Source of the DNA: Erysipelotrichaceae bacterium | GTDB taxonomy: Bacteria; Bacillota_I; Bacilli_A; Erysipelotrichales; Erysipelotrichaceae | Assembly: GCA_017428765.1 (NCBI GenBank) | Contig: JAFRQF010000018.1 | Location: 55,840-119,839, forward strand | Reading direction: 5' to 3' | Length of the DNA stretch: 64,000 nucleotides | Shown here: piece by piece, positions 1 through 64,000 of the stretch | Position numbering within the stretch: the first letter of the stretch is position 1 | How the letters are laid out: every line of letters starts with the position of its first letter | Translations under genes and position numbers: made by a program | The notes under the pieces: model-generated | Told to the model about the DNA's origin: nothing | The model's database searches: none | Seen by the model: the letters and a program-made list of their open reading frames with translations, nothing else

Positions 1-1062
1 GTCATAGGTGTTCCAAACCTCTCCTTAAGAGGGCTTGAGCCGATCTCGGTCGGTGTCATCATCTCCTTCCTCGCGCTGTCAAGGCAGCTGTCGCAGACCG
101 TTTCCCAAATCTCCATGCAGGTATCCACCGTCGCCATGGCTCTGGCGGGAAGCGACCGTGTCTTCGCCCTGATCGATGAAAAATCAGAAGAAGATAACGG
201 CTATGTCACCCTGGTCAATGCCTATAAGGATGAAAACGGCGAGATCCATGAATGCAAGGAAAAGACCGGCTTATGGGCATGGAAACACTACCACGCCCAA
301 TCCGATCATTCCACGACCTATGTCGAACTCAAGGGCGACATCCAGATGGTCGATGTCGACTTCGCTTACGAAGAAAACAAACAGGTCCTCTATGATGTCT
401 CACTGTATGCCCATCCGGGCCAGAAGATCGCTTTCGTCGGTGCTACCGGTGCGGGCAAGACGACGATCACCAATCTGATCAACCGCTTCTACGACATACC
501 GGATGGCAAGATCCGCTATGACGGTATCAACATCAACAAGATCAAGAAAGCCGACTTAAGAAGATCGCTTGGCATGGTCTTGCAGGATGTCAATCTGTTT
601 ACCGGAACGGTCATGGACAATATCCGCTATGGCAAACTGGATGCCACGGATGAAGAATGTATCGAAGCTGCCAAACTGGCGAATGCCGATGACTTCATCA
701 CGAGACTTCCGCAGGGTTATCAGACGATGCTGACCGGAAACGGTTCACAGCTGTCGCAAGGCCAAAGACAGCTCATCTCGATCGCCAGGGCGGCCGTTGC
801 CGATCCGCCGGTCATGATCCTGGATGAAGCGACGTCTTCCATCGATACCCGTACGGAAGCGCTGGTGCAGAAGGGCATGGACAACCTGATGAAGGGAAGG
901 ACGGTATTTGTCATTGCCCACCGTCTGTCCACCGTACGAAATTCCGATGCGATCATGGTGCTCGATCACGGACGCATCATCGAACGCGGTACCCATGATC
1001 AGTTGCTGGATCTGAAAGGCACATATTATCAGTTGTATACCGGTGCCTTTGAACTCGAATAG
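1..1062 (+). CDS. ABC exporter, fused permease/ATP-binding protein (5' end lies outside the window)
   Basis: Frame 1 is open from nt 1. Walker A GATGAGKTT, ABC signature LSQGQRQ, Walker B ILDEATSSID and H-loop IAHRL are present. NBD resembles MsbA/type-I exporters. Confidence 0.9.
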   Translation, partial: VIGVPNLSLRGLEPISVGVIISFLALSRQLSQTVSQISMQVSTVAMALAGSDRVFALIDEKSEEDNGYVTLVNAYKDENGEIHECKEKTGLWAWKHYHAQSDHSTTYVELKGDIQMVDVDFAYEENKQVLYDVSLYAHPGQKIAFVGATGAGKTTITNLINRFYDIPDGKIRYDGININKIKKADLRRSLGMVLQDVNLFTGTVMDNIRYGKLDATDEECIEAAKLANADDFITRLPQGYQTMLTGNGSQLSQGQRQLISIARAAVADPPVMILDEATSSIDTRTEALVQKGMDNLMKGRTVFVIAHRLSTVRNSDAIMVLDHGRIIERGTHDQLLDLKGTYYQLYTGAFELE

Positions 1063-1072
1063 AAAATGCGAA

Positions 1073-1092
1073 GCTCCCGAAAGGGAGTTTTC
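1073..1092 (+). terminator. Rho-independent terminator candidate after the ABC gene
   Basis: Stem CTCCC/GGGAG, GAAA loop, followed by TTTT. Confidence 0.55.
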
Positions 1093-1163
1093 GTTATGTG
1101 CGGGATACCTTTGTTTACTATGAGCGGTTTTTTCTGTCAAAATAAGAAATGGAGGATCTGACT

Positions 1164-1421
1164 ATGGAAGAAAACAAAAAGATCGAACTCCCCGATGAGC
1201 TCCTGCAGGCGATATCCGGCGGAAAGCTGAAAGACGGCTGGAAATTCATCGTCAAGACTTCCGTCCTCACCTATCGCAACTACATGAACAGGCACAAGGA
1301 ACAGGTGACACTGGAAGATGTACTGGCTGAAATGGATGCTGTCATGAATGATGTCTCTGACGGTGATCCTGAGGACAGAAAGATCCTGGAAGAATACATC
1401 AGGGAGATCTGGAAGAGTTAA
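1164..1421 (+). CDS. Small protein with a double-glycine (GG) type leader and an acidic helical C-terminal part
   Basis: GGAGG lies 8 nt upstream of the ATG at 1164. The N-terminus MEENKKIELPDELLQAISGG|K fits the GG-leader pattern (Leu -12, Leu -7, Ile -4, GG -2/-1). Confidence 0.6.
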   Translation: MEENKKIELPDELLQAISGGKLKDGWKFIVKTSVLTYRNYMNRHKEQVTLEDVLAEMDAVMNDVSDGDPEDRKILEEYIREIWKS

Positions 1422-1426
1422 GCAGA

Positions 1427-2848
1427 ATGAATAAAAACAAGACGGCATCAAATAAGAATATGAAAAGGATCATCCTTGTGGCATTGATCGGCGCAGCATT
1501 GCTGCTAAGTTTTCTTATGCCCTATGCCGTCTTTGACAGAGACAAAGTCATCCTGGAAAAGGGTCAGCAGTATAAGGCGATGGACCTGATCAAGAGGTCC
1601 AATGGCGAAGTCATCCCGGAGGCGGAATATATCGATACGAGTGAAGTCGGCTTTTTTGATTTCACCTATACGCTGAAGCAGTTCTTCTATACAAGAGAGA
1701 CTGTCTTACATTATGAAGTCGTCGATACGACCCCGCCGGACCTTAAGATCATTGCCGATCCGATCCATCTGAAAGCCGATCAATCCTATACGATGGAAGA
1801 CGTATTGAACAACGTTACTTATGACGAAGGAACGATCGAATTTGAAACGGATCTTGATGCCGATTTCCCGGGCACCTATTCGATCAAAGTCACCGCAAAG
1901 GATGATTACGGAAACAAGTCGGAAAAGACATACGGTCTGGTCGTCGATGATACGGAAGCTCCTTTCCTCTTTGTATCCGGTGAATTCATCCGGATCAGGA
2001 AAGGATCGACTTTCAACATCTACGACTACATCGCCTATGGCGACAACGCCGACCGTGACCCGATCTTGGAGATCGACGGCAAAGTCGATACCGACCGCAT
2101 CGGCGAATATCCTCTGAAAGCGTCATTGACCGATAAGGCGGGCAATGTAACGGAATGGGACATCACGGTCAAAGTCGTTAACAAGTTCCCGCAAAACGAT
2201 GACGAGGAGGAAGGCGAAGAGCCGATCGAGTTCAAAGACTTCGTCAAAGAATACAAAAAAGAAGGAAGACGCTTCGGCATAGATGTTTCCGAATGGCAGG
2301 GACAGATCGATTATGAAACTCTGAAGAAGGCAGGATGTGAATTCGTCATGATGCGCATCGGCTTTTCAAGAAACGGCGTCCTGTATCTCGATGACAGTTT
2401 CAAAGAAAACCTGGCCGGGGCAAAGAGCGTCGGCATGCCGATAGGCGTCTACTACTATTCCAACGACAAAAGCGAAGAGGAAGTAAAAAGCGTCCTGCGG
2501 CAGATCATCGCCGAGCTTGGCGATACCCACCTGGAACTTCCGATCGTGTTCGACTGGGAGAATTTCACTTACTTCAATGATTACGGGATCAGCTTCAAAG
2601 ACCTCGATCATCTCTACAACATCTTTGAAGAAGAAGCAAGAAAACAGGGCTACGATACGATGTTGTATGGCAGCAAGTATTACCTGGAAAACATCTGGCG
2701 CCGCACGGACGAAAGAAAGATCTGGCTCGCCCACTACACCGATTGGTCGAGCTACGAAGGAGACTATGTGATGTGGCAGACCTGCGCCTGGGGAAGGGTC
2801 GACGGAGTAGATGCGGATGTCGATCTCGATATCTGGTTCACGGAATAA
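1427..2848 (+). CDS. Membrane-anchored GH25 muramidase (lysozyme) with Ig-like (DUF5011-type) domains
   Basis: N-terminal TM helix. Two 'DTTPP/DDTEAP'-initiated Ig-like modules. C-terminal GH25 pattern FGIDVSEWQG...MMRIG...DVDLDIW. Confidence 0.85.
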   Translation: MNKNKTASNKNMKRIILVALIGAALLLSFLMPYAVFDRDKVILEKGQQYKAMDLIKRSNGEVIPEAEYIDTSEVGFFDFTYTLKQFFYTRETVLHYEVVDTTPPDLKIIADPIHLKADQSYTMEDVLNNVTYDEGTIEFETDLDADFPGTYSIKVTAKDDYGNKSEKTYGLVVDDTEAPFLFVSGEFIRIRKGSTFNIYDYIAYGDNADRDPILEIDGKVDTDRIGEYPLKASLTDKAGNVTEWDITVKVVNKFPQNDDEEEGEEPIEFKDFVKEYKKEGRRFGIDVSEWQGQIDYETLKKAGCEFVMMRIGFSRNGVLYLDDSFKENLAGAKSVGMPIGVYYYSNDKSEEEVKSVLRQIIAELGDTHLELPIVFDWENFTYFNDYGISFKDLDHLYNIFEEEARKQGYDTMLYGSKYYLENIWRRTDERKIWLAHYTDWSSYEGDYVMWQTCAWGRVDGVDADVDLDIWFTE

Positions 2849-2853
2849 AACAA

Positions 2854-2887
2854 GGGTCATGACAGCAAAATGTCATGACCCTTTTGT
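2854..2887. terminator. Strong hairpin terminator, probably bidirectional
   Basis: GGGTCATGAC / GTCATGACCC 10-bp stem with an 8-nt loop. T-rich on the plus side and A-rich upstream, giving a T-run on the minus strand. Lies at the junction between host-like DNA and the AT-rich island. Confidence 0.7.
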
Positions 2888-3039
2888 GTCCTCAGAGCCT
2901 ATAAACGAAACGATAATAAGGAAGTCACACTTAATCAGGAACAATAAATAATTTACGAAGACTTGTTAATTTTTCCTATAAACTATTAAACCATATGAAT
3001 TCATCATCACTATTTAAAATCGATTTGAATTAGTTCTGT

Positions 3040-3354
3040 TTATTTCGTGTCATCAAATAATAAATCCATGTTGTTGTATATACTTACGCCAAAGAGCTTT
3101 TGCAGTTTTTTGTTCAGGTGTAGAATTTCATCTGGTGTTAGATGCTCATTTAGATCTATCAGGAGCTTTTCATATATCTCATAAATTGTATCGTAACTGC
3201 TGAGCAGATCAAGAAGTAATTCAACGCTTTCTCTTGTGCGAGGCAGCATTTCGAGTCTTTTTTGAAACTCATGCCAAGAATTCGGGTCTAGTTCTGCCCT
3301 GTCTTCGTATTCAGAAAGCATCTCACCAAACGATTTTTTATCGTTTTTGTTCAT
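3040..3354 (-). CDS. Hypothetical small acidic, predicted all-helical protein (last gene of the island operon)
   Basis: 104-aa ORF in AT-rich DNA, co-directional with and 37 nt downstream of the preceding gene. No motif recognised. Confidence 0.6.
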   Translation of the reverse strand: MNKNDKKSFGEMLSEYEDRAELDPNSWHEFQKRLEMLPRTRESVELLLDLLSSYDTIYEIYEKLLIDLNEHLTPDEILHLNKKLQKLFGVSIYNNMDLLFDDTK

Positions 3355-3391
3355 CTATTTTTTGGCTTTTTGTTACTGTCTTGTTGGTTGA

Positions 3392-3874
3392 TCAATCAAA
3401 TATGCTGATTATGATTTCACCAGCAGCGGTGGTGATTGTGTAAGCTGCGGGGGCACACGCGAGGAGAACGCCTATAAACCAGAACACTGCAATGAAGGGT
3501 ATCAATTTGCTTAAGAACCCTACCGCAAAGAAAAGGATAACGCTGATTATGGTGCAGAGCGATACCCACAGAATGTTTTTGAAAACACATTCCAATATGT
3601 TGCGGTATTCATCGACCATGGCTATACATATAATGACTGAAGATAAGAAGTCAATGAATAACATGACCGGCACTCCGAAAAGAACAAAGATGTTGTAGGC
3701 AAAGTCCACAATATCATCGTACTGAGCAGATTTTCCATAGGGGAACCAGTAAGCCATTCCATCTGGATCGATTTTGTAAAGCACCAAGAACAGTATTATG
3801 GGAATTGCCGCCATAACAAAGCTGATAAAATACATTAACGTTTTGTTGTCTGATAGTTTTTGATTCTTTTTCAT
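3392..3874 (-). CDS. Hypothetical polytopic membrane protein (about 4 TM)
   Basis: 160 aa with four long hydrophobic segments. Member of the island operon. Confidence 0.7.
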   Translation of the reverse strand: MKKNQKLSDNKTLMYFISFVMAAIPIILFLVLYKIDPDGMAYWFPYGKSAQYDDIVDFAYNIFVLFGVPVMLFIDFLSSVIICIAMVDEYRNILECVFKNILWVSLCTIISVILFFAVGFLSKLIPFIAVFWFIGVLLACAPAAYTITTAAGEIIISIFD

Positions 3875-3947
3875 TTGAGTTATTCCTTTCTTTTGTTAAT
3901 ACTGATAAGTTTTTGTGTACAGTTAAGACTTTGTAATCTGTTCTTCT

Positions 3948-4910
3948 TTAATGGATCCCAGATATCGTTTCGATTTCAAAATCTTCAGGATCAAGATATT
4001 CATTGTCTTCTGTCAGCTCAAAATCGATCAGATTATTAGAAATCAAGATCTTGAAGAATTCTTTGAGTTTACGCCTTTCTGTTTCGTTTCTATGAAAAAT
4101 CAATTCTCCCCTTTCGTATTCGATGCAATTCTCTACGATATCGAGTATGGGAATCTTTATATTCATGCTGCTTGCTGCACTGATCCTGTATAACCGAGAT
4201 TCATCGAAATCCAAACTTTCCTCAACAAAATTACAGACAGCATTTTTGATGTCGTTGTTTTTCCTCGTATCTTCTCTTAAGATTTCAATCTTTTCTTTTG
4301 TCGTCTTATCGTTAATGGGCAATTTGGTAGCCTCGTCAAAGTATATTCTGAGAAACTTTCTAGTCCTATCTCCCTCGTTTTGAAACGGCGTTCCGTCGCT
4401 ATAACCTTTCATTGATTCGTTGATGAAGTAACTGTAATACTTGTATAGCTGATCGTTGATGAATCTGATTGCGCTGTCAACTATCTGTTCGGTCAGATAC
4501 TCCTTGATAGCGAAGGAAAAGCAGAATTCAACTCTTCCGATATTGAAACGGCCATGATCGACATCTCTCTGCGTGATTCTGTTTTTTCCGGCACAGCAAA
4601 TCGGCTCAAAAATGAAACCTGATGTTTTATCCCTTTCTTCTTTCGCGATCGCTTTCGCAAGACGAGATACAGCTTTTACATTACCGGGATATATGGTACA
4701 TATCCTTGTTTCTGAAAAAAGTACAAGCTGCTTTTTTACAAGCTTGAAGTAAAACCTTACATCAAAATAGTCAGGGCCAATCCTTGCATTCAAAGTTTTG
4801 CTTTTGCTTTTTGAATCACATAACGGCTGGATGCAAATATCTTTGATATCATTTCTATTTAAAAGACAGATATGAAGAACGTTCAACGATTCTAATAATT
4901 TAGCATTCAT
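3948..4910 (-). CDS. Hypothetical cytoplasmic protein, no recognisable motif
   Basis: 320-aa ORF in AT-rich DNA, where long ORFs are unlikely by chance. Its start lies 3 nt downstream of the upstream gene's end (4914). Confidence 0.75.
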   Translation of the reverse strand: MNAKLLESLNVLHICLLNRNDIKDICIQPLCDSKSKSKTLNARIGPDYFDVRFYFKLVKKQLVLFSETRICTIYPGNVKAVSRLAKAIAKEERDKTSGFIFEPICCAGKNRITQRDVDHGRFNIGRVEFCFSFAIKEYLTEQIVDSAIRFINDQLYKYYSYFINESMKGYSDGTPFQNEGDRTRKFLRIYFDEATKLPINDKTTKEKIEILREDTRKNNDIKNAVCNFVEESLDFDESRLYRISAASSMNIKIPILDIVENCIEYERGELIFHRNETERRKLKEFFKILISNNLIDFELTEDNEYLDPEDFEIETISGIH

Positions 4911-4913
4911 AAT

Positions 4914-5750
4914 TTAATTACCTTTCTTTAGATTTACACAGATCATCTTGGCCTTCTTTTCGAGAACCAAGAAAACAAGGAACAGCGCAAAAGGAACTTT
5001 GTAAAAACAGAACAAGAGTCTGGAAACAACATCTACAAAGAACTTATCATAGAGCGTTGTTACGACCGTCAAAAGAATCGAGAGCAGTTCTCCGGATAAA
5101 AGAGAGATATAGTAATTCAAGTTATCGATATCAATGAACCGGGCAAGAACAAGAGCTGTAAGAATGATGGTTTCTGCAAAGCACGAAACATCATGAAAGT
5201 AGAAAACACGGTCAGGCAGACTACAAATGTAGATGCCTAAAAGGAAAGATAATGAGCCGTAGAAAGAGAAATGCTTTCCATTTTTATACGCAATTCCGGC
5301 AACGCAAAGAGGCAGTGCTTTGAATAATGCAAACATGTTGGAAGATTGGAACAAATAATATTGGAACTCGATATTGTACTTAAGGCAGTGATAAAGATCT
5401 GAGATAAAATGTGACCCTAAAATAGCAACGCCGGCTAGCAATAGTGCGATGGAACCAGCTAAATGGTAGATTTTTGCCATGCGCTCACTGACCACAAGAG
5501 TTGTAAAATTCTTTTGGTTCATTTCCAGAATTCTGTCTGAAATCAAGGTGTCATGAAGACGTAAAGCTCTTTTGTGGCAAACGCCCAGCCCCCTCATCAA
5601 AGGCACTACAGAATACTTTCCGTGATCCCTGATGATGTATCTTGCATCTTCATAAAACGGATCAACATCCATTTCCGTATCGTCCCGGAACAGGTTCTTA
5701 ATCGAATGTATAATCTTTATGAGTGATCTATAGATACTTTTAATAGTCAT
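4914..5750 (-). CDS. Membrane protein with an N-terminal FtsK-gamma-like winged-helix domain and about 5-6 TM helices
   Basis: aa ~29-77 DPFYEDARYIIRDHGKYSVVPLMRGLGVCHKRALRLHDTLISDRILE aligns by eye with the FtsK gamma pattern D.LY..A...V...GK.S.S.LQR.L.IGY.RA.RL.D.LE..GI. The remainder is hydrophobic. Confidence 0.65.
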   Translation of the reverse strand: MTIKSIYRSLIKIIHSIKNLFRDDTEMDVDPFYEDARYIIRDHGKYSVVPLMRGLGVCHKRALRLHDTLISDRILEMNQKNFTTLVVSERMAKIYHLAGSIALLLAGVAILGSHFISDLYHCLKYNIEFQYYLFQSSNMFALFKALPLCVAGIAYKNGKHFSFYGSLSFLLGIYICSLPDRVFYFHDVSCFAETIILTALVLARFIDIDNLNYYISLLSGELLSILLTVVTTLYDKFFVDVVSRLLFCFYKVPFALFLVFLVLEKKAKMICVNLKKGN

Positions 5751-5785
5751 TTTTTCTCCTTTTATTAATCTTTATAGATTTTGTG

Positions 5786-7081
5786 CTATTGCCTAGGAAC
5801 GCTAACCAAAAACTTTGGTTCAAGCAGCTCCAATCTGACTTCAGAAAGATCGATGGCTGCGCGTTGTCCTTCTTCATTTTCCGAGATAATATAAGCTTTT
5901 TTAATTCTTTGTTTGGCAAAGTTTTTTATTTCGGTGTAACTTTTGCCTTCGTAGTCGATAGAAATTGAGATTCTTTTCTCCTCCCTATCACATTTCACAT
6001 CTGCTGAATCAACATTCGTTTCAAAGGTCTCGCCTTTATTTGTGTAACAGCCAAAAGATTTGATCAAATATCTGTTCAGAAAAACATTTGGCAAGGCAGC
6101 ATGGCAGATGATCTTTGCATAGCACATAAACTCCATCTGGAATAAACTGTGTAAAAGAATTATTGGATCCATGAAATACCTAAGTCTGTAAACACCATAT
6201 GTGCATTCTTTTAGATAATCATCTGTATTCAAGATTTCTTCCTTAAGCACTTTGAGCTGGGTATCTTTTTCCCAGTGTTTCAAAGGATCCGAGTGCTGCA
6301 TCGCTTTGTACCAAAGATATTTTTCAAACCCAGCACTATTTTCGTAGCTGCGTTTGATTCTCTTTTGAACATTCGAATAGTAAAGCTGATCATTTTCAAA
6401 TCTGTTTATTCTTACCGGAAGATTTGCAAGAAGTAACAGCACACTTGGGCAATTGTATTTACCTTCATTCTTACTGGAGATCAAGTTGGATACACAGCAC
6501 GAGTACAGATAATTTTCATTTTTCCTAGAGACAAACGAACCGCCACGAACCGCAAAAACGTATCCTATAAAATCCGCACAGACCATTTGTAAACGTCTTA
6601 TATGCAGATTTGTGATGAGCTGTCGGATCAGTGTGTTTGTAAATCCTTCATCAACGTCGTAATCCATTACTTCTAAAAGAAAAGCGTTATAGAGATGAAG
6701 AGAAAATCGGATGACATTTGGATCATTCGAACGGACGAGATCCAGGATAAAATCCTGAATCTCAGAAATCCGTTTTTGAAGAAAACCATTTCTCTTGTCT
6801 TTGTTTTTTGAAAAAATCAAAAAGATGACAAACCTAGCGATTTCATGAATTTCTTCAGAATATTTTTCGGATAATGAGATGCCACGAAAAACCAGAGACG
6901 AGATCGCTTGCCTTTCTAAATCTTCTTTTCCGTGTGTCTCTTTCCCTTTCTTTTTCAAAGAGCATTGAACATCAATTAATAAATCTCTTGAAAGGCCGTG
7001 CTCATAAGTGATTCTTTTTAAATAAGCTTGATAATTCATAACCGTTCTATCAACGAGCTTATAGCGATGGCTTTTATTCAT
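5786..7081 (-). CDS. Hypothetical cytoplasmic protein, no recognisable motif
   Basis: 431-aa ORF in AT-rich DNA. Overlaps the upstream gene by 8 nt (7074-7081). Confidence 0.75.
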   Translation of the reverse strand: MNKSHRYKLVDRTVMNYQAYLKRITYEHGLSRDLLIDVQCSLKKKGKETHGKEDLERQAISSLVFRGISLSEKYSEEIHEIARFVIFLIFSKNKDKRNGFLQKRISEIQDFILDLVRSNDPNVIRFSLHLYNAFLLEVMDYDVDEGFTNTLIRQLITNLHIRRLQMVCADFIGYVFAVRGGSFVSRKNENYLYSCCVSNLISSKNEGKYNCPSVLLLLANLPVRINRFENDQLYYSNVQKRIKRSYENSAGFEKYLWYKAMQHSDPLKHWEKDTQLKVLKEEILNTDDYLKECTYGVYRLRYFMDPIILLHSLFQMEFMCYAKIICHAALPNVFLNRYLIKSFGCYTNKGETFETNVDSADVKCDREEKRISISIDYEGKSYTEIKNFAKQRIKKAYIISENEEGQRAAIDLSEVRLELLEPKFLVSVPRQ

Positions 7082-8183
7082 CTTTTTCCTCCTCGTATCT
7101 CAGATACATGTCAACAAACTCTGACGAACAGAAGTGTTTACATGTATCATGACGTTGCTTTTCGGTTTGATATCTTTCATCGAACGAGCAGTAATTTTCT
7201 TCATAAAAGGCGCAATAGCAGCAATCCGCTGGGAGAATCATTGTGTTTTTGTTTTCTCCTGCGCACAACGCTTTACGCAGCCGCTGTTCCTGCGGTGTTT
7301 GATTCAGACATTCCCTGATTGTCATATCTTCATAAAACCTTGCGCCACATACTAATCTGATAGCCCTGTCTTTACTGATCTTATAGACCTTTTCTAGTAG
7401 GCCGGCAGGATTTTGATTAACTCTTTTTGCAAACCACCATGCTTTATCGAATAAAGGATCACAGACTATAGTGGATTCCAGATCAGATATGCTGATTTCG
7501 TAATCATCATCAGATGGTTCTTTAGGATCCCACATAATACTCTTCAGTAATAAACATAGATGAAACATGTTCCCGGCTTCTTCGACATTGTTCATATCGA
7601 ATCCTGAGAGGTCGATTGCTCTAAGCTTTTTGCACCCTTCAAACAAAGAGGTCATGATCTTAACGTTAAAAGCGTTGCGTGGCAGGATTAAGTCAGAAAG
7701 ATGTATGCAGCCTGCGAATAGAAAGCTAATATCTTCCTGTTCGCTTATATCTAATCCGGACAAGTTGATCATTTTGTATGACTTTTTTCTCGAATCCCTT
7801 AAATGCAAGCCGGCAGCAGTATCTTCATAAGTAAGGAGCTTTAGGATATCGCGAGGTGGCTTGATTTTCTGAAACGGTGTATCTGCGGTTACATACACAT
7901 CAATTAAAGAATCTGAAGCGAACGAGATATAACATTTGATTTCTCCGGAAAGAAAATCGCCTATGTCTTCGATCATCAGATCATATGACTCGCTATAAGG
8001 CTGATCTGCTATTGTCAGATTTATGAAATAGTCATCTATGCAAATAGCTTGATCTTCTCTTTGAAGCTCTCTTTGAATCGCTGCTTCAAGATAGTATTGA
8101 AAAGAAAGAGAGATCCTGAAGTTTACCTTTCTTTTTTCATTGAGATCATCTAAATACTCATTCATATCTTTCAATTCCTTCAT
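7074..8183 (-). CDS. Cytoplasmic DUF285/BspA-type leucine-rich-repeat protein with a Cys-rich C-terminal tail
   Basis: Three repeats of the DUF285 type (e.g. DLSGFDMNNVEEAGNMFHLCLLLKSI). No signal peptide. Seven Cys between aa 307 and 352 (C-x13-CC-x-C-x7-C-x15-C-x3-C). The start may be the Met at 8165 (ATGAATGA overlap with the upstream stop). Confidence 0.7.
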   Translation of the reverse strand: MKELKDMNEYLDDLNEKRKVNFRISLSFQYYLEAAIQRELQREDQAICIDDYFINLTIADQPYSESYDLMIEDIGDFLSGEIKCYISFASDSLIDVYVTADTPFQKIKPPRDILKLLTYEDTAAGLHLRDSRKKSYKMINLSGLDISEQEDISFLFAGCIHLSDLILPRNAFNVKIMTSLFEGCKKLRAIDLSGFDMNNVEEAGNMFHLCLLLKSIMWDPKEPSDDDYEISISDLESTIVCDPLFDKAWWFAKRVNQNPAGLLEKVYKISKDRAIRLVCGARFYEDMTIRECLNQTPQEQRLRKALCAGENKNTMILPADCCYCAFYEENYCSFDERYQTEKQRHDTCKHFCSSEFVDMYLRYEEEKDE

Positions 8184-9510
8184 GAATTGTGATGTTGTTC
8201 CGCATAAACTCGGTTGATTCCAAACTGATCTCCTTTGAGTTTGAAAAGGATCTGCTGTTTTCTGGCAAAGGCTCTGTCGGATTCAGATAAACCCACCGAC
8301 TTTCATTTCCGTCCCTAAAAGTGTAGTGATCCGTGCTTACGTTTTGGATACACCAATCTGTAATTGCAGATTCCCAGGGATCCTCGATCAGATTTCCGTT
8401 ACTGTTACCATGCAAAATGATCATGTTTTCTTCGTCGATCACATCTATAACAAAAGCAACTGTGCCATACGGATGATTGCTGGTGGGCAAGGCTGATGCA
8501 ATAGAGCCGGCAGCCGGTGTGCTGGATTTGTGCCATCCAGGCATGTCACTGTTATTGACCCAATTTCCACCATTACCATGAGTATTAACAGAGACTCCCA
8601 GCTGCGTAAGAATTCCATAACAAAACCAAGTACACTGGCCGAAGTCATATGGATTAAACGGGTGTTCCCAGGCTTTTCTAACAGAAAAATCAGGAAGAAA
8701 CGAACGCATAGGATCTGTTATCAAATAGCTTCCACTGATTTGAGACAGAAGATAAGATGATTTTTCATAACTTTTAGAAAGGGACCCTGCATCACAATTG
8801 TTTTTATTAAAGATAGATCCCTCAATATTTACCTTTTGATACTCGCCATAAGATACCAGAGATTTTCCTGTCGTTGCGTAAGGGCGAATGTAGTAAATCC
8901 CCTGTTTCAATTCACCAAAACGATCGGCTGTTTCAAAGGCAACATAATTCAAATCACTGAGATTCTTGATACTTCTATAGACGCTTCCCAAGAAACCGTT
9001 TTCTTCATCAAACAGTAAATACCCACATCCGTCAGCCTCGTTAATGCCTTGATCGATATCATAGGAAATAAATGCCCCTCCCTCATATCCTTCGCTTTTC
9101 AAATTGTTAATTGAAGCATAAGTAGACAGAGGGCTGACGACTACTTTTGGCCCTTCTGTCAATTCGTTTTCTATTTCGATAAAAGGAATCAAAACATATT
9201 GTTTGTTTTCATCAAACGCCATTGTCGAATCAGACATGCGTATTTGTTCCTTATAAAGCTCAGAAATACTGTGTGTTTTATAAACCTTATATTGTCCCCC
9301 GGAACAGTTAATTAAGAGCCCTGATTTCAATGTTCCCGAATAAGAATCCACGGAAACATCAAAACTGATGGCGAAATCCTTGTTGGCTTTATCAATTTCG
9401 ATTACTACGTTTGAAATTTCGGATCTCTTAACGGATTCCGCAAATACACTTTCTATTTGTAAAGAAGACAGACAGATTACAGCAATCAGAAGCATAAGAA
9501 TTCTTTTCAT
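8158..9510 (-). CDS. Secreted protein with beta-rich repeat modules and a C-terminal CHAP-like domain
   Basis: Signal peptide MKRILMLLIAVICLSSLQIESVFA|E. The CHAP pattern FGQCTWF...GNGGNW...PAAGSIA...YGTVAFV is present. The canonical GHV histidine position reads GTV. Confidence 0.8.
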   Translation of the reverse strand: MKRILMLLIAVICLSSLQIESVFAESVKRSEISNVVIEIDKANKDFAISFDVSVDSYSGTLKSGLLINCSGGQYKVYKTHSISELYKEQIRMSDSTMAFDENKQYVLIPFIEIENELTEGPKVVVSPLSTYASINNLKSEGYEGGAFISYDIDQGINEADGCGYLLFDEENGFLGSVYRSIKNLSDLNYVAFETADRFGELKQGIYYIRPYATTGKSLVSYGEYQKVNIEGSIFNKNNCDAGSLSKSYEKSSYLLSQISGSYLITDPMRSFLPDFSVRKAWEHPFNPYDFGQCTWFCYGILTQLGVSVNTHGNGGNWVNNSDMPGWHKSSTPAAGSIASALPTSNHPYGTVAFVIDVIDEENMIILHGNSNGNLIEDPWESAITDWCIQNVSTDHYTFRDGNESRWVYLNPTEPLPENSRSFSNSKEISLESTEFMRNNITIHEGIERYE

Positions 9511-9592
9511 AACAGACCTTCTTTCTCGTTCGCGTAGAAGAACTTATCGGCGTTTCCGCCTCCAGACTGATCTGAAGGCGGAACATAAGCGC

Positions 9593-10933
9593 TCAGTTTT
9601 GGTGCCATGATGAAATGAAATTATAGGTTTGTGTGTATCCGTTTCCATCGTCGTGTTGAAACTGAAATGTGTTTGAGTCGTAGTCGATTTTCCATCGGTA
9701 ACTAGTGACAAACACCCTTCCTCCGCCATCGGACGTTGTGGCTTCTAATACATCGAGTTTTCCATCCGACTTAATGTCACGAATGAACAGCCAGTGATCG
9801 CTTCCACCTGTTTTATGAAGCTTTACTACGTCATACTTTCTTATGTTTGAAATATTTGTATTTGTCCTTCCGTTTCGATAACTCTGGTTGAATACGACCC
9901 GAGAAAGATCAAGAGTATAGGCACAGCAGCCCCAGGCGTTAAAAATGGGATTAGTATAAGATTTTCTGCCTCCCCATTTAGCACCATCTTCCCATTTAGG
10001 GTTTCTAAGGAATGCGTTAATTCTTCCTTCTGTTGTTGAAATTTTTATCTCGATAGGAATTCTGTTGCTGTAACGGACCTGACCACCGCTCACAACATAG
10101 GCTTGCGCATAATAGTCCCCAGGCCACAAAACAGCTTTTTCATAATACTTGGCTGTATCGTAGGAAGCACTGAAGTTTCCCGAATAATTGAGCCCTGAGT
10201 CGTTTCCGCCGCCGATTTTTGAGCCGTTGCTGTCAAAAAGCTCAAAACCGCATTCGTTAGCTTTGTACGATGTTCCTTGACTTACTTTGAAAGAGAAAGT
10301 GAAACGGGAATCATCGATTGATACTGAAACAGAATAAGGGATAGCGTATTCGCTTGGCGTTGAAACAGTATATTTCTGACCGTAAAACATCTGCCCGCTT
10401 TGTGTTTTGACATAGTTTTGAACGGTATAGCTGGTCCCTTCCGTTACTGTCAATCCGTACTTTGACATAAGGTAGGATGAACCCAGCACGTGACTGTTTG
10501 CCAATTCACTGCCTTTTAAATCGTCATAGAAGTTATAAGATGTAGTAGGTCCTATCACGATGGTTCCAACACGTTCCAACAAAACTCTCCCTGGATTATC
10601 AACTCTGAAATTAACCTTAAAATCAGTTGAAGAAAGGTCTGTCGTATCTTTGTTTGTAACAACAGGTACTTTAGATTCCATCTTGTTGGGCGAATTAATT
10701 TGAACAAACAAGTTGGAAGATGAATTGCCATTCAGCGTCAGTTTTGCATCCACCATGGTTTTCTTCTGATTATTGTTGAGAAGATAACCGGTAGAAGGAG
10801 TGTGATCTCCACCTTCTTCGGCGTTTACGACTTCGCTGTTGCAGGTGATCATGCCAAAAAGCATTAAAACCACCAAAAACAATGAGACGACCCTTTCTAA
10901 CGAAAAGGTACTTTTATTGCTTATCATTTCCAT
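9593..10933 (-). CDS. Secreted protein with beta-rich repeat modules and a C-terminal papain-fold (NlpC/P60- or CHAP-like) domain
   Basis: AGGAGG RBS. Signal peptide ending VVNA|EE. C-terminus WGCCAYT ... YDVVKL ... SDHWLFI ... VLEATT fits a Cys-His-acid papain-like arrangement. Modules are paralogous to those in 8158..9510. Confidence 0.7.
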   Translation of the reverse strand: MEMISNKSTFSLERVVSLFLVVLMLFGMITCNSEVVNAEEGGDHTPSTGYLLNNNQKKTMVDAKLTLNGNSSSNLFVQINSPNKMESKVPVVTNKDTTDLSSTDFKVNFRVDNPGRVLLERVGTIVIGPTTSYNFYDDLKGSELANSHVLGSSYLMSKYGLTVTEGTSYTVQNYVKTQSGQMFYGQKYTVSTPSEYAIPYSVSVSIDDSRFTFSFKVSQGTSYKANECGFELFDSNGSKIGGGNDSGLNYSGNFSASYDTAKYYEKAVLWPGDYYAQAYVVSGGQVRYSNRIPIEIKISTTEGRINAFLRNPKWEDGAKWGGRKSYTNPIFNAWGCCAYTLDLSRVVFNQSYRNGRTNTNISNIRKYDVVKLHKTGGSDHWLFIRDIKSDGKLDVLEATTSDGGGRVFVTSYRWKIDYDSNTFQFQHDDGNGYTQTYNFISSWHQN

Positions 10934-10962
10934 TTTTTCCTCCTTACCCTTCGGGCATTTTC

Positions 10963-11000
10963 ATAATAGAAGTTCAATGTTGTGGAAAAAGTTGTGGAAA
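10963..11000 (-). promoter_or_regulatory. Candidate activator-dependent promoter of the island operon: -10 TATTAT plus tandem direct repeat GTTGTGGAAA x2
   Basis: On the minus strand TATTAT lies at 10968..10963. GTTGTGGAAA occurs at 10979-10988 and 10991-11000 (12-nt period), covering about -23 to -44. No TTGACA-like -35 is present there. Confidence 0.45.
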
Positions 11001-11037
11001 TTGATAACTTTTAATGCTTTTGTTTTTTTACAGGCTT

Positions 11038-11067
11038 TTGATTCTTTGCTTTGTATTCTGGTAATAA
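11038..11067 (+). promoter_or_regulatory. Candidate sigma-A-type promoter for the STAND gene
   Basis: TTGATT, 18-nt spacer, TAATAA, with TG just upstream of the -10. Confidence 0.3.
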
Positions 11068-11141
11068 TGAAAGATATTGGAATTCAAAGAACAGAGATGA
11101 AAAGGCACAGGAGAAAACAAATTTTCATTTAAAATGAAATT

Positions 11142-14100
11142 ATGGATAAAATAACCGTTTGTTTTAACAAAGGTAAGGATAATGAAGTGACTGTCGATTT
11201 TGAAAAAAACAGAGTTTTTGGCAAGAACAACAGCCTGCTTGAGTTTGAAGTTGAAAAAACTAGAACGGTTAAAAATGAAGACGGAAAGATAGTTAAAGAA
11301 AAGACTGGCGAAAAGAGCAAAGATGCAGTACGTTCCCTTCAAGATAAACCATACGCCTTTTTGCTTGCGGCGGTTAAACACTACAGTTTAGGCACAGTAA
11401 CGATTGATCAAATACGTGAAGAGTATAAGATGCAAACCGGTAACGAAATGGGCGACCACATCATCAAATGTAAAGACTTGAGAGATATCAAATCAAAGAT
11501 CGGAAAGATTATTAAATATCCCGAGTTTTTAACAGCGCATGACACGTATTATGAATGGAACAAGAATTCACAAGATTTTTCCATATCTATTGAAAATAAT
11601 GGTTCGTTTTCGTTGTTAAAGTCATTCGTTTCCGATCCCTCGGAATTAATGAATTATGTAGAACCCGATCAATTAAAAGAGATAGAAGATGATTTTTTAA
11701 CAAATAAATTTCCTGTCCACATCATTTCTGCAGAGCATGGTATGGGTAAGACTTTGTTAGCGAAAAAACTAATTTCGAATCTTTATAATTGGAATGTTTT
11801 CTATTCTGTTTATAAGGATAATCTTGAAGAAACGGTATGTTCGCTTGCCACTTCTTCTGAAGAAAACAAGAAACCAATTTTTTCAGATGTTATTGCGCTT
11901 TTAAATGACGAAACTGGTGATAAAAAATACAGAGATGTGATCTCTTTTCTAGAGCACGAATACTATGATAAAGAAAGCATCAGAGATGCAATTTTATCGC
12001 TGAAACGTGATGCCAATACTAAAAAACGAAATGTACTGCTTGTAATAGACAATTATGATTCGGATCGATTTGAAAATGAACTAACGCAGGAGAACAGATC
12101 GTATCAGGCTCTTCTTGATACCGGAATTAATATACTTATCACCACGACCGCCAATATGGAAGGAGCATGGAAATCAAAGCAGATGATTTTGAAACCGCTG
12201 AACGAAGATAAACGATACGAATTGTTTGTCAGCTCTTTACCGAAAAGAAAAAAGAAAGATTACGAAGAAAAAGAAACTATCCTCTCTTTTATTGACAAAT
12301 ATCTGAAAAACAACACCTATCTGATTGCTTTAGCTGCCAGGTTGTCAGAGTACTATAGCATTGACGAGATTTCTTCATCAATTGCAGATTATGACAGCAA
12401 AAAACGCAGTCCGGTTTTATCGGATCCTATCGCTGGAAAAAATGAAGCGGACAAAGATTCGTTGTTTGGTCATTTTTACTCGCTTTTCAGACTTTCTCTT
12501 GAAAAAATGCCAGATAAAGAAACGGCCCATAAGATTCTTTATAACTTGGCTGCAATGCCGGTAGAAGGTCTCGCAAAAGATTTATTTGTAGATCTTTCCT
12601 TTTCTATAGAGGAACAAAATAATGGCTACCTGATAATGTTGGAACGACTATGCAGAAATTATTGGGTGACAGAGGAAAAAAGAGGGAAAGAAGACAGACT
12701 GATGCTTCACCCGATGGTCAGACTGATTGTTACTAAAAAGATCGATTACCAGGAAGGCTATCTTACTTTTCTCTTAAAAAAACTAAGTAATTCTACAGTA
12801 AATATTTCAGCATATAACGATCGTTTTCCGGAATTTTTAGACTTTACCTTATCTTTGAACATGCTACTAAAAGAGAGGAGAATTTGCGATAAAAATGACC
12901 TCGTTTTATTAAGTGCCGGAATCATTTCGCTTTGTGATATAATCAGCGACTCCAATAAAGTTGAGGAGTTAGCCGATACGACATATGAAGGTCTAAACAA
13001 TATCAATTTAGCAAAAGAAGAAGACAAGGTATTGTATGCAAACGCGATGAATGTTGTGGGCTACGCCCTCTTGCATACTGAGAACATAGAGGAAAATCTT
13101 GAAAAGGCAACAAGGTTACTTGATAAAGCGGAAAAGCTGCTTGATGGAAATGAAGATGAGGAAAGTAAAACGGTTTTATCAAAAATAAAAGGAAATAAAG
13201 CTGCTTATTATATGAAAATACAAGACTGGCAAACGATGTACGAAACACACGAAGCCAATTACTTTTTCAGACAGACATTAAAAGGTAGCAATAAAGATGA
13301 ATTGTGCGGTGCAAGTCTTCGAGGAATGGCGACAGCCATGTATTATCAGGCTAAAGAAGCCGAAGAAAACGGCCATATAGGGACTGCTGCAGAAAAGTTT
13401 TTAAACTCTTACAAAACTCATAAAGCGGCGTATAAATACTTTCATTCTGCCCAATTGGAATTGGAACAGGCTATTACAGTGATCCGCAGATCCGGAACTT
13501 TTCTTAATTGGTTAAAATGCTTGGATGAAAAGAAAAAACATCAAAGCAATGTTCAGGATGTCTTTATAAAAGAACTCGGCGATTTGGAGGGCGTCTTGGA
13601 TTATCTGAGCGTACGTATGAAAAAACGAGATGAAAAGGAAACCGCTAATTGTAAAGACACAATAAGTTCCTTTATCGATACAGGCATTCGTCTTAATTAT
13701 CCTCTTCCAAAATATATAAAAGAAAAAGCCGGATGGACAGCAAACCCTTTTACTTGTCCGGATTCATCGCTAAGCACAGAAGAGCGTCGCAGGCTGATTT
13801 TAGACAGATTTAACAACTGGCTCTCAAAAGAAGAATTGGCAGATCTGTTTAAAGAGTCTTCTTTTAAATATGATGCAAAAAGCGAATTCGATAAAAAAAT
13901 ATCATTCTTTAAACACGAGTCTTTCAACTCTTTATGGGATTACAGAAAAGAAAAAGAAACAGGAGAGATAAAGGAACGAGGACAGATCAGAAAAGAAAAA
14001 GACAAAGAGATTCCTTTGGAAATAAAGACAAAAGCTTTTATAGCTGCCCAAGCGTTGAATCTTATAGGAGTCCAGGACTCTCAATTTGAAAACGTAGACT

Positions 14101-14708
14101 ATATACTTCCATTAGGTGGTGGAGGCATATCGAACCTTAAGCGATGTGAGCTTGCAAATAGAGAATTTGTTCGATTAAAAAGAAAACCTGAAGTTGTGGC
14201 TTTATCAACGTCGCGCCTAATAGACTTTGATAGAGCCGACACAGATACATTTGCACCAAATGCGCAAACCGAGTTTGATGCAATATCAGAAGGCATGAAG
14301 AAAGCCTTTGGTGCCAGAAAACATGAAGAAGAGTTGTCGGAACATGACGCCAAGATTATCAGACTGGAGACAGACAATAAAGAAGATCGGCTGTTTGTTA
14401 CATCGTGCCCTTCGTCTGATCCCAATAGAAGAGCTGATACAAACGATAATTATCGTTATTTCTTTTCTCAATTCAAAGTAAATAAAGGGGCAAAAATAAT
14501 CTGTTGCACTGGACAGGTATATTGCACGTATCAGCAAGCAGTGGCTCTTAAATATGCGTGCAAGTACAACGTAGAGATTGATACGATCGGTTTTTCTTCT
14601 TCAAAGAAAGCTCTGGCGATCGATTATCTTATGGAGATAAAGAAAACGATATTAGCGATCATTGATTTTGTTGATGAGATCAACGTCTACGCAAAGAATC
14701 TACCCTGA
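11142..14708 (+). CDS. STAND (NB-ARC-like) P-loop NTPase with an N-terminal OmpR/SARP-like winged helix, TPR-like repeats and a C-terminal DUF218/YdcF-like domain
   Basis: Walker A AEHGMGKTLLAKK (aa ~197-209), Walker B VLLVIDNYD (aa ~298-306), ILITTT, and KPLNEDKRYELF, as in NB-ARC. N-terminus has KPYAFLLAAVKHYSLGTVTIDQIREEY ... LRDIKSKIGKII...HDTYYEW, like trans_reg_C. C-terminus has YILPLGGGG...TEFDAISEGM...RADTNDNY...IICCTGQVYCTYQQA, like DUF218. Confidence 0.8.
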   Translation: MDKITVCFNKGKDNEVTVDFEKNRVFGKNNSLLEFEVEKTRTVKNEDGKIVKEKTGEKSKDAVRSLQDKPYAFLLAAVKHYSLGTVTIDQIREEYKMQTGNEMGDHIIKCKDLRDIKSKIGKIIKYPEFLTAHDTYYEWNKNSQDFSISIENNGSFSLLKSFVSDPSELMNYVEPDQLKEIEDDFLTNKFPVHIISAEHGMGKTLLAKKLISNLYNWNVFYSVYKDNLEETVCSLATSSEENKKPIFSDVIALLNDETGDKKYRDVISFLEHEYYDKESIRDAILSLKRDANTKKRNVLLVIDNYDSDRFENELTQENRSYQALLDTGINILITTTANMEGAWKSKQMILKPLNEDKRYELFVSSLPKRKKKDYEEKETILSFIDKYLKNNTYLIALAARLSEYYSIDEISSSIADYDSKKRSPVLSDPIAGKNEADKDSLFGHFYSLFRLSLEKMPDKETAHKILYNLAAMPVEGLAKDLFVDLSFSIEEQNNGYLIMLERLCRNYWVTEEKRGKEDRLMLHPMVRLIVTKKIDYQEGYLTFLLKKLSNSTVNISAYNDRFPEFLDFTLSLNMLLKERRICDKNDLVLLSAGIISLCDIISDSNKVEELADTTYEGLNNINLAKEEDKVLYANAMNVVGYALLHTENIEENLEKATRLLDKAEKLLDGNEDEESKTVLSKIKGNKAAYYMKIQDWQTMYETHEANYFFRQTLKGSNKDELCGASLRGMATAMYYQAKEAEENGHIGTAAEKFLNSYKTHKAAYKYFHSAQLELEQAITVIRRSGTFLNWLKCLDEKKKHQSNVQDVFIKELGDLEGVLDYLSVRMKKRDEKETANCKDTISSFIDTGIRLNYPLPKYIKEKAGWTANPFTCPDSSLSTEERRRLILDRFNNWLSKEELADLFKESSFKYDAKSEFDKKISFFKHESFNSLWDYRKEKETGEIKERGQIRKEKDKEIPLEIKTKAFIAAQALNLIGVQDSQFENVDYILPLGGGGISNLKRCELANREFVRLKRKPEVVALSTSRLIDFDRADTDTFAPNAQTEFDAISEGMKKAFGARKHEEELSEHDAKIIRLETDNKEDRLFVTSCPSSDPNRRADTNDNYRYFFSQFKVNKGAKIICCTGQVYCTYQQAVALKYACKYNVEIDTIGFSSSKKALAIDYLMEIKKTILAIIDFVDEINVYAKNLP

Positions 14709-14755
14709 AACGCAATTATTAAAGACGCCTTACGAAACGGCAAAAGAAAATAATA

Positions 14756-15070
14756 TTAGTCTTTGTGAGCGACCTCGGCGTACGCGTGATTGGAAGGATG
14801 ATATTGGATCATCACTTCTTCGTCTTTCTTCAATCCCTTCGCTCCGCGAAGCAGTGCTTTTCTTTCCGCATTGTTTTCATCGAGATAATTCACATAAAAG
14901 GTATACGATGTGTTTCCGGTATCGTCATCATAATTCTCATCGATGCGCGATATCCTCCCTTTTGTTGTGATGCCTTCTTTTGCGATCCTTGTATGATGTA
15001 TCAGGTTGTAAATGATGATAACTGCCGCAATAAGGATCAATAGTATCCAGAAAAGGATCCCTTTATTCAT
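14756..15070 (-). CDS. DUF3592-like small membrane-anchored protein
   Basis: N-terminal TM helix followed by the pattern G.ISRI...Y.FYVNY...G..V.IQYHP.N, typical of DUF3592. Composition is closer to the host flank. Confidence 0.6.
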   Translation of the reverse strand: MNKGILFWILLILIAAVIIIYNLIHHTRIAKEGITTKGRISRIDENYDDDTGNTSYTFYVNYLDENNAERKALLRGAKGLKKDEEVMIQYHPSNHAYAEVAHKD

Positions 15071-15232
15071 ATGCTGTACTTCACTCCTTTTTCACTAAGA
15101 CCAATTATAGATGTTTTTTTATGAAGAGTTCCGATCTTTCAGGAGTATGCATACAGGGATCATTTGAATAAAGGTCCGTTATGGGGCAAGAGACGATAGA
15201 AATCGCATCAGATATGATACATTGCATTTGAA

Positions 15233-15543
15233 ATGAAACTGCTTTACGTTTAAGCAAGGAAGCCTTACGCTACCGCTATCTGTATCTGGTCGCGATCCTA
15301 TCGACTCTGTCTTTGACCTGTGTCAACCTGGCGGCACCCAGGGTGCTTTCAAGGATGACCGGTATCGTCTCGGCAGGCGTAGATGAAGCAGGTCTTTTAC
15401 AGATCCGTCAGCTTACGATGATCCTGGTCATCGAAAGCGGTGAGATCAGAAAATCCGGTACCCATGATGAACTGCTGAAGATGAACGGCATCTATGCAAG
15501 GATGGATAAGATACAGAATTCCGCGCAGGAAAAAGGTATTTAA
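15233..15543 (+). pseudogene. Remnant of an ABC exporter gene (frameshifted start, large internal deletion)
   Basis: The ATG at 15233 runs MKLLYV* in frame 2. Frame 1 then reads LRLSKEALRYRYLYLVAILSTLSLTCVNLAAP (typical ABC-exporter TM1 region), joined directly to ILVIESGEIRKSGTHDELLKMNGIYARM (extreme NBD C-terminus; compare [29 protein letters not shown] in 1..1062). About 500 aa of an intact exporter are missing. Confidence 0.65.
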
Positions 15544-15654
15544 ATACATATACGATCACTCAACGGCCCCGCAATGCGGGGTCTTTCTTATGGGATATTT
15601 CCTTCTTTTGTGGCCTGTGTCATAATGAAATTAACAAAGAGAGGTAATCATAAT

Positions 15655-16290
15655 ATGTTTGTCTTCTGGGGAGACGGCTCTGCGGAAGCAAAGGATCTTG
15701 TTGATGCGATCCTCGTGCGGAGCACGGCGAATTTCAATTGGACGTTCATCTTTATTCTGTCCGTCGTTTTTTATGTATACTGGACAGAAGTCAAAAACAA
15801 AGACTATAAGGCCATCGTCGCCGGATTCTCATTATATGGCGTACATTGGCTCTATGAGATCGGCAATGCGATCATCGCTCATTTTGCGGGCTATCCGTTA
15901 TGGGCGGTGTCCAATGCCTCAACGACCTTCATACTGCTGATCGGGGTGTGCTGGGAACTGTCGATGATGTTTTCTCTGGCCGGCATCATTTCCTATAAGA
16001 TGCTTCCCAAGAAACCGGACAAGAAACGCAAATTTCTGTCGGCATTAGCTATGGCGGCACTGTTTGCCTTAGTCGAATCCTTCCTGGCGGGAACGGAAAA
16101 CCATTCCTTCATCTGGGTCTATAAATGGTGGGGCGTATTGCCGGTATTCGTTACGACCTATATCCCTTTCTTCCTTGCCAGCAACTTCGTGCCTTACTGG
16201 AAGCAGAAGGAACAGATCACATTCTTGAGCGTCGTATGGGGCGCCGCAGCTGTTCTGCTTATAACACTCATCCCGTTAGGGATCATATAA
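15655..16290 (+). CDS. Hypothetical polytopic membrane protein
   Basis: AAGAGAGG RBS about 9 nt upstream of the ATG at 15655 (the ORF track starts earlier, at 15574). About 6 hydrophobic helices. Followed closely by the Ldh_2 gene. Confidence 0.65.
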   Translation: MFVFWGDGSAEAKDLVDAILVRSTANFNWTFIFILSVVFYVYWTEVKNKDYKAIVAGFSLYGVHWLYEIGNAIIAHFAGYPLWAVSNASTTFILLIGVCWELSMMFSLAGIISYKMLPKKPDKKRKFLSALAMAALFALVESFLAGTENHSFIWVYKWWGVLPVFVTTYIPFFLASNFVPYWKQKEQITFLSVVWGAAAVLLITLIPLGII

Positions 16291-16305
16291 AACAGGAGGA
16301 ATATC

Positions 16306-17421
16306 ATGGAAACAAGACCTTACGTACCGTGGAAACTGATGAATGATTTTATGATCGATGTCTTCAAGGCCTATGGCGTACCGGAGAAGGATGCGGCGAT
16401 CTGTGCCGATGTTCTTTTGGAATCCGATCGAAGAGGCATCGAATCGCATGGATGCAACCGCTTCAAACCGATCTATATCGACAGGATCGTTAAGGGAACG
16501 CTCTTACCGAAGACGGAACTGGAGATCGTGAAAGAAACGCCGACCACTCTGGTCATGGATGCCCATGACGGCATGGGCATGGTGGCAGCGCACGAGATGA
16601 TGGAAAGACTGATCGAAAAAGCCAAGAAGTATGGCATGGCCGGCGGCGCGATCAGAAACTCCACTCACTACGGCATTGCCGGATACTGGACAGACATGGC
16701 GGCCAAGCAAGGACTTCTGGCTGTCACCGGCACCAACGCAAGACCTTCCATCGCACCGACGTTCGGCGTGGAGAACATGCTGGGGACCAACCCTTTGACG
16801 TTCTCTTTCCCGACGGATGAGGAATTTACGTTCTGTCTGGACTGCGCGACTTCGATCGTACAGAGAGGAAAGATCGAATACTACGCAAGATCAGGAAAAG
16901 AGACCCCTGCCGGCATGGTCGTCACCCATGACGGTCAGACGATCACCGACTCCAAGGCGATATTGAAGATGTTAACGGAAGGAACGGCCGCTTTGGCACC
17001 GCTTGGCGGCGGTCCGGGCGATGAGATGTGCGGTTATAAGGGCTATGGCTATGCGACAGTCGTCGAGATCCTGTCTTCCGCTCTGGCCGGCGGTGAATTC
17101 ATGAAGGCGCTCAGCGGTGTCTCGGCGGAAGGAAAGCCGCAGATGTATCATCTCGGTCACTTCTTCTTCGTCGTCGATCCGGAAGCTTTCATGGGTCTGG
17201 ATACATTCAAGAAGACAGCCGGTGAGATCTGCCGTGCCCTTCGTGCTTCTGCAAAGGCACCGGGACACGAAAGGATCTATACGGCCGGCGAAAAGGAACA
17301 CCTGGTATGGCTGGAAAGAAAAGACAAAGGCGTTCCGGTCAATGAAGCCGTACAGAAAGAACTGATCGCGCTTCGCGACGAACACCATCTTCCATATACG
17401 TTCCCGTTCGAGGAGGCATGA
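16306..17421 (+). CDS. Ldh_2 family (malate/L-lactate/ureidoglycolate-type) dehydrogenase
   Basis: N-terminal GIESHGCNRF motif and overall length typical of Ldh_2 oxidoreductases. ATGA overlap with the next gene. Confidence 0.8.
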   Translation: METRPYVPWKLMNDFMIDVFKAYGVPEKDAAICADVLLESDRRGIESHGCNRFKPIYIDRIVKGTLLPKTELEIVKETPTTLVMDAHDGMGMVAAHEMMERLIEKAKKYGMAGGAIRNSTHYGIAGYWTDMAAKQGLLAVTGTNARPSIAPTFGVENMLGTNPLTFSFPTDEEFTFCLDCATSIVQRGKIEYYARSGKETPAGMVVTHDGQTITDSKAILKMLTEGTAALAPLGGGPGDEMCGYKGYGYATVVEILSSALAGGEFMKALSGVSAEGKPQMYHLGHFFFVVDPEAFMGLDTFKKTAGEICRALRASAKAPGHERIYTAGEKEHLVWLERKDKGVPVNEAVQKELIALRDEHHLPYTFPFEEA

Positions 17422-18596
17422 TCATGGATGTCATGCAGGAATCCTTAAAGAAACATAAGGAATGGAAAGGCAAGATCGAAGTCGTATCCAGAGTCCCTGT
17501 CGATTCCAAGGAAGCTCTGTCTCTTGCCTATACACCGGGCGTGGCGCAGCCATGTCTGGAGATCGAAAAAGATGTCGACCTGTCCTATGAACTGACCAAC
17601 AGGCACAATCTGTGTGCGGTCATCACGGACGGTACGGCGGTTTTGGGACTTGGTGATATCGGCCCGGAAGCCGGCATGCCGGTCATGGAAGGAAAGTGTG
17701 TACTGTTCAAATCCTTCGGCGGCGTCGATGCCTTTCCGATCTGCATCAAGTCAAAGGATGTCGATGAGATCGTTAACACCGTCTATCTGATCTCGGGATC
17801 TTTCGGCGGCATCAATCTGGAAGACATCGCTTCGCCAAGGTGTTTCGAGATCGAGCGCAAGCTCAAAGAAAAATGCGACATCCCGATCTTCCACGACGAC
17901 CAGCACGGCACAGCCATCATCACTTTAGCCGGACTGACCAATGCCTTGAAGATCGTCGGCAAGAAGAAAGAAGATGTGAAGATCGTCACCTCCGGTGCCG
18001 GAGCGGCAGCGATCGCCATCGTCAAACTTCTGTTATCTGCCGGCTTCAGAAACATCGTCATGACCGACCGCAAAGGTGCGATCTATAAAGGAAGAGAAGG
18101 ACTCAACTGGATCAAGGAAGAGATGGCGGAAGTCACCAATCTGAACAAAGAGACGGGTCTTTTGAAAGATGTGATCCGGGGTGCCGATGTCTTTATCGGT
18201 GTCTCCGCGCCAAACACCCTGACAAAAGAGATGGTCGAAACGATGGATCACGATGCGATCGTCTTTGCCTGTGCCAATCCGATGCCAGAGATCTCTCCGG
18301 AAGATGCGAAAGCCGGCGGGGCAAGGATCGTTGCCACGGGACGAAGCGACTATCCCAACCAGGTCAATAATGTCCTGGCCTTCCCGGGCGTGTTCCGCGG
18401 GACTTTCGATGTCCGGGCAAGGGATATCAACGAGGAAATGAAAGTCGCTGCCGCAAAGGCTCTCTCGGACTTAGTCGGCGACGAGGAACTGAATGAGGAA
18501 TACATCCTGCCGAAAGCTTTCGATCCGCGGGTCGGCCCTGCGGTAGCCAAAGCGGTGGCAAAAGCTGCCAGAGATTCCGGAGTCGCCAGGATCTGA
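17418..18596 (+). CDS. NAD(P)-dependent malic enzyme (short, YtsJ/MaeA-like form)
   Basis: LAYTPGVA, AVITDGTAVLGLGDIG, FGGINLEDI, GAGAAAIA Rossmann motif and ANPMPEI are all characteristic of malic enzymes. Confidence 0.9.
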   Translation: MIMDVMQESLKKHKEWKGKIEVVSRVPVDSKEALSLAYTPGVAQPCLEIEKDVDLSYELTNRHNLCAVITDGTAVLGLGDIGPEAGMPVMEGKCVLFKSFGGVDAFPICIKSKDVDEIVNTVYLISGSFGGINLEDIASPRCFEIERKLKEKCDIPIFHDDQHGTAIITLAGLTNALKIVGKKKEDVKIVTSGAGAAAIAIVKLLLSAGFRNIVMTDRKGAIYKGREGLNWIKEEMAEVTNLNKETGLLKDVIRGADVFIGVSAPNTLTKEMVETMDHDAIVFACANPMPEISPEDAKAGGARIVATGRSDYPNQVNNVLAFPGVFRGTFDVRARDINEEMKVAAAKALSDLVGDEELNEEYILPKAFDPRVGPAVAKAVAKAARDSGVARI

Positions 18597-18608
18597 GAAA
18601 TAAAAACG

Positions 18609-18634
18609 AAAGGAGATGCGTTCTCCTTTCTTTT
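18609..18634 (+). terminator. Rho-independent terminator after the malic enzyme gene
   Basis: AAAGGAGA / TCTCCTTT stem followed by a CTTTT run. Confidence 0.65.
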
Positions 18635-18657
18635 GGTAAAAAGCATTTGTGTAAAAG

Positions 18658-18683
18658 AAAGGGACAGCGTCGGCTGTCCCTTT
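18658..18683 (-). terminator. Rho-independent terminator after the aldo/keto reductase gene
   Basis: GGGACAGC / GCTGTCCC stem with a 4-nt loop. A T-run follows on the minus strand. Confidence 0.7.
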
Positions 18684-18691
18684 GGCATGAT

Positions 18692-19807
18692 CTAGTTCAG
18701 TATTTTTGCGGCATCCTGCAGCAGTTCGATGATCGGAAGATGCTGCGGGCAGACGCCTTCGCACTGACCGCACTGGATACAATCCGCCGGTCCGGATTTC
18801 TTGCTCAGCATATTGGCATACATCTTGTCGGTCTTTTCCGACTTGCCGTACATGTTGATGGTGTTGATGATCCTGAAGGTGTTCGGGATGCCGATGTTCA
18901 TCGGACAGCCGTCCGTGCAGTAGCTGCAGGCCGTGCAGCCGATCTGCGGCGTCTTGGTCATGATATCGACGACATCTTTGATCGCCTGTCTTTCCGCATC
19001 ATTCAGCGGCTTGAAATCGGTGAAGGTATTGACGTTGTCTTTCATCTGTTCGAGCAGCGACATGCCGGATAAAAGCGTCATGACGCCCGGCAGCGAGCCG
19101 ACATAGCGAAGTGCCCAGGATGCGATCGACTTATCCGGGTCGACAGCTTTGAATTTCGCTTCGAGATCTTCTCTTAAGGATGCGAGGTAGCCGCCCTTGA
19201 TCGGTTCCATGACGACGATCGGAATGTTTCTTTCCGAAAGGATCTCATAGAGCTTGCCGGAATATACTTTATCGGAATCCCAGTCGAGGTAGTTGAGCTG
19301 TATCTGTACGAATTCCACTTCCGGATACTTGTCCAGGATCTTTACCAGGCATTCCGGTGTGCCGTGGAACGAGAAACCGAGGTGTCTGATCAGTCCCTGT
19401 TTCTTCTTTTCGAATCCGAAGTTGAAGCAGTCATACTTTTCGTAGTTGGCGAAATTCTGATCGTCCACCGCATGCATCAGATAGAAATCGAAGTAACCGG
19501 CACCGGTACGTTCCAGCTGTTCGTTGAAGATGCGTTCCTTGTCTTCTTCGCACTTGATCTCCCACTCGGGAAGCTTGGTGGCAACAGTGAAGCTGTCACG
19601 CGGATAGCGCTTGACGATGGCTTCCTTGACTTCCACTTCCGACTTGCCCTGGTGATAGACATAGGCGGTATCAAAATACGTCAGACCGGCTTTCATATAC
19701 AGATCGACCATCTGACATACCTGTTCATGATCGATGACTCCGTCTTTCTCCGGAAGACGCATCAGGCCGAAACCGAGTTTCGGCATCTTGCTTAAATCAA
19801 TCGACAT
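18692..19807 (-). CDS. Aldo/keto reductase with a C-terminal 2x[4Fe-4S] ferredoxin-like domain
   Basis: AKR N-terminus (GFGLMRLP...DTAYVY) plus CTACSYCTDGCP and CIQCGQCEGVCP cluster motifs. Confidence 0.85.
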   Translation of the reverse strand: MSIDLSKMPKLGFGLMRLPEKDGVIDHEQVCQMVDLYMKAGLTYFDTAYVYHQGKSEVEVKEAIVKRYPRDSFTVATKLPEWEIKCEEDKERIFNEQLERTGAGYFDFYLMHAVDDQNFANYEKYDCFNFGFEKKKQGLIRHLGFSFHGTPECLVKILDKYPEVEFVQIQLNYLDWDSDKVYSGKLYEILSERNIPIVVMEPIKGGYLASLREDLEAKFKAVDPDKSIASWALRYVGSLPGVMTLLSGMSLLEQMKDNVNTFTDFKPLNDAERQAIKDVVDIMTKTPQIGCTACSYCTDGCPMNIGIPNTFRIINTINMYGKSEKTDKMYANMLSKKSGPADCIQCGQCEGVCPQHLPIIELLQDAAKILN

Positions 19808-19903
19808 TATTAGACTCTCCTTTTGTTGGCTATATTATCTCATGTAAGAAGCCAAAACGATGTTAAAAAATGTAAGACTGTATGACTGACGCCGTAATAC
19901 GAT

Positions 19904-21031
19904 ATGATGAAATCAGAGATGAAAACCTTTCTTCACGCAGCATTGGTCTTACTCCTGGCAGCCTCCTTGTTTTTCATGAACGACTGCCGTTCTTCAAATG
20001 AAGAAAAGCCCGCCGAAAGGCCGATCAGCGTGTCTGATGCGCACGAAACGATACAGGTACCGCTGATCCGTGAGGAAGACGATTCGATACGTTTGGATAT
20101 CTCCGTGCAGAGGATGAACCGTTACGGTTACCATGCCGGCGACATCGTTTCCATAAAGCCGGCAGAGAAGATCATCGAAGTCCCGATATTCGCGCAAGAG
20201 GCAGAACAGACGCCTGCCATCGTGTATCTGTGTGGGAAAGACAACAAAGACGAGGTCCTGCTTGAGGGCATCGGGATCCCCGAAGGGATCGAAGATGTGA
20301 CGGTCGATCTGAAAACCAAACAGGGTCTTTCCGGCAGATATCCGCTTGATGAATACGTATATGGGCGGACCAATGAAAGAAGCGATTACGAAGATCTTAC
20401 GGATGAAGATTATGCCAACTTCCGGATGGTGAAAACGGATGGCATCAAAGAAGGGATCCTCTATCGCTCCTCTTCCCCGGTCAATCCCAAGATCCTAAGA
20501 AGCGGCTATGCCGATGCTGCGGCAAAAGATGCGGGCATCAGAACGATCCTCAATCTGGCAGATCATCCCTATGAGTTCTCGCTGTCTGAGGATAAGGAAA
20601 AGACGTATTATGTTTCCTGCGACTGTATACTTCTCGATCTTTCGACCTCGTATCATACGAAGGAATTTGAAGAAGGCCTTGTCAGAGGCCTTCGCTATAT
20701 GTTCGGAAAGGAAGGCCCATATCTGATCCATTGTACGGAAGGAAAAGACAGGACGGGTTTTGTCTGCGCGGTATTGGAGTGTCTGATGTCGGCTTCGATC
20801 GATGAAGTGATCAGCGACTATATGAAGACGTATCAGAATTACTATGGGACAGGCTTGGGAACTTTCGTCTATGACAGGATCGTCCAAAACAGACTTCTGA
20901 AGGATCTTCAAAGAGCCTTTGAAAGCGAAGATCTCTTTGAAGAAGATCTATCCCTCAGTGCCTTTAAATATCTCGAAAGGATAGGATTGAGTGAAGAAGA
21001 GATCGTGATGTTGAAAGAAAAGCTCTCATGA
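19904..21031 (+). CDS. Exported protein-tyrosine phosphatase (Y_phosphatase3-type)
   Basis: N-terminal hydrophobic signal. CX5R active-site motif HCTEGKDRTG. Confidence 0.75.
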   Translation: MMKSEMKTFLHAALVLLLAASLFFMNDCRSSNEEKPAERPISVSDAHETIQVPLIREEDDSIRLDISVQRMNRYGYHAGDIVSIKPAEKIIEVPIFAQEAEQTPAIVYLCGKDNKDEVLLEGIGIPEGIEDVTVDLKTKQGLSGRYPLDEYVYGRTNERSDYEDLTDEDYANFRMVKTDGIKEGILYRSSSPVNPKILRSGYADAAAKDAGIRTILNLADHPYEFSLSEDKEKTYYVSCDCILLDLSTSYHTKEFEEGLVRGLRYMFGKEGPYLIHCTEGKDRTGFVCAVLECLMSASIDEVISDYMKTYQNYYGTGLGTFVYDRIVQNRLLKDLQRAFESEDLFEEDLSLSAFKYLERIGLSEEEIVMLKEKLS

Positions 21032-21171
21032 AAGCGTACACATCGGTCTGTTTTGTAAGAGAATGGTTCCGTATACGGGGAAAGAGAAAAGAATCATATT
21101 AAAATAAAGATGAAGGACAGCCTTCAGAAAAAATAACGGAAAACACTTTTTGAAGTATGGAAAGGAGTTTT

Positions 21172-22272
21172 ATGAAGAAAAAATTACTTATATTGTTCGT
21201 CATGATCTTATGCTTAAGCGCATGTACGAAGAAAGAAAAAGAAGAAGAGAAAGCCTCGTTCGACTTAGGCGGAAACACCTATTACAACAGTGTCGATAAC
21301 TACGGCCACGAGGATCACTCGAAGGTGTGGTTCGGCAAAGACGGTTCCTTCGTCTTTACGGATTCCTATACGGACGGTTACAACGAGCTTTCCGGCAAGT
21401 GGGAGCTCAATGAGAACGTCTGTACCCTCGATGTGGAGGAAGGAAACAAGGAGACGGTCTCCAAGATCATCTTTGAAGTACTGGATAAGGATACCTTGAA
21501 GCTGAGGACTTCCCTTTCCGGTTCAAGATCGGAAGATCTGTTCTCAACGATCGAAGTCAAGGGCTCTTCGGTAACGCCGAAGGAAGAGACGACGCCGGTG
21601 ACTCCGGAAGATCCGAAGACCGACACCAAGGAAGAGGACAAGAAAGACGAGAAGAAAGAAGAAAAGAAAGACGATACTTCTGCTGTCACGCCAGCCGAAA
21701 AGATCCCTTGTACCGGTATCACATCTCTGTATCGCAACTACTGGTCCTATGAGAACGAAAGAAACTGGGATCTTGAGATCCGTCCGGTCCCGGAGAATAC
21801 GACCGATAAGATCAGCTTCAAGTCATCCGATGAGAACGTCGTAAAGGTCGACGATCAGGGAAGAGCCAGCGCTGTCGCGCCGGGCAAGGCGACCATTACG
21901 GCGACCTGCGGCGATCAGAAACTGACAGTCAACTACGAAGTCCGCTCCAAGACAGCGGCTGCTTCTGCGGCGACATACAAGGCGAAGATAAAAGACGTCA
22001 ATGACGCCTACCAGCCAAGCGTGAGTTTCGATCCGACAGGCAGCTTCGTGTTCACGGAGAACGTTTATGCCGGTCTGGCCCAGATCAAGGGAACCTATAA
22101 GATCGAAGACGGACGTTACTATTGTACAGTTACCGACAATTCACAGATGCTGGGCTTTGCCGGACAGGATGTGAAGCAGATCGTATTCAAAGTCGTCGAT
22201 GAAAAGACGATCAAGCTCAAGACCGATCTGTGCATGTCGACAAACGGCGTATTATTCTACATTGCCGATTAA
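21172..22272 (+). CDS. Lipoprotein with a Big_2-like Ig domain
   Basis: AAAGGAG RBS. Lipobox LSAC in MKKKLLILFVMILCLSAC. Low-complexity K/E/T linker. Big_2-like ATITATCGDQKLTVNYEV. Confidence 0.7.
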   Translation: MKKKLLILFVMILCLSACTKKEKEEEKASFDLGGNTYYNSVDNYGHEDHSKVWFGKDGSFVFTDSYTDGYNELSGKWELNENVCTLDVEEGNKETVSKIIFEVLDKDTLKLRTSLSGSRSEDLFSTIEVKGSSVTPKEETTPVTPEDPKTDTKEEDKKDEKKEEKKDDTSAVTPAEKIPCTGITSLYRNYWSYENERNWDLEIRPVPENTTDKISFKSSDENVVKVDDQGRASAVAPGKATITATCGDQKLTVNYEVRSKTAAASAATYKAKIKDVNDAYQPSVSFDPTGSFVFTENVYAGLAQIKGTYKIEDGRYYCTVTDNSQMLGFAGQDVKQIVFKVVDEKTIKLKTDLCMSTNGVLFYIAD

Positions 22273-22286
22273 GGAAAGGAAGATCT

Positions 22287-22472
22287 ATGGCAAAAGAAGA
22301 ACGTTTCGAGAAAGCATATTCGCAATCCACGATGATGGGAGCGATCGAGATTTGGATCGATAAAGAGACAGGTGTCAATTATCTGTTCCGTCATGACGGT
22401 TATGCCGGAGGTCTGACGGTGCTGCTGGATGAAAACGGCAAACCGGCGATCTCGGAAACAAGCGAGTACTAG
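22287..22472 (+). CDS. Small conserved protein (DUF6440-like)
   Basis: GGAAAGGAAG RBS. 61-aa ORF with the pattern DKETGVNYLF...GGLTVLLDENGKP, which I associate with DUF6440 from memory. Confidence 0.5.
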   Translation: MAKEERFEKAYSQSTMMGAIEIWIDKETGVNYLFRHDGYAGGLTVLLDENGKPAISETSEY

Positions 22473-22529
22473 AAGACGGAAGGAAAGTTTCCTTTCGGAC
22501 ACGCCCATGATAGAATAAGGGCGTGTAGG

Positions 22530-22606
22530 CGGGATATAGCGCAGTTTGGTAGCGCGCTTGAATGGGGTTCAAGAGGTCTCGGGTTCGAATCCCGATATTC
22601 CGACCA
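22530..22606 (+). tRNA. tRNA-Pro (anticodon GGG)
   Basis: Manual cloverleaf. Acceptor stem CGGGATA/TATTCCG. D stem GCGC/GCGC. Anticodon stem CTTGA/TCAAG with loop ATGGGGT (U33, anticodon GGG, G37). T stem TCGGG/CCCGA with loop TTCGAAT. Discriminator A and encoded CCA. Confidence 0.85.
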
Positions 22607-22617
22607 TGTAAGATACG

Positions 22618-22648
22618 GGATCGTCTGTGCAGGCGATCCTTTCTTTTT
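22618..22648 (+). terminator. Rho-independent terminator after the tRNA
   Basis: GGATCG / CGATCC stem followed by TTTCTTTTT. Confidence 0.6.
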
Positions 22649-22661
22649 ATAAAATAATAGT

Positions 22662-23423
22662 ATGAGCTATTGTGATGCCCACTGCCACCTGGGATCAAGG
22701 CGGTTCGATGAAGACAGAGATGAGATGATACAAAGGATGCTGAAGGCTGGAGTCGATAAGGCAATCATCATCTGCTGCAGCGAACATGATCTGAATCATG
22801 GTCTGAAACTAAGGGAACTCTACCCTTCTTTTAAGCTGGCCATCGGCATCCATCCGCAGGATCTGGAAGATGACCACGAAGAGGAACGGCTGCAGCGGTT
22901 CGAGAAGATCATTCTGGAAACAAAACCGGATATGATCGGTGAGATCGGTCTGGATTATTATTCTCATCCTCATACGAAGGAACACCAGCTGCATTTTTTC
23001 AATGAACAGCTGAGGCTTGCGGAAAAGTATGGTCTGCCCATCGATGTCCATTCCCGCAAGGCATCGAACGATACCTATGAGATCCTGAAAAGCCATAAGA
23101 ACCGCGGGATCATCCACTCCTTCTCCGGCTCGATCGAGATGGCAAGGCAATACATGAGGCTTGGGTATTTCATATCGTTCGGGGCGAGCGTTCTGTTTAA
23201 GAATGCGAGAAAGCCGATCGATGTCGTTTCCAAGATGGACTTAAATAGACTTCTGATCGAAACGGATGCCCCCTACCAGTCGCCGGTCTTGGATCATCGT
23301 CATGAACCTTGCGATATCGTGAACATCTATGAAAAGATCGCATCGATCCGGCAGATGAATATCGAAGAACTGGAAAGAAGAGTCGAAGACAATTTCGATA
23401 AAGTATTTCTCCAAAGCATGTGA
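22662..23423 (+). CDS. TatD family metal-dependent hydrolase/DNase
   Basis: N-terminal CDAHCHL motif, GEIGLDY and IHSF motifs, and a length of about 250 aa. Confidence 0.85.
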   Translation: MSYCDAHCHLGSRRFDEDRDEMIQRMLKAGVDKAIIICCSEHDLNHGLKLRELYPSFKLAIGIHPQDLEDDHEEERLQRFEKIILETKPDMIGEIGLDYYSHPHTKEHQLHFFNEQLRLAEKYGLPIDVHSRKASNDTYEILKSHKNRGIIHSFSGSIEMARQYMRLGYFISFGASVLFKNARKPIDVVSKMDLNRLLIETDAPYQSPVLDHRHEPCDIVNIYEKIASIRQMNIEELERRVEDNFDKVFLQSM

Positions 23424-23473
23424 GGACAGTGTGCCCTCACATTTTGTTAGAATGGTTTCAAAGAGGTTCACGT

Positions 23474-24301
23474 ATGGATGAGAAAAAGATCGAAGAACTG
23501 ATCGATAAGGGAAGAAGCTGGCTTCGAACCGGCTATAGCACAGAAAGCTATGAAGGCTATAAGACGGATCAGGAGCTGAAGAAAAAACAGCCGCCGCTTG
23601 TCAAGGAGGCGATGAGTGATGCGATCTTTGATCTGCCGAAAGACTTTGCAGGGATCGAAGTCGAGACCGACTTTTTAAAGATCGTCAATTCGCGCTCCTC
23701 CCACAGGGTCTATACGCAGGGAAAGATCACTTTGAAACAATTGTCATATCTGTTATGGTGTACGCAAGGCGTCAAGGAGATCCGCGGCAAGTCTTATGCC
23801 ACGCTTCGTACCGTGCCGTGCGGCGGGGCAAGACATCCCTTTGAGACCTATATGGCGCTGCAGGGTGTCGAAGGCCTGAGGGACGGCTTATATCACTATC
23901 TGCCGATGAGCCATCAGATCGAACTGCTTAAGACTGCGGATGATATCAAAGACTTCATCGGTACGTCTCTGATGGGACAGCTGTGGGCGTGCAAGGCCAA
24001 CATCGTCTTTTATTACTCGATCGTCTTCTATCGCAGCGAATGGCGCTATGGCATCCGTGCCCACAGAGGACTGATGACCGATGCCGGACACATCAGTGAA
24101 AACCTGTATCTGGCTTGTACGGCTCTGGGACTTGGCGGATGCGCGATCGGCGCGGTAGACGGCAGGTATTGCGATGCGGCGTTTAGGCTGGATGGCAAAG
24201 AGGAATCGATCGTCTATGCCATGCCGGTAGGCACCGTATCCAAAGAGGATAAGGGAAAAGAAGAAGATTTCTATGCCTTTGTGAAACAGCAGGGGCTTTG
24301 A
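23474..24301 (+). CDS. SagB/ThcOx-type nitroreductase-superfamily dehydrogenase (stand-alone)
   Basis: AAGAGG RBS upstream of the ATG at 23474. RSSHRVY...LSYLLWCTQG...PCGGARHPFETY pattern of the SagB-type family. Confidence 0.7.
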   Translation: MDEKKIEELIDKGRSWLRTGYSTESYEGYKTDQELKKKQPPLVKEAMSDAIFDLPKDFAGIEVETDFLKIVNSRSSHRVYTQGKITLKQLSYLLWCTQGVKEIRGKSYATLRTVPCGGARHPFETYMALQGVEGLRDGLYHYLPMSHQIELLKTADDIKDFIGTSLMGQLWACKANIVFYYSIVFYRSEWRYGIRAHRGLMTDAGHISENLYLACTALGLGGCAIGAVDGRYCDAAFRLDGKEESIVYAMPVGTVSKEDKGKEEDFYAFVKQQGL

Positions 24302-24326
24302 AATAGATTTGAGAGGGGTAAAACAA

Positions 24327-24872
24327 ATGAAACTGAAATGCGGAGAAAGATTTCCGGAATTTCAATTCGACACGGCATATGAAGACGGATTGAACAGCTC
24401 AGGCATCCTGAAAGGAAAGACTGTCTTCTGGGTACTGCGTTATATCGGCTGCACGGTCTGCCGCTATGACGTCCACAGGATCGCCGAAAGGTATGAGGAG
24501 TTCAAGGCGAAGAATGCACAGGTCTTCGTCGTCATGCAAAGCGACAAGGAGCACATAAGAAAGGATCTGGAATCCACAGATACGATCCTGCCGTTTTCGA
24601 TCATCACCGATCCGGGGCAGAAGATCTATGATCTGTTGAGCATCGAGGCTGCATCAGACAAGGAAGCTCTGGTGGATGGCGTCCTGGACGAGCTCAAGGA
24701 AAAAGGCGCTGCTGCAAGAGAAGCCGGTTTCGTTCATGGTGACTACGAAGGAAACGAGATGCAGTTACCGGCAATGTTCATCGTGAATGAAGACGGCATC
24801 ATCGAATATGTCCGTTATGCGAAAAACATCATGGACATGCCGAAGATCGACGAAGTCTTGGCGATGTTATAA
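24327..24872 (+). CDS. Peroxiredoxin-like (AhpC/TSA / redoxin) family protein
   Basis: Thioredoxin-fold pattern with GKTVFWVLRYIGCTVC. Confidence 0.65.
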   Translation: MKLKCGERFPEFQFDTAYEDGLNSSGILKGKTVFWVLRYIGCTVCRYDVHRIAERYEEFKAKNAQVFVVMQSDKEHIRKDLESTDTILPFSIITDPGQKIYDLLSIEAASDKEALVDGVLDELKEKGAAAREAGFVHGDYEGNEMQLPAMFIVNEDGIIEYVRYAKNIMDMPKIDEVLAML

Positions 24873-24949
24873 GCTTCAAGGGGGTCCTCCCCTTTTCTTT
24901 TTGTCTTCTTTTCGCTAGAGTAGAGACAGAAAAGAAACAGGTAAAGATT

Positions 24950-26179
24950 ATGAATTCATCTTCAGATAAAACAAAAGTGATCTGTATCGGCGCCGGTGCC
25001 TCGGGATTGTTTTTCGCACTCAACTGCGCAGATGAGGAACACGAAGTCATCCTTCTGGATTCCAACGCCAAAGTCGGCAGGAAGATGTACATCTCCGGCA
25101 AGGGTCGCTGCAACATCACCAACGACTGCGATGTCAAGACTTTCATCAACAACATCGTCTCCAACCCGCGTTTCATGTATTCGGCCATCAACGCCTTCAA
25201 GCCGGCCGATACGATAAAGTTCTTCAATGAACACGGCTGTCCGTTGAAGACGGAACGGGGCGAAAGGGTCTTTCCGGTCTCCGACAAGGCATCGGACATC
25301 ATTGATGCATTGTTTTTTGAATGTAAGAGAAAAGGCGTCGATATCCGCTTCGAACAGACCGTAGAAGACATACGTAAAACAGAGAACAGGTTCATCGTCT
25401 CCTGCAAAGGAAAAGACTATGTCTGCGATAAGCTCGTCATCGCGACAGGCGGTGTGTCCTATTCTTCCACTGGCAGCACGGGTGATGGCTATGCGTTCGC
25501 AAAGAAGTTCGGTCATGAGGTGATCGAGCCAAGAAGTGCCTTGTGTCCGATCAAGGTAAAAGAAAAGATCAGCCATGAGATGCTGAAGCTGACGATGCGC
25601 AATGTCGCTTTGAAGATCAAAGCGGGCAAGTATAAAAAGGAGATCTTCGGCGATCTGGAATTCCTGCCGGGAAGGATCACCGGTCCGATCGTTTTGAGCG
25701 CTTCTTCTCTGATCAACCGCATGAAAGATGTGGAACTGTTCCTGGATCTCAAGCCGGCACTTGATGAGGAAAAACTGGACAAGCGTCTGCTGCGGGAGAT
25801 CGAGAACGGGCAAAACAAGGATGTCTTATATCTTTTAAGTACTCTGCTGCCCAGACAGTTCATCAGTTTCTTTACAGAAAATACCGGTACGGATACCCGT
25901 ACCGTACTGAATTCCTTATCCAGGAAGGAAAGGATGAAACTCGTTCAGGATCTCAAACATTTCAAGCTGACTTATGAAGGCCTCGATGATATCGACAAAG
26001 GCATCGTGACCTCAGGCGGCGTCAGCGTGAAACAGATCGATCCGAAGACCTTTGAATCGAAGCTTTGTGAAGGATTATACTTCATCGGCGAAGTCATCGA
26101 TGTCGACTGTCTGACCGGTGGCTTCAACATGCAGTGTGCCTTATCGATGGGTTACAGCTGCGCGATGAATATGAAGTAA
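24950..26179 (+). CDS. BaiN/HI0933-like NAD(P)/FAD-dependent flavoprotein
   Basis: N-terminal dinucleotide fold ICIGAGASGLFFA, GRCNITN, and C-terminal GGFN motifs typical of the HI0933 family. Confidence 0.85.
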   Translation: MNSSSDKTKVICIGAGASGLFFALNCADEEHEVILLDSNAKVGRKMYISGKGRCNITNDCDVKTFINNIVSNPRFMYSAINAFKPADTIKFFNEHGCPLKTERGERVFPVSDKASDIIDALFFECKRKGVDIRFEQTVEDIRKTENRFIVSCKGKDYVCDKLVIATGGVSYSSTGSTGDGYAFAKKFGHEVIEPRSALCPIKVKEKISHEMLKLTMRNVALKIKAGKYKKEIFGDLEFLPGRITGPIVLSASSLINRMKDVELFLDLKPALDEEKLDKRLLREIENGQNKDVLYLLSTLLPRQFISFFTENTGTDTRTVLNSLSRKERMKLVQDLKHFKLTYEGLDDIDKGIVTSGGVSVKQIDPKTFESKLCEGLYFIGEVIDVDCLTGGFNMQCALSMGYSCAMNMK

Positions 26180-26202
26180 AAACAGGGGTATCACTTACTC
26201 AT

Positions 26203-26226
26203 AAAAAAGATCAGCTTTCGCTGATC
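26203..26226 (-). terminator. Terminator candidate for the minus-strand glycosyltransferase gene
   Basis: GATCAGC / GCTGATC stem overlapping the stop codon, followed on the minus strand by TTTTTT. Confidence 0.55.
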
Positions 26227-27316
26227 AGATATGAAGTTTCACATAATTGGCGATGTATTCCGCGCCGTTGGGGATCTCGTGTTTCGAGATGTTGTCGAGA
26301 CACTTTTTCAGTCTGCCCGTATGGATAAAATCATCTAAGACATCGTAGATCCTTTCCGGATCTTCGCAGCGAAGGCCGTAGCCGTGTGTCAGGACATAGC
26401 GGTAGTTGTTGTCCTCCTGGCCGTGGATGTGGCCGGTGATGACGATGGCCGTACCGCTTCGAACGGATTCGATGATGACGTTTGGCCCCGCCTTGGTCAG
26501 GATGATGTGGGAATTTGCCATGAACTCGTTCATGTTGTGAACGAAGCCGTGTATCCTTACGAAATCAGGGATGTCCCCTTTGCGTTTCATGGCGATGAGC
26601 TTCTTATGCAGGTGCTCGTCAAGTCCGCAGATGAAATCGACGGAGATGTTGCGCAGCTTGCAGACGTTGTTTAAGAAGGCGATGTTCTTTTTGAGATCGG
26701 TGGAAGTATTGACCATCAGGATGTTGACGGTATAGCCGATCTTTTTCGGTTCTTCCGATACGATGATGTCATCGCGTACCGGGAAGCCGGAGACCAGGAC
26801 CTTGTCTTTCTTGAAGCCGCGTTCAAGATAATCGTTTCGTATCGCTTCCGTCGGTACGAAGGTCATATCGGCGTTCTTATCGCGCCAGACGCTTGGCGGA
26901 TCGATCAGGTCGATGACGCCGACGTAGAACGGGATCTTCATTTTGTTTTTCTTCAATATGCGGGAGATCGCCTGGGTGAACATGCACTGGACCGAGATGA
27001 TCAGGTCCGGTTTGAAATCCCGGATCTCTTTGAGCAGGTTCTCCTTCAGACGGAAATACATCTGTGTATGGACAAAGGCCGGGAAGTATTCCGATACCCT
27101 CTGCATGCCATAGTAGATCATCGGTGCTCTGGTGGTCAGCGGGATGTAGGAATTCTCCATGAAATCGCCGACCTTTCCCAGAAGCGGAAAGACGTCGAGC
27201 TGTCTGGTATTATAACCGGCGTCGATCAGTTTCTTTTCGATCGCATTGGAAGAGGACCTGTGTCCCGAGCCGGTCTTTATCGAAGTCAGGATAAGCACGT
27301 TTTTCATACATTTCAT
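26225..27316 (-). CDS. MGDG-synthase-like (UgtP-type) diacylglycerol glycosyltransferase
   Basis: MKNVLILTSIKTGSGHRSSSNAI N-terminus typical of the MGDG_synth/GT28 family. The start is taken at Met 27316 or 27307. The longer 475-aa ORF extension is rejected. Confidence 0.75.
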   Translation of the reverse strand: MKCMKNVLILTSIKTGSGHRSSSNAIEKKLIDAGYNTRQLDVFPLLGKVGDFMENSYIPLTTRAPMIYYGMQRVSEYFPAFVHTQMYFRLKENLLKEIRDFKPDLIISVQCMFTQAISRILKKNKMKIPFYVGVIDLIDPPSVWRDKNADMTFVPTEAIRNDYLERGFKKDKVLVSGFPVRDDIIVSEEPKKIGYTVNILMVNTSTDLKKNIAFLNNVCKLRNISVDFICGLDEHLHKKLIAMKRKGDIPDFVRIHGFVHNMNEFMANSHIILTKAGPNVIIESVRSGTAIVITGHIHGQEDNNYRYVLTHGYGLRCEDPERIYDVLDDFIHTGRLKKCLDNISKHEIPNGAEYIANYVKLHI

Positions 27317-27430
27317 TATACAGAAGGAAACATGAATAAAACAAAGGGAAAGAAAGACGACAACGTATTCATTCAAATATAATAAATATATAAGAAGAAA
27401 TTCATCATCTTTCATAAGAGAGGGAATTTT

Positions 27431-29104
27431 ATGGCAAAAAAGAAAAAGGAACTGACAGAAGAAAAGGTCTCTCGTCTTACCTTGATCACCAATGCGCTGG
27501 TCACGCTTTACGGACCTCTGCATATGGATGACCTGGCAGATAAGATCGAGGAGTATTTCCCGGAAGACTATGCCTCTGTTGAAGAGGAGGATCTTTTCAA
27601 TATCTTTTTTGTGGGCGGAGAAAGCGGCGTCTACTATATCGATGACGATCATGACTACATCTCCCTTTTCTCGGAAGAAGAGATCATGGCGATGCGCGGG
27701 ATGCCGGAACTGAGAGCTCTGATGGATCTGGATGTAGAGAAGGAATTTGATGATCCGCAGGAGATCTTGAAGTACGGAAACATTTTTGACTTGCGCGGGG
27801 AAGAGAAATATGATGCCCTGCGTGCATATTTTGAAAAGCTGGAATACAAGAAAAAGAATACGGCGGAAGATACTTATCGCGAGGCGCTGGTCGTCATCTA
27901 TAAGATGTATGACGAGGAAGAGTTTTTTGCACAGTTAAGAAAACGGGTCAAAGGAAGCTTTGATACGGCCTATCTGTCGGAACTGATGTTCGATGTCGGC
28001 GGTGATATGCCAAGAGGCATCTTCCACGGCTATTCGTTTAGAGAGATCTCAGAGATCGTGAACGATCCTGAAAGAATGATCGATCTTGAGGAAGGACGCA
28101 TCGAGATCCCGAAGAATTATCGAAAATACGGACATTATTCCTATGAGCGTTGCCTCAAGCTGGCAGACAAACTCAAAGACAGCGGTATCTTTGAAGACTT
28201 CTGTTCCGACAACCTGCTGGAGATCCTTGTCAACGGCAAAGAGGTCTTCGTGCAGCTGCTTGGCTATTACAACGGCGATCGTGCGATCGTCATCTACAAA
28301 GACCGCGGGAACATGGAATACAACTATCAGTTCATCGCTGCCGAAGAAGGTTCCTACCCTGACATTGCATATCGGGTAAACAGCGGCGAGATCATCTTCG
28401 ACGAAGCCGGCGGTTTTATGACGCCTGAGGTCCGGAAACAGCTGATTGGGAAAGACCTTCCGCAGTCTCCTCTGATGATAAAACTCGGTCCGGCAAGCGG
28501 ACCGCGTCTTCCTTCAAAAGAAGAACTCGATCTGTATGGTGCCGTGCTCGATAATCTGGTCAGGATCTATGATATGATCGGCGAAGATATCGGAAAGTTC
28601 TGCATCGAACACAATATGTTCCAGATCGTACAGATCTACCTGAGCGAAAACGATCTCGAGATGGGCGAATACACCTATCTTGAGCTGGGCGATCCCGTTG
28701 TCCCGTTCGAAGTCGGTCCGATCGACAGAGACATGAAGATCAGCGCAAAACGGGATGCCGATATCTGTATCGGCTTGTATGCCATACCGATCTTATCGGA
28801 AGAGACCTCTTCCTATGTTACCTATGTCTATAACGCATCGGCGGATCTGATCGAGGGTTTTGATGTATGCCCGGCACAAGAGATGAAGGATGAGAAAAAC
28901 AAGATCATCGGTATCCTGGAGGCCAACGGCTTACGGCCGCGGTCGCTTTGTTTCAACAACGGATTCTGTGAAGAAGTCTATGCCGAACTTTGCGATTTCT
29001 ATGACATGGATGATTACGAGATAGGATGTGAGCAGGTCGATGCGATCTACTGGGACATTCTGACAAGAGAAGACATTTCATTGCCGGAAGAACTCATCCA
29101 TTGA
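27431..29104 (+). CDS. Hypothetical acidic cytoplasmic protein
   Basis: 557-aa ORF with host-like codon usage. No motif recognised. Confidence 0.65.
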   Translation: MAKKKKELTEEKVSRLTLITNALVTLYGPLHMDDLADKIEEYFPEDYASVEEEDLFNIFFVGGESGVYYIDDDHDYISLFSEEEIMAMRGMPELRALMDLDVEKEFDDPQEILKYGNIFDLRGEEKYDALRAYFEKLEYKKKNTAEDTYREALVVIYKMYDEEEFFAQLRKRVKGSFDTAYLSELMFDVGGDMPRGIFHGYSFREISEIVNDPERMIDLEEGRIEIPKNYRKYGHYSYERCLKLADKLKDSGIFEDFCSDNLLEILVNGKEVFVQLLGYYNGDRAIVIYKDRGNMEYNYQFIAAEEGSYPDIAYRVNSGEIIFDEAGGFMTPEVRKQLIGKDLPQSPLMIKLGPASGPRLPSKEELDLYGAVLDNLVRIYDMIGEDIGKFCIEHNMFQIVQIYLSENDLEMGEYTYLELGDPVVPFEVGPIDRDMKISAKRDADICIGLYAIPILSEETSSYVTYVYNASADLIEGFDVCPAQEMKDEKNKIIGILEANGLRPRSLCFNNGFCEEVYAELCDFYDMDDYEIGCEQVDAIYWDILTREDISLPEELIH

Positions 29105-29109
29105 TGAAA

Positions 29110-29131
29110 AAGCCCTGAAAAAGGGCTTTTG
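29110..29131 (+). terminator. Rho-independent terminator
   Basis: AGCCC / GGGCT stem followed by TTTT. Confidence 0.6.
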
Positions 29132-29217
29132 AAATGTTTATTTTTCGTAAATTTTGTTTCATATCGATTCAATTCCCAAATAAAAAGTGCTAAAATCAAC
29201 CGGGAAAAGAGAAAAAT

Positions 29218-31347
29218 ATGAGACGCTTTTTTAAAGACGATATGAAAGCTTCCCTTCGCATACAGCTGCTGTTCATCATGATCCTGCTGTATTGGGAAGT
29301 GATGTTATATTACCAGTTACATTCCACGCTGAGCGGCATCGCTTTGTGGAACGTTTTGTTCATGTTACCGATCGGCATCGCTTTGAGCGTATTCAGCGGC
29401 TGGTCAAGGAACCATCAGAGAGCCAATGAGATGCTCATGATCGCATTGCTTGTGATCGTGTCGGTCTTCTATCTCGGCGATCTGATCTACTTCAAGACCT
29501 TCGGATCGCTGGTATCGGTCTCGATGCTCGGGGCGGGCGAAGATGCGGTGACCAACTTCTGGTGGTCGATGAAGACGACCTTGAAAGACAACGCTGCGAT
29601 CATCCTCTTATTTGAGGCACCGGTCTTACTGGAGATAATCCTGGCTTTGAAAAACAAAAGGAAGAAAGAAGGCTTCGGCATTCCGGCGCATCTGTTCACG
29701 GCATTTCTTGCCGTAGGCCTGTGGGCTTTGGTCGTCATCTCTTTGCCTCTGGCAGGCAAGAGTGATTATTCGGCCTATGGCGCCTACCACAGCCGCTACA
29801 TCGATACCGATTCCGCTTCCAGAAAGTTAGGTGTTCTTCCCAACTTCCTGGTCGAACTTCGTTATTCCTTGCTCGGTTCCAACGGCCCGAAAGAAAGTCT
29901 GGCGGAAGCTTCCGTTGTCGAACTGAAAGAAGAAGAACCGAAGGAAGAAGTCAGAAAGGTCGAATTCAATTCCCTGAAGGAACTCAACTTCCGCCTTCTG
30001 GCCGGCGGATGTGAAGATGAGGAAGTAAGAGACCTGCTCAACTATATGGCTTCACAGGAAGTGAGCGAAAAAAACGAATATACCGGCCTTTTTGAAGGCT
30101 ATAATCTGATCTATATCTGTGCGGAATCCTTCTCATCCCTGGCGATCGATGAGACGATCACGCCAACCTTATATAAGATGGCCAATAACGGCATCGTATT
30201 GAACAATTACTACAATTCCTTCCGCAACACGACGACGAATGGCGAATATGCGATACTGACCGGCGTATGGCCGGATGTTGCCAGACAGTCGACCAATATG
30301 GGCAAGATAACCGGTACGATGGGCCGTTCCATCGGCAAGGACATGACCCCGGCCCTGGGCAATACCTTCGCCTTATCGGAAGGCTTGCAGCCAAGGGCTT
30401 ATCACAATTACCTGGGCTATTATTACGGCAGAAACAAGACGCTTCCGAACATGGGCTTCGACTGCCAGTTCATGAACGACGGCATGGAGTTCACCACCGC
30501 CTGGCCGGCTTCCGATCTGGAGATGCTGGAACAGTCGGTCGATGATTATCTCAATGATGACAGATTCCTCACCTACTACATGACCTTCTCTGGACATGGC
30601 AATTACACGACAGACAACGTCATGGTCGCCAAAAACATCAAGACCGTGACTTCGAAATTATCGGAGCACCTGCCTTCTTCTGCGGAAGGCTATCTGGCTG
30701 CCAACTATGAGCTGGAAGAAGCGATGGCTTATCTTCTGGAAAGGCTGCAGGGTGCCGGAAAGCTCGACAACACGGTCATCGTCATTGCGGGCGATCACTA
30801 CCCCTACTACCTGACCGATGCCGGATATAAGGCGCTCAAGGGCGAAGCGGTCGATGAGGACTTTGAATCCTTCCATTCCTCCTGTATCATCTACAACGCG
30901 GGATTGAAACAGAAGATCGAAGTCGATACGCCTTGCTGCAACGTGGACATCATCCCGACCATCTACAACCTGTTTGGCGTGACGTATGATTCAAGACTCT
31001 ATGCCGGTACCGACATCTTCGGAAGCGGCATGCATATCGCGCAGCTGTACAACAAGAACTTCATCACCGACAAGGTGAAATACAATGCCGCTACCGGCAA
31101 GGCCGAGTGGCTGGTGGATACTTCGGAGTATTCGGAAGAAAAGCTGAACAGCTATCTTGAAAGTGCGATCAACACAGTCAAGAACCGCTACGCCTTCTCG
31201 ATCGGCGTCGAAGATACCGACTTATATTCCTATGTCTTCGATAACTATGATCTGAACATCGCCTATCACAAGGAGGAAGAGGTCATGGATGTCCCTGTCG
31301 AAGAAGAAGTCAACATAGAAGAAAAGGCAGAAGAAAACCTTGGTTAG
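29218..31347 (+). CDS. LTA synthase family protein (polytopic N-terminus plus extracellular sulfatase-fold domain)
   Basis: About 5 N-terminal TM helices. Sulfatase/LtaS-type domain (NLIYICAESF...TTNGEYA...GDHYPY). Confidence 0.85.
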   Translation: MRRFFKDDMKASLRIQLLFIMILLYWEVMLYYQLHSTLSGIALWNVLFMLPIGIALSVFSGWSRNHQRANEMLMIALLVIVSVFYLGDLIYFKTFGSLVSVSMLGAGEDAVTNFWWSMKTTLKDNAAIILLFEAPVLLEIILALKNKRKKEGFGIPAHLFTAFLAVGLWALVVISLPLAGKSDYSAYGAYHSRYIDTDSASRKLGVLPNFLVELRYSLLGSNGPKESLAEASVVELKEEEPKEEVRKVEFNSLKELNFRLLAGGCEDEEVRDLLNYMASQEVSEKNEYTGLFEGYNLIYICAESFSSLAIDETITPTLYKMANNGIVLNNYYNSFRNTTTNGEYAILTGVWPDVARQSTNMGKITGTMGRSIGKDMTPALGNTFALSEGLQPRAYHNYLGYYYGRNKTLPNMGFDCQFMNDGMEFTTAWPASDLEMLEQSVDDYLNDDRFLTYYMTFSGHGNYTTDNVMVAKNIKTVTSKLSEHLPSSAEGYLAANYELEEAMAYLLERLQGAGKLDNTVIVIAGDHYPYYLTDAGYKALKGEAVDEDFESFHSSCIIYNAGLKQKIEVDTPCCNVDIIPTIYNLFGVTYDSRLYAGTDIFGSGMHIAQLYNKNFITDKVKYNAATGKAEWLVDTSEYSEEKLNSYLESAINTVKNRYAFSIGVEDTDLYSYVFDNYDLNIAYHKEEEVMDVPVEEEVNIEEKAEENLG

Positions 31348-31360
31348 CCCAAGGTTTTTG
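31336..31360. terminator. Hairpin between convergent genes
   Basis: AACCTTGG / CCAAGGTT stem overlapping the LTA synthase stop codon, followed by TTT. Confidence 0.55.
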
Positions 31361-31361
31361 G

Positions 31362-32030
31362 TTATTTGTGATCGATCTTGCCGCCGAGCTTTTCGAAGAT
31401 CGCGTCGATGTCGGCGTCATTCAGACCATAGCCGCAGTCGGCTTCTTCGATGGCTTTGGTGACATCGGAATAATGCACGGTACGAACCGTCGTTTTGACA
31501 TTGGAGATATCGGTATCATCGTTGACGGCGATCAGGGACTGTACTTTCTTTCCTTCCGTGACGTCTAAGAGGTGTGTGAGATATTCCCTTAAGTAGATGA
31601 CGGGATTCTCCAGTTTGAATTTCTTTTCCTTCCCCTCTTCGCTTCGTTTGACGTACCAGCTTCCCGAATCATTTCCGTGCAGCTGCCCGCTTGTGGAAAA
31701 ATAAGCGATCGACAGAAGTCCTTTGGAATGGATGATCGTCATGATCTGGGCACAGAGCTTTCCTTCCTTGTTGGTCAGGTTGGCGAAGATGATGCGGTGA
31801 TAGCCGATCAGCTTCTTTAACAGGCCCGACCTTGAGGAATCCTGGAAGACGTTTCGTTTGTAGAAGTAGTCGATCAGGTAGTTGTCATAGATGTGCGGGA
31901 AGATCGACTTCTTATAGCGGGGATAGGCGATGCCTGCCCTGAATAAGAAGATCAGTGCGGCGGCACCGATGATGACGTAGAGGAACAGATTGAAATTGTT
32001 GGATGCGGTTTCTGCCAGCAGTTGCTTCAT
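31362..32030 (-). CDS. NERD (nuclease-related domain)-like membrane-anchored protein
   Basis: AGGAG RBS before the ATG at 32030. N-terminal TM helix. Pattern ...QIMTIIHSKGLLSIAYFSTSGQLHGNDSGSWYV resembles the NERD core. Confidence 0.55.
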   Translation of the reverse strand: MKQLLAETASNNFNLFLYVIIGAAALIFLFRAGIAYPRYKKSIFPHIYDNYLIDYFYKRNVFQDSSRSGLLKKLIGYHRIIFANLTNKEGKLCAQIMTIIHSKGLLSIAYFSTSGQLHGNDSGSWYVKRSEEGKEKKFKLENPVIYLREYLTHLLDVTEGKKVQSLIAVNDDTDISNVKTTVRTVHYSDVTKAIEEADCGYGLNDADIDAIFEKLGGKIDHK

Positions 32031-32090
32031 AAAAGGACTCCTATATATACAAACATTATATAAGAGAAAAGTGACCAAGGTACACCCTTG

Positions 32091-33242
32091 TCACTTGTAG
32101 ATGATCTTATAGAGTTCGATCATATCTTCGACTTTCACTTCTCTTATGGTATTGGAAGGAGAACCGGAGATGTAGGCATCGTTTGCCATCTTTTCGATGT
32201 TGGCAAAGTAGGTATCTCTGTCGATGCCGAATTCCGACATCGTCGGAACATGGAGGTGGTCCAGCAATGTCCCCAGTTTTTCCAAGAAGATCAAAGCGGC
32301 TTTCTTATCGTCAGTGTCATCGCTGAAAGAAAGATAGCGGGATACATCGGCGAAGCGGTCATACGCCCCTTCCACCGCAAAGTTCATGCATTCCCTTAAC
32401 AGCATCGCATTGGACAATCCGTGCGGGACATGGAAGAGCGCTCCCATCGGACGTGACATGCCATGGACGATGGTGACCGAAGAATTGTTGAAGGAGATGC
32501 CTGCTTCAAGCGCCGCCAAGGACATCTGTATCCTTGCCTCGACATCGCTTCCGTCGTCATAGCACTTTTCAAGATTGTTGAAGATGCGCTTGATGGCACT
32601 TAAGGCAAAGGTATCGGACAATGGCTGTGACTTGCGGGAAGTATAGGACTCCAAGGCATGGCAGAGCGCATCGATGCCCGTATGGGATGTGACGGACTTC
32701 GGTGCCGTCATAGAGAAGGCCGGATCGATGATCGCGATATCCGGCATCAGACAAGGTCCCGTCAGCAGCATCTTTACCTTGTTTGCGGTGTCGTTGATGA
32801 TCGTGAACTTCGTCGCTTCGGAACCGGTTCCGGCAGTCGTCGGGATGGCGGCCAGAGGCGGACGTCTGATGTCGATGATCTTTCCCATATAGGAATTCAA
32901 AGGTGCGTCGTTATCCAGAAGCAAGGAGATCGCTTTGGCGGTATCGATCGGCGAACCGCCGCCTAAGGCGATCAGATGATCGCAGCCCGTTTCCTTATAG
33001 ACTTTTGCAGCTTTTGTGACGATGATGTCATCGGGTTCGTAGTTGACTTCATCGAAGATGTGATAGCCGATATCGTTTTTATCCAATACGTTCTGTAAGA
33101 GGGAGACGTTTCCCAATTTCACCATCGTGGAATCGGTGACGATGAACGCTTTCTTGCCAAGCTTTACCAGCTGCTTCTCGCTTTCTTTGAGCGCATCTTT
33201 GCCGGATATGATGGTCTTCGGTGCCAGAAATACACTAGCCAT
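32091..33242 (-). CDS. Iron-containing (group III) alcohol dehydrogenase, FucO/lactaldehyde-reductase-like
   Basis: GGGSPIDTAK, TTAGTGSE and HG...H metal-site motifs. Confidence 0.85.
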   Translation of the reverse strand: MASVFLAPKTIISGKDALKESEKQLVKLGKKAFIVTDSTMVKLGNVSLLQNVLDKNDIGYHIFDEVNYEPDDIIVTKAAKVYKETGCDHLIALGGGSPIDTAKAISLLLDNDAPLNSYMGKIIDIRRPPLAAIPTTAGTGSEATKFTIINDTANKVKMLLTGPCLMPDIAIIDPAFSMTAPKSVTSHTGIDALCHALESYTSRKSQPLSDTFALSAIKRIFNNLEKCYDDGSDVEARIQMSLAALEAGISFNNSSVTIVHGMSRPMGALFHVPHGLSNAMLLRECMNFAVEGAYDRFADVSRYLSFSDDTDDKKAALIFLEKLGTLLDHLHVPTMSEFGIDRDTYFANIEKMANDAYISGSPSNTIREVKVEDMIELYKIIYK

Positions 33243-33338
33243 ACTATTTCACCATGCCCTTTCTGAATAACTGCGTCTGCGGGAATTTGCGAATCGTTTC
33301 ATATGATCTGTTCATTTTGTTACTCCTTTATGGCAAAC

Positions 33339-33350
33339 AATTGATAATAT
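33339..33350. promoter_or_regulatory. Candidate DeoR-type operator, copy 1 (AATTGATAATAT)
   Basis: The same exact 12-mer occurs at 34205-34216. This copy lies upstream of the DeoR gene, in the region shared with the divergent ADH gene. Confidence 0.35.
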
Positions 33351-33388
33351 CCTGATATGTTTCTATAATGAAATTAGGTGGTACTCGT

Positions 33389-34144
33389 ATGAAATACAAT
33401 CGACAGAAAGAAATGTTGTCTTATATCAAAGAAAACAATACCGTGAAGAATGAGGAACTTCTTTCGAAATTCAACATCTCCATTCAGACCCTGCGCCGGG
33501 ATCTCAAGATCTTTGAGGACCAGGGCCTCATCAACAAGGTCTACGGCGGTGTCATCTACAATGAGCGCAAGGAATCGGTGACCTCGGTCTCCCCTCTTGA
33601 TCAGAGAGAGATGTCCCACTCCGAAGAAAAGGAATATATCGGCAAGCTTGCGGCAGCACTGGTGGAGAATGGCGATGTCATCTTCATCGATTCGGGAACG
33701 ACGGCATACCGGATGCTTCACTACATGAAGGATCTGAAGAATGTCACCGTGATCTCACATTGCCTCGATGTCATGATGGAGATACGAAAGCTTCCCAATC
33801 TGACAGGCATCTGTGTCGGCGGTGTCATCCAGCACGACAGCGGTACCTTCGTCATCGATTCGACCTTCTACCCTTATAATTACAACAAGGCATTCATTTC
33901 CACCGTCGGCATCTCGACTTCCAAGTCACTGACCAACACCAACCTGTATGAAGGCGCCATGAAGCAGCACGTCATCAATCAGTCGGCTGCCAACTACATC
34001 GTGGCCGATCATTCGAAGTTCGATATCGTCGCCTACAATCATTTCGCGGATTTCACGTCGATCAAGGGCATCATCACAGACACCCGCCCTTCCGATAAAT
34101 TCGTCAATTATTTCGAGAACAATCAGATAGAGATCATCTATTGA
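33389..34144 (+). CDS. DeoR/GlpR family transcriptional regulator
   Basis: N-terminal HTH (ISIQTLRRDLKIFEDQGLINKVYGG) and a C-terminal DeoR sugar-binding domain. Confidence 0.85.
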   Translation: MKYNRQKEMLSYIKENNTVKNEELLSKFNISIQTLRRDLKIFEDQGLINKVYGGVIYNERKESVTSVSPLDQREMSHSEEKEYIGKLAAALVENGDVIFIDSGTTAYRMLHYMKDLKNVTVISHCLDVMMEIRKLPNLTGICVGGVIQHDSGTFVIDSTFYPYNYNKAFISTVGISTSKSLTNTNLYEGAMKQHVINQSAANYIVADHSKFDIVAYNHFADFTSIKGIITDTRPSDKFVNYFENNQIEIIY

Positions 34145-34204
34145 GTCCGTCGACTTAATAGTAGTCTCTTTTTTTGATGCTTGTCAATGATGATATAATG
34201 ATAA

Positions 34205-34216
34205 AATTGATAATAT
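34205..34216. promoter_or_regulatory. Candidate DeoR-type operator, copy 2 (AATTGATAATAT)
   Basis: Exact repeat of 33339-33350, embedded in TGATA-rich DNA upstream of the PTS EIIA gene. Confidence 0.35.
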
Positions 34217-34303
34217 TATGATTATTTTATGAATTTAGGTATTGAAAAGGGAAAATGATATGGTTTACCATACTGTTATAGAAAGAAAAAGAGGAAAATA
34301 ATC

Positions 34304-34837
34304 ATGCCATTAATCGATATTCTCAACAAAGATATCATTGATCTGAATGTTCAGGGAAACACCAAGGATGAGGTCCTTCGCTATATGGCCAACGTCTTAC
34401 TGAACAACGGCTATATCAACGATGCGGAAGTCTTCGTCAAAGACATTTATGAAAGAGAAGCAGAGGGTCCTACCGGTATGGGTTCGCACATCTCGATCCC
34501 GCACGGAAAGTCCTTCAGCGTACTTAAAAACGGCATTATGATCGGTAAGACCGTCAATCCGATCCGCTGGGAATCATCGATGTCCGATGATGGTTTCCAG
34601 GATACGCATCTGATCTTCTTATTCTGCGTCAGCGCGGATGCCGAATTCGCAAGGAATCACATGATGTTATTGAGCGAACTGGCCGGAAAGTTAGGCAATG
34701 ACGTACGTGTCGCCAAGCTGTCCAAGGCGCAGTCCAAGGAAGAGATCATGGATCTGATCCTTTGCGAAGACGATCAGCTCGGCGAAGCTGAAGTATTGGA
34801 GGAAGAAGAGATCGTAGACCTCGATATCGACCTGTAA
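34304..34837 (+). CDS. PTS EIIA component (fructose/mannitol type, PTS_EIIA_2)
   Basis: Phosphorylation-site context GSHISIPHGK. Acidic tail EEEEIVDLDIDL. Confidence 0.85.
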   Translation: MPLIDILNKDIIDLNVQGNTKDEVLRYMANVLLNNGYINDAEVFVKDIYEREAEGPTGMGSHISIPHGKSFSVLKNGIMIGKTVNPIRWESSMSDDGFQDTHLIFLFCVSADAEFARNHMMLLSELAGKLGNDVRVAKLSKAQSKEEIMDLILCEDDQLGEAEVLEEEEIVDLDIDL

Positions 34838-34973
34838 TTTCATCATAAAATCATCATAAAGATTATAAAGTTACTCAAATTGATATGAATTTATCCAATA
34901 TTTATTGAAAGCGCTTCAATGATTGGATTAAAATTTATATAGCTAATTCAAGGCAAAACGAAAGGAGATCTAT

Positions 34974-35288
34974 ATGAAAATCGTTGCAGTTACTGCCTGT
35001 ACAGCTGGTATCGCCCACACGTATATCGTAGCGGAAAAACTTCAGAAAGCTGCTGAAGAATTAGGCCACGATATCAAGGTCGAGACACAGGGTTCTGCCG
35101 GTATCGAAAATGAGCTGACAGCTGAAGACATCGCCAATGCCGACGTCGTCATCTACACTCACGATATCGCGATCCGCGGTGCCAACCGCTTCGCAGGCAA
35201 AAAGATCGTCGATGTTCCTATTTCGACCGCTATGAAACAGCCGAAGAGCCTGATTTCTACGATCGAAAAGAAACTTGCGGCAAAATAG
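34974..35288 (+). CDS. PTS EIIB component (fructose-family PTS_IIB)
   Basis: MKIVAVTACTAGIAHTY with an active-site Cys. 104 aa. Confidence 0.85.
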   Translation: MKIVAVTACTAGIAHTYIVAEKLQKAAEELGHDIKVETQGSAGIENELTAEDIANADVVIYTHDIAIRGANRFAGKKIVDVPISTAMKQPKSLISTIEKKLAAK

Positions 35289-35336
35289 TCTATAGCTTAT
35301 TTATCAATCGAGCTAAAAAGAGAGGGAAAAATATTT

Positions 35337-36452
35337 ATGAAATTTACTGAATTCAGAAAACACGTAATGACCGGTATCTCTTTCCTGATCCCGATGGTCG
35401 TTATGGCTGGTATCACAGGTGCTATCCAGAAGGCTTATTCCTGGTCTGGTGTACCTCTTTCTGATCCGCTGGTAAGTGGCCTGGCATATTCCGGCTATTC
35501 GATCGGCAAGATCTCTGACTTCATGCACATGTTAGGTGAAATGAACGGCAACGGCTTCAACTGGGCTTATGCGTTCTTATGTGCAGGTATCGCTTACTCG
35601 ATCGCTGACAGACCGGGCATCGTTCCGGGCTTCGCTATCGGTTACTATGCAGGCGGCCCAACTAAGACTGGTTTCGTCGGCGCTATGCTGATGGGCTTCT
35701 TAGTAGGTTACTTCGTAAAATGGATGAAGACTTGGAAGATGCCTAAACCGTTACAGGGTCTTATGCCGGTCCTTATCATCCCGGTCATCGCTACCTGCTG
35801 CGCTACCTTCGTATTCTTCGGTATCTTAATGAGACCTTTATCTGCTCTGATGCTTGCGTTCCAGCACTGGATCGAAGGCCTGTCCGGTTCTTCACTCTTC
35901 GTCGCTGGTGCCGTTATCGGTGCTTGCATGGGCTTCGATATGGGTGGTCCGGTCAACAAGACTGCTTCCATGGCTGCTAACGCATTATACGCTGACAACG
36001 ATGTCAACGGCGGTATCGGTGCTGCAGCTGAAACTGCTAAGATCATCGGCGGTATGACTCCGGCTATCGGTGTCGGTCTGGCTGCTTTGATCGCTCCTAA
36101 GAAATTCACGCAGCAGCAGAAAGACGCTGCTTACACCTGCATCCCGATGGGCTTATGCTTCATCACTGAAGGTGTCTTACCGTTCGTTGCAGAAGACGCT
36201 ACAAGAGTCGTTCCTGCTTCCATGATCGGTTCTGCAGTTGCTTCCGGCTTAGCAATGGCTCTGCGTGTTGAGACACAGGCTGCTCACGGCGGTGTCTTCG
36301 TAGCTCCGACTTCCAACAAGATCGGTCTCTGGTTCTTATGCCTGGCATTAGGCTCTGTCATCACAGGTGTCTTATATGCGGTCATCAAGAAGACTCCGTC
36401 TGAGGAAGACACTCAGGAAGAAGAAGTAGTTGATCTCGATATCGATATCTAA
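35337..36452 (+). CDS. PTS EIIC component (fructose family)
   Basis: Polytopic protein with fructose-family EIIC motifs (GGPVNK, FITEGVLPF). Acidic tail EEEVVDLDIDI. Confidence 0.85.
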   Translation: MKFTEFRKHVMTGISFLIPMVVMAGITGAIQKAYSWSGVPLSDPLVSGLAYSGYSIGKISDFMHMLGEMNGNGFNWAYAFLCAGIAYSIADRPGIVPGFAIGYYAGGPTKTGFVGAMLMGFLVGYFVKWMKTWKMPKPLQGLMPVLIIPVIATCCATFVFFGILMRPLSALMLAFQHWIEGLSGSSLFVAGAVIGACMGFDMGGPVNKTASMAANALYADNDVNGGIGAAAETAKIIGGMTPAIGVGLAALIAPKKFTQQQKDAAYTCIPMGLCFITEGVLPFVAEDATRVVPASMIGSAVASGLAMALRVETQAAHGGVFVAPTSNKIGLWFLCLALGSVITGVLYAVIKKTPSEEDTQEEEVVDLDIDI

Positions 36453-36530
36453 TAAAGATCGATAAAGATAAGACTTGAATTAGAACTGAAGATTAAAAAC
36501 GAACGATTCATATAGAAGGAATTAAAACAT

Positions 36531-37415
36531 ATGTATGTAAATATGAAATACATCCTGGATGCGGCAAATCGCGATAACTATGCGGTCATGGCGATCAACT
36601 GCATCAACATGGAGATGGCCAGAGCTGCGATCGAAGCAGCGGAAGAAGAGCACTCTCCGATCATCGTACAGTTCGGTGTCGGACAGATGGCAAAGATGGC
36701 GCATCCGACAGAGATGGTCCCGATGATCAAGGCCATGGCAGAAAGAGCAAGCGTTCCTGTATGCCTGAACCTCGACCACGGTCCTTCCTTCGAAGCGGAA
36801 GTCGATGCGATCAAGTGGGGCTTCTCCAATGTCATGATCGATGCATCTTCGCTCCCTTACGAAGAAAACGTAAGAAGATCGAGAATGGTCGTCGATATGG
36901 CTCATGCCAACGGTATCTCTGTTGAAGCTGAACTCGGCCATGTCGGTCAGGCAGCAGACGGTGACGGCAGAACTGCAGACATGTATACCAACGTGGAGCA
37001 GGCTGTCGAATTCGTCAAAGCAACAGGTGTCGATGCCCTGGCAGTAGCGATCGGTACGGCACATGGCAAGTATCCGGAAGGTTTCGTACCTAAACTGGAC
37101 TTCCAGAGACTGGCTGAACTTAAGGCTGCCTTGAAGATGCCTTTAGTCCTCCATGGCGGTTCCGGTTCCGGCGAAGAGAATATCAGAAAAGCTGTCGCCG
37201 GCGGTATCAACAAGATCAACGTTTGTACAGATGCGTTCCACGCCGCTGAGAAAGCGATCAAGGCGAAGTGGGAAGCTGAACCAAACACCGATTACTTAGG
37301 CATTTGCATGGTTGCTGAAAAGGCAGTCAAGGAATTTGTCAGAGATTACATTCGCCTGATTGGTTCGAACAACCGTTACACATTCGAAGCAGCCGACAAC
37401 GGCAGCAAAGAATAA
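36531..37415 (+). CDS. Class II ketose-bisphosphate aldolase (FBA/tagatose-bisphosphate aldolase family)
   Basis: LDHG, VMIDAS, EAELG, GTAHG and LVLHGGSG motifs of class II F_bP aldolases. Confidence 0.85.
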   Translation: MYVNMKYILDAANRDNYAVMAINCINMEMARAAIEAAEEEHSPIIVQFGVGQMAKMAHPTEMVPMIKAMAERASVPVCLNLDHGPSFEAEVDAIKWGFSNVMIDASSLPYEENVRRSRMVVDMAHANGISVEAELGHVGQAADGDGRTADMYTNVEQAVEFVKATGVDALAVAIGTAHGKYPEGFVPKLDFQRLAELKAALKMPLVLHGGSGSGEENIRKAVAGGINKINVCTDAFHAAEKAIKAKWEAEPNTDYLGICMVAEKAVKEFVRDYIRLIGSNNRYTFEAADNGSKE

Positions 37416-37421
37416 TCAACA

Positions 37422-37450
37422 ACAGGCGGGGGTCCACTCCGCCTGTTTTC
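37422..37450 (+). terminator. Rho-independent terminator
   Basis: ACAGGCGG / CCGCCTGT stem followed by TTTT. Confidence 0.7.
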
Positions 37451-37502
37451 CACTTTGAAAACAACTTAACGAGTTACATATATAAAAAAGGAGAAACGAA
37501 TT

Positions 37503-38159
37503 ATGAAGATCGCAATGATCAATGAATTTTCACAGGCTTCCAAGAACGAACTGGTATTAGGCGTTCTGAAAGAAGTCGTCGAACCGATGGGACACACCGT
37601 CTATAACACCGGTATGAACACTGCCGAAGCACCGTTACAGCTTGGCGAACCGGGTTATCTGACTTACCTCAATATCGGCGTACAGGCAGCTTTACTGCTC
37701 AATTCCGGTGCTGTCGACTTCGTCGTCACAGGCTGCGGTACCGGTCAGGGTGCTCTGATGGCCTGCAACATGATGCCGGGCGTCGTCTGCGGATACTGCA
37801 TCGAACCGAGTGATGCCTATCTGTTCTTACAGATCAACAACGGCAACGCTCTGTCGATCCCTTACGCAAAAGGTTTCGGCTGGGGTGCTGATGTCAACTT
37901 AAAGAACATCTTCACGATCGCTTTCGGTTCTCCGAAAGGCATGGGCTACCCGAACGAACCGGGCAGAAAAGAATCCCAGAACAGAAATGCGGCGAAACTC
38001 GTCGAAGTCAAGGCTGCGATCGCAAAGCCTCTGATCGAAGGTCTCAAGGCAATGGATCAGGATGTCGTAAAGAAATCTCTGACTCCGCGTTTCCTGGAGT
38101 GCTTCAACGAAGGCTGCAAAGATCCTGAGCTCAAGGCTTACGTCGATTCTTTGTTATAA
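37503..38159 (+). CDS. RpiB/LacA/LacB-family sugar-phosphate isomerase (long form)
   Basis: VTGCGTGQGALMACN resembles the RpiB active-site region CGTGIG. About 215 aa. Confidence 0.65.
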   Translation: MKIAMINEFSQASKNELVLGVLKEVVEPMGHTVYNTGMNTAEAPLQLGEPGYLTYLNIGVQAALLLNSGAVDFVVTGCGTGQGALMACNMMPGVVCGYCIEPSDAYLFLQINNGNALSIPYAKGFGWGADVNLKNIFTIAFGSPKGMGYPNEPGRKESQNRNAAKLVEVKAAIAKPLIEGLKAMDQDVVKKSLTPRFLECFNEGCKDPELKAYVDSLL

Positions 38160-38164
38160 GATGA

Positions 38165-38190
38165 AAGGCGTCCTGCAGACGCCTTTTTTG
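38165..38190 (+). terminator. Rho-independent terminator
   Basis: AAGGCGTC / GACGCCTT stem followed by TTTT. Confidence 0.75.
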
Positions 38191-38204
38191 AAAGGATATT
38201 AACT

Positions 38205-39266
38205 ATGGTAGAGAATTATTTACCAAGATATACTTCGGGCAAAGATGCTTTTGAAAAGATAAGCCAGGTATGTAAGGTTTATGGAAACAAAGCGGCTCTG
38301 TTATATGGTGAAAAAGCCTACTTTGCCAGCAGGGAGAAACTGCTGCCTTGTCTGAATGGCTTGCAGATCGTACATGGCGAAGTCTATGGCAAGGAAGCTT
38401 CCTACACCAATATCGACAGGCTCGTTCAGAATGAAAAGCTGAAAGAAGCGGACTTTCTGATCGGCATCGGCGGCGGCAAATGTCTCGATGTCACCAAAGT
38501 CGTCGGTGATAAATTAGGAAAGCCGGTCTTTACGGTCCCATCGATCGCATCGACCTGCGCAGCCGTGACCAAGATCTCCATATTGCACAACGATGACGGA
38601 TCTTTCAAAGAGATCTATCGTCTGAAGTCTGCACCGGTCCACTGTTTCATCAATCCTGAGATCATCGCAAATGCGCCGGCTAAATATTTCTGGGCAGGCA
38701 TGGGTGATACGATGGCCAAGCACGTGGAATCGGTATTCTCTTCAAAAAATGATGTACTGGATTTTGAAAGTTTCTATGGCGTGACGATCTCAAAGCTGTG
38801 TTATGAGCCGATCCTTGAAAAAGGAGAAAAGGCATACGATGATGTCAAGGCACACGTCGTATCAAAGGAAGTCGACGACGTCATCAAATCGATCATCATC
38901 GCCACCGGCTCCGTATCCTTATCGGTAAATCCGGATTACAACTCCGCTCTGGCTCATGCCTTGTATTACGGTCTGACGGTCAGGGAATGGATGGAAAGAA
39001 AGCATCTGCATGGTGAGATCGTTTCCTATGGAACGTTGGTGCAGCTGCTGCTGGATGAACAATACGAGGAATTACGAAGAGTCTATGACTTCAATAAGAA
39101 AGTCGGACTGCCGGTCTGCCTGAAAGATCTTGATCTGACCAAAGAAGATCCTCTGGATGATGTCCTGGATGCGACCATCGTCAACCAGGAACTCGATCAT
39201 ATCCCATATCCGATCACAAAAGACATGGTCAGGGATGCGATCGCGAAACTGGAGGATTACCGATAA
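38205..39266 (+). CDS. Glycerol-dehydrogenase-like iron-containing ADH family protein
   Basis: GIGGGKCLDVTK nucleotide-binding motif and H..H metal ligands of the GldA-like family. Confidence 0.75.
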   Translation: MVENYLPRYTSGKDAFEKISQVCKVYGNKAALLYGEKAYFASREKLLPCLNGLQIVHGEVYGKEASYTNIDRLVQNEKLKEADFLIGIGGGKCLDVTKVVGDKLGKPVFTVPSIASTCAAVTKISILHNDDGSFKEIYRLKSAPVHCFINPEIIANAPAKYFWAGMGDTMAKHVESVFSSKNDVLDFESFYGVTISKLCYEPILEKGEKAYDDVKAHVVSKEVDDVIKSIIIATGSVSLSVNPDYNSALAHALYYGLTVREWMERKHLHGEIVSYGTLVQLLLDEQYEELRRVYDFNKKVGLPVCLKDLDLTKEDPLDDVLDATIVNQELDHIPYPITKDMVRDAIAKLEDYR

Positions 39267-39284
39267 AAAAAGAAGCTTGCGCTT

Positions 39285-39518
39285 CTATTGGATGTTCCTT
39301 GTCGGTATGAGAGCCAGTGCGACGGTGATCACCAGGATGATGATCGCGATCTTGCGAAGTTTCAGCTCTTTCTCGCTGTAGTTCAAAGCGACGTTCGGTG
39401 ACTTCTTCTGACGGTTTGAGAAGGAAACTCTCACATAGCCGATCATGAAGATACCGACGAACATGCCGATGTACATAAGGATATCTCTGATAAGTACCAG
39501 TGTTTTAATGTTGAACAT
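39285..39518 (-). CDS. Possible small 2-TM membrane protein
   Basis: 77-aa ORF with two hydrophobic helices, sitting alone on the minus strand between plus-strand genes. Confidence 0.35.
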   Translation of the reverse strand: MFNIKTLVLIRDILMYIGMFVGIFMIGYVRVSFSNRQKKSPNVALNYSEKELKLRKIAIIILVITVALALIPTRNIQ

Positions 39519-39559
39519 AAGTCTATTCTAATACATATAAGGAAAGAAGGTAATAAAAA

Positions 39560-40210
39560 ATGAAAGTCGTACTCATACATACAAGCCCGGTATCACTCAA
39601 TGACCTCAAAGCCCTGTTCAAGGAGATCGTTCCGGAAGTTGAGATGGTCAACATCATCGATGATTCTCTGCTTGATGAAGTAAAGAAGAACGGAAAGATC
39701 AATTCCAATATCATCTCCAGGATGTGTTCCTATGTGCAGGTCGCCAAGACTCTGAAACCGGATCTGATCTTCAACCAATGCTCATCCGTGGGCGAAGCGT
39801 TCGACATCGCCCGCAAACAGGCTGACTGCAAGACCTTGAAGATCGATGAGCCGATGGCAGAAAAAGCGGTCGAACTGGGAAGCCGCATCGGTGTCGTTGC
39901 GACAGTCGCATCCACGGTACAGCCTTCTTCCGACCTGATCCGCAATACCGCAAAGCGCCTTGGCAAAGAAGTCACCGTCACCGAATATCTGGTCGACGGA
40001 GCGCTCGATATCTTAATGAGCGGCGATGTCGACAGGCACAATGAGCTCGTCATCAAGGCGATCAAGAGGGCGGAGAGCGAAAACGATGTCGTCGTACTCG
40101 CCCAGGGCTCGATGACTGCGATCTTACCGTTACTGACGGATATTCAAAAGCCTGTACTGACTTCACCGAGACTCGCTGTTGAAAGAGTCAAAAAGGAACT
40201 CGGCTTATAA
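39560..40210 (+). CDS. Asp/Glu/hydantoin racemase family protein
   Basis: About 215 aa. Pattern ...FNQCSSVGEA...IGVVATVAST...VVLAQGSM is consistent with two pseudo-symmetric Asp_Glu_race halves. Confidence 0.6.
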   Translation: MKVVLIHTSPVSLNDLKALFKEIVPEVEMVNIIDDSLLDEVKKNGKINSNIISRMCSYVQVAKTLKPDLIFNQCSSVGEAFDIARKQADCKTLKIDEPMAEKAVELGSRIGVVATVASTVQPSSDLIRNTAKRLGKEVTVTEYLVDGALDILMSGDVDRHNELVIKAIKRAESENDVVVLAQGSMTAILPLLTDIQKPVLTSPRLAVERVKKELGL

Positions 40211-41616
40211 TGGCCGATGTCTCCATGCTGGAAGATCATAAAGATCATTCAGCGATCAAAGAAGAATTAAAAAGATACATCGCCAAAGACGACCATGTCT
40301 TCATCGTCCTCGATGATGACCCGACGGGCACACAGACGGTCCATGACATCAATGTATATACCGACCGGTCCTATGAGACTTTGAAAGAAGCGATGTTAAA
40401 CAACAGATTGTTCTTCCTTCTTACCAACTCGAGAGCCCTGACGGCTTCACAAAGCAAAAAGCTTCACGAAGAGATCGTAAACAACGCTCAAAAAGTATAC
40501 GAAGAAACAGGCAGAAAGTATCTTTACATATCCAGAGGCGATTCGACGCTGCGCGGTCACTATCCGATGGAGACCCAGATCCTTTCGGAAGGTCTGTTAA
40601 AGGAATATGGAAAAGTCGACGGCGAGATCCTGTTTCCTTTCTTCAAGGAAGGCGGACGCTATACGATCGATGATGTCCATTATGTCAGATATGGAAATGA
40701 TCTCGTACCGGCCGGTGAAACGGAATTTGCCAAAGACAAGACCTTCGGCTATCATTCTTCCGATCTGAAGGAATACATCGAAGAAAAAAGCGAAGGGAAA
40801 GTCAGAAAAGAAGATGTCATTTCGATCAGCTTAAAGGATCTCAGAGACGAAAAGATCGAAGAGATCACTTCGCAGTTACTGAATGCCCATGACTATGCCA
40901 GGATCATCGTCAACGGGGCATGCGACAGCGACGTAAGGACTTTCTGCCTTGCCTTATACAAGGCGATGGAGAAGGGGAAGGTATTCGTCTTCCGCTCAGC
41001 GGCATCCTTTGTCAAAGGCGTCGGCGGCATCGAAGATATCCCGCTTCTTGAAAGAACTGACATGATCAGAAAAGAAACGGAAAACGGCGGTCTGATCGTC
41101 GTGGGTTCCCACACCGATAAGACGACAAGACAGCTCAATGAACTCTTAACGATCGAAGGGATCCAAAAAGAAGAGTTTCACTGTTCCAAGATCCTGGAAA
41201 GCGAGGAAGCTTTCAAAGAAGAGATCGACAGATGCCGGAACGTGATCGAAGAAACGATCGCAAAAGGATCTACGATCGTCGTTTACACAGAACGAGTTCT
41301 GATCGACTTGAAGGGCGATGATAAGGAAACGGCGTTAAAACGCAGCGTTGCGATCTCCGATGGTCTTTGCGAGATCACGGGAGGCTTGCGGATCGAACCG
41401 TCCTTTGTGATCGCCAAAGGAGGCATCACATCTTCCGATACGGCGACCAAGGCGTTGAAGATCGCCAAGGCGAAGGTCCTCGGACAGATACAGCCGGGCG
41501 TTCCGGTCTGGAAAGCTGACGAAGATTCGAAATTCCCCGGCATTCCCTATGTCATATTCCCCGGCAACGTCGGAAACGACGATACCTTGAAAAACGCCGT
41601 CTTAAAACTTCTGTAG
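40210..41616 (+). CDS. Four-carbon acid-sugar kinase family protein (DUF1537, OtnK/YgbK-like)
   Basis: N-terminal IVLDDDPTGTQTV motif. The C-terminal nucleotide-binding half ends in GIPYVIFPGNVG. Confidence 0.8.
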   Translation: MADVSMLEDHKDHSAIKEELKRYIAKDDHVFIVLDDDPTGTQTVHDINVYTDRSYETLKEAMLNNRLFFLLTNSRALTASQSKKLHEEIVNNAQKVYEETGRKYLYISRGDSTLRGHYPMETQILSEGLLKEYGKVDGEILFPFFKEGGRYTIDDVHYVRYGNDLVPAGETEFAKDKTFGYHSSDLKEYIEEKSEGKVRKEDVISISLKDLRDEKIEEITSQLLNAHDYARIIVNGACDSDVRTFCLALYKAMEKGKVFVFRSAASFVKGVGGIEDIPLLERTDMIRKETENGGLIVVGSHTDKTTRQLNELLTIEGIQKEEFHCSKILESEEAFKEEIDRCRNVIEETIAKGSTIVVYTERVLIDLKGDDKETALKRSVAISDGLCEITGGLRIEPSFVIAKGGITSSDTATKALKIAKAKVLGQIQPGVPVWKADEDSKFPGIPYVIFPGNVGNDDTLKNAVLKLL

Positions 41617-41634
41617 AAACAAAAGGTCCTTCCG

Positions 41635-42867
41635 TTATCGGGAGGACCTTTTTGTCTGTTCACTGATCGGCTTTTTGGAAGCCCGGTCGTTGTAGTAGCC
41701 TTTGCGGTAGGCCGAGGGGGTGACACCGGTGATCTTGCGGAAGCATTTGACGAAGTAGTTGGCATCGGGGATGCCGACGTTTTCTGCGACTTCTTCGATC
41801 GTATACTGATCGTTTCTGAGCATCCGCTTGGCTTTCTGTATGCGCAGGTCGCACAGAAAGGCGTTGGGTGTCTTGCCGGTCTCTTTCTTGAACCGGTTGA
41901 TCAGGCAAGAGACGGAGACGCCTAAGTGTTCTGCCGTCTCTTCGATGGACAGGGCTTCCTGATAGCGGGATTCGAAGAGGTGGATAGCCGAATAGATCAA
42001 AGAAGAATAGTGTTCCTTGCGGTAGCGGGAGATGGCTCTGGCAAAGGAGCGGACCATGCGTTCGTTTTCCCGATACATCTCTTCTCTTGAATTGAGACGG
42101 GAGATGGTCCTTGCGCTTTCGCCTGAAATGGTATCGATGATGACCGGAGGCAGTCCCGCATCGACGGCAGCCATACGGACCGTCGCCCTGGTGATGCCCG
42201 AGGAGATCCGGGAGGTGTCCGGCGTCGATCCGAAATTGCCCATGTATCTGACGTTGTTGTGGATGGTCCGATATGAGCGGATGGCGGCAACATCATCTCC
42301 TTCGGCGATCTGTTCCATCATTTCCTGTTCGATGCGGTAGCGTTCATTGATGATGTTTTCGAAATTCTTGTGCTGATACTCCCAGCTCTTGGAAAGAGAG
42401 GCTTTTTCGTCGTAATTGTGTTCCTGATTGAAATCGTAGGGATTGAATCCCGTATGTTCCAGCAGAGTCTGTATGTCGCGAAGGATCTCGGTATCGGAAG
42501 CGAGATGATAATGGGAACGGTAGCCCAGATAGTCTTTGACGACCAGATCGTCGATCTGCAGACTGCCAAGCAGGAACTGAACGTTGGCTTCGGTCATATC
42601 CTGGATGATGTAGGGCCCCACCAGGATAAGGTCCTCTTTGGTCTTGACGACGACGAATTTGATCAGCAAGGCATCCTGGATGAACAGGATGGTGTTTTCA
42701 TGCGTTTCTTCGATCAAAGAGGAGAGATATTGCGGGGTGAATGGATCCTGGACATGGTGAAAATGGTTCTTCGTACAGAAACTGTTCAGTTCTTTTCTGT
42801 TCTCAATCGTTTCAAATCCGATCGTGCTGATGTCCGCTAAGAAGCGACAGGCTTCATCCAATTGCAT
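41635..42867 (-). CDS. AraC family transcriptional regulator
   Basis: C-terminal double HTH (HTH_18: IEETAEHLGVSVSCLINRFKKETGKTP ... IEEVAENVGIPDANYFVKCFRKITGVTPSAYRK). Confidence 0.85.
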   Translation of the reverse strand: MQLDEACRFLADISTIGFETIENRKELNSFCTKNHFHHVQDPFTPQYLSSLIEETHENTILFIQDALLIKFVVVKTKEDLILVGPYIIQDMTEANVQFLLGSLQIDDLVVKDYLGYRSHYHLASDTEILRDIQTLLEHTGFNPYDFNQEHNYDEKASLSKSWEYQHKNFENIINERYRIEQEMMEQIAEGDDVAAIRSYRTIHNNVRYMGNFGSTPDTSRISSGITRATVRMAAVDAGLPPVIIDTISGESARTISRLNSREEMYRENERMVRSFARAISRYRKEHYSSLIYSAIHLFESRYQEALSIEETAEHLGVSVSCLINRFKKETGKTPNAFLCDLRIQKAKRMLRNDQYTIEEVAENVGIPDANYFVKCFRKITGVTPSAYRKGYYNDRASKKPISEQTKRSSR

Positions 42868-42920
42868 ATATTTCTCTTGAATCGATAAAATCTTTCTATA
42901 ATGACTAATTTTATTCTATC

Positions 42921-42934
42921 ATAAAGCGTTTTCA
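42921..42934. promoter_or_regulatory. cre-like (CcpA) box candidate upstream of the PTS-gus operon
   Basis: ATAAAGCGTTTTCA matches 12 of 14 positions of TGWAANCGNTNWCA. The core AAGCGTTTTCA is shared with 57501-57514. Confidence 0.4.
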
Positions 42935-42987
42935 TAATGCTATCCTAAACATGCGTTAAGAGAAACGCAGAATAAAAGGAGATAAAT

Positions 42988-44370
42988 ATGGCAAAAGATT
43001 ACAAAGCATTAGCTGATGGCGTCATCGCCAATGTCGGCGGTGCAGAAAACGTCGCTTCCATCTCTCATTGTGTTACCCGTTTACGTTTCAAACTCAAAGA
43101 CGGTGCCAAGGCAGATAAGGAAGCTCTCGCAAAAGTTCCGGGTGTCTTAAAGGTCCTGGAAGCTTCCGGTCAGTTACAGGTCGTCATCGGACAGGATGTT
43201 ACCGATGCATACGATGCAGTACTGGCAAACTATCCTCTGAATGCGGCAGGTGAAGTTGCGGCTGATCCGGCTGAAACAAAGGTTGCAGGCGAAAAGAAGA
43301 AATTTGATTTTGCCGGAACGATGGCTGATCTGGTCTCCGGTATCTTCATGCCATTTATGGGCGCATTCATGGGCGCCGGATTACTGAAGGGTGTCTTAGT
43401 CTTACTGACAACTTTCAACATCTTACCGAAGGATTCTTCCACTTATGCGATCCTTTATGCGGTAGCTGATGGTACGTTCTACTTCTTACCGATGTTCTTA
43501 GCTTACAGCGCAGGTAAGAAATTCGGCGGCAACCCGTTCATCACGATGGCGATCGCTGCAGCAATGTTATATCCGAACTTTGCAGCACTGTCTTCCGCTG
43601 AAAACGTCAACTTCTTAGGTATCCCTGTCACGATGATCAGCTATTCCAGCACAGTCCTTCCGATCATCGTTGCCGCTTGGTTACAGTCTGTTCTTGAAAA
43701 ATTCCTGAATGCGAGACTTCCTAAGGTCATCCGTTCGATCTTCGTTCCGCTGATCGTCATGGTCGTCGTATTCGTTGCGGTCGTATTGGTCGTCGGTCCG
43801 GTCACGGATATCGTCGGTAAAGCGATCGCAAATGTCATCAAGGCAGCTCTTGATGCCTTCCCATTGGTCGGTGGCTTCTTAATGGCAGCTTTATGGCCGG
43901 CCATGATCATCTTCGGTGTTCACTGGGGAATGGTCCCGATCGTCATGAACAACCATGCAGTCTTAGGTTATGACTACATCCTTCCGTTAACTGTCGGTAC
44001 CAACTTCGGTATTGCAGCAGCAGTCTTCGCTATCTCTTTGAAGTCAAAGAAAGCTGAAACAAAAGAGCTTGCAGCAACTTCCGCAGTATCCGCTTTCGTC
44101 GGCGGCGTCACTGAACCGGCTATCTACGGTATCCTCATGAAATGCAAGAAGGTCTTCGCAGTCCTCTTACTCGCCAACGGTATCGGCGGCGCGATCTGCG
44201 GTGTCATGCATGTCACACGTGATGTCATGATCACAGTCAACGGCCTGACATTACCGGCTATCGCAGCAGTTTACGGTCCTTGGGGCATCGTTGCGATCGT
44301 CGTATCTCTGATCGCCGGTTTCTTAGCAGGTTACTTCGTATTCGATGATAAAATGATGGAAGAAGCTTAA
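42988..44370 (+). CDS. PTS EIIBC component (glucose/beta-glucoside superfamily), no EIIA domain
   Basis: EIIB motif ISHCVTRLRF followed by a polytopic EIIC. Confidence 0.85.
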   Translation: MAKDYKALADGVIANVGGAENVASISHCVTRLRFKLKDGAKADKEALAKVPGVLKVLEASGQLQVVIGQDVTDAYDAVLANYPLNAAGEVAADPAETKVAGEKKKFDFAGTMADLVSGIFMPFMGAFMGAGLLKGVLVLLTTFNILPKDSSTYAILYAVADGTFYFLPMFLAYSAGKKFGGNPFITMAIAAAMLYPNFAALSSAENVNFLGIPVTMISYSSTVLPIIVAAWLQSVLEKFLNARLPKVIRSIFVPLIVMVVVFVAVVLVVGPVTDIVGKAIANVIKAALDAFPLVGGFLMAALWPAMIIFGVHWGMVPIVMNNHAVLGYDYILPLTVGTNFGIAAAVFAISLKSKKAETKELAATSAVSAFVGGVTEPAIYGILMKCKKVFAVLLLANGIGGAICGVMHVTRDVMITVNGLTLPAIAAVYGPWGIVAIVVSLIAGFLAGYFVFDDKMMEEA

Positions 44371-44392
44371 GATCTGACGGAGGTAAGCAAAC

Positions 44393-46186
44393 ATGTATGA
44401 TCAGCTGAGTTTATACCCTACAACAAATTCCAAGAGATTATCTCTCAGTCTTGACGGCATGTGGAACTTCTGTTTTGATCCTGCTTCCATCGGAGAAAAA
44501 GAAAACTGGATGAGCGGTTTACGCTCATCCATTTCCCTGCCTGTTCCATCCAGTTTCCAGGATCTGTTCACCGATCAGTATTCCAAGAATTACTGCGGTG
44601 ACTTCTGGTATGAAAGAGACTTCTTCGTACCGGAACATAATGGAAACATACAGCTGCGTTTCGGCAGCATCACCCATCGCGGCGTCGTCTATGTCAACGG
44701 CGAAAAGGTCACAGAACACGAGGGCGGCTTCTTACCTGTCTTATGCGATATCACAGACTATGTAAGAAAAGGGGAAGTCAATCACCTGAGTGTCAAAGCC
44801 AACAACGAGCTAAGTGAAGCAAGCCTGCCGTGCGGTGCCGTAAAGACACTGAAAAACGGCACGCGCATCGCTGCTCCGTACTTCGATTTCTTCAATTACG
44901 CCGGACTCAACCGTTCGGTATATCTGGTCCTTCTTCCTGAAGAGCGCATCCAGGACTACAGCGTAAAGTACACGCTGGATAAGCAGGATGCCCTGGTGGA
45001 CTATGAAGTCTCTACCAACGGATCAAGCAATGTAAAGGTTTCTTTATTCGATAAGGAAGGAAACTGCGTCGCTCAAAGCGAAGGCAGAAAGGGACAGCTG
45101 AAGGTCGAAAAGGCACATCTGTGGAAAGTCCGCAATGCCTATCTGTATACGCTGAAGATCGCGATCGAAAACGACGGAAAGCTGGTCGATGAATATGAAG
45201 ACAAGATCGGTATCCGTACGGTAAAGGTCGAAGGAAAACGCATCCTGATCAATGGCGAAGAAGTCTATCTGAAGGGCTTTGGCAAACACGAAGACTTCGA
45301 CATCATCGGCAGGGGCTTCAATCTGCCTTTACTGAAGCGCGATTATGAATGCATGAAGTGGATGAATGCCAACTGCTTCCGCACATCGCATTATCCATAC
45401 GCGGAAGAATGGTACCGCTTTGCCGATGAGGAAGGTTTCCTGATCATCGATGAAGTGGCAGCCGTCGGCATGATGCGCTCCACGCACAACTTCGTTGACG
45501 CCGGTATGGGCAAGTACACGAGCTTCTTTGAAACACCGACCGTCCCTGAGTTACTGAGCAACCATCTGCTGCAGGTCGAAGAGATGATCGAACGTGACAA
45601 GAACCGTCCGTCCGTCTTTGCCTTCTCACTGTTCAACGAACCGGAGACGACAAGCACCTTCGCCCATGACTACTTCGCAAAAGTATTCGACAGGGCAAGG
45701 GAACTTGATCCGCAGGGCCGTCCGATGACCGGTGCCTTTGAAAAGAACTCCGCTCCGGAGAAATGCCAGTGCTACATGCTGGTGGACTTCATGTGCCTCA
45801 ACCGCTACTACGGCTGGTACATTTCCGGCGGTCCGGATATTTCCGATGCCGTCGAGAAGTTCCACGATGAGATGCAGCGCTGGGAAGCGAAAGGCTTCAA
45901 CGGACCGATCGTATTCACGGAATTCGGTACGGATACACTTTCTACGGAACATAAGCTGCCAAGCGTCATGTGGGCGCAGGAATACCAGTGCGAATACCTG
46001 GAGGAAAACTTCAAGGTCTTCGATACTTATGATTTCATTCAGGGTGAACTGGTGTGGAACTTCGCAGATTTCCAGACGACGGAAGGCATCTTCCGTGTCA
46101 ACGGAAACAAGAAGGGCGTCTTCACAAGAGAAAGACAGCCGAAAGATGCGGCCTTCGTATTGAAGAGACGCTGGGAAAACAAATAG
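44393..46186 (+). CDS. uidA: Beta-glucuronidase (GH2)
   Basis: 597 aa. N-terminal sugar-binding domain, NEP acid/base region (SLFNEPE) and TEFG nucleophile region, laid out as in GUS/UidA enzymes. Followed by uxuA. Confidence 0.85.
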   Translation: MYDQLSLYPTTNSKRLSLSLDGMWNFCFDPASIGEKENWMSGLRSSISLPVPSSFQDLFTDQYSKNYCGDFWYERDFFVPEHNGNIQLRFGSITHRGVVYVNGEKVTEHEGGFLPVLCDITDYVRKGEVNHLSVKANNELSEASLPCGAVKTLKNGTRIAAPYFDFFNYAGLNRSVYLVLLPEERIQDYSVKYTLDKQDALVDYEVSTNGSSNVKVSLFDKEGNCVAQSEGRKGQLKVEKAHLWKVRNAYLYTLKIAIENDGKLVDEYEDKIGIRTVKVEGKRILINGEEVYLKGFGKHEDFDIIGRGFNLPLLKRDYECMKWMNANCFRTSHYPYAEEWYRFADEEGFLIIDEVAAVGMMRSTHNFVDAGMGKYTSFFETPTVPELLSNHLLQVEEMIERDKNRPSVFAFSLFNEPETTSTFAHDYFAKVFDRARELDPQGRPMTGAFEKNSAPEKCQCYMLVDFMCLNRYYGWYISGGPDISDAVEKFHDEMQRWEAKGFNGPIVFTEFGTDTLSTEHKLPSVMWAQEYQCEYLEENFKVFDTYDFIQGELVWNFADFQTTEGIFRVNGNKKGVFTRERQPKDAAFVLKRRWENK

Positions 46187-46194
46187 GATAAGAA

Positions 46195-46254
46195 AAACAT
46201 CAGGAGCACATCGTGGGAAGAAAACAGTGACACGGTTTCATCCTGATGTTTTTT
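46195..46254 (+). terminator. Long hairpin/terminator candidate between gus and uxuA
   Basis: AAACATCAGGA ... TCCTGATGTTT 11-bp stem enclosing a 35-nt structured loop, followed by TTT. Confidence 0.45.
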
Positions 46255-46300
46255 CCGAAATGATATGATAAATCTGTAATACGTTAAGGAGATACAAATC

Positions 46301-47368
46301 ATGGAAATGACATTCCGCTGGTATGGTACGGGACACGATACCATCACTTTGAAACAGATCCGACAGATCCGCTATGTCACAGGCATCATCACTACCTTAT
46401 ATGACAAGCAGCCCGGTGACTTATGGACAAGAGATGAGATCCATGCCTTAAAGAAAGAAGTCGAGGATGCAGGACTTCATATCGCTGGTATTGAATCGGT
46501 CAACGTATCCGATGCCATCAAGACAGGATCCAAGGACAGAGATAAGGATATCGATACCTATATCGAATGTTTAAGGAATTTAGGTGAAGAAGGCATACAT
46601 CTTGTCTGCTACAACTTCATGCCGGTCTTTGACTGGACAAGAACGGAACTCGCCAGGATGAGAGAAGACGGCTCCACTGTCTTAGCTTATACGCAGGAAG
46701 CCGTAGACAATCTTGTCCCTGAAAAGATGTTTGAATCGATCGCTTCCGATATGAACGGCACGATCATGCCCGGCTGGGAACCTGAAAGAATGGCCAAGGT
46801 CAAAGAGTTATTCGAATTATACAAAGACATCGACAATGAAAAGCTCTTTGAAAACCTGGTCTACTTCTTAAAGAGGATCATGCCTGTATGCAACGAATAC
46901 GACATAAAGATGGCCATCCATCCGGATGATCCTGCCTGGTCGGTATTCGGCTTGCCTCGCATCATCATCAATAAGGAAAACATCAACCGGCTCATGAAAG
47001 CTGTCGATGATGTCCATAACGGTGTCACCTTCTGTTCGGGATCCTATGGAACCAATTTAAATAATGACTTACCGGACATGATCCGCTCCTTAAAGGGAAG
47101 GATCCATTTCGCGCATGTAAGAAATCTTAAGTTCCACTCTCCTGATAACTTTGAAGAAGCAGCACATTTATCCGCTGACGGCAACTTCGACATGTATGAG
47201 ATCGTCAAGGCCTTATATGACATCGGCTTCAAGGGACCGATCAGACCTGACCACGGTCGTATGATCTGGGATGAAGTGGCAATGCCGGGCTATGGCTTAT
47301 ATGACAGAGCCTTGGGTGCAGCCTACATCTGCGGCTTATGGGAAGCGATAGAAAAGAGTAATAAGTAA
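46301..47368 (+). CDS. uxuA: Mannonate dehydratase
   Basis: MEMTFRWYG N-terminus and overall UxuA pattern. Length about 355 aa. Confidence 0.9.
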   Translation: MEMTFRWYGTGHDTITLKQIRQIRYVTGIITTLYDKQPGDLWTRDEIHALKKEVEDAGLHIAGIESVNVSDAIKTGSKDRDKDIDTYIECLRNLGEEGIHLVCYNFMPVFDWTRTELARMREDGSTVLAYTQEAVDNLVPEKMFESIASDMNGTIMPGWEPERMAKVKELFELYKDIDNEKLFENLVYFLKRIMPVCNEYDIKMAIHPDDPAWSVFGLPRIIINKENINRLMKAVDDVHNGVTFCSGSYGTNLNNDLPDMIRSLKGRIHFAHVRNLKFHSPDNFEEAAHLSADGNFDMYEIVKALYDIGFKGPIRPDHGRMIWDEVAMPGYGLYDRALGAAYICGLWEAIEKSNK

Positions 47369-47370
47369 AT

Positions 47371-48882
47371 ATGAAACTCACGAATGTCGTAAATGAAAAA
47401 CAGGAATGGTTAGACAAAGGCTATGAAGTCTTCTCCTATGACAGGGAAAAGATGATAAAAAAGACAAGGAAAGATCCCGAATGGGTCCACTTCGGTGCAG
47501 GCAATCTCTTCCGTGCCTTTCAGGCCGTATTCTGCGATAAGTTATTGGATGAAGGAATACTTGATAAAGGCATCATCGCGGTAGGAGGAAGAGACTCTCA
47601 AGCCATCGATGACTACTTCAGAAGATTCGATGACTTACATATCGCCGTCACACTCAAAGGAAACGGCGATGTCACAAAAAGAGTCGTAGGAAGTATCGCC
47701 GAATCCTTAAAGATCGAAGACAAAGAAAGACTTCAAGAGATCTTTGAAAAGGAATCTTTAAAGGTGTGTTCCTTTACCGTAACGGAGAAAGGCTATGTGG
47801 TATCGGATTCCGATACATCAGAAGCCTTCATGGCCAGGGTCACAGACTTGTTACATCACAGATACTTACATGGCGCTTATCCTTTGACATTATCAAGCCA
47901 TGACAACTGTTCCCACAATGGCGATGTCTTAAGAAAGGCGATCTATTTCTTCGCAGGAAGATATGAGGATGAAGGCTTCCTTAACTACCTTGAAGAAAAG
48001 GTATCCTTCCCGATCGCCATGATCGACAAGATCACCCCAAGACCTAACAGTAAGATCGCACAGATATTGGAAAACGACGGTGTACAGGATCTCAAGGACT
48101 TAGACCCGAATCACTACATGTCTTTATTCGTCAATGCGGAGGAGGCACAGTACTTAGTCATAGAGGATAAGTTCTCTAATGGCAGACCCTTATGGGAAAA
48201 AGGCGGCATCATCTTTACCGACAGAGAAACAGTCGATAAGGTGGAAAAGATGAAGGTAGGGACCTGCCTCAATCCTGTCCATACCGCACTGGCCGTTTAT
48301 GGCTGCTTACTGGATCACAAGCTCATCTGCGATGAGATGAAGGATGAAGTGCTCAATAAGCTTGCCAGACATGTCGGCTATGATGAAGGACTTCCTGTAG
48401 TCGTCGACCCTGAGATCTTGGATCCTAAGGCATTCATCGATACCGTCATCAATGACAGACTTCCTAACCCGTATATGCCGGACTCCCCGTTTCGTATCGC
48501 GATGGATACTTCCCAAAAGCTTCCTGTAAGATTCGGTGAAACATTAAAGGCCTATATCGCAAGAAAGGAAGATATCTCAAAACTCACCTATATCCCGCTT
48601 GTCTTTGCCGGATGGTTAAGATATCTTACAGGCATCAATGATAAGGGTGAAATATTTGAAATACCATCCGATCCAAGACTTGAAGAGATGAGAAATATCT
48701 TAGGTGATATCAGACTTGGCGATCACATCGATAAGGAAAGGATCTTACCGATATTAAAAGATGAATCGATATTCGGAGTCGACCTGGAAGAATACAATCT
48801 CTCTGATAAAGTAACTGCATACCTCAATGAAGAATTACAAGGTATCGGTGCGGTAAGAAAGACGTTAGAGAAGTATATGTAA
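47371..48882 (+). CDS. Mannitol dehydrogenase family hexuronate reductase (fructuronate or tagaturonate reductase)
   Basis: HFGAGNLFRAF dinucleotide motif of the long-chain mannitol dehydrogenase family. Context next to uxuA. Confidence 0.75.
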   Translation: MKLTNVVNEKQEWLDKGYEVFSYDREKMIKKTRKDPEWVHFGAGNLFRAFQAVFCDKLLDEGILDKGIIAVGGRDSQAIDDYFRRFDDLHIAVTLKGNGDVTKRVVGSIAESLKIEDKERLQEIFEKESLKVCSFTVTEKGYVVSDSDTSEAFMARVTDLLHHRYLHGAYPLTLSSHDNCSHNGDVLRKAIYFFAGRYEDEGFLNYLEEKVSFPIAMIDKITPRPNSKIAQILENDGVQDLKDLDPNHYMSLFVNAEEAQYLVIEDKFSNGRPLWEKGGIIFTDRETVDKVEKMKVGTCLNPVHTALAVYGCLLDHKLICDEMKDEVLNKLARHVGYDEGLPVVVDPEILDPKAFIDTVINDRLPNPYMPDSPFRIAMDTSQKLPVRFGETLKAYIARKEDISKLTYIPLVFAGWLRYLTGINDKGEIFEIPSDPRLEEMRNILGDIRLGDHIDKERILPILKDESIFGVDLEEYNLSDKVTAYLNEELQGIGAVRKTLEKYM

Positions 48883-48885
48883 GAC

Positions 48886-48912
48886 AAAACGGACAGCAAT
48901 GTCCGTTTTCGT
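48886..48912. terminator. Bidirectional terminator between convergent genes
   Basis: AAAACGGAC / GTCCGTTTT stem with a 6-nt loop. U-runs on both strands. Confidence 0.75.
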
Positions 48913-48923
48913 ATGTTTTGGTC

Positions 48924-49652
48924 TTATTTGTTTCGAATGGCTGTCTGGATGAAACAGATCTTCTCCGGATGGTGGCGGGATTCGGTGTATTCGAACATGA
49001 TGCCCTTGGAGTCGAAGACCTGTCCTTTGACGGTCAGTACGAAATCACAGTTTTTGGAAAGTCTGAGGTTTTTCTTATCCTCTTCGCGGGCGTGTTCTGC
49101 CATGACTCTTCGACGGCTGGTCGTGATGACCATGCCAAGCTCATTTTCCAGATAGTCATAGACGGAAGAAGCGGCGATCTGTTTGGTGATCTCACCGACT
49201 TCCGATTTCAAGAAGAGGTTGTAGTCATTGATCAGCGGTTCGTTGTTGATATAGCGGAGACGCTTGATGCAGATGAGCTTTTCGCCGACGTTGAAGCCCG
49301 ACATCATCGAGATCTCATCATCGGCCGTGATCTCTTCGATGGATAATACTTTCGTCTTCAGTTTTTTGTTGTTTCTGACGGTCGCTTCGGAAAGCGATTC
49401 GATGCCGCCTACAGAGAATAAGCTCTGTGTCTCATGAGGTTCATAGATGACCTGCGCTCCCTTGCCGTGCTGGGAAAGCAGATAGCCGTCAGAGTTCAGC
49501 ATGGCGATCGCTCTTCTTACGGTGTTCCTGGCGCAGTCATAGGAAACGATCAGCTGATTTTCGCTTGGCAGAAAAGATCCCTTGGGATATTTCCCGTTTT
49601 CGATCTGCGCTTTCAGGTTTTTATAGATCTTTTCATATTTGGAGTCAGTCAT
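48924..49652 (-). CDS. treR: GntR/HutC family repressor with a UTRA domain, probable trehalose operon repressor
   Basis: N-terminal GntR wHTH (LPSENQLIVSYDCARNTVRRAIAMLNSDGYLLSQHGKGAQV). Divergent from treP. The start is taken at the Met at 49652. Confidence 0.8.
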   Translation of the reverse strand: MTDSKYEKIYKNLKAQIENGKYPKGSFLPSENQLIVSYDCARNTVRRAIAMLNSDGYLLSQHGKGAQVIYEPHETQSLFSVGGIESLSEATVRNNKKLKTKVLSIEEITADDEISMMSGFNVGEKLICIKRLRYINNEPLINDYNLFLKSEVGEITKQIAASSVYDYLENELGMVITTSRRRVMAEHAREEDKKNLRLSKNCDFVLTVKGQVFDSKGIMFEYTESRHHPEKICFIQTAIRNK

Positions 49653-49714
49653 ACTATTTAAGAATATTATAGTACTGATTCTTTTTCGGGCGAAAAAAAT
49701 TTTATAAAAAACGC

Positions 49715-49766
49715 TTGACATGTTTAAACAAGTTGATTATAGTGATATTACAAGTTGTTTAAACAA
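49715..49766 (+). promoter_or_regulatory. Sigma-A promoter of the trehalose operon with two palindromic operators
   Basis: TTGACA (49715-20), 17-nt spacer, TATAGT (49738-43). Palindrome TGTTTAAACA lies at 49721-30, inside the spacer. Palindrome TTGTTTAAACAA lies at 49755-66, downstream of the -10. Confidence 0.7.
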
Positions 49767-49784
49767 GTAGGGGGTAAAACAATC

Positions 49785-51173
49785 ATGAGCAAATTTACAG
49801 CAGATGCAACGAATCTTCTGGAATATGTCGGCGGCAAAAGCAATATCAATGCCGTTTCCCATTGTGTGACCAGGATGCGTTTCGTCCTGGCAGATCCTTC
49901 CAAGGCCGATATCAAGAAGATCGAGGAACTTCCAAGCGTAAAGGGTACCTTCACGCAGGCAGGTCAGTTCCAGGTCATCATCGGCAACGAAGTATCGGAA
50001 TTCTATAAGGACTTCGTTGAAGTTTCCGGTATCGAAGGCGTTTCCAAAGAAGCAGCAAAACAGGCAGCCAAGTCCAATCAGACACCGCTTCAGAAAGCGA
50101 TGTCCAATATCGCTGAGATCTTCGCACCGCTCATTCCGGCGATCATCGTCGGCGGTCTGATCTTAGGTTTCCGCAACATCCTCGAAGCCACTCCGGCCAT
50201 CAACAATCCGTTCATGGCAGGTCTTGACCACTTTTTATGGATCATCGGCGAAGCCGTCTTCCATACAGGTATCCCGGTAGGTATCTGCTGGTCCATCCAG
50301 AGAAAGATGGGCGGCACACCGATGCTTGGTATCGTGTTAGGTCTTACACTGATCTCCGGTCAGCTGGTCAATGCGTATGGCGTTGCCGGTGTTGAAGACT
50401 GGGCAGCACATTCCTGGAACTTCGGTTTCGTTTCCTTCCGTATGATCGGTTACCAGGCACAGGTCATTCCGGCCATCTTAGCCGGTTTCACGCTTGCCTA
50501 TCTGGAAAGATTCTTCAAGAAGGTCGTTCCGCAGGTCGTTTCGATGATCCTCGTACCGTTCCTCTCGATCTTACTGTCTGTCATGGCAGCACACTTCGTC
50601 TTAGGTCCGATCGGCTGGAAGATCGGTGAGTATATCTCCGCTTTCGTCATGGCCGGTATCAGCGGCAATATGCGTTTCTTATTTGCAGCGCTGTTTGGTT
50701 TCTTGTATGCACCGTTAGTCATCACGGGTCTTCACCACATGTCCAATGCGATCGACTCTCAGCTCATAGCTACGACAGGCGGCACGATGTTATGGCCGAT
50801 GATCGCTCTGTCCAATATCGCACAGGGTTCGGCAGTTGCGGGTATGGCATACTTACAGAAGAAGAATGCCAAAGCACAGGAAGTCAACATTCCTTCAATG
50901 ATCTCCTGCTGGCTGGGCGTCACGGAACCGGCGATGTTCGGTGTCAACCTGAAATACCAGTTCCCGTTCTATTGTGCAATGGTCGGTTCGTGCTTAGCTT
51001 CCGTCGTATCTGTCGGATCCGGCGTCACAGCGGCAGCGATCGGTGTCGGCGGTCTGCCTGGTATCATCTCGATCTTCCCGCAGTACATGCTGATGTTTGC
51101 GATCGCCATGCTGATCGCACTGGTCGTACCGTTCGTTCTGACGGTCTTCATCGGCAAGAAGAGAGATATTTAA
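49785..51173 (+). CDS. treP: PTS trehalose-specific EIIBC component
   Basis: AGGGGG RBS. EIIB motif VSHCVTRMRF plus a polytopic EIIC. Context with phosphotrehalase and treR. Confidence 0.8.
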   Translation: MSKFTADATNLLEYVGGKSNINAVSHCVTRMRFVLADPSKADIKKIEELPSVKGTFTQAGQFQVIIGNEVSEFYKDFVEVSGIEGVSKEAAKQAAKSNQTPLQKAMSNIAEIFAPLIPAIIVGGLILGFRNILEATPAINNPFMAGLDHFLWIIGEAVFHTGIPVGICWSIQRKMGGTPMLGIVLGLTLISGQLVNAYGVAGVEDWAAHSWNFGFVSFRMIGYQAQVIPAILAGFTLAYLERFFKKVVPQVVSMILVPFLSILLSVMAAHFVLGPIGWKIGEYISAFVMAGISGNMRFLFAALFGFLYAPLVITGLHHMSNAIDSQLIATTGGTMLWPMIALSNIAQGSAVAGMAYLQKKNAKAQEVNIPSMISCWLGVTEPAMFGVNLKYQFPFYCAMVGSCLASVVSVGSGVTAAAIGVGGLPGIISIFPQYMLMFAIAMLIALVVPFVLTVFIGKKRDI

Positions 51174-51199
51174 CAGGATCGGTAAGATTCCCTTCCGGA

Positions 51200-51222
51200 A
51201 AAGGGCCTAGTGCCCTTTTTCC
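51200..51222 (+). terminator. Intra-operon hairpin/terminator between treP and treC
   Basis: AAGGGC / GCCCTT stem followed by TTT. Confidence 0.5.
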
Positions 51223-51298
51223 AAATGCGGGAGAAAAGCTATAATGAAAAAAACTGCGCATGTATCAACGAGTGCCTGCCGGCTAGAAAGAGGAAGAG

Positions 51299-52930
51299 AT
51301 GAATTTTAAAGATAAGGTCGTTTATCAGGTCTATCCCAAGTCCTTTCAGGATTCCAATGGCGATGGCTGGGGCGATATCAAAGGCATCATTTCAAGATTA
51401 GACTATCTCAAGGATCTCGGGATCGACGTCATCTGGTTCAACCCGATGTGCATCTCCCCGCAAAGAGACAATGGCTACGATGTTGCCGATTACCGGCAGA
51501 TCGACCCACGTTACGGTACCAATGAGGATTTCCTTGAATTAAGCAAAGCGTGCAAGGAAAGAAACATCCTGATCATGTTCGACATGGTCTTCAATCATAC
51601 GTCTACGGAACACGAGTGGTTTAAAAAGGCGCTTGCCGGAGATAAGAAATATAAGGATTACTACATCTGGCGCAAAGGAAAGAACGGATCCTATCCCACC
51701 AACTGGCAGTCGAAATTCGGCGGACCGGCCTGGGAGTATGTGCCGGAACTTGATGAATACTATCTGCATCTGTTCGATAAGACGCAGGCCGACCTCAACT
51801 GGGACAATCCGGAAGTCCGCAAGGAATGTGCAGATATCGTCAATTACTGGATCTCAAAAGGTGTGTACTGTTTCCGTTTCGATGTCGTCAATCTGATCTC
51901 CAAATACACTGTCGATGAAGACGATCCGAACAACTTCGACGGCAGACAGTTCTATACCGACGGACCAAGAGTCCACGAATACCTCAAGGAACTCAATGCG
52001 GACAGTTTCGGAAACGTCGAATCGATCACGGTCGGTGAGATGAGCTCAACGACTTTGGAGAACTGCGCAAAGTATGCCAATGAAGACGGCAAAGAGCTGT
52101 CCATGGTCTTCACCTTCCACCATCTCAAGGTCGACTATAAGAACATGAAGAAGTGGGAGCTGCAGCCGGTGGATTTCATGCAGTTCAAAAAGCTGATGAA
52201 CACCTGGCAGACCGGCATGGAAGAAAAGGGCGCCTGGCCATCGCTTTTCTTAAACAATCACGACCAGCCAAGAGCCTTATCGCGTTTTGGCGATGATAAG
52301 AACTATCCGAAGGAAAGTGCCAAGATGTTAGCGGCATTCACGCATCTGATGCGCGGTACGCCATACATCTACCAGGGCGAAGAGATCGGCATGACCAACG
52401 CCTACTTCACGAATATCAGTCAGTATAAGGATGTCGAAAGCACGAACATCTTCAAACTGCTGAAAGAAGAAGGAAAGAGCGAAGAAGAGATCTATCATAT
52501 CCTGCAGGAAAGAAGCAGAGACAACTCCCGCACGCCGATGCAATGGGATGACAGTGCAAATGCAGGATTCACTGACGGCGAACCGTGGCTGCAGGTTCAG
52601 GAAAACTACAGAAACGTCAATGCCGCAAATGCATTGAAAGATGAGGATTCGATCTATTACTGGTATAAGAAGCTGATCGGGCTCAGAAAAGGATATAAAG
52701 TCGTTCAGGAAGGAAAATATGTTCCTCTGTTTGAAGAAGATGATCAGGTCCTGGCTTTTGAAAGAAAACTGGATAAGGAATCACTTGTCGTCATCTGCAA
52801 CTTCTATGGCAAGGAAAAGAAGATCGTCTTCAACGCGAAAGGCTACGAGATCCTTCTGTCAAACTACAAAGACAGCAATATCGTCGATCTTCGTCCGTAC
52901 GAGACGATCATCCTCTATAAAAAAGATTAA
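51299..52930 (+). CDS. treC: Alpha,alpha-phosphotrehalase (GH13 oligo-1,6-glucosidase subfamily)
   Basis: VVYQVYPKSFQDSNGDGWGD, FDMVFNHTS, GFRFDVV, GEM and NHDQPR GH13 regions. Context with treP/treR. Confidence 0.85.
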   Translation: MNFKDKVVYQVYPKSFQDSNGDGWGDIKGIISRLDYLKDLGIDVIWFNPMCISPQRDNGYDVADYRQIDPRYGTNEDFLELSKACKERNILIMFDMVFNHTSTEHEWFKKALAGDKKYKDYYIWRKGKNGSYPTNWQSKFGGPAWEYVPELDEYYLHLFDKTQADLNWDNPEVRKECADIVNYWISKGVYCFRFDVVNLISKYTVDEDDPNNFDGRQFYTDGPRVHEYLKELNADSFGNVESITVGEMSSTTLENCAKYANEDGKELSMVFTFHHLKVDYKNMKKWELQPVDFMQFKKLMNTWQTGMEEKGAWPSLFLNNHDQPRALSRFGDDKNYPKESAKMLAAFTHLMRGTPYIYQGEEIGMTNAYFTNISQYKDVESTNIFKLLKEEGKSEEEIYHILQERSRDNSRTPMQWDDSANAGFTDGEPWLQVQENYRNVNAANALKDEDSIYYWYKKLIGLRKGYKVVQEGKYVPLFEEDDQVLAFERKLDKESLVVICNFYGKEKKIVFNAKGYEILLSNYKDSNIVDLRPYETIILYKKD

Positions 52931-52952
52931 GGTGTCGAAAGATACCTTTTTA
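52929..52952 (+). terminator. Rho-independent terminator after treC
   Basis: AAGGTGTC / GATACCTT stem, GAAA loop, followed by TTT. Confidence 0.75.
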
Positions 52953-53087
52953 TGTGTCTGATGCTTCCCCTATAATGAAGGTGACGGGAAGTTACACCAC
53001 ACATCATATAGATCAGATACGGATTGCCTAAACGGGGGTGATGCATTATGATAGATAACACGAATGTTGCAAGGGAGGTATTTGCGC

Positions 53088-54992
53088 ATGAATGATGATT
53101 ACAGCAAAGCGAAAAGGATGGCTGACCGCAGTATCCGCCGTGCCGTTCTGCAAGGCAGGTATCCGTATCTTTCCGACCTTGATTCGAGACCGGGCATGAG
53201 CGATGTGCTTTCTTGCATCGACTTAGGCATCAAGGAGATCCCTTTGCAGCAGATCCGCGGCACGAAGACCAAGGGCAGACAGGGCGTCTTTTCCTATGAC
53301 TTTCTGCCATGCGCGGAAAAAGACAGCGAATTTGCGATGAAGTGGAATGCGGTCTATCGCTATCAGAGTGAAGAAGGCATCTCCGATCCGATCGAGGTCT
53401 ATGAGTACCTCCATGATTTTTATGTGGAAGAGGGAAACAAGCGGGTCTCCGTTTTGAAATATCTCGATTCGATCTCGGTGCGGGCCAGAGTCCGCCGTAT
53501 CGTTCCGGATGCCAAGACGCTGGAAGAAAATCCTGTCTATAAAGAGTTCCTGGATTTCTATAAGCTCTGTCCGCTCTATGAGATCGATCTGCATGAAAAG
53601 AATGCCTATCGCAAGCTCATCCGTCTTCTGAAGAAACCGGAAGACAGGCCGTGGGAGGAACAGGACGTCTCGCGCCTTCGTTCTTCCTTCTATATCTTTC
53701 AAAGGAATTATCTGAAGCTCGATTATGATCCCGACTATTGTGCGGATGCGTTCCTGCTGTATGTTTCGGCCTATGATTACGACAAGCTGTATTCACTTTC
53801 CGATCAGAAGCTCGGTGCACGGATCAAGGAACTCGACAAGGAACTGACGATCTTAGGAAAGGAAGAAAAGATCGAAGTCCTGCATAATCCGGTCAGTGAG
53901 AAGCAGCCGGTGATCGATCTCGATCCGCTGAATCTGTTACCTTTGTTAAGCGAGGAGAAGAAGCTTCGCATCGGGTTCATCTATGAAAATAAGATCGATG
54001 ACTCCTTCATCGATTTCGATCAGGAATTAGGAAGACTGCAGGTACAGGCCGATCTGGAAGATAAGATCTTTACCGTAAAGTACGAAGGTGCCGGAAAGGA
54101 TGAAGCATTGAAGGATGTGATCTTAGCTGCCACAAAAGAAAACGACGTCGTATTTACGACATCGCCTTTGCAGTTTGAAGAGACCTTCCGGGCTGCGATC
54201 AAAAACAAGGACGTCAGATATCTAAACCGTTCGGTCTATATGAAACAGAATGCCGTCCGCACCTATGAGGTAAGGATGTATGAAGCGCAGTTCTTATTAG
54301 GCCTGGTCGCTGCGATCTATGCGAAAGACCACCAGATCGGCTATATCGCCGATACGCCCAATTACGGCTCGATCGCTTCGATCAATGCCTTTGCGATCGG
54401 TGCTTCGATGGTCGACCCGGAGGCTAAGGTGTGGCTCGGCTGGACGGAAAGCTTGGACAGAGACTGGCAGGATCAGATGCGCCGCATCGGCATATCGACC
54501 TTCTGCGGTCCGCAATATCCCGACTTCACAAGAGATGATCTGCAGTACGGTCTTTACGTATTGAATGAAAAAGGTGCGGTCAATATCGCCCAGCCTCTGA
54601 TCAACTGGGGCACCTATTATAAAAAACTGATCACTTCGATCCTCGACGGAACCTACAGCAAGGCTTCCGCAAAAGACAAGGCAACCAATTACTGGTGGGG
54701 CATCTCTTCCGGTGTATTGGACATCCATCTTTCCGAGGAAGTCCCGTATCCGACCAAGAAACTGGTCTCCATGCTGAAGGATGCGATACGTAAGGAAAGC
54801 TTCGATCCGTTTGAAGGGGAACTGCGTTCCACCGAGAAACAGATCAAGGGACCGTTTTCTGCCAGACTGACCTATGAGCAGATCATCACGATGCACTGGC
54901 TCAACTCCAATATCATCGGTATCATTCCGGAGTATGGCCAGCTTTCCGATAAAGGCAAAGAGGTCTACGAGCTCACCGGTACCGGATCTTAA
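53088..54992 (+). CDS. Cytoplasmic fusion protein: N-terminal ParB/Srx-like domain plus C-terminal BMP (PnrA-like) periplasmic-binding-fold domain
   Basis: GGGAGG RBS before the ATG at 53088. No signal peptide. PIEVYEYLHDFYVEEGNKRVSVLKYL resembles the ParB N-terminal core. The C-terminal half (IGYIADTPNYGSIASINAFAIGASMVDPEAKVWLGWT) resembles BMP family proteins. Confidence 0.55.
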   Translation: MNDDYSKAKRMADRSIRRAVLQGRYPYLSDLDSRPGMSDVLSCIDLGIKEIPLQQIRGTKTKGRQGVFSYDFLPCAEKDSEFAMKWNAVYRYQSEEGISDPIEVYEYLHDFYVEEGNKRVSVLKYLDSISVRARVRRIVPDAKTLEENPVYKEFLDFYKLCPLYEIDLHEKNAYRKLIRLLKKPEDRPWEEQDVSRLRSSFYIFQRNYLKLDYDPDYCADAFLLYVSAYDYDKLYSLSDQKLGARIKELDKELTILGKEEKIEVLHNPVSEKQPVIDLDPLNLLPLLSEEKKLRIGFIYENKIDDSFIDFDQELGRLQVQADLEDKIFTVKYEGAGKDEALKDVILAATKENDVVFTTSPLQFEETFRAAIKNKDVRYLNRSVYMKQNAVRTYEVRMYEAQFLLGLVAAIYAKDHQIGYIADTPNYGSIASINAFAIGASMVDPEAKVWLGWTESLDRDWQDQMRRIGISTFCGPQYPDFTRDDLQYGLYVLNEKGAVNIAQPLINWGTYYKKLITSILDGTYSKASAKDKATNYWWGISSGVLDIHLSEEVPYPTKKLVSMLKDAIRKESFDPFEGELRSTEKQIKGPFSARLTYEQIITMHWLNSNIIGIIPEYGQLSDKGKEVYELTGTGS

Positions 54993-55714
54993 GAGAAGAG
55001 ATAGCCGATGAATGTACGTATCGTTTCGATGCGCCTGCTGTTGGCGATGATACAGAGATAGAGCTTTTCGGGAAAACCGGCATCTTTGATCATCTTCACA
55101 TCTGAGATGTCGATGCCGTTGCATACGGAAACGCTGGAAGAATCGACAGCCGTATCTTCGTCAAGCAGATGATCGATCCGGTTGTCGTTTGTAAGGATGT
55201 CGTTGTATGTGAGCTGCTCCTTCAGAGAAGTAAGCTGCTGCTTTGTTAACAGCTGCGTAAGATCATAAAGGTAGCCGCTGTTAGAAAGGATGTCATAGGC
55301 TTCTTTGTTGCATATGCAGATATCGAGCTTCTCCGCTTCGATCGATCCTAGGATCTTGATGCGGGAGGCGTAGGCGTATTGATTGTTTTCGGTACTTGCG
55401 TTGTCGGAAAGATAGAGTTCGTTGTAGATGAGGACTTCTTTCTTCTGTGGCTTGTCAAAGTGAAGTGTGAGGAAATCCTCATTGACACTCTTTTTGAAGT
55501 CTTCTCCTGCCGCTACGTTGATGAAGGCAAGATATAAGACCGGTTCTTTTCTGGTCACAGAAACATAAAGAAAATGTCCCAGTAAGATCAATACGACTAG
55601 TGGGACGATGATGTATGCCTTATAGTAGGAAAAGATGTAGGTCATCTTGTCCTGAAGATCCATCTTTTTAAAAGCTTCCCGATGGGAGGCTTTTTCTTTT
55701 TCCGAGAGTTTCAT
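54989..55714 (-). CDS. Hypothetical single-pass membrane protein
   Basis: The start at Met 55714 gives an ATGA overlap with the upstream YesL-like gene. One TM helix (YIIVPLVVLILLGHFLYV). Confidence 0.55.
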   Translation of the reverse strand: MKLSEKEKASHREAFKKMDLQDKMTYIFSYYKAYIIVPLVVLILLGHFLYVSVTRKEPVLYLAFINVAAGEDFKKSVNEDFLTLHFDKPQKKEVLIYNELYLSDNASTENNQYAYASRIKILGSIEAEKLDICICNKEAYDILSNSGYLYDLTQLLTKQQLTSLKEQLTYNDILTNDNRIDHLLDEDTAVDSSSVSVCNGIDISDVKMIKDAGFPEKLYLCIIANSRRIETIRTFIGYLFS

Positions 55715-56364
55715 TCTTTTTCCTTTTCTTCGGCCGGTGTCGTGACTAAGATCAGCAGTCGGTTGAGGATGTAGCAGCTGATCATTGCGCAAAGCCCTTC
55801 ACCGAAGACGATCAGCGGCATGAATACGGCGACTGCGCAATAGAACATCGCGAAATGGACGGCGAAGACCAAGATCGGGGCAAACAGATAATGCGTGCCG
55901 ATCAGAAAGGCGTTCTTGAACATGTTGGGCGTCGTGTTGATGACACTTGCTTCTAACGGGAAGATCATGAACAGAACGATGAGATAGATGATGATGGCAC
56001 CGATCAGGATGGCCAGCAGGATGGTCCAGAAGGCCGCCATCGGCATGGCTGTATTCAAGCGCAGATTGTAAAGCACATAGAAGTCAAAGGCCAGGAACAG
56101 GCCGATGCCTGACATGATCAGCCAGATCACAGTCGACTGTCTGAAGTTTTCTTTGAAGGCTTTGAAGAAGGTCTTTGTCACATTTCCTTCTTCGTTCCTT
56201 ATGATCTTCAGGCTCGTATAGTAAAGCGCTGTGGTTGCGGCACCGATCGTAAAGATCGGCAGACTGCAGATGAACCACAGGATGTTGAGATAGGAGCTGA
56301 AGACCAGTTTCATCAGCAGCTGGGTGAAACGGGAATCATAGGAAAAAAGATTCATAATAATCAA
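55711..56364 (-). CDS. YesL-like (DUF624) membrane protein
   Basis: N-terminal pattern F...L..L...LNILWFICSLPIFTIGAATTALYY typical of DUF624. Four-nt overlap with the LacI gene. Confidence 0.7.
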   Translation of the reverse strand: MIIMNLFSYDSRFTQLLMKLVFSSYLNILWFICSLPIFTIGAATTALYYTSLKIIRNEEGNVTKTFFKAFKENFRQSTVIWLIMSGIGLFLAFDFYVLYNLRLNTAMPMAAFWTILLAILIGAIIIYLIVLFMIFPLEASVINTTPNMFKNAFLIGTHYLFAPILVFAVHFAMFYCAVAVFMPLIVFGEGLCAMISCYILNRLLILVTTPAEEKEKE

Positions 56365-57407
56365 TCCTTTGTAGAAACGCGATAGATCAGATCGGATTCC
56401 GTATGGACACAGCGGTAATCCAAAGAAGGTTCCTTGATCCTGGACATCAGCAGGTGGATGGCTTCATAGGCCATGATCTGCGTATGTATGTGAATGGTCG
56501 TGAGCGGCGGCATCATGTGTCTGGATTCATGGGAGTCATCGAAACCGCAGAACAGTACATCTTCCGGGACACTGAAGCCGTTTTCGCGAAGCACATTGAT
56601 CGCATCGATCGCGACGAAATCGTTGGTGCAGATAAAGATTTCCGGAAGCGTTTTGAGCGAAAGCAGCTTTTCTTTGAAATCACTGGAGTGATTGGCATCC
56701 AGTATGTATTCCGGATCGATCGGCCGATCGTTCAAGTGCATCGCCATGCGGAAGGCATAATAGCGTTCAAAGAAGGACTGGCAATGGTATGGGTTTCCGA
56801 TGAATCCAAATTTCGTATAGCCTCTTTCCAGCATCTGTTCAACGAAACTCATGACCGGCGAGATGTTTTCCATGTAAAGCTGATCGGCCGGCAAGGAGCG
56901 TCCTTTCTTCTTGCATGGACCATCAACGAATAAGATCGGCACGCCAAGCTCACAAAGCATCTGGTCGTATTCGTAATCGAACATCTCGATACACATGATG
57001 GCTTTGGCCCTTTCGGGAACATAAGTGATCGGAAGAGACATCTGTCTGATGTTTTCTTCGTAGACCCGGTGAGTGTTCATCGTGTATCCCAGCTGTGAGA
57101 GTTCCCTTTGGAATTTATCGAGCATCAAAGAGGCGAAGTGGGATTGGGTAAGATACTGACCGGTAAACAAGGCGATCTCGCCCTGGTATTCCACAGCCGG
57201 CTGCCCTATTCCCGTATCGGAAGAAGAGAGCCCGGCAAGTGCTGCAACATAAGAAAACTGTTTATAATCCATTTCCACGGCTTTCTGAATGATCTTCTCT
57301 CGTGTTGCTGGAGCAAGACCTTCTGAGTTGTTGATCGCTTTAGAAACGGTATTGCGCGATACACCTAACTCATCTGCAATATCCTGTATCGTTACTTTCT
57401 TTCTCAT
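56361..57407 (-). CDS. LacI family transcriptional regulator
   Basis: N-terminal HTH VTIQDIADELGVSRNTVSKAIN and a periplasmic-binding-fold effector domain. Confidence 0.9.
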   Translation of the reverse strand: MRKKVTIQDIADELGVSRNTVSKAINNSEGLAPATREKIIQKAVEMDYKQFSYVAALAGLSSSDTGIGQPAVEYQGEIALFTGQYLTQSHFASLMLDKFQRELSQLGYTMNTHRVYEENIRQMSLPITYVPERAKAIMCIEMFDYEYDQMLCELGVPILFVDGPCKKKGRSLPADQLYMENISPVMSFVEQMLERGYTKFGFIGNPYHCQSFFERYYAFRMAMHLNDRPIDPEYILDANHSSDFKEKLLSLKTLPEIFICTNDFVAIDAINVLRENGFSVPEDVLFCGFDDSHESRHMMPPLTTIHIHTQIMAYEAIHLLMSRIKEPSLDYRCVHTESDLIYRVSTKD

Positions 57408-57500
57408 TATTTCTTCTCCATTCTCCTGCTTATTTTATCACATACGGTATATGTCTCAAAGTAACGAACGATAAAAAATTGTGCAAATGTAAATTTTTTT

Positions 57501-57514
57501 GTTAAGCGTTTTCA
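57501..57514. promoter_or_regulatory. cre-like / LacI-type operator candidate
   Basis: GTTAAGCGTTTTCA matches 12 of 14 positions of TGWAANCGNTNWCA. Lies in the LacI/ABC divergent intergenic region. Confidence 0.4.
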
Positions 57515-57607
57515 AAGTTTAACAAAGAATTGTAAAATGCACAAAAAAATAAGGGAAAATACACATTTTTAATGTTGAATATGTAAAATTCATTGTGCTA
57601 ATATAAA

Positions 57608-57643
57608 TGTGCAAAATCACGCATTCTGAATTGTGCAAAATCA
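57608..57643. repeat. Direct repeat TGTGCAAAATCA x2 (24-nt period), with degenerate copies upstream
   Basis: Exact 12-mers at 57608-19 and 57632-43. Related TTGTGCAAA occurs at 57479-87, inverted TGCACAAAA at about 57538-46, and TTGTGCTA at 57593-600. Confidence 0.6.
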
Positions 57644-57664
57644 TCATTATTTGAGGAGAGAAAA

Positions 57665-58609
57665 ATGAACAGGTCTTCAAACACCGCAACAGTCGGGAAG
57701 ATGAAGGGTGGCAAGCTGCATGAGACGCTGCTTTACATCAGGCAGCACTGGCAGCTTTATGTCATTTTCATACTTCCTGCTCTTCTGTTGACGATCATTT
57801 TCCGCTATGTCCCGATGGGAGGTGTCCTGATCGCATTCATGGAATACAACCCGATCAGAGGCATTCTGGGAAGTGAATGGGTCGGTCTGGATCACTTCAA
57901 CCGATTCCTGTCGTCACCGGACTTCCTTCGTTATCTGTCCAACACGCTGAAGCTTTCCATCTTCGGATTGTTATGGGGCTTCCCGGCTCCGATCCTGCTG
58001 GCCTTCTTGCTCAACAGGATCCTGTCCAAGAAGATCAAACAGAAGATACAGCTGGTACTGTACATGCCGAACTTCATTTCAGTCATCGTCTTGTGCGGTA
58101 TCGTCAGGATCTTGCTGTCACCGACCGGAATGATCAATCAGCTGCTGGGAACGCAGTATAACTTCATGACGATGCCTGCCGCATTCCGTACGATCTATAT
58201 CGCATCCGGTATCTGGCAAGGCGCAGGCTGGTCTTCCATCATTTACACGGCGGCATTATCCAATGCCTCCAAGGAACTGCAGGAAGCAGCCGTCATCGAT
58301 GGTGCCAACATCGTTCAGCAGATCAAAGCGGTGGAATGGCCTGCGATCAAGGATACGGTACTTATTCAGTTCATCATGTCTGTCGGTAACATCATGTCGG
58401 TCGGTTTCGAAAAAGCATATGCTTTGCAGACCGACCTGAACCTTGGTGCTTCCGAAATCATTTCGACCTATGTCTATAAAAAAGGTCTTCTCGATGGTGA
58501 CTACGGCTTCTCTACTGCCGTCGGTCTGTTCAACACCATCATCAATGTCATCCTTCTCATTTCGATGAATGCGATCGTTAAGAAGATGAATGACGGTAAA
58601 GGAGTTTAA
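57665..58609 (+). CDS. Sugar ABC transporter permease (LplB/YteP-like)
   Basis: Six TM helices. EAA-type loop (ELQEAAVIDGAN). Confidence 0.9.
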   Translation: MNRSSNTATVGKMKGGKLHETLLYIRQHWQLYVIFILPALLLTIIFRYVPMGGVLIAFMEYNPIRGILGSEWVGLDHFNRFLSSPDFLRYLSNTLKLSIFGLLWGFPAPILLAFLLNRILSKKIKQKIQLVLYMPNFISVIVLCGIVRILLSPTGMINQLLGTQYNFMTMPAAFRTIYIASGIWQGAGWSSIIYTAALSNASKELQEAAVIDGANIVQQIKAVEWPAIKDTVLIQFIMSVGNIMSVGFEKAYALQTDLNLGASEIISTYVYKKGLLDGDYGFSTAVGLFNTIINVILLISMNAIVKKMNDGKGV

Positions 58610-58612
58610 GCG

Positions 58613-59521
58613 ATGGAAAAAAGAAAACCAAAGAGCGAATTCGCGAAACTTCCTACTGAAGATAAGACTTTACTGATCATCGGCTATGTGATCCTGGGAT
58701 TGTTCATCGTAGCGATCATCTTACCGGTCGTCTACATCATCCTGGCTTCCTTCGTCGATCCGATCACCTTACAGAACAGCGGTCTGACTTTCGATTTCAG
58801 CAAGTGGACACTGATGGCATATGAAAGAGTCATGTCCAACAAGCAGATCTGGACAGGTTTCAGAAATGCTCTGTTCTACTCGATCGCCTTCACAGCGATC
58901 TCTACGGTCATCACACTGCTGGCTGCATACCCGATGTCAAGATCAGATTTCAAGGGACGCGGTTTCTTCAATCTGTTATTCGTCATCACGATGTACTTCG
59001 GCGGCGGATTGATCCCGACCTACTTACTGATCTCGGATCTGGGCATGCTGGATACGATCTGGGCGATCCTGATCCCGCCGGCATTCTCCGTCTGGAACAT
59101 GATCGTTGCCCGTACCTATTACCTGGGCATCCCGAAAGATCTGCAGGAAGCTGCTGAGATCGACGGTGCTTCGGAAATGGTCTACTTCTTCCAGATCCTG
59201 CTTCCGGTATGTATGCCGATCATCGCGACGATCGCCATGTGGCAGTTCGTCGGTATGTGGAACAGCTACTTCGATGCCATGATCTATCTCAACGATGAGG
59301 CCAAGAAGCCATTGCAGCTGGTCCTTCGTTCCATCCTTATCCAGAACCAGCCTGAACCGGGCATGGTCTCGGATATGCAGTCCACTGCGGCAAGAGCCCA
59401 GATGGCAGAATTACTGAAGTACGCGACCATCATCATCTCGAGCTTGCCTCTGATGATCATGTATCCGTTCTTCCAGAAGTACTTTGACTCCGGTATCATG
59501 GCCGGTGCGGTCAAAGGTTAA
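58613..59521 (+). CDS. Carbohydrate ABC transporter permease (LplC/YtcP-like)
   Basis: Polytopic. EAA loop DLQEAAEIDGAS. Confidence 0.9.
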   Translation: MEKRKPKSEFAKLPTEDKTLLIIGYVILGLFIVAIILPVVYIILASFVDPITLQNSGLTFDFSKWTLMAYERVMSNKQIWTGFRNALFYSIAFTAISTVITLLAAYPMSRSDFKGRGFFNLLFVITMYFGGGLIPTYLLISDLGMLDTIWAILIPPAFSVWNMIVARTYYLGIPKDLQEAAEIDGASEMVYFFQILLPVCMPIIATIAMWQFVGMWNSYFDAMIYLNDEAKKPLQLVLRSILIQNQPEPGMVSDMQSTAARAQMAELLKYATIIISSLPLMIMYPFFQKYFDSGIMAGAVKG

Positions 59522-59566
59522 TCAGGTCATTACAGTGAAAACTGTAGGATATAAAAGGAGAACACA

Positions 59567-61264
59567 ATGAAAAACACTCGCAAATTTCTGACGACTCTCC
59601 TGCTGTGCATCTTAACGATGTGCATGCTGGCGGGCTGCGGCTCCAAGGGCGGCGAAGGCGGCGGTGCTTCTGAATCTCAGGGCCTCGACGTTGATCCGGC
59701 TTCTCTGGCATTCCCATTAGCGGAAACTGCCACGATCGAAGGCATGACCAACTATCCGGCAAACACCGAATCCGAACCGAACAACAGAACGATCTTCAAG
59801 AGACTTGAAGAAAAGACCAATGTCCATGTCAATTGGACAGCGATCTCCGGCGATATCTGGGGCGACAAGATCACTCTTCAGATGTCCAACCTCAAGACGC
59901 TTCCTGAATTCATCTTCTCAGCAGGCTTCAATGATACCGATCTGCTCAAGTATGCGAAGCAGGGCGTTATCATCAATATTGAAGAATATATTGATAAATA
60001 TATGCCTAACTTGATGAAAGTCTTCGAACAGGCTCCGGAATATCGTGCAATGTGCACAGACGAAAACGGTCACATCTGGGCTCTGCCTTGGATCGAACAG
60101 TTAGGTTATGAAAAGACAGCTATCCAGACCATCGACAACATGCCGTTCATCAACAAGAACTGGCTGGATTTCTTAGGTCTGGAAGTTCCGACGACTGTCG
60201 AAGATTTCGAAAAAGTCCTGCTCGCTTTCCGCGACAACGCTGACAAGCTCAAAGCAGAATTCAATATTGACGGTGATGTCATTCCGATGTCCTTCATCAT
60301 CAACGACGGCGGCCAGGACCCGATGGTTCTGATCAACGGCTTCGGTGAAGGTTATGGCGATCCGGATAAGGGCAGACATATCGCTGTCACAGAAGACAGG
60401 AAAGTCATCTGTACTGCTCAGACGGAAGGCTTCAGAAAAGGTCTCGAATGGCTGCACAAACTCTATGAAGAAGATCTGATCGACAAGGATGCCTTCACGC
60501 ATGACTGGTCAACTTATGTTGCAAAGGGCAAATCCGGCAGATACGGTGTTTGCTTCTCATGGGACGTTGCCAACATCGTTCAGGTCTCCATGGATGATCT
60601 GATCGCCGGCAAGAGCTGGGTACCGATGCCGGTCTTAACAGCTGACACGAGAAACCTGACTCCGCAGAACGGTTCCTTCACTTCCGGTTTTGACAGAGGA
60701 CGCTGTGTCGTTACTGTCAAGGCCAAGAACCCTGCTCTGATCTGCGCATGGCTCGACCAGATGTATGATCCGATGCAGTCTCCGCAGAACAACTGGGGTA
60801 CTTACGGTGAAGATGATGATTTCGATATCTTCGAAATGTCCACCAACGCAAACGGCGAACCGATGCTGAAGCACGCTTGGTTAGGTGAAGCTTCTCCGGT
60901 CGAAGTCCGTGAAGCTGAATCTGTCAACGGTCCGTTAGCGATCTTAGACTCTTACTATGATGTCTACGTTACCTGCCCGGACGATGCACAGTACCGTCTT
61001 GACTGGATCAAAGAGATCTACACTCCGGATATGCATACGACTTATGTATTCCCGAATGTCTTCATGACGACTGATGATACCAAGCAGGTCTCTAACTTAC
61101 AGGCTGACGTCACTAAGGCGATCAACACTGCAAAGGCCAACTGGATCATGAACGGTGTCACAGATGCTGACTGGAACCAGCTGCAGGATGACCTTGCCAA
61201 GTACAAAGTCGATGAACTGCTCGGCATCTTCCAGAAGTACCTGGATGCTTACTACGCAAATTAA
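59567..61264 (+). CDS. Extracellular solute-binding lipoprotein (LplA-like, large SBP)
   Basis: Lipobox LAGCGS after a hydrophobic signal. 565-aa SBP typical of LplABC-type systems. Confidence 0.85.
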   Translation: MKNTRKFLTTLLLCILTMCMLAGCGSKGGEGGGASESQGLDVDPASLAFPLAETATIEGMTNYPANTESEPNNRTIFKRLEEKTNVHVNWTAISGDIWGDKITLQMSNLKTLPEFIFSAGFNDTDLLKYAKQGVIINIEEYIDKYMPNLMKVFEQAPEYRAMCTDENGHIWALPWIEQLGYEKTAIQTIDNMPFINKNWLDFLGLEVPTTVEDFEKVLLAFRDNADKLKAEFNIDGDVIPMSFIINDGGQDPMVLINGFGEGYGDPDKGRHIAVTEDRKVICTAQTEGFRKGLEWLHKLYEEDLIDKDAFTHDWSTYVAKGKSGRYGVCFSWDVANIVQVSMDDLIAGKSWVPMPVLTADTRNLTPQNGSFTSGFDRGRCVVTVKAKNPALICAWLDQMYDPMQSPQNNWGTYGEDDDFDIFEMSTNANGEPMLKHAWLGEASPVEVREAESVNGPLAILDSYYDVYVTCPDDAQYRLDWIKEIYTPDMHTTYVFPNVFMTTDDTKQVSNLQADVTKAINTAKANWIMNGVTDADWNQLQDDLAKYKVDELLGIFQKYLDAYYAN

Positions 61265-61286
61265 TCCGAAATAATGATCATTTTTT

Positions 61287-61312
61287 GCCCCGTCCTCGAA
61301 AGGGGGCGGGGC
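61287..61312 (+). terminator. GC-rich hairpin after the SBP gene (weak terminator or processing site)
   Basis: GCCCCG...CGGGGC stem. No clean U-run follows. Confidence 0.4.
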
Positions 61313-61359
61313 ACCCTTTCCTGATCTGAGAATATTCAGATCAATTAGAAGGAGAACAC

Positions 61360-62847
61360 ATGCCCAGCAAAGCACTATTAAAAGCAAGAAAATTCGAAAA
61401 GAAGTATTTACCTTTTACCAAAGAGGAACAGCCATGGTTTCATGTGACAGGCGGTATCGGCTGGATCAATGACCCGAATGGTTTTGCCCCATATAAAGGC
61501 GAGTATCATCTGTTTTTTCAATACTACCCCTATGACACGAAATGGGGGCCGATGCATTGGGGACATGTAAAAACCAAGGATTTCATCAAATGGGAACGGC
61601 TCCCGTGTGCGATGGCACCGGATACCGAATATGACCGTGACGGCTGTTTCTCCGGCGGTGCCGTTGAGATGGCAGACGGAAGACATCTTCTGATCTATAC
61701 CGGCGTCAGCACAAAAAGAAATCAAAACGGCAAGATCGAAGCCTTCCAGACGCAGTGTATCGCGATCGGGGACGGCGTCGATTATGAAAAGTATGAACTC
61801 AATCCGGTGATCGGTGCAGACCTGATCCCGGAAAAAGGCAGCGTCCATGATTTCCGTGATCCGAAGATCTGGAGGCAGGGCGATACCTATTACGTCGTCG
61901 TCGGCAACCGCGGCGAAGACGGTTCAGGAAACATCCTGATGTATGAAAGTGACGATGCGATCAACTGGAAATATGACGGCATCGTATCAAGTTCCCACAA
62001 CCAGTACGGCAGGATGTGGGAATGTCCGGACTTCTTCGAACTCGATGGCAAAGATGTGCTGTTCACCTCCCCGCAGGAGATGACGGCGATCGGTCTGGAG
62101 TTCCACCCGGGCAACGCAAACATATGCATCATCGGCAACTTCGACCGGAATACGCACCATCTCAACAGAGAAAGCGTTCAGGCGGTCGATTACGGTTTGG
62201 ATTTCTATGCCATGCAGACATTACAGACCTACGATGGCAGAAGAGTCATGATCGGCTGGATGCAGAACTGGGAGACTTCGTCTTCCAAAAATGAAGATCT
62301 GCAGTTCTGCGGCATGATGACCATTCCGCGTGAACTCAGCATACGCAACGGCAGACTTTGCCAGAATCCGGTCAGAGAGATCGAACAGTACCGCGGACTC
62401 AAGATCGATTACTACAACGTTCATATAAGCAACGAGACATCCCTTTACGGGATCAACGGCAACTGCATCGATATGACCGTCACGATCAAGCCGGGCAACG
62501 AAGATCACATGTACAAGTGGTTCAGGATCTATCTTGGCAAGGATGGCGAACACTATACCTTCGTCAGATACCGTCCGGACATCTCGACCATCAAAGTCGA
62601 CCGTACACGCTGCGGATTCCCGCATGATATCGTAAACATCCGTGAATTCCCGGTACGTCTGATCGACGGAAACCTCAAGATCCGTTTCATCATCGACCGT
62701 TACAGCATGGAAATGTTCGTCAATGACGGCGAACAGGCGGCATCCTTCATCTTATACACACCGATCAATGCGGAAGCGATCAGTTTCTATTGCGAAGGAA
62801 GCAGTGTCATCGATATCGAGAAATACGACCTCCTGAAAGGGGAATAG
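61360..62847 (+). CDS. GH32 beta-fructofuranosidase / sucrose-6-phosphate-hydrolase-like enzyme
   Basis: WINDPNG nucleophile motif, FRDP and WECPD motifs. No signal peptide. Confidence 0.9.
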   Translation: MPSKALLKARKFEKKYLPFTKEEQPWFHVTGGIGWINDPNGFAPYKGEYHLFFQYYPYDTKWGPMHWGHVKTKDFIKWERLPCAMAPDTEYDRDGCFSGGAVEMADGRHLLIYTGVSTKRNQNGKIEAFQTQCIAIGDGVDYEKYELNPVIGADLIPEKGSVHDFRDPKIWRQGDTYYVVVGNRGEDGSGNILMYESDDAINWKYDGIVSSSHNQYGRMWECPDFFELDGKDVLFTSPQEMTAIGLEFHPGNANICIIGNFDRNTHHLNRESVQAVDYGLDFYAMQTLQTYDGRRVMIGWMQNWETSSSKNEDLQFCGMMTIPRELSIRNGRLCQNPVREIEQYRGLKIDYYNVHISNETSLYGINGNCIDMTVTIKPGNEDHMYKWFRIYLGKDGEHYTFVRYRPDISTIKVDRTRCGFPHDIVNIREFPVRLIDGNLKIRFIIDRYSMEMFVNDGEQAASFILYTPINAEAISFYCEGSSVIDIEKYDLLKGE

Positions 62848-62849
62848 CT

Positions 62850-63818
62850 ATGGAAAGAAAATATGATGTCATCGCCTTAGGCGAATTACTGATCGATTTC
62901 ACCGACAACGGCTTAAGCGGCCAGGGCAATCCGCTCTTGGAAGCCAATCCGGGCGGTGCGCCTTGCAACGTCTTATCGATGCTGGCTAAGCTTTCAAAAA
63001 AGACCGCCTTCATCGGCAAGGTCGGCAAGGACATGTTCGGCAAGCAGTTGAGAGAAACGATCAAAGATGTCGGCATCGATGATACGTATCTTCTTGACGA
63101 CGAAAAAGTCCACACGACTCTGGCTTTCGTCAAGACCTACGAAAACGGCGACCGCGATTTCTCGTTCTATCGCAATCCGGGTGCCGATATGATGCTCAAG
63201 GAAGAAGAACTTCCGCTTGAAGCACTTCAAGACTGCAAGGTCTTTCACTTCGGCACGCTTTCCATGACACATGAAGATGTCAGAAAGGCAACAAAAAAGG
63301 CAGTCGAGACCGCAAAGAATGCAGGCGCTCTGATCTCGTTCGATCCGAACCTGCGTCCGCCGCTCTGGGATGATCTTGAAGAAGCGAAGAAACAGATCGA
63401 CTGGGGCCTTTCCAACAGCGACATCGTCAAGATCGCCGACAACGAATTACAGTTCATGTGCGGCGAGGAAGATCTTGAAAAGTGCGCACAGCTGCTCAAA
63501 GAGAAATATCCAAACATCAAGGTCTTAAACGCGACCTACGGTGCGGAAGGCAGCTGCAGCTACTACAAAGACTTACGCGTCTTTGTTCCTGCCTTCAAAC
63601 TCGGCGGAACGATCGAAACAACGGGTGCTGGTGATACCTTCTGCGCATCCGCGATCAACTACGTGCTCGATCATCCGATCGATGATCTGAGCGAAAAAGA
63701 TCTCGAAAACATGCTGCGCTTCGCAAATGCGGCAGCTTACATCGTAACGACCAAAAAAGGTGCGATCCGCTCGATGCCGGATCCAGAAGATGTACAAGAG
63801 ATCTTAAACAGAAATTAG
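62850..63818 (+). CDS. PfkB family carbohydrate kinase (fructokinase-like)
   Basis: GELLIDF N-terminus and C-terminal TTGAGDTF motif. Confidence 0.85.
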   Translation: MERKYDVIALGELLIDFTDNGLSGQGNPLLEANPGGAPCNVLSMLAKLSKKTAFIGKVGKDMFGKQLRETIKDVGIDDTYLLDDEKVHTTLAFVKTYENGDRDFSFYRNPGADMMLKEEELPLEALQDCKVFHFGTLSMTHEDVRKATKKAVETAKNAGALISFDPNLRPPLWDDLEEAKKQIDWGLSNSDIVKIADNELQFMCGEEDLEKCAQLLKEKYPNIKVLNATYGAEGSCSYYKDLRVFVPAFKLGGTIETTGAGDTFCASAINYVLDHPIDDLSEKDLENMLRFANAAAYIVTTKKGAIRSMPDPEDVQEILNRN

Positions 63819-63968
63819 AATACAACTCAAAGCCACTCCACTTCTTGGCAAACCACTATGAAAGGAGAACGTCCCCGACTCGGACTGCGGCAGTGTGGAG
63901 ACCTGTCGTAAAACGCTAAGCGTGAGGCTGCAGCATGCGGAGGCACTGCATCCGGAGTCAAATCACAT

Positions 63969-64000
63969 ATGGCAAGCATTCAATTAAAGAACATCAAGAA
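63969..64000 (+). CDS. Start of a probable sugar ABC ATP-binding protein (MsmK/UgpC-like), truncated by the window end
   Basis: Only MASIQLKNIK is visible. It resembles the N-termini of MsmX/UgpC-type ATPases, and the context fits an ABC locus lacking an ATPase. Confidence 0.3.
   Translation, partial: MASIQLKNIK

Follow-up and report, generated by a model that had tools for sequence, protein, structure and literature searches.

An 11.85-kb island in the genome of a rumen Erysipelotrichaceae bacterium is compositionally foreign, and represents an insertion when compared to a related strain. It carries a gene for a 1188-residue protein, which to judge from its motifs is a STAND-type NTPase, and a divergent operon of eight genes, most of whose products are orphan proteins. 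Our preferred reading, to which we give a probability of roughly 0.4, is of a conflict module that was acquired by horizontal transfer, varies between strains and diversifies fast; its STAND protein would switch on an envelope-directed operon. The role of the module within conflict would probably be defence against phages or mobile elements, or antagonism between strains. Reshuffled versions of the gene set occur in three other locus types (L023, L029 and the L013/L030 type), making four locus types in all, from rumen metagenomes.

Borders and composition of the island

2897–14744, no strand: inserted island of 11,848 bp, with AGA at 2894–2896 and at 14745–14747
2852–2883, no strand: bidirectional terminator hairpin, an element of the flank
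14756–15070, minus strand: small membrane-protein gene, flanking and outside the island, its 3' end replaced through the insertion

The first-pass annotation described a sharp drop in base composition, and this is borne out by computation. GC content is 0.377 in the island and 0.482 in the remainder of the 64-kb window (the whole stretch of DNA that was analysed), and no 11.8-kb stretch of the window outside the island falls below 0.466. The tetranucleotide distance is 0.37–0.46 within the island and 0.12–0.21 outside, and GC3 is 0.35–0.50 for the island compared to 0.59–0.69 for the flanking genes.

The presence/absence comparison proposed earlier showed that precisely this site is unoccupied in a contig of a related strain (L033) with flanks that are 97–98% identical by blastn. 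The contig aligns contiguously with 1–2896 plus 14745–24719 of the window, and the insert is therefore 2897–14744; the borders originally proposed, 2890–14755, were correct to about 10 nt. The only signature at the junction is the 3-bp AGA microhomology, and no att repeats or flanking direct repeats were found around the island. Family searches of the island proteins gave no match to integrase, transposase or phage families, nor to structural, replication or T4SS genes, and there is no tRNA inside the island or at its borders. This agrees with the earlier statement that the borders lack an integrase, transposase, phage gene or tRNA.

The neighbours proved to be different from those first named. 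The hairpin, which had been taken as the edge of the island, belongs to the flank: the empty site in L033 has it too, as its shared terminator. The immediate left neighbour is not an ABC gene but a GH25 muramidase (lysozyme) gene with Ig-like domains, the ABC genes being located further left. In place of the supposed ABC remnant at the right border is the small membrane-protein gene, whose empty-site version in L033 encodes 120 residues and spans the junction.

The eight-gene operon and its exported proteins

9593–10933, minus strand: 446-residue exported protein with an N-terminal hydrophobic signal or anchor (hydropathy)
8158–9510, minus strand: 450-residue Sec-signal protein with CHAP domain (hydropathy, Pfam)
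8404–8655, minus strand: CHAP peptidoglycan peptidase domain of the 450-residue protein (residues 286–369)
7074–8183, minus strand: 369-residue cytoplasmic DUF285/BspA-type LRR protein (Pfam DUF285, 28.9 bits, cut-off 25)
5786–7081, minus strand: 431-residue orphan protein, predicted all-alpha (ARM-like, residues 1–315) with a beta domain (residues 320–423)
4914–5750, minus strand: 278-residue membrane protein, N-terminal cytoplasmic FtsK-gamma-like winged helix (residues 29–79), then about five TM segments
3948–4910, minus strand: 320-residue orphan cytoplasmic protein with an acidic C-terminus
3392–3874, minus strand: 160-residue protein with four TM segments (hydropathy)
3040–3354, minus strand: 104-residue acidic helical protein with homologues in L013, L023 and L029

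The operon runs on the minus strand from 10933 down to 3040. All nine island ORFs are intact and lie where they were first placed, and the close packing was confirmed, with overlaps of 26 nt (8 nt with an alternative start) at 8158/8183 and 8 nt at 7074/7081, and a gap of 3 nt at 4910/4914.

At the sequence level, the CHAP domain of the 450-residue protein is proven (Pfam 51 bits, cut-off 26): Cys293 and His346 are invariant in the alignment of homologues, and there are domain-level NCBIfam matches to PcsB and amidase models. The 446- and 450-residue families are alike over their N-terminal 190 or so residues (hhalign 97.8%), and have in common a beta-rich domain at about residues 100–297 of the 446-residue protein. 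The C-terminal domain of the latter has an invariant GCC...H and matches nothing in Pfam or among PDB sequences. Homologues in L023 are 35% (446) and 54% (450) identical. The two had been described as paralogous Sec proteins with papain folds; the paralogy stands for the N-terminal halves and the fold for the CHAP domain, but a papain fold in the 446-residue protein is unproven. The secreted pair described as resembling wall hydrolases is not universal, being absent beside the L013/L030-type locus.

The 369-residue protein lacks a signal peptide by hydropathy and has an acidic C-terminus and a conserved tail, CCxC...C...HDTC...C (nt 7116–7235), whose Cys and His residues are invariant in the alignment; its homologues in L023 and L013 are 53% and 31% identical. 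The 431-residue protein has relatives in only two other clusters among 1.84 billion representatives; its AlphaFold2 model has a pLDDT of only 61.8, and Foldseek gave only generic ARM-repeat and alpha+beta matches. For the 278-residue protein, described earlier as an FtsK-gamma winged helix joined to a polytopic membrane domain, the TM segments were found but the FtsK_gamma score (21.3–25.7 bits) is below the Pfam cut-off of 30.6; identity in the TM part is 52% with L029 and 25% with L023 and L013. The 320-residue protein has no family or PDB-sequence match, and its homologues (45% identity in L029, 23% in L023/L013) keep its position in the operon. The 160-residue protein is 30% identical to the product of the terminal 145-residue gene of L023, and a gene of that size also terminates the L030–L032 operons. 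The 104-residue protein is 35–38% identical to 115-residue proteins of L013 and L023, and in L029 a BspA-LRR (LRR_5) protein ends in this same domain (tblastn, L029 15925–16200, E = 8e-9).

These proteins could also be read as a bacteriolysin or competition locus, which we consider unlikely. The exported pair would be class-III-bacteriocin-like lysins that kill related bacteria, with wall targeting assigned to the N-terminal domain of each and peptidase activity to the C-terminal one; self-immunity, export or maturation would fall to the membrane and cytoplasmic proteins, and the gating of production to the STAND protein. The Sec signal and CHAP domain of the 450-residue protein fit such a role, as do the N-terminal domain common to the pair (consistent with a targeting module), the two polytopic membrane proteins, and the allelic diversification and strain presence/absence, which are typical for antagonism loci. 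However, the L013/L030-type locus keeps all the other operon genes without the pair, and family searches turned up neither an ABC exporter or leader peptidase nor any known family for lysin immunity, FemABX-like or otherwise. Furthermore, the operon is dominated by cytoplasmic repeat proteins, which lysins do not need, and the 446-residue protein is not proven to be a peptidase.

The STAND protein and the divergent intergenic region

11142–14708, plus strand: 1188-residue protein, by its motifs a STAND-type NTPase, with C-terminal Rv3785_N; divergent from the operon
11739–12059, plus strand: NTPase core (regex search, invariant columns of the homologue alignment)
13743–14708, plus strand: Rv3785_N (PF27209) alpha/beta domain, residues 868–1188
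10934–11141, no strand: intergenic region of 208 nt, containing a direct repeat that is a candidate operator

The earlier assignment to the STAND class is supported by Walker A (GMGKT, residues 200–204, nt 11739–11753) and Walker B (LLVIDNYD, residues 299–306, nt 12036–12059), and by the sequences LITTT, LxPLxxDKxxELF and NTYLIxLAA downstream of Walker B, which judged by eye correspond to NB-ARC RNBS-B, RNBS-C and GLPL. It is also supported by weak Pfam matches to AAA_22, NACHT, nSTAND3 and NPHP3_N, and by an hhalign match to a Trans_reg_C–AAA_16–TPR protein from another locus, L034 (probability 100%, E = 1.8e-45). The C-terminal Rv3785_N domain had been missed. Nearly all of its 33 homologues carry the PF27209 annotation, and its AlphaFold2 model is confident (pLDDT 91.7). 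The fold matches nothing significantly in PDB or BFVD, the best weak matches being a DUF218 phage protein (TMt 0.51) and a SLOG domain.

Homologues of the 1188-residue protein are 35% (L023) and 52% (L029) identical, each divided over two genes. The fusion of NTPase and Rv3785_N in the window, compared to overlapping separate genes in L023, L029, L034 and L035, argues that they are a functional pair. From sequence comparison, this module is also found elsewhere with a genuine DNA-binding N-terminus, leading other conflict-type operons. The L034 homologue has an OmpR-type DNA-binding domain (Trans_reg_C, 44 bits) at the equivalent N-terminal position, and its gene precedes one for Rv3785_N, after which come FtsK-like, JAB and E1 genes that match the PADLOC models SspH/mad8, JAB and E1-E2. 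The order in L035 is Trans_reg_C, TPR, Rv3785_N, and L026 contains a kinase, Rv3785_N, Band7, vWA, PP2C and transglutaminase.

The N-terminal 150 residues of the window's own protein contain no DNA-binding domain in Pfam searches up to E = 10, and gave hhalign probabilities below 1% with OmpR/PhoB and with the L034 Trans_reg_C; nor did Pfam reveal an effector domain there. The label 'regulator' used earlier draws indirect support from the L034 homologue and from a 10-nt repeat in the intergenic region, but not from a detectable DNA-binding domain of its own. The repeat, GTTGTGGAAA, occurs at 10979–10988 and 10991–11000, the sole two exact copies in the window, a configuration reached in 75 of 5000 shuffles. 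L023 has an analogous 10-nt repeat of different sequence, with an 11-nt period, at the same relative position. The two have periods of 11–12 nt and precede the gene for the first secreted protein by 46–87 nt, with modest statistics (1.5% of shuffles for the window, 0.3% for L023). In L029 the second copy is degenerate, and no comparable direct repeat was found in L013.

We suggest that the 1188-residue protein is a signal-gated switch, which may sense a ligand or protein via its helical TPR-like region and Rv3785_N domain. NTP-dependent activation would then turn on the divergent operon, most likely transcriptionally, via the direct repeats upstream of its first gene. The products would be an envelope-directed output working as one assembly, with a cytoplasmic repeat/adaptor part (the DUF285-LRR protein with its Zn-type Cys tail, the ARM-like 431-residue protein, and the 320- and 104-residue proteins) and an envelope part (two membrane proteins and two exported, putatively wall-targeting proteins, including at least one CHAP peptidoglycan peptidase). 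We infer that a cytoplasmic switch can govern Sec-exported enzymes only via expression or via membrane partners, which supports this operon-switch reading.

Abortive infection of the Avs kind, with no transcriptional step, is in our view quite improbable. Here the STAND protein would recognise a phage protein via its C-terminal half and oligomerise, directly activating the co-encoded cytoplasmic and membrane proteins; these would breach the membrane, and pre-made wall hydrolases would lyse the infected cell. The NB-ARC-like motifs, the long helical sensor-like region and the mosaic, accessory-island behaviour are all in its favour, and there is a computational precedent for conflict systems that link STAND proteins to peptidoglycan effectors of lysozyme or papain-like type (Kaur et al., 2020; PMC7159879, section 32). 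Against it, no PADLOC Avs or bNACHT model was matched, the N-terminus has no recognisable effector domain and in the closest clear homologue (L034) carries a DNA-binding domain instead, and the protein that replaces it in L013 has no P-loop. Also against it, characterised Avs systems are single proteins that combine effector domain and STAND module in one chain (in line with PMC13581612).

Recurrence, mosaicism and conflict

Homology searches indicate that the genes are conserved together at several loci, in mosaic form: L023 has homologues for 9/9 island genes, L029 has most of them, and the L013/L030 type has the operon core, with rearranged orientation. The large protein of the L013/L030 type is different: it lacks Walker A, and homology to the STAND part could not be detected. 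This type also has no CHAP pair next to it, and the NTPase and the hydrolases are therefore not obligatory components. The nucleotide identity of L030 with L023 is 97.6% but confined to the right 3.6 kb, that of L029 with L023 is 92–95% and confined to the left part, and L030 and L029 have their right flank in common. Allelic proteins at equal position are only 23–55% identical. Accessory genes of a conflict type accompany two of the loci: a Tpt1/KptA–PARG fusion gene lies within the L029 operon, and genes for RtcB, an HTH protein and a radical-SAM protein adjoin L030. A weak DUF3846 match is located next to L029.

No relatives of the island set were found among 185,579 species-representative genomes. 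Four island protein families scanned against IMG/VR, and two island proteins each searched by tblastn against INPHARED phages and PLSDB plasmids, gave only generic CHAP or LRR similarity, with merely weak matches to phage records at CHAP-domain level. PADLOC on ten window proteins returned nothing meaningful, its single row being a 14-bit Drt8 match of the 104-residue protein. In these searches the island matched none of the defence, bacteriocin, phage or ICE modules that have been described, which supports the earlier view of an undescribed system.

The window version of the locus has no recognisable toxin-like effector. The mosaicism, the accessory Tpt1–PARG gene and the sister JAB/E1 operons lean towards conflict, and away from housekeeping remodelling of the envelope. 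We give little credence to a regulated envelope or surface module with no part in conflict, for example a specialised apparatus that assembles or exports the LRR proteins, with local openings in the wall made by the exported peptidases and with the 104-residue domain as a targeting or chaperone module. It would account for the related domain at the C-terminus of the L029 LRR_5 protein, for the usual surface location of DUF285/BspA proteins (NCBI names), and for the membrane proteins, wall peptidases and translational coupling, which suggest stoichiometric assembly. However, the window DUF285 protein has no signal peptide, family searches found no secretion ATPase or known translocon component, the sister strain L033 does without the island, and the set is extremely rare. 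A decaying ICE or prophage remnant, with genes that no longer cooperate, would explain a foreign insert with no recombinase, the CHAP domain (known in phage lysins and conjugation hydrolases) and the DUF3846 match, but is very improbable given nine intact and tightly coupled ORFs, a gene set kept together in four locus types, the absence of structural, replication, T4SS and integrase genes, and the lack of specific relatives for the four protein families scanned against IMG/VR and the two proteins each searched against INPHARED and PLSDB.

Borders and composition of the island

The sharp compositional shift reported in the first-pass annotation is upheld by windowed GC, tetranucleotide distance and GC3. 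GC falls from approximately 0.48 to 0.37–0.40 between about 3.0 and 14.7 kb; the island as a whole has a GC content of 0.377, against 0.482 for the remaining window, and all other 11.8-kb stretches outside it have at least 0.466. The tetranucleotide distance to background is 0.37–0.46 in the island and 0.12–0.21 elsewhere, and GC3 is 0.35–0.50 for island genes vs 0.59–0.69 for flanking genes. Milder GC dips (0.436–0.446 vs about 0.48) are seen at window 20500-21500, 34000-36000 and 46000-50000, the first of which adjoins a tRNA-Pro(GGG) at 22530-22606.

The borders were located by comparison with a related strain, as had been proposed. On a 245-kb contig of that strain (L033) the left-hand and right-hand neighbours stand side by side, and blastn matches the contig to window 1-2896 at 98.2% and to window 14745-24719 at 97.1%, with a 3-nt overlap. 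In the junction alignment the sequence AGA flanks the insert on both sides, and a longer repeat is absent. The island is therefore window 2897-14744. This moves the left border away from the hairpin, which had been taken to mark it: the hairpin (2852-2883) is the empty site's own terminator. The immediate left gene is likewise not an ABC gene, as had been suggested, but a muramidase, with ABC transporter genes lying further left.

Window 1427-2848: GH25 muramidase with Big_13 and surface Ig-like domains and an N-terminal hydrophobic segment, left flank of the island

The muramidase is itself a wall hydrolase, but its adjacency to the CHAP genes described below looks coincidental, because the gene is host-like in GC and is also present in the empty-site strain. 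At the right border, a small membrane-protein gene (14756-15070) had its 3′ end replaced through the insertion, and its product measures 104 aa in the window against 120 aa in L033. The earlier observation that no integrase, transposase, phage gene or tRNA lies at either border was confirmed using Pfam, NCBIfam, PHROGs and PADLOC together with a tRNA search, in which the sole tRNA was the tRNA-Pro at 22530, away from the island borders. Flanking direct repeats of att type were looked for around the island and none was found, and there is no Rfam match within it. Near the right end of the window, Rfam places a malK-I RNA at 63827-63974 (RF03069, 95.9 bits vs a gathering score of 60.3).

Proteins of the operon and the divergent NTPase

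All nine genes, with the overlaps and gaps claimed for them, were recovered in the ORF list. Six of the nine proteins have no curated family above cut-off. The operon products in which sequence features were recognised are as follows.

446 aa (−): about 190 N-terminal residues in common with the 450-aa family (hhalign 97.8%, E 9e-13); C-terminus with an invariant GCC...H
450 aa (−): Sec-type signal; CHAP (PF05257) at 51 bits vs a cut-off of 26; Cys293 and His346 invariant
369 aa (−): DUF285 (PF03382) at 28.9 bits vs a cut-off of 25; strongly conserved Cys/His-rich tail; no signal peptide
278 aa (−): FtsK_gamma match below threshold; about five TM segments after it
160 aa (−): four TM segments

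The Pfam gathering score and the catalytic Cys and His identify the 450-aa protein as a CHAP protein. The C-terminus of the 446-aa protein has no Pfam or PDB-sequence match and does not align to CHAP in hhalign. The two had been described as paralogous secreted hydrolase-like proteins with papain-fold C-termini. The shared N-terminal region and the CHAP domain of the 450-aa protein bear this out in part; a papain fold in the 446-aa protein finds no support in the Pfam, PDB-sequence and hhalign searches. In some contigs the gene caller outputs a 33-aa ORF (window ~9507-9608, minus strand; called as 8366-8467 in locus L001) that spans the junction of the 446-aa and 450-aa genes, from the end of the former to the start of the latter. 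Population variants occur with shorter called products (369 to 309 or 363 aa, 431 to 417 aa, and 446 to 419 aa).

The identity of the 369-aa protein as a DUF285-LRR protein holds, since it passes the Pfam gathering score, and its 363-aa version is named BspA family LRR protein by NCBI. For the 278-aa protein, the FtsK gamma winged helix (PF09397) scores 21.3 bits over the full sequence and 25.7 bits when its segment is taken alone, vs a cut-off of 30.6. Similar domains considered in the 369-aa protein, in P0004 (a distant match to the 431-aa protein) and in a 195-aa protein were rejected, being negative in Pfam and having hhalign probabilities of 4.9% (369-aa) and 0.2% (P0004).

The 431-, 320- and 104-aa proteins matched nothing of any weight in the family, PADLOC or PHROG searches, in agreement with the first-pass reading of the 431- and 320-aa proteins as lacking recognisable motifs. 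When 1.84 billion representatives were searched in full with HMMER, just two other clusters emerged for the 431-aa protein. P0003 is its single 55% homologue, and P0004 a distant match. According to its AlphaFold model, the 431-aa protein may consist of all-alpha repeats and a beta domain; the Foldseek matches of the model (clostridial alpha-toxin with TM 0.15, and ARM repeats) were discounted, the model being too uncertain at pLDDT 61.8. PDB sequence-profile searches with the STAND, 320-aa, 431-aa, 446-aa C-terminal and Rv3785_N families gave no match.

The 1188-aa protein transcribed divergently from the operon is named hypothetical protein IJK53_05630 by NCBI. It has a Walker A motif (GMGKT, aa 200-204) and a Walker B motif (LLVIDNYD, aa 299-306), and conserved 'LITTT', 'LxPLxxDKxxELF' and 'NTYLIxLAA' motifs, the first and last of which are invariant in three homologues; from their sequence these can be read as NB-ARC-like. 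Matches to Pfam AAA_22, NACHT, nSTAND3, NPHP3_N and AAA_16 are all below their own cut-offs, and hhalign against an AAA_16 and TPR protein from another locus (L034) gives a probability of 100%. The Walker and STAND motifs and the hhalign result uphold the earlier assignment as a STAND NTPase of NB-ARC/NACHT-like type. A k-mer protein search gave nothing, and PADLOC gave no match, with at most a 17.8-bit TRIP13 match for the homologue in the rumen-metagenome locus L023.

At the N-terminus, no meaningful effector domain (nuclease, protease, TIR, SIR2 and so on) was found in a Pfam search of the first 170 aa, up to E 10. An OmpR-type winged helix, suggested by eye, was rejected on an hhalign probability below 1% (against approximate PhoB/OmpR sequences and three Trans_reg_C domains from L034) and the absence of any Pfam match. 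By hhalign and Pfam, no DNA-binding domain can be recognised in the N-terminal 150 residues.

Between the NTPase gene and the divergent operon lie 208 nt, in which GTTGTGGAAA occurs twice as an exact 10-nt direct repeat with a 12-nt period. The repeat is found 46-67 nt upstream of the first operon gene, and the 64-kb window has no further exact copy. In L023 the same relative place is taken by another exact 10-nt repeat, of different sequence and 11-nt period. Such a repeat was reached in 1.5% of shuffles for the window and 0.3% for L023. In a further rumen locus, L029, the second copy is degenerate, and no comparable repeat was found in L013. On their sequence and position, the repeats are a candidate operator.

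Rv3785_N and the homologous loci

The last 321 residues of the 1188-aa protein belong to PF27209 (Rv3785_N). The assignment was made by a profile search that found 33 proteins (E 1e-158 to 1e-18), 31 of them already annotated as PF27209; they align end to end with the window domain, at 25–53% identity, amounting to full-length homology to annotated members. The alignment (A3) has 20 invariant columns, including LPLGG, R, E and TS..Y..Q. Most members are free-standing proteins of 315-340 aa, whereas the window domain is fused to a STAND NTPase. The AlphaFold model predicts an alpha/beta domain with confidence (pLDDT 91.7), and Foldseek finds no significant neighbour in the PDB, the best TM-score being about 0.2. 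Matches in BFVD are weak only, to a DUF218 phage protein (E 0.013, TMt 0.51) and to SLOG. An impression from LPLGG and TS..Y that the domain is DUF218/YdcF-like was dropped, since Pfam finds no DUF218 in 32 members and the fold matches are weak or absent. The fold is kept as a predicted 'Rossmann-like core, unplaced'. Rv3785 itself is mentioned in the literature just in resistance and variation surveys, with no function given.

The contexts of Rv3785_N vary, and one homologue stands alone among housekeeping genes. In L035 the domain is preceded by a Trans_reg_C gene, a 197-aa gene and a TPR gene, and two further contexts are as follows.

L034 3040-16291 (ERZ28660814 scaffold_493): sister system with an 853-aa protein, then an overlapping Rv3785_N gene split into 147 and 218 aa
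L026 469-11069 (ERZ27274634 k141_375406): free-standing Rv3785_N directly after a 1118-aa Ser/Thr kinase; then Band7, vWA, PP2C and transglutaminase-core genes

The 853-aa protein of L034 is a clear homologue of the window protein, aligning with it across about 630 columns (hhalign 100%, E 1.8e-45), and is arranged as Trans_reg_C-STAND-TPR, with an OmpR-type Trans_reg_C (44 bits) at its N-terminus. Downstream are an FtsK_SpoIIIE-like 1032-aa protein, JAB, ThiF/E1-like, 71- and 89-aa, NucA/NucB-like and transglutaminase-core genes, of which the FtsK-like, JAB and E1-like products match the PADLOC models SspH/mad8, JAB and E1-E2. Upstream there are two more Trans_reg_C proteins, including one with an FHA fusion. 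Because this homologue carries Trans_reg_C and heads a conflict-type operon, the STAND clade includes DNA-binding proteins that head such operons. L026 is another signalling and conflict-type neighbourhood for Rv3785_N.

Four independent loci have the NTPase (or TPR) and Rv3785_N as separate genes that overlap by 8-23 nt and are read in different frames; in the window the two are fused.

L023 5630-5649: gene overlap
L029 6289-6308: gene overlap
L034 5579-5601: gene overlap
L035 8001-8008: gene overlap

Coupled translation may account for these overlaps, or possibly a frameshift. In L023 and L029 the annotation probably begins the NTPase gene too far upstream; a GTG giving VNKIICI matches the window MDKITVCF.

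Whether the nine genes co-occur elsewhere, a check that had been suggested earlier, can be answered positively: L023 has homologues of all nine (23–54% identity), and partial sets are present in L029, which comes from a JGI contig, and in L013/L030. In L023 the NTPase and Rv3785_N are two overlapping genes, the CHAP pair is divergent from the rest, and there are a few extra small genes. The left half of L029 is of L023 type (92–95% nucleotide identity) and its right half is different; its versions of the 278- and 320-aa proteins are 52% and 45% identical to those of the window, and its operon variant includes two further genes.

L029 13513-14757: fusion of Tpt1/KptA (RNA 2′-phosphotransferase-like) and microbial PARG
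L029 14773-16206: adjoining BspA LRR_5 protein, of which the C-terminal ~100 aa are homologous to the window 104-aa protein

In L013/L030 it is the right half that is of L023 type (97.6% nucleotide identity), and the 431-aa protein is the window-like one (P0003, 55%), while P0004 is on L023. The large divergent gene here encodes a 1208-aa TPR protein without Walker A, and no CHAP pair is adjacent to the locus. The 1208-aa protein was rejected as a diverged STAND homologue, on negative BLASTP and hhalign searches and the missing Walker A, and its C-terminus reaches only 14.8% against the Rv3785_N profile. Beside the locus, L030 1-4532 contains an RtcB RNA ligase gene, a small HTH_3 gene, a radical-SAM gene followed by a 37-aa ORF, and a 263-aa orphan gene. 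One locus type does without both the CHAP pair and the NTPase, and the invariant core is therefore the other six components: the DUF285-Cys-tail, 431-aa, polytopic membrane, 320-aa and 4-TM proteins and the 104-aa domain. The right flank is common to L030 and L029, which are therefore alternative cassettes at one chromosomal site. The homologous loci have a GC content of 0.38–0.39, the same as the island, which suggests a donor lineage of lower GC.

Neither a search of 185,579 species-representative genomes (GTDB) nor IMG/VR scans with four island protein families recovered the gene set. Using tblastn with two island proteins each, INPHARED and PLSDB gave generic CHAP/LRR domain similarity or nothing. 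The known range is a handful of rumen metagenome lineages, with no cultured or species-representative genome.

Comparison with described systems and interpretation

Nothing was found in the literature on a combination of STAND, CHAP and DUF285. The nearest described kinds are STAND transcription regulators, antiviral STANDs and NTP-dependent conflict systems. The island is real, cleanly delimited and undescribed, Rv3785_N is an unusual domain of unplaced fold class, and the island lacks the testable hallmarks of Avs, SARP, bacteriocin and phage/ICE modules. Its best place is among conflict or regulatory systems associated with STAND proteins, and most products of its operon are orphans.

The likeness to SARP/AfsR-type STAND regulators (AfsR, MalT, GutR) lies in a large signal-integrating NTPase with a helical/TPR C-terminal region, divergent from an adjacent operon, upstream of which short direct repeats with an 11-12-nt period form a candidate operator. 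The L034 homologue has the N-terminal OmpR-type winged helix of SARPs. The window protein, however, has no detectable wHTH or BTAD domain, and its operon has nothing to do with the breakdown of sugars or the synthesis of antibiotics; the defining N-terminal Trans_reg_C is found in L034, and beside Rv3785_N in L035, but not in the window protein. AfsR-, MalT- and GutR-type regulators are not known to have a C-terminal Rv3785_N domain, which is extra in the window protein.

NTP-dependent conflict systems include operons in which a STAND component accompanies EAD1-linked lysozyme or papain-like peptidoglycan effectors (Kaur, Burroughs, Iyer, & Aravind, 2020; PMC7159879). They resemble the island as multi-gene operons with a STAND or other NTPase and variable effectors, some predicted to attack peptidoglycan, and the sister operons in L034 and L026 hold JAB/E1, vWA-PP2C-kinase and transglutaminase parts familiar from that literature. 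They differ in having a NucA or trypsin core, which Pfam did not find among the window genes, and in coming mostly from alphaproteobacteria rather than Firmicutes rumen bacteria. The window hydrolases, unlike theirs, are Sec-exported, and curated families are wanting for most of the window proteins.

The best explanation is a composite one, that the island is a horizontally moved, diversifying conflict module, to which we would give a probability of about 0.4. Conflict is preferred to housekeeping because the island is present or absent in sister strains, is mosaic, has conflict-type accessory genes in its variants and has similar sister operons. The most economical role for the 1188-aa protein would be that of a signal-gated switch. 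The switch is probably transcriptional, by analogy with the L034 homologue rather than from the window protein, because the only recognisable enzymatic output is Sec-exported. More tentatively, and with considerable doubt, the island may represent a previously undescribed class of conflict system, in which a STAND-Rv3785_N switch would control an envelope output, leading to altruistic lysis on infection or to kin-discriminating killing, with specificity provided by cassette-like allelic exchange of every component. The envelope output would consist of exported peptidoglycan peptidases and membrane proteins, directed by cytoplasmic LRR/ARM-type repeat proteins.

A bacteriolysin locus is an unlikely alternative to the conflict module. 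Class III bacteriocins of the zoocin A and enterolysin A type share with the island an exported wall-hydrolase domain, a second non-catalytic domain and a strain-variable locus. The window has no immunity gene of known type, no FemABX-like or similar immunity family being found among the nine proteins (Pfam, NCBIfam); its hydrolase pair is dispensable to the gene set, its catalytic domain is C-terminal, and seven further conserved genes are unexplained by such a model. Direct abortive infection of the Avs type is less probable still. Like Avs/bNACHT systems, the island has a STAND NTPase with a long sensor-like region, foreign composition, variability between strains and strong allelic diversification. 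There is, however, no match to a curated PADLOC model and no known effector domain, the fused C-terminal domain being Rv3785_N; eight co-conserved genes stand alongside, and one homologue of the STAND protein is a DNA-binding protein. We think it equally improbable that the operon is a surface or export module, to which its exported and membrane proteins could belong but its presence or absence in sister strains is ill suited. A mobile-element remnant is very improbable, as there is no clear homology to a prophage lysis or ICE module and no integrase, recombinase, holin, structural or T4SS ATPase match in Pfam, PHROG or NCBIfam.

If the envelope-output reading is true, an envelope-directed, multi-gene output joins the repertoire of STAND-controlled bacterial conflict systems, and the uncharacterised Rv3785_N is linked to large signalling proteins at the head of conflict-type operons. 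The domain, with its namesake in Mycobacterium tuberculosis, is now joined to STAND NTPases and adjoins a Ser/Thr kinase. The impact is limited by the extreme rarity of the gene set. A natural experiment is provided by the two sister rumen strains, which differ by exactly the 11.85-kb insert.

Follow-up and report, generated by a model that had tools for sequence, protein, structure and literature searches.

An OmpR-type winged-helix STAND regulator joined to a PF27209 partner module in a gut Erysipelotrichaceae lineage

What does a large putative switch protein respond to when its last third belongs to a family of no published function, and which genes would it control? This question is raised by a 1188-aa reading frame in a 64-kb window, the whole stretch of Erysipelotrichaceae DNA analysed here. 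The product is recorded in NCBI as MBQ6216848.1, a "hypothetical protein" from an Erysipelotrichaceae MAG. An earlier note, made from the sequence alone, had read it as a STAND NTPase with an OmpR/SARP-like winged helix, an NB-ARC domain, TPRs and a terminal DUF218-like domain, possibly tying a neighbouring wall-hydrolase operon to cell-wall precursors. The reading frame and all of the motifs quoted there are real and lie at or near the residues named (Table 1). Since the identical product is found on 18 contigs of independent metagenome assemblies, in addition to the NCBI record, it is no assembly artefact.

Two protein families in one reading frame

The 1188-aa protein matches nothing above threshold in standard domain libraries. 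In an exhaustive search, residues 1-868 find their kin among proteins of ~800 aa with an OmpR-type winged helix, an Apaf-1-like STAND NTPase and TPRs, and residues ~868-1188 among standalone proteins of ~320 aa that belong to Pfam PF27209 (Rv3785_N). Judged from sequence, the protein is two families joined into one, and W865 (TGG) lies where the partner gene ancestrally had its start codon. In relatives, the regulator and PF27209 are encoded side by side, often with an overlap of the two genes. In locus L007, P0002, the regulator homologue closest to the query (38% identity), overlaps by 20 nt with the downstream gene for P0164, which is 53% identical to the C-terminus of the query. L013, L015, L026 and L027 have the pair as well, and L005/6, L012 and L016 have pieces of it. 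Among the best 150 matches from a library of 1.84 billion representatives the wHTH-STAND-PF27209 fusion is confined to this lineage, which is consistent with the earlier impression of an undescribed architecture. All four domain calls survive, though none goes beyond remote homology or structure.

The query N-terminus gives no direct match to a winged helix in a Pfam search, and the OmpR-type assignment is borne out by its relatives and its model. Trans_reg_C is matched by 14 of the 35 family members (best 6.8e-13), the regulator-family profile finds OmpR/PhoB DNA-binding domains in the PDB (1kgs, 3.2e-9), and the query's own N-terminus is recognised by a profile of the family's N-termini from which it had been left out (E 1.4e-7). 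The AF2 model, of moderate confidence here (pLDDT 53-86), runs in the order beta-sheet, three helices (68-79, 88-99, 110-123) and hairpin (130-139). The likeness to SARP/AfsR fails on the defining BTAD domain, for which there is no room and of which none is seen.

In the nucleotide-binding domain, G200, G202 and K203 of Walker A and D303 of Walker B are invariant across the 35 family members. The second acidic position of Walker B is occupied by Asn (N304 in 34/35), and given this residue ATP turnover by the family may be slow or absent. Matches of the query P-loop to AAA_22, NACHT, NPHP3_N and nSTAND3 are all sub-threshold. The best structural matches of the STAND part in Foldseek are Apaf-1 and CED-4 (1.8e-8), with 550 aligned columns against Apaf-1 1z6t, and they support the NB-ARC-like call; Avs5 SIR2-STAND filaments are also among the matches. 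The helical domain (aa ~355-420) carries an NTYL motif at 391-394, and the STAND winged-helix domain (aa ~435-535) an MHD-like LHP motif (aa 522-524, nt 12705-12713), of which H523 is kept in 28 and P524 in 32 of the 35 members. The following solenoid resembles LGN TPR structures (Foldseek, E ~1e-5, TM to target 0.5-0.63), and relatives match TPR_12 (9/35) and TPR_10 (6/35); the TPR claim thus stands, with an extent of aa ~542-867 in the AF2 model instead of 640-900. Conservation in the family shows that the motifs first quoted are more than chance.

Table 1. Positions of the regulator, its domains and motifs, and the divergent operon within the window
Feature	Nucleotides	Strand	Residues	Remarks
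Complete ORF	11142..14708	+	1188 aa	ATG start; fusion of wHTH-STAND-TPR regulator and PF27209 partner module
N-terminal DNA-binding region (predicted)	11142..11576	+	1-145	beta-sheet aa 4-61, then OmpR/PhoB-type winged helix
P-loop nucleotide-binding domain	11709..12191	+	~190-350	carries Walker A and Walker B
STAND helical domain and winged-helix domain	12204..12746	+		AF2 secondary structure
TPR-like alpha-solenoid	12765..13742	+	~542-867	AF2 helices, pLDDT mostly >85
PF27209 helical subdomain	13743..14057	+	~868-972	conserved WDYR...R motif, WDYR aa 932-935
PF27209 alpha/beta domain	14064..14705	+	~975-1188	divergent DUF218-like, Rossmann-type
KPYAFLLAAVKHY			69-81	N-terminal region
HDTYYEW			133-139	
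GMGKT	11739-11753	+	200-204	Walker A
LLVIDNYD	12036-12059	+	299-306	Walker B
ILITTT			331-336	
KPLNEDKRYELF			351-362	
YILPLGGGG	14100		987-995	
TEFDAISEGM			1043-1052	
RADTNDNY			1097-1104	
IICCTGQVYCTYQQA			1119-1133	
Tandem direct repeat GTTGTGGAAA-aa-GTTGTGGAAA	10979..11000	.		exact, 12-bp period; divergent intergenic region; candidate wHTH operator
Putative activator-dependent promoter and operon start	10931..10968	-		inferred, read from sequence
Divergent operon, probable target	3392..10933	-		seven genes
Signal-peptide protein	9593-10933	-		divergent operon
Secreted CHAP peptidoglycan hydrolase	8158-9510	-		divergent operon
DUF285 protein	7074-8183	-		divergent operon
Unknown protein	5786-7081	-		divergent operon
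Membrane protein	4914-5750	-		divergent operon; weak FtsK_gamma match
Unknown protein	3948-4910	-		divergent operon
5-TM protein	3392-3874	-		divergent operon

A PF27209 module with a distant likeness to DUF218

Every relative retrieved with aa ~868-1188 has a precomputed PF27209 match, and the best alignments of the query with PF27209 proteins reach E 1.6e-51 and 53% identity. The ~220 aa first assigned to the C-terminal domain were too few, as the module spans ~320 aa and includes a helical subdomain before the alpha/beta domain. The C-terminal AF2 model has a pLDDT of 91.9, and its alpha/beta domain carries LGGGG (991-995), R1001, TEFDA (1043-1047), CPSS (1089-1092), RRADTNDNY (1096-1104) and CCTGQVYCTYQQ (1121-1132). 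All 45 members of the C-terminal family have G133, E185 and Q272 (in the numbering of the 329-aa segment, used below for this family), and at least 90% of them keep G134, R142, R238 and T264. The query departs at two near-invariant positions (N240 to D, Q305 to M).

The DUF218 claim holds as remote homology and not as Pfam membership, since the Pfam DUF218 model does not match the query even at E<=10. Alignment to the DUF218 core with hhalign recovers two independent halves (P 1.5e-5 and 1.6e-5), scoring far above the maxima of shuffled controls (18.9 and 13.4). The top TM-score match of the domain is a phage DUF218 protein in BFVD (TM 0.55, prob 1.00, E 0.015), and no YdcF entry is among its top 50 PDB fold matches. 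The module shares with DUF218 (PF02698, YdcF-SanA-ElyC) a Rossmann-like core and collinear motifs, starting with DYI-x-LGG and an Arg in helix 1 and continuing with a second strand ending in S/G, (S/T)E-A/F, N-(T/S)-x-(E/D)-N/T and a hydrophobic strand with T-S. Pocket-type residues common to DUF218 are kept in the query, including the GG loop, the Arg of helix 1, the Glu of TEFDA, N/S-x-D-T and T-S. Unlike DUF218, the module has an extra helical subdomain of ~105 aa, a beta-meander insert of ~35 aa and Y..YQ in place of H..RA, and it is cytoplasmic and STAND-linked, with no membrane anchor. PF27209 proteins normally stand alone at ~320 aa, and in the query the module forms the C-terminal part of a regulator. 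To our knowledge DUF218 itself has no established biochemical activity or proven ligand, so the similarity gives no ligand. No function has been published for PF27209, no paper mentions it, and Rv3785 appears in the literature only in SNP and resistance-association lists.

PF27209 as a partner of STAND proteins

Of 20 other loci with PF27209, 16 have it fused to, or encoded directly downstream of, a STAND gene with a wHTH, TIR or SIR2 domain as N-terminal output, and in one further locus a CHAT-STAND gene lies near it. TIR-STAND-TPR proteins accompany PF27209 in L024 and L018 and are fused to it in L021 and in P0085/P0137; a SIR2 domain carrying a Walker A motif occurs with it in L020, a CHAT-STAND-TPR gene is divergent to it in L023, and NACHT/TPR is found with it in L039. 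The TIR protein of L018 shares the NOD-TPR core of the regulator family (famA profile E 1e-20). One regulator-family member (P0003, L025) lacks an adjoining partner gene, and three partner genes (L011, L017, L038) lack an adjoining STAND. Because it serves TIR-, SIR2- and CHAT-STAND proteins as well, the PF27209 module is a partner of STANDs in general, and no observation links it to cell-wall precursors in particular. It always lies at the sensor (C-terminal) end of the STAND protein or immediately after it, a position that favours an input or regulatory role over an output. Its presence beside immune-type switches in other gut bacteria may point to a two-part signalling module not described before.

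The nearest known systems each match a part of this design. GutR of Bacillus subtilis and the AfsR/SARP-LAL regulators combine an N-terminal winged helix, an AP-ATPase/NB-ARC-like NTPase and C-terminal TPRs, and at ~800 aa the unfused form of the query-type regulator resembles GutR/AfsR-type STAND activators. In the accepted model, GutR binds ATP upon induction by its ligand. Unlike AfsR/SARP, the query has no BTAD, with only ~50 residues between wHTH and P-loop; none of the families reported for the 35 regulator relatives is BTAD, and AfsR is absent from the sequence and fold matches listed. The host here is a gut Erysipelotrichaceae, while GutR and AfsR come from Bacillus and Actinobacteria, and we know of no PF27209 partner or fusion in either. 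MalT of Escherichia coli is a STAND transcription activator and offers a precedent for control by protein partners, as its switch is gated by the accessory proteins MalK, MalY and Aes and by a small ligand. Its partners, however, are unrelated enzymes encoded elsewhere and not a dedicated co-transcribed module, and its DNA-binding domain is a C-terminal LuxR-type HTH, unlike the N-terminal winged helix of the query. Avs and other bacterial NLR-like proteins (Avs5 SIR2-STAND, TIR-STAND) share the NOD and TPR core with a swappable N-terminal output, which in the query is a DNA-binding domain and not an NADase, nuclease or protease. The Avs proteins known to us are single polypeptides without a dedicated DUF218-like partner.

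The divergent operon and its possible control

The exact tandem repeat of GTTGTGGAAA between the regulator and the divergent operon was reached by 0/500 dinucleotide shuffles, and no other exact copies exist in the window. Comparable one-turn repeats precede the genes of family members in L026, L013 and L015. Repeats of at least 10 nt occur in 4/7 wHTH-family loci (<=2/500 shuffles each) and in 0/6 of the TIR/SIR2/P-loop STAND loci examined; L007, the closest relative, and L027 have no clear ones. In the window, the repeats cover about -23 to -44 of the divergent promoter, over the -35 position. This putative promoter has a -10-like TATTAT (10968-10963), an AGGAGG (10944-10939) and an ATG (10933-10931); it has no -35 hexamer and is not listed by a simple sigma-70 scan. 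SARPs typically have operators of direct repeats that overlap the -35 box. The operator-like repeats at the promoter add weight to the idea that the wall-hydrolase operon is under the regulator's control. Six operon genes, including the CHAP, DUF285 and 9593-type genes, have homologues beside the split pair in L007.

We consider it probable that the protein is an ATP-dependent activator of the divergent operon, with an input signal that the fused module provides or gates. The N-terminal winged helix would bind DNA, the Apaf-1-like NBD-HD-WHD would act as nucleotide-driven switch and oligomerisation engine, and the TPR solenoid would be a sensor or scaffold arm. To the end of this arm is joined the ~320-aa PF27209 module, a helical lid with a DUF218-like Rossmann domain, which in related bacteria is a separate, translationally coupled partner protein. 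At rest, TPR arm and partner module would keep the NOD closed in an ADP-type state. The signal would arrive at the C-terminal end, most likely as a ligand that occupies the DUF218-like domain's conserved Gly-rich pocket, or alternatively as a macromolecule recognised by TPR and partner jointly. Release of the lock would allow ATP binding and oligomerisation, and winged helices would cluster on the tandem GTTGTGGAAA repeats. As these repeats would stand in for a -35 box, we infer activation rather than repression, and the operon, with its secreted CHAP hydrolase and its surface and membrane proteins, would be turned on. Every step is drawn from sequences and models of proteins without a characterised homologue, and the 12-bp period, against the 10-11 bp typical of OmpR/PhoB/SARP sites, counts against this activator model. 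Further points against it are the winged helix of the query, which escapes Pfam and is modelled at moderate confidence, the absence of clear repeats in L007 and L027, the Asn of Walker B, the unpaired genes of L025, L011, L017 and L038, and the neighbouring operons, which vary within the family (Trypsin_2/FtsK_gamma in L025, FtsK_SpoIIIE and Prok-JAB in L026) and share no conserved class of target.

The same NOD-TPR-PF27209 core could, though this is unlikely, be an NLR/Avs-like detector of a phage or mobile-element protein, a reading that parts from the activator model only over what the signal is and what the operon is for. Here the winged helix would replace a suicidal TIR, SIR2 or CHAT output, and infection would trigger transcription of the neighbouring operon, whose secreted or cell-bound peptidoglycan hydrolase and surface proteins would bring premature lysis or surface remodelling. 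The TIR-, SIR2- and CHAT-bearing companions of PF27209, the core shared with the L018 TIR protein, the Avs5 matches and the low-GC island that holds the gene (35-40% vs 48-50%) all point this way, as does PF27209 once beside AbiH; defence models recognise both the SIR2 and the AbiH neighbour (LmuA/ThsA 1e-20, AbiH 6.6e-15). However, no PADLOC model matches the query, the partner family or the STAND cores, no recognisable defence gene adjoins the gene in the window, no phage structural or integrase genes are seen in the island, and a transcriptional output would be slow for abortive infection.

That the DUF218-like domain senses or acts on an undecaprenyl- or nucleotide-linked cell-wall precursor, coupling envelope status to the operon as the earlier note proposed, appears improbable. 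SanA, ElyC and YdcF do have an envelope role, the module is their remote homologue, a secreted CHAP hydrolase is among the products of the probable target operon, and the island is flanked by a GH25 muramidase. Yet the module is fused to a cytoplasmic regulator and has no signal peptide or membrane anchor, whereas SanA and ElyC show N-terminal hydrophobic segments in the alignment; it also serves TIR/SIR2/CHAT STANDs and operons unrelated to the wall, and its DUF218 relatives have no proven ligand that we know of. The CHAP linkage is limited to the window lineage and L007.

It is very improbable that PF27209 is instead an enzyme and a second output, for instance altering or degrading a nucleotide-type metabolite after STAND activation. 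The STANDs with which the module co-occurs already have an N-terminal effector of their own, the module sits at the sensor end and stays constant where other parts of the system vary, and the query is changed at two near-invariant positions. An active site is nonetheless what the Gly-rich loop after strand 1 and the (near-)invariant polar residues R142, E171, E185, S232, R238, N240, D243, T264, Y268, Q272 and E306 would be typical of. There is also weak structural likeness to nucleotide-processing Rossmann folds (PpnN, YpsA-SLOG, USP), and one PF27209 member, P0128, is fused to an alpha/beta-hydrolase.

Fusion of two gene families in one regulator

The regulator gene is one uninterrupted open reading frame with an ATG start, and its 1188-aa product is registered at NCBI as a hypothetical protein of an Erysipelotrichaceae MAG (MBQ6216848.1). 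Independent metagenome assemblies yielded 18 contigs with an identical product and the same neighbours, which shows that the gene is real and no assembly chimera and rules out an assembly artefact or a pseudogene fusion.

An exhaustive phmmer search of 1.84 billion representatives yielded 285 relatives, which form two non-overlapping sets. The proteins of family A (~800 aa) align to residues ~170-850 of the regulator, while those of family B (~320 aa) align to ~870-1180. Among the 165 proteins retrieved at that point, the complete combination of A and B was found only in the regulator's own fragment, and a word-indexed search of 5.8 billion proteins likewise returned solely a fragment of the regulator itself. 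The TIR protein P0076 matches profile A weakly, and this match is restricted to the TPR region. As separate genes, the two families meet in the related locus L007. There the nearest family A homologue, P0002 (38% identity), overlaps by 20 nt with the gene downstream, which encodes P0164, the nearest family B homologue (53%). The position of the ancestral partner's ATG reads TGG in the window and the frame runs on, giving …KAGWTANPFTCPD against the partner's MINNPIKCPD. From the overlapping pair and this in-frame TGG it follows that the window gene arose when a conserved pair of translationally coupled genes became fused. Regulators built of wHTH, STAND and TPR domains are already a known kind, and their single-chain fusion with PF27209, the family of the C-terminal part, was seen in this lineage alone. 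The natural fusion is genetic evidence that regulator and partner act as one unit, and the fused protein offers a convenient single-chain construct for structural work.

Coordinates of features in the window, in the regulator (residues) and in related loci
Record	Position	Strand	Feature
Window	1427-2848	+	GH25 muramidase gene
Window	3000-15100		low-GC island (~12 kb)
Window	3392-10933	-	divergent operon, first ATG at 10933
Window	4914-5750	-	4-TM protein, weak FtsK_gamma match
Window	10979-11000		exact tandem repeat GTTGTGGAAA-aa-GTTGTGGAAA
Window	11142-14708	+	regulator gene
Window	14756-15070	-	104-aa ORF with N-terminal transmembrane segment
Regulator	aa 4-61		beta-sheet (AF2)
Regulator	aa 68-79, 88-99, 110-123; 130-139		three helices and hairpin, OmpR-type winged-helix order (AF2)
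Regulator	after wHTH hairpin		P-loop alpha/beta domain, then helical domain (AF2)
Regulator	aa 200-204		Walker A, GMGKT
Regulator	aa 303-306		D-N-Y-D of Walker B, LLVIDNYD
Regulator	hairpin aa 509-522		winged-helix domain, after helical domain (AF2)
Regulator	aa 522-524		MHD-like LHP
Regulator	aa 542-867		uninterrupted alpha-solenoid (AF2)
Regulator	aa ~868-1188		PF27209 module
L007	3762-3878		117-nt intergenic region
L017	3216-4331		AbiH gene
L025	818-2314		FtsK_gamma / FtsK_SpoIIIE protein
L026	6733-9897		FtsK_gamma / FtsK_SpoIIIE protein
L027	34-663		YjeF_N gene
L038	1-342		YjeF_C-like gene
L039	3298-6354		distant STAND and PF27209 pair

Architecture of the switch and of its C-terminal module

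All motifs quoted in the earlier note are found in the protein, at or close to the positions named there. The segment-wise profile search that it proposed, with the whole protein and four segments against Pfam, NCBIfam, PADLOC, PHROGs and PDB sequences, gave sub-threshold P-loop matches only. In Pfam, AAA_22 scored 25.9 bits (cut-off 27) and NACHT 16.9 (26.7), with NPHP3_N and nSTAND3 weaker; NB-ARC gave no match, and no gathering threshold was reached for NB-ARC or NACHT. PADLOC assigned 0 families to the regulator, to P0004 and to P0164. Among the 35 family A relatives, the Pfam tally lists NACHT in 29, AAA_16 and AAA_22 in 22 each, Trans_reg_C (PF00486) in 14 (best 6.8e-13), TPR_12 in nine, and TPR_10 and NB-ARC in six each.

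The AF2 model of the family A part has a pLDDT of 81.7 and a pTM of 0.70. Its N-terminal winged helix, which had been read as a trans_reg_C domain, has no Trans_reg_C match on the regulator at E<=10, but the assignment stands on topology and on homology to the N-termini of the relatives. A profile of these N-termini, built without the regulator, matches its residues 37-151 (hmmsearch, single-sequence search, E 1.4e-7), and the N-terminus of the family A profile finds OmpR/PhoB DNA-binding domains in the PDB (1kgs, 3.2e-9). The proposed likeness to SARP/AfsR regulators did not survive. Only ~50 residues separate the hairpin (aa 139) from the P-loop strand (aa 192), and BTAD is absent among the 25 listed of the 35 Pfam families matched by the 35 relatives. 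Membership of SARP/AfsR is rejected because there is no BTAD domain, and the architecture is presumably nearer to the GutR type (wHTH-NTPase-TPR).

The call of an NB-ARC-type STAND core was borne out by structure. Apaf-1 is the closest Foldseek match (1z6t, E 1.8e-8), with CED-4 at ~1e-7, followed by LGN-type TPR domains (~1e-5) and Avs5 SIR2-STAND filaments (3e-5), and the model contains the tripartite module of NBD, helical domain and winged helix known from Apaf-1 and CED-4. Within Walker A, G200, G202 and K203 are invariant across the 35 relatives. Within Walker B, D303 is invariant, the next residue is Asn in 34/35, and D306 is kept in 28/35. Since Asn replaces the usual second acidic residue in nearly all members, the motif suggests slow or absent ATP hydrolysis as a trait of family A. 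The LHP motif (H in 28/35, P in 32/35) probably occupies the MHD position, an assignment based on the model and the motif order and not on a superposition. The TPR call is carried by the solenoid helices and the LGN matches (TM to target up to 0.63), although no TPR HMM matches the regulator.

All retrieved family B relatives carry precomputed Pfam matches to PF27209 (Rv3785_N), and the C-terminus of the regulator aligns to them with E down to 1.6e-51 and 53% identity. A Pfam scan of 45 family B members was empty because PF27209 is newer than the Pfam copy scanned. The literature on Rv3785 contains SNP lists only and no published function, and no mention of PF27209 was found. An apparent "DUF218" in a Thoeris preprint was rejected, as it is actually DUF2188. 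The AF2 model of family B (45 sequences) has a pLDDT of 91.9 and a pTM of 0.91, with a helical subdomain N-terminal to an alpha/beta domain of Rossmann type.

The earlier note had placed this region in DUF218, and the motif pairing behind that call is correct, with profile-profile homology in register, but direct membership is not. Pfam DUF218 (PF02698) matches neither the regulator nor any of the 45 family B members, and Foldseek of the C-terminal model against the PDB gave nothing significant (best E 0.026), with no DUF218/YdcF entry in the top 50. With hhalign, a single YdcF sequence did not match family B, ElyC aligned over only 13 columns, and a 123-sequence, Enterobacterales-dominated DUF218 profile reached a Prob of 3.7%, barely over shuffles. 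In the viral structure library BFVD, the best TM-score, 0.55 when normalised to the target, belongs to a DUF218 protein encoded by Synechococcus phage S-SRM01; the match has an rmsd of 5.2 Å, a prob of 1.00 and an E of 0.015. A DUF218 core profile was then made of ten diverse sequences, namely E. coli YdcF, SanA and ElyC and seven tblastn hits from other records. Against it, the C-terminal half of the domain aligns with Prob 79%, P 1.5e-5 and a score of 40.5 (maximum of 60 column shuffles 18.9; reversed profile 13.8), pairing ANS.DTF.FF…ILLvTS.IY..YQ with S.NT.EN…IVT..H..RA. For the N-terminal half, aligned on its own, the values are Prob 79%, P 1.6e-5 and a score of 31.8 (maximum of 60 column shuffles 13.4), and DYILxLGGAR…R…VVALS is paired with DYIVVLG…R…IIVSGG. 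A permissive alignment is collinear over the whole 133-column core and pairs TEFDA with SEA..M. The C-terminal domain is thus remotely related to DUF218, from which it differs by an additional helical lid and a beta-meander insert of ~35 residues.

PF27209 as a companion of STAND proteins

STAND/NLR switches have a central place in immunity and regulation across all domains of life, and for most of them the main open question is what feeds signals into their sensor arms. Families A and B were mapped in every fetched locus, the family B locus search using 8 close sequences. In a sample biased to relatives of the regulator, mostly from gut and rumen Clostridia and Erysipelotrichia, a STAND gene is fused to family B or lies directly upstream on the same strand in 16 of the 20 informative family B loci outside the window lineage. 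The gap between the two, measured in nine loci, ranges from -46 to +50 nt. One further locus (L023) has a nearby but divergent STAND gene of CHAT-AAA_16/nSTAND3-TPR type, and three (L011, L017, L038) have no adjacent STAND gene, their neighbours being Fe-ADH, AbiH and a kinase-like fragment.

Proteins found with family B (B), by locus (L) or retrieved homologue (P)
Protein type	Locus or protein	Arrangement
Family A (wHTH type), full-length	L007, L013, L015, L026, L027	beside family B
Family A C-terminal fragments, cut by contig end	L005/6, L012, L016	beside family B
TIR-NACHT/NPHP3_N-TPR	L024, L018	beside family B
TPR-rich, matching family A profile, N-terminus cut by contig end	L019	
SIR2 domain and Walker A motif	L020	beside family B
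NACHT/TPR	L039	beside family B
P-loop first	L014	beside family B
~1,250-aa Solobacterium proteins	L021, L022	fused; L021 TIR-NACHT-…-B, L022 similar (Pfam architecture shown for L021 only)
TIR-NACHT/NB-ARC-TPR-B	P0085, P0137	fused
TIR, TPR and B	P0076	fused
P-loop NTPase-B	P0115	fused
B, then weak NPHP3_N match	P0084	
B-alpha/beta-hydrolase	P0128	fused

The family A profile aligns to the TIR protein of L018 across the whole core of switch module and TPR (E 1e-20). PF27209 is a conserved partner that travels with STAND-TPR proteins whatever their output, be it transcription, NADase-type (TIR, SIR2) or protease-type (CHAT). PADLOC recognised the SIR2, TIR and AbiH effector parts among the neighbours, and had no match for their STAND cores or for family B. 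A constant PF27209 partner of STAND-TPR proteins with interchangeable outputs was not found described in the literature or in PADLOC, and the term-matched passages of a STAND survey paper describe no such partner. There is a moderately high chance that this regularity leads to a new two-component STAND system. Through this locus PF27209, which takes its name from M. tuberculosis Rv3785, is placed in a functional context for the first time, and so, through remote homology, is DUF218.

Several of these neighbourhoods hold further genes. In L017, a standalone PF27209 gene directly follows the AbiH gene (Pfam 1.6e-41; PADLOC 6.6e-15), and no STAND gene separates the two. Downstream of the distant pair of L039, in the same orientation, come genes for a 621-aa unknown protein and a Ser/Thr protein kinase and, after them, a transposase-like gene. 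Genes of the NAD(P)HX repair kind, YjeF_N in L027 and YjeF_C-like in L038, adjoin the A and B pair and the standalone B of these loci, which could be coincidence or the hint of a nicotinamide-nucleotide link.

Candidate operator, target operon and reading of the locus

The 208-nt region between the regulator and the divergent operon contains an exact tandem repeat, and 0 of 500 dinucleotide shuffles reach it. Its two units are the only exact GTTGTGGAAA copies within the 64-kb window. On the minus strand the elements run TTTCCACAAC-tt-TTTCCACAAC, 10 nt, TATTAT, 18 nt, AGGAGG, 5 nt and the ATG, which puts the repeats at about -23 to -44 of a putative promoter without a -35 box. Class II activators of the PhoB/SARP type have their sites in such a -35-replacing arrangement. 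In three other loci, family A genes are preceded by exact repeats that are 10 nt or longer and spaced by 10-12 bp (<=2/500 shuffles each): ATTTCTACA in L026 (3 copies, period 11 bp), AAAAGTGCACGAAA in L013 (2 copies, 11 bp) and TTGGTACACT in L015 (2 copies, 10 bp). Comparable exact repeats are absent from six control loci with TIR, SIR2 or P-loop STAND genes. L025 has imperfect repeats resembling the window unit, and the upstream regions of L007 and L027 have no such repeats. A mismatch-tolerant statistic discriminates worse than the exact-repeat test. The intergenic region of L007, without direct repeats, carries a GC-rich hairpin (CTCGAGAGGGGCGTTGCCCCTCTCG) beside the divergent gene.

Two proteins of the operon under the putative promoter have signal-peptide-like N-termini, one being a CHAP peptidoglycan hydrolase, and the operon also encodes a DUF285 protein and multi-pass membrane proteins. 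In L007, the split regulator pair is found together with homologues of six island genes. The locus presents a regulator, candidate operator and operon triplet in uncultured gut Erysipelotrichaceae.

On the best-supported reading, the protein is an ATP-dependent STAND transcription regulator. It would bind the GTTGTGGAAA tandem repeats and activate the divergent secreted-hydrolase operon, and the fused PF27209/DUF218-like module at its sensor end would receive or gate the signal. Of this, the domain architecture, the origin by fusion, the partnership with STAND genes and the repeats are established; DNA binding, the direction of regulation, the input role of the module and the signal are inferred. 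The main rival differs in what that signal is. Since TIR, SIR2 and CHAT outputs go with this core too, the protein may instead detect phage or mobile-element proteins, as a sensor of immune type whose output has here been re-wired to transcription; among catalogued anti-phage STAND systems (Avs, bNACHT etc.), PADLOC has no match for the regulator, and the partner STAND proteins match via their TIR/SIR2 domains only. The version in the earlier note, in which the DUF218-like module senses or acts on a cell-wall precursor, has two points in its favour, the distant DUF218 relationship and the CHAP neighbour, and we consider it improbable.

A broader proposal, which we hold tentatively and as somewhat doubtful, is that a whole clade of bacterial NLR-like STAND switches has PF27209 proteins as its dedicated second component. 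At the end of the TPR arm, these would serve as co-sensor, as receptor for a small molecule or as guarded decoy, and the N-terminal output would be exchanged freely among TIR, SIR2, CHAT and wHTH. The window protein would then be a natural single-chain version, in which the same danger signal leads to transcription of a secreted peptidoglycan-hydrolase operon and not to NAD depletion. If true, this would define a new family of two-gene STAND systems, supply the first functional context for PF27209/Rv3785-like proteins and imply a cytoplasmic signalling role for DUF218-type domains.

Besides the regulator, the low-GC island contains the divergent operon and a small convergent gene; its G+C is 35-40%, and that of the remaining window 48-50%. 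No integrase was seen, nor were direct repeats flanking the island or a tRNA beside it, and the related contigs searched for an empty site (L035-L037) showed different synteny only and no clean empty site. The 104-aa ORF convergent with the regulator has no family match and is kept together with it in 4/4 contigs of the window lineage. FtsK-domain proteins recur beside family A regulators, in the window, L025 and L026, which may point to a mobile-element or secretion context. On the left flank, outside the low-GC stretch, lies another wall hydrolase, the GH25 muramidase, which has a signal-anchor-like N-terminus and Ig-like domains.
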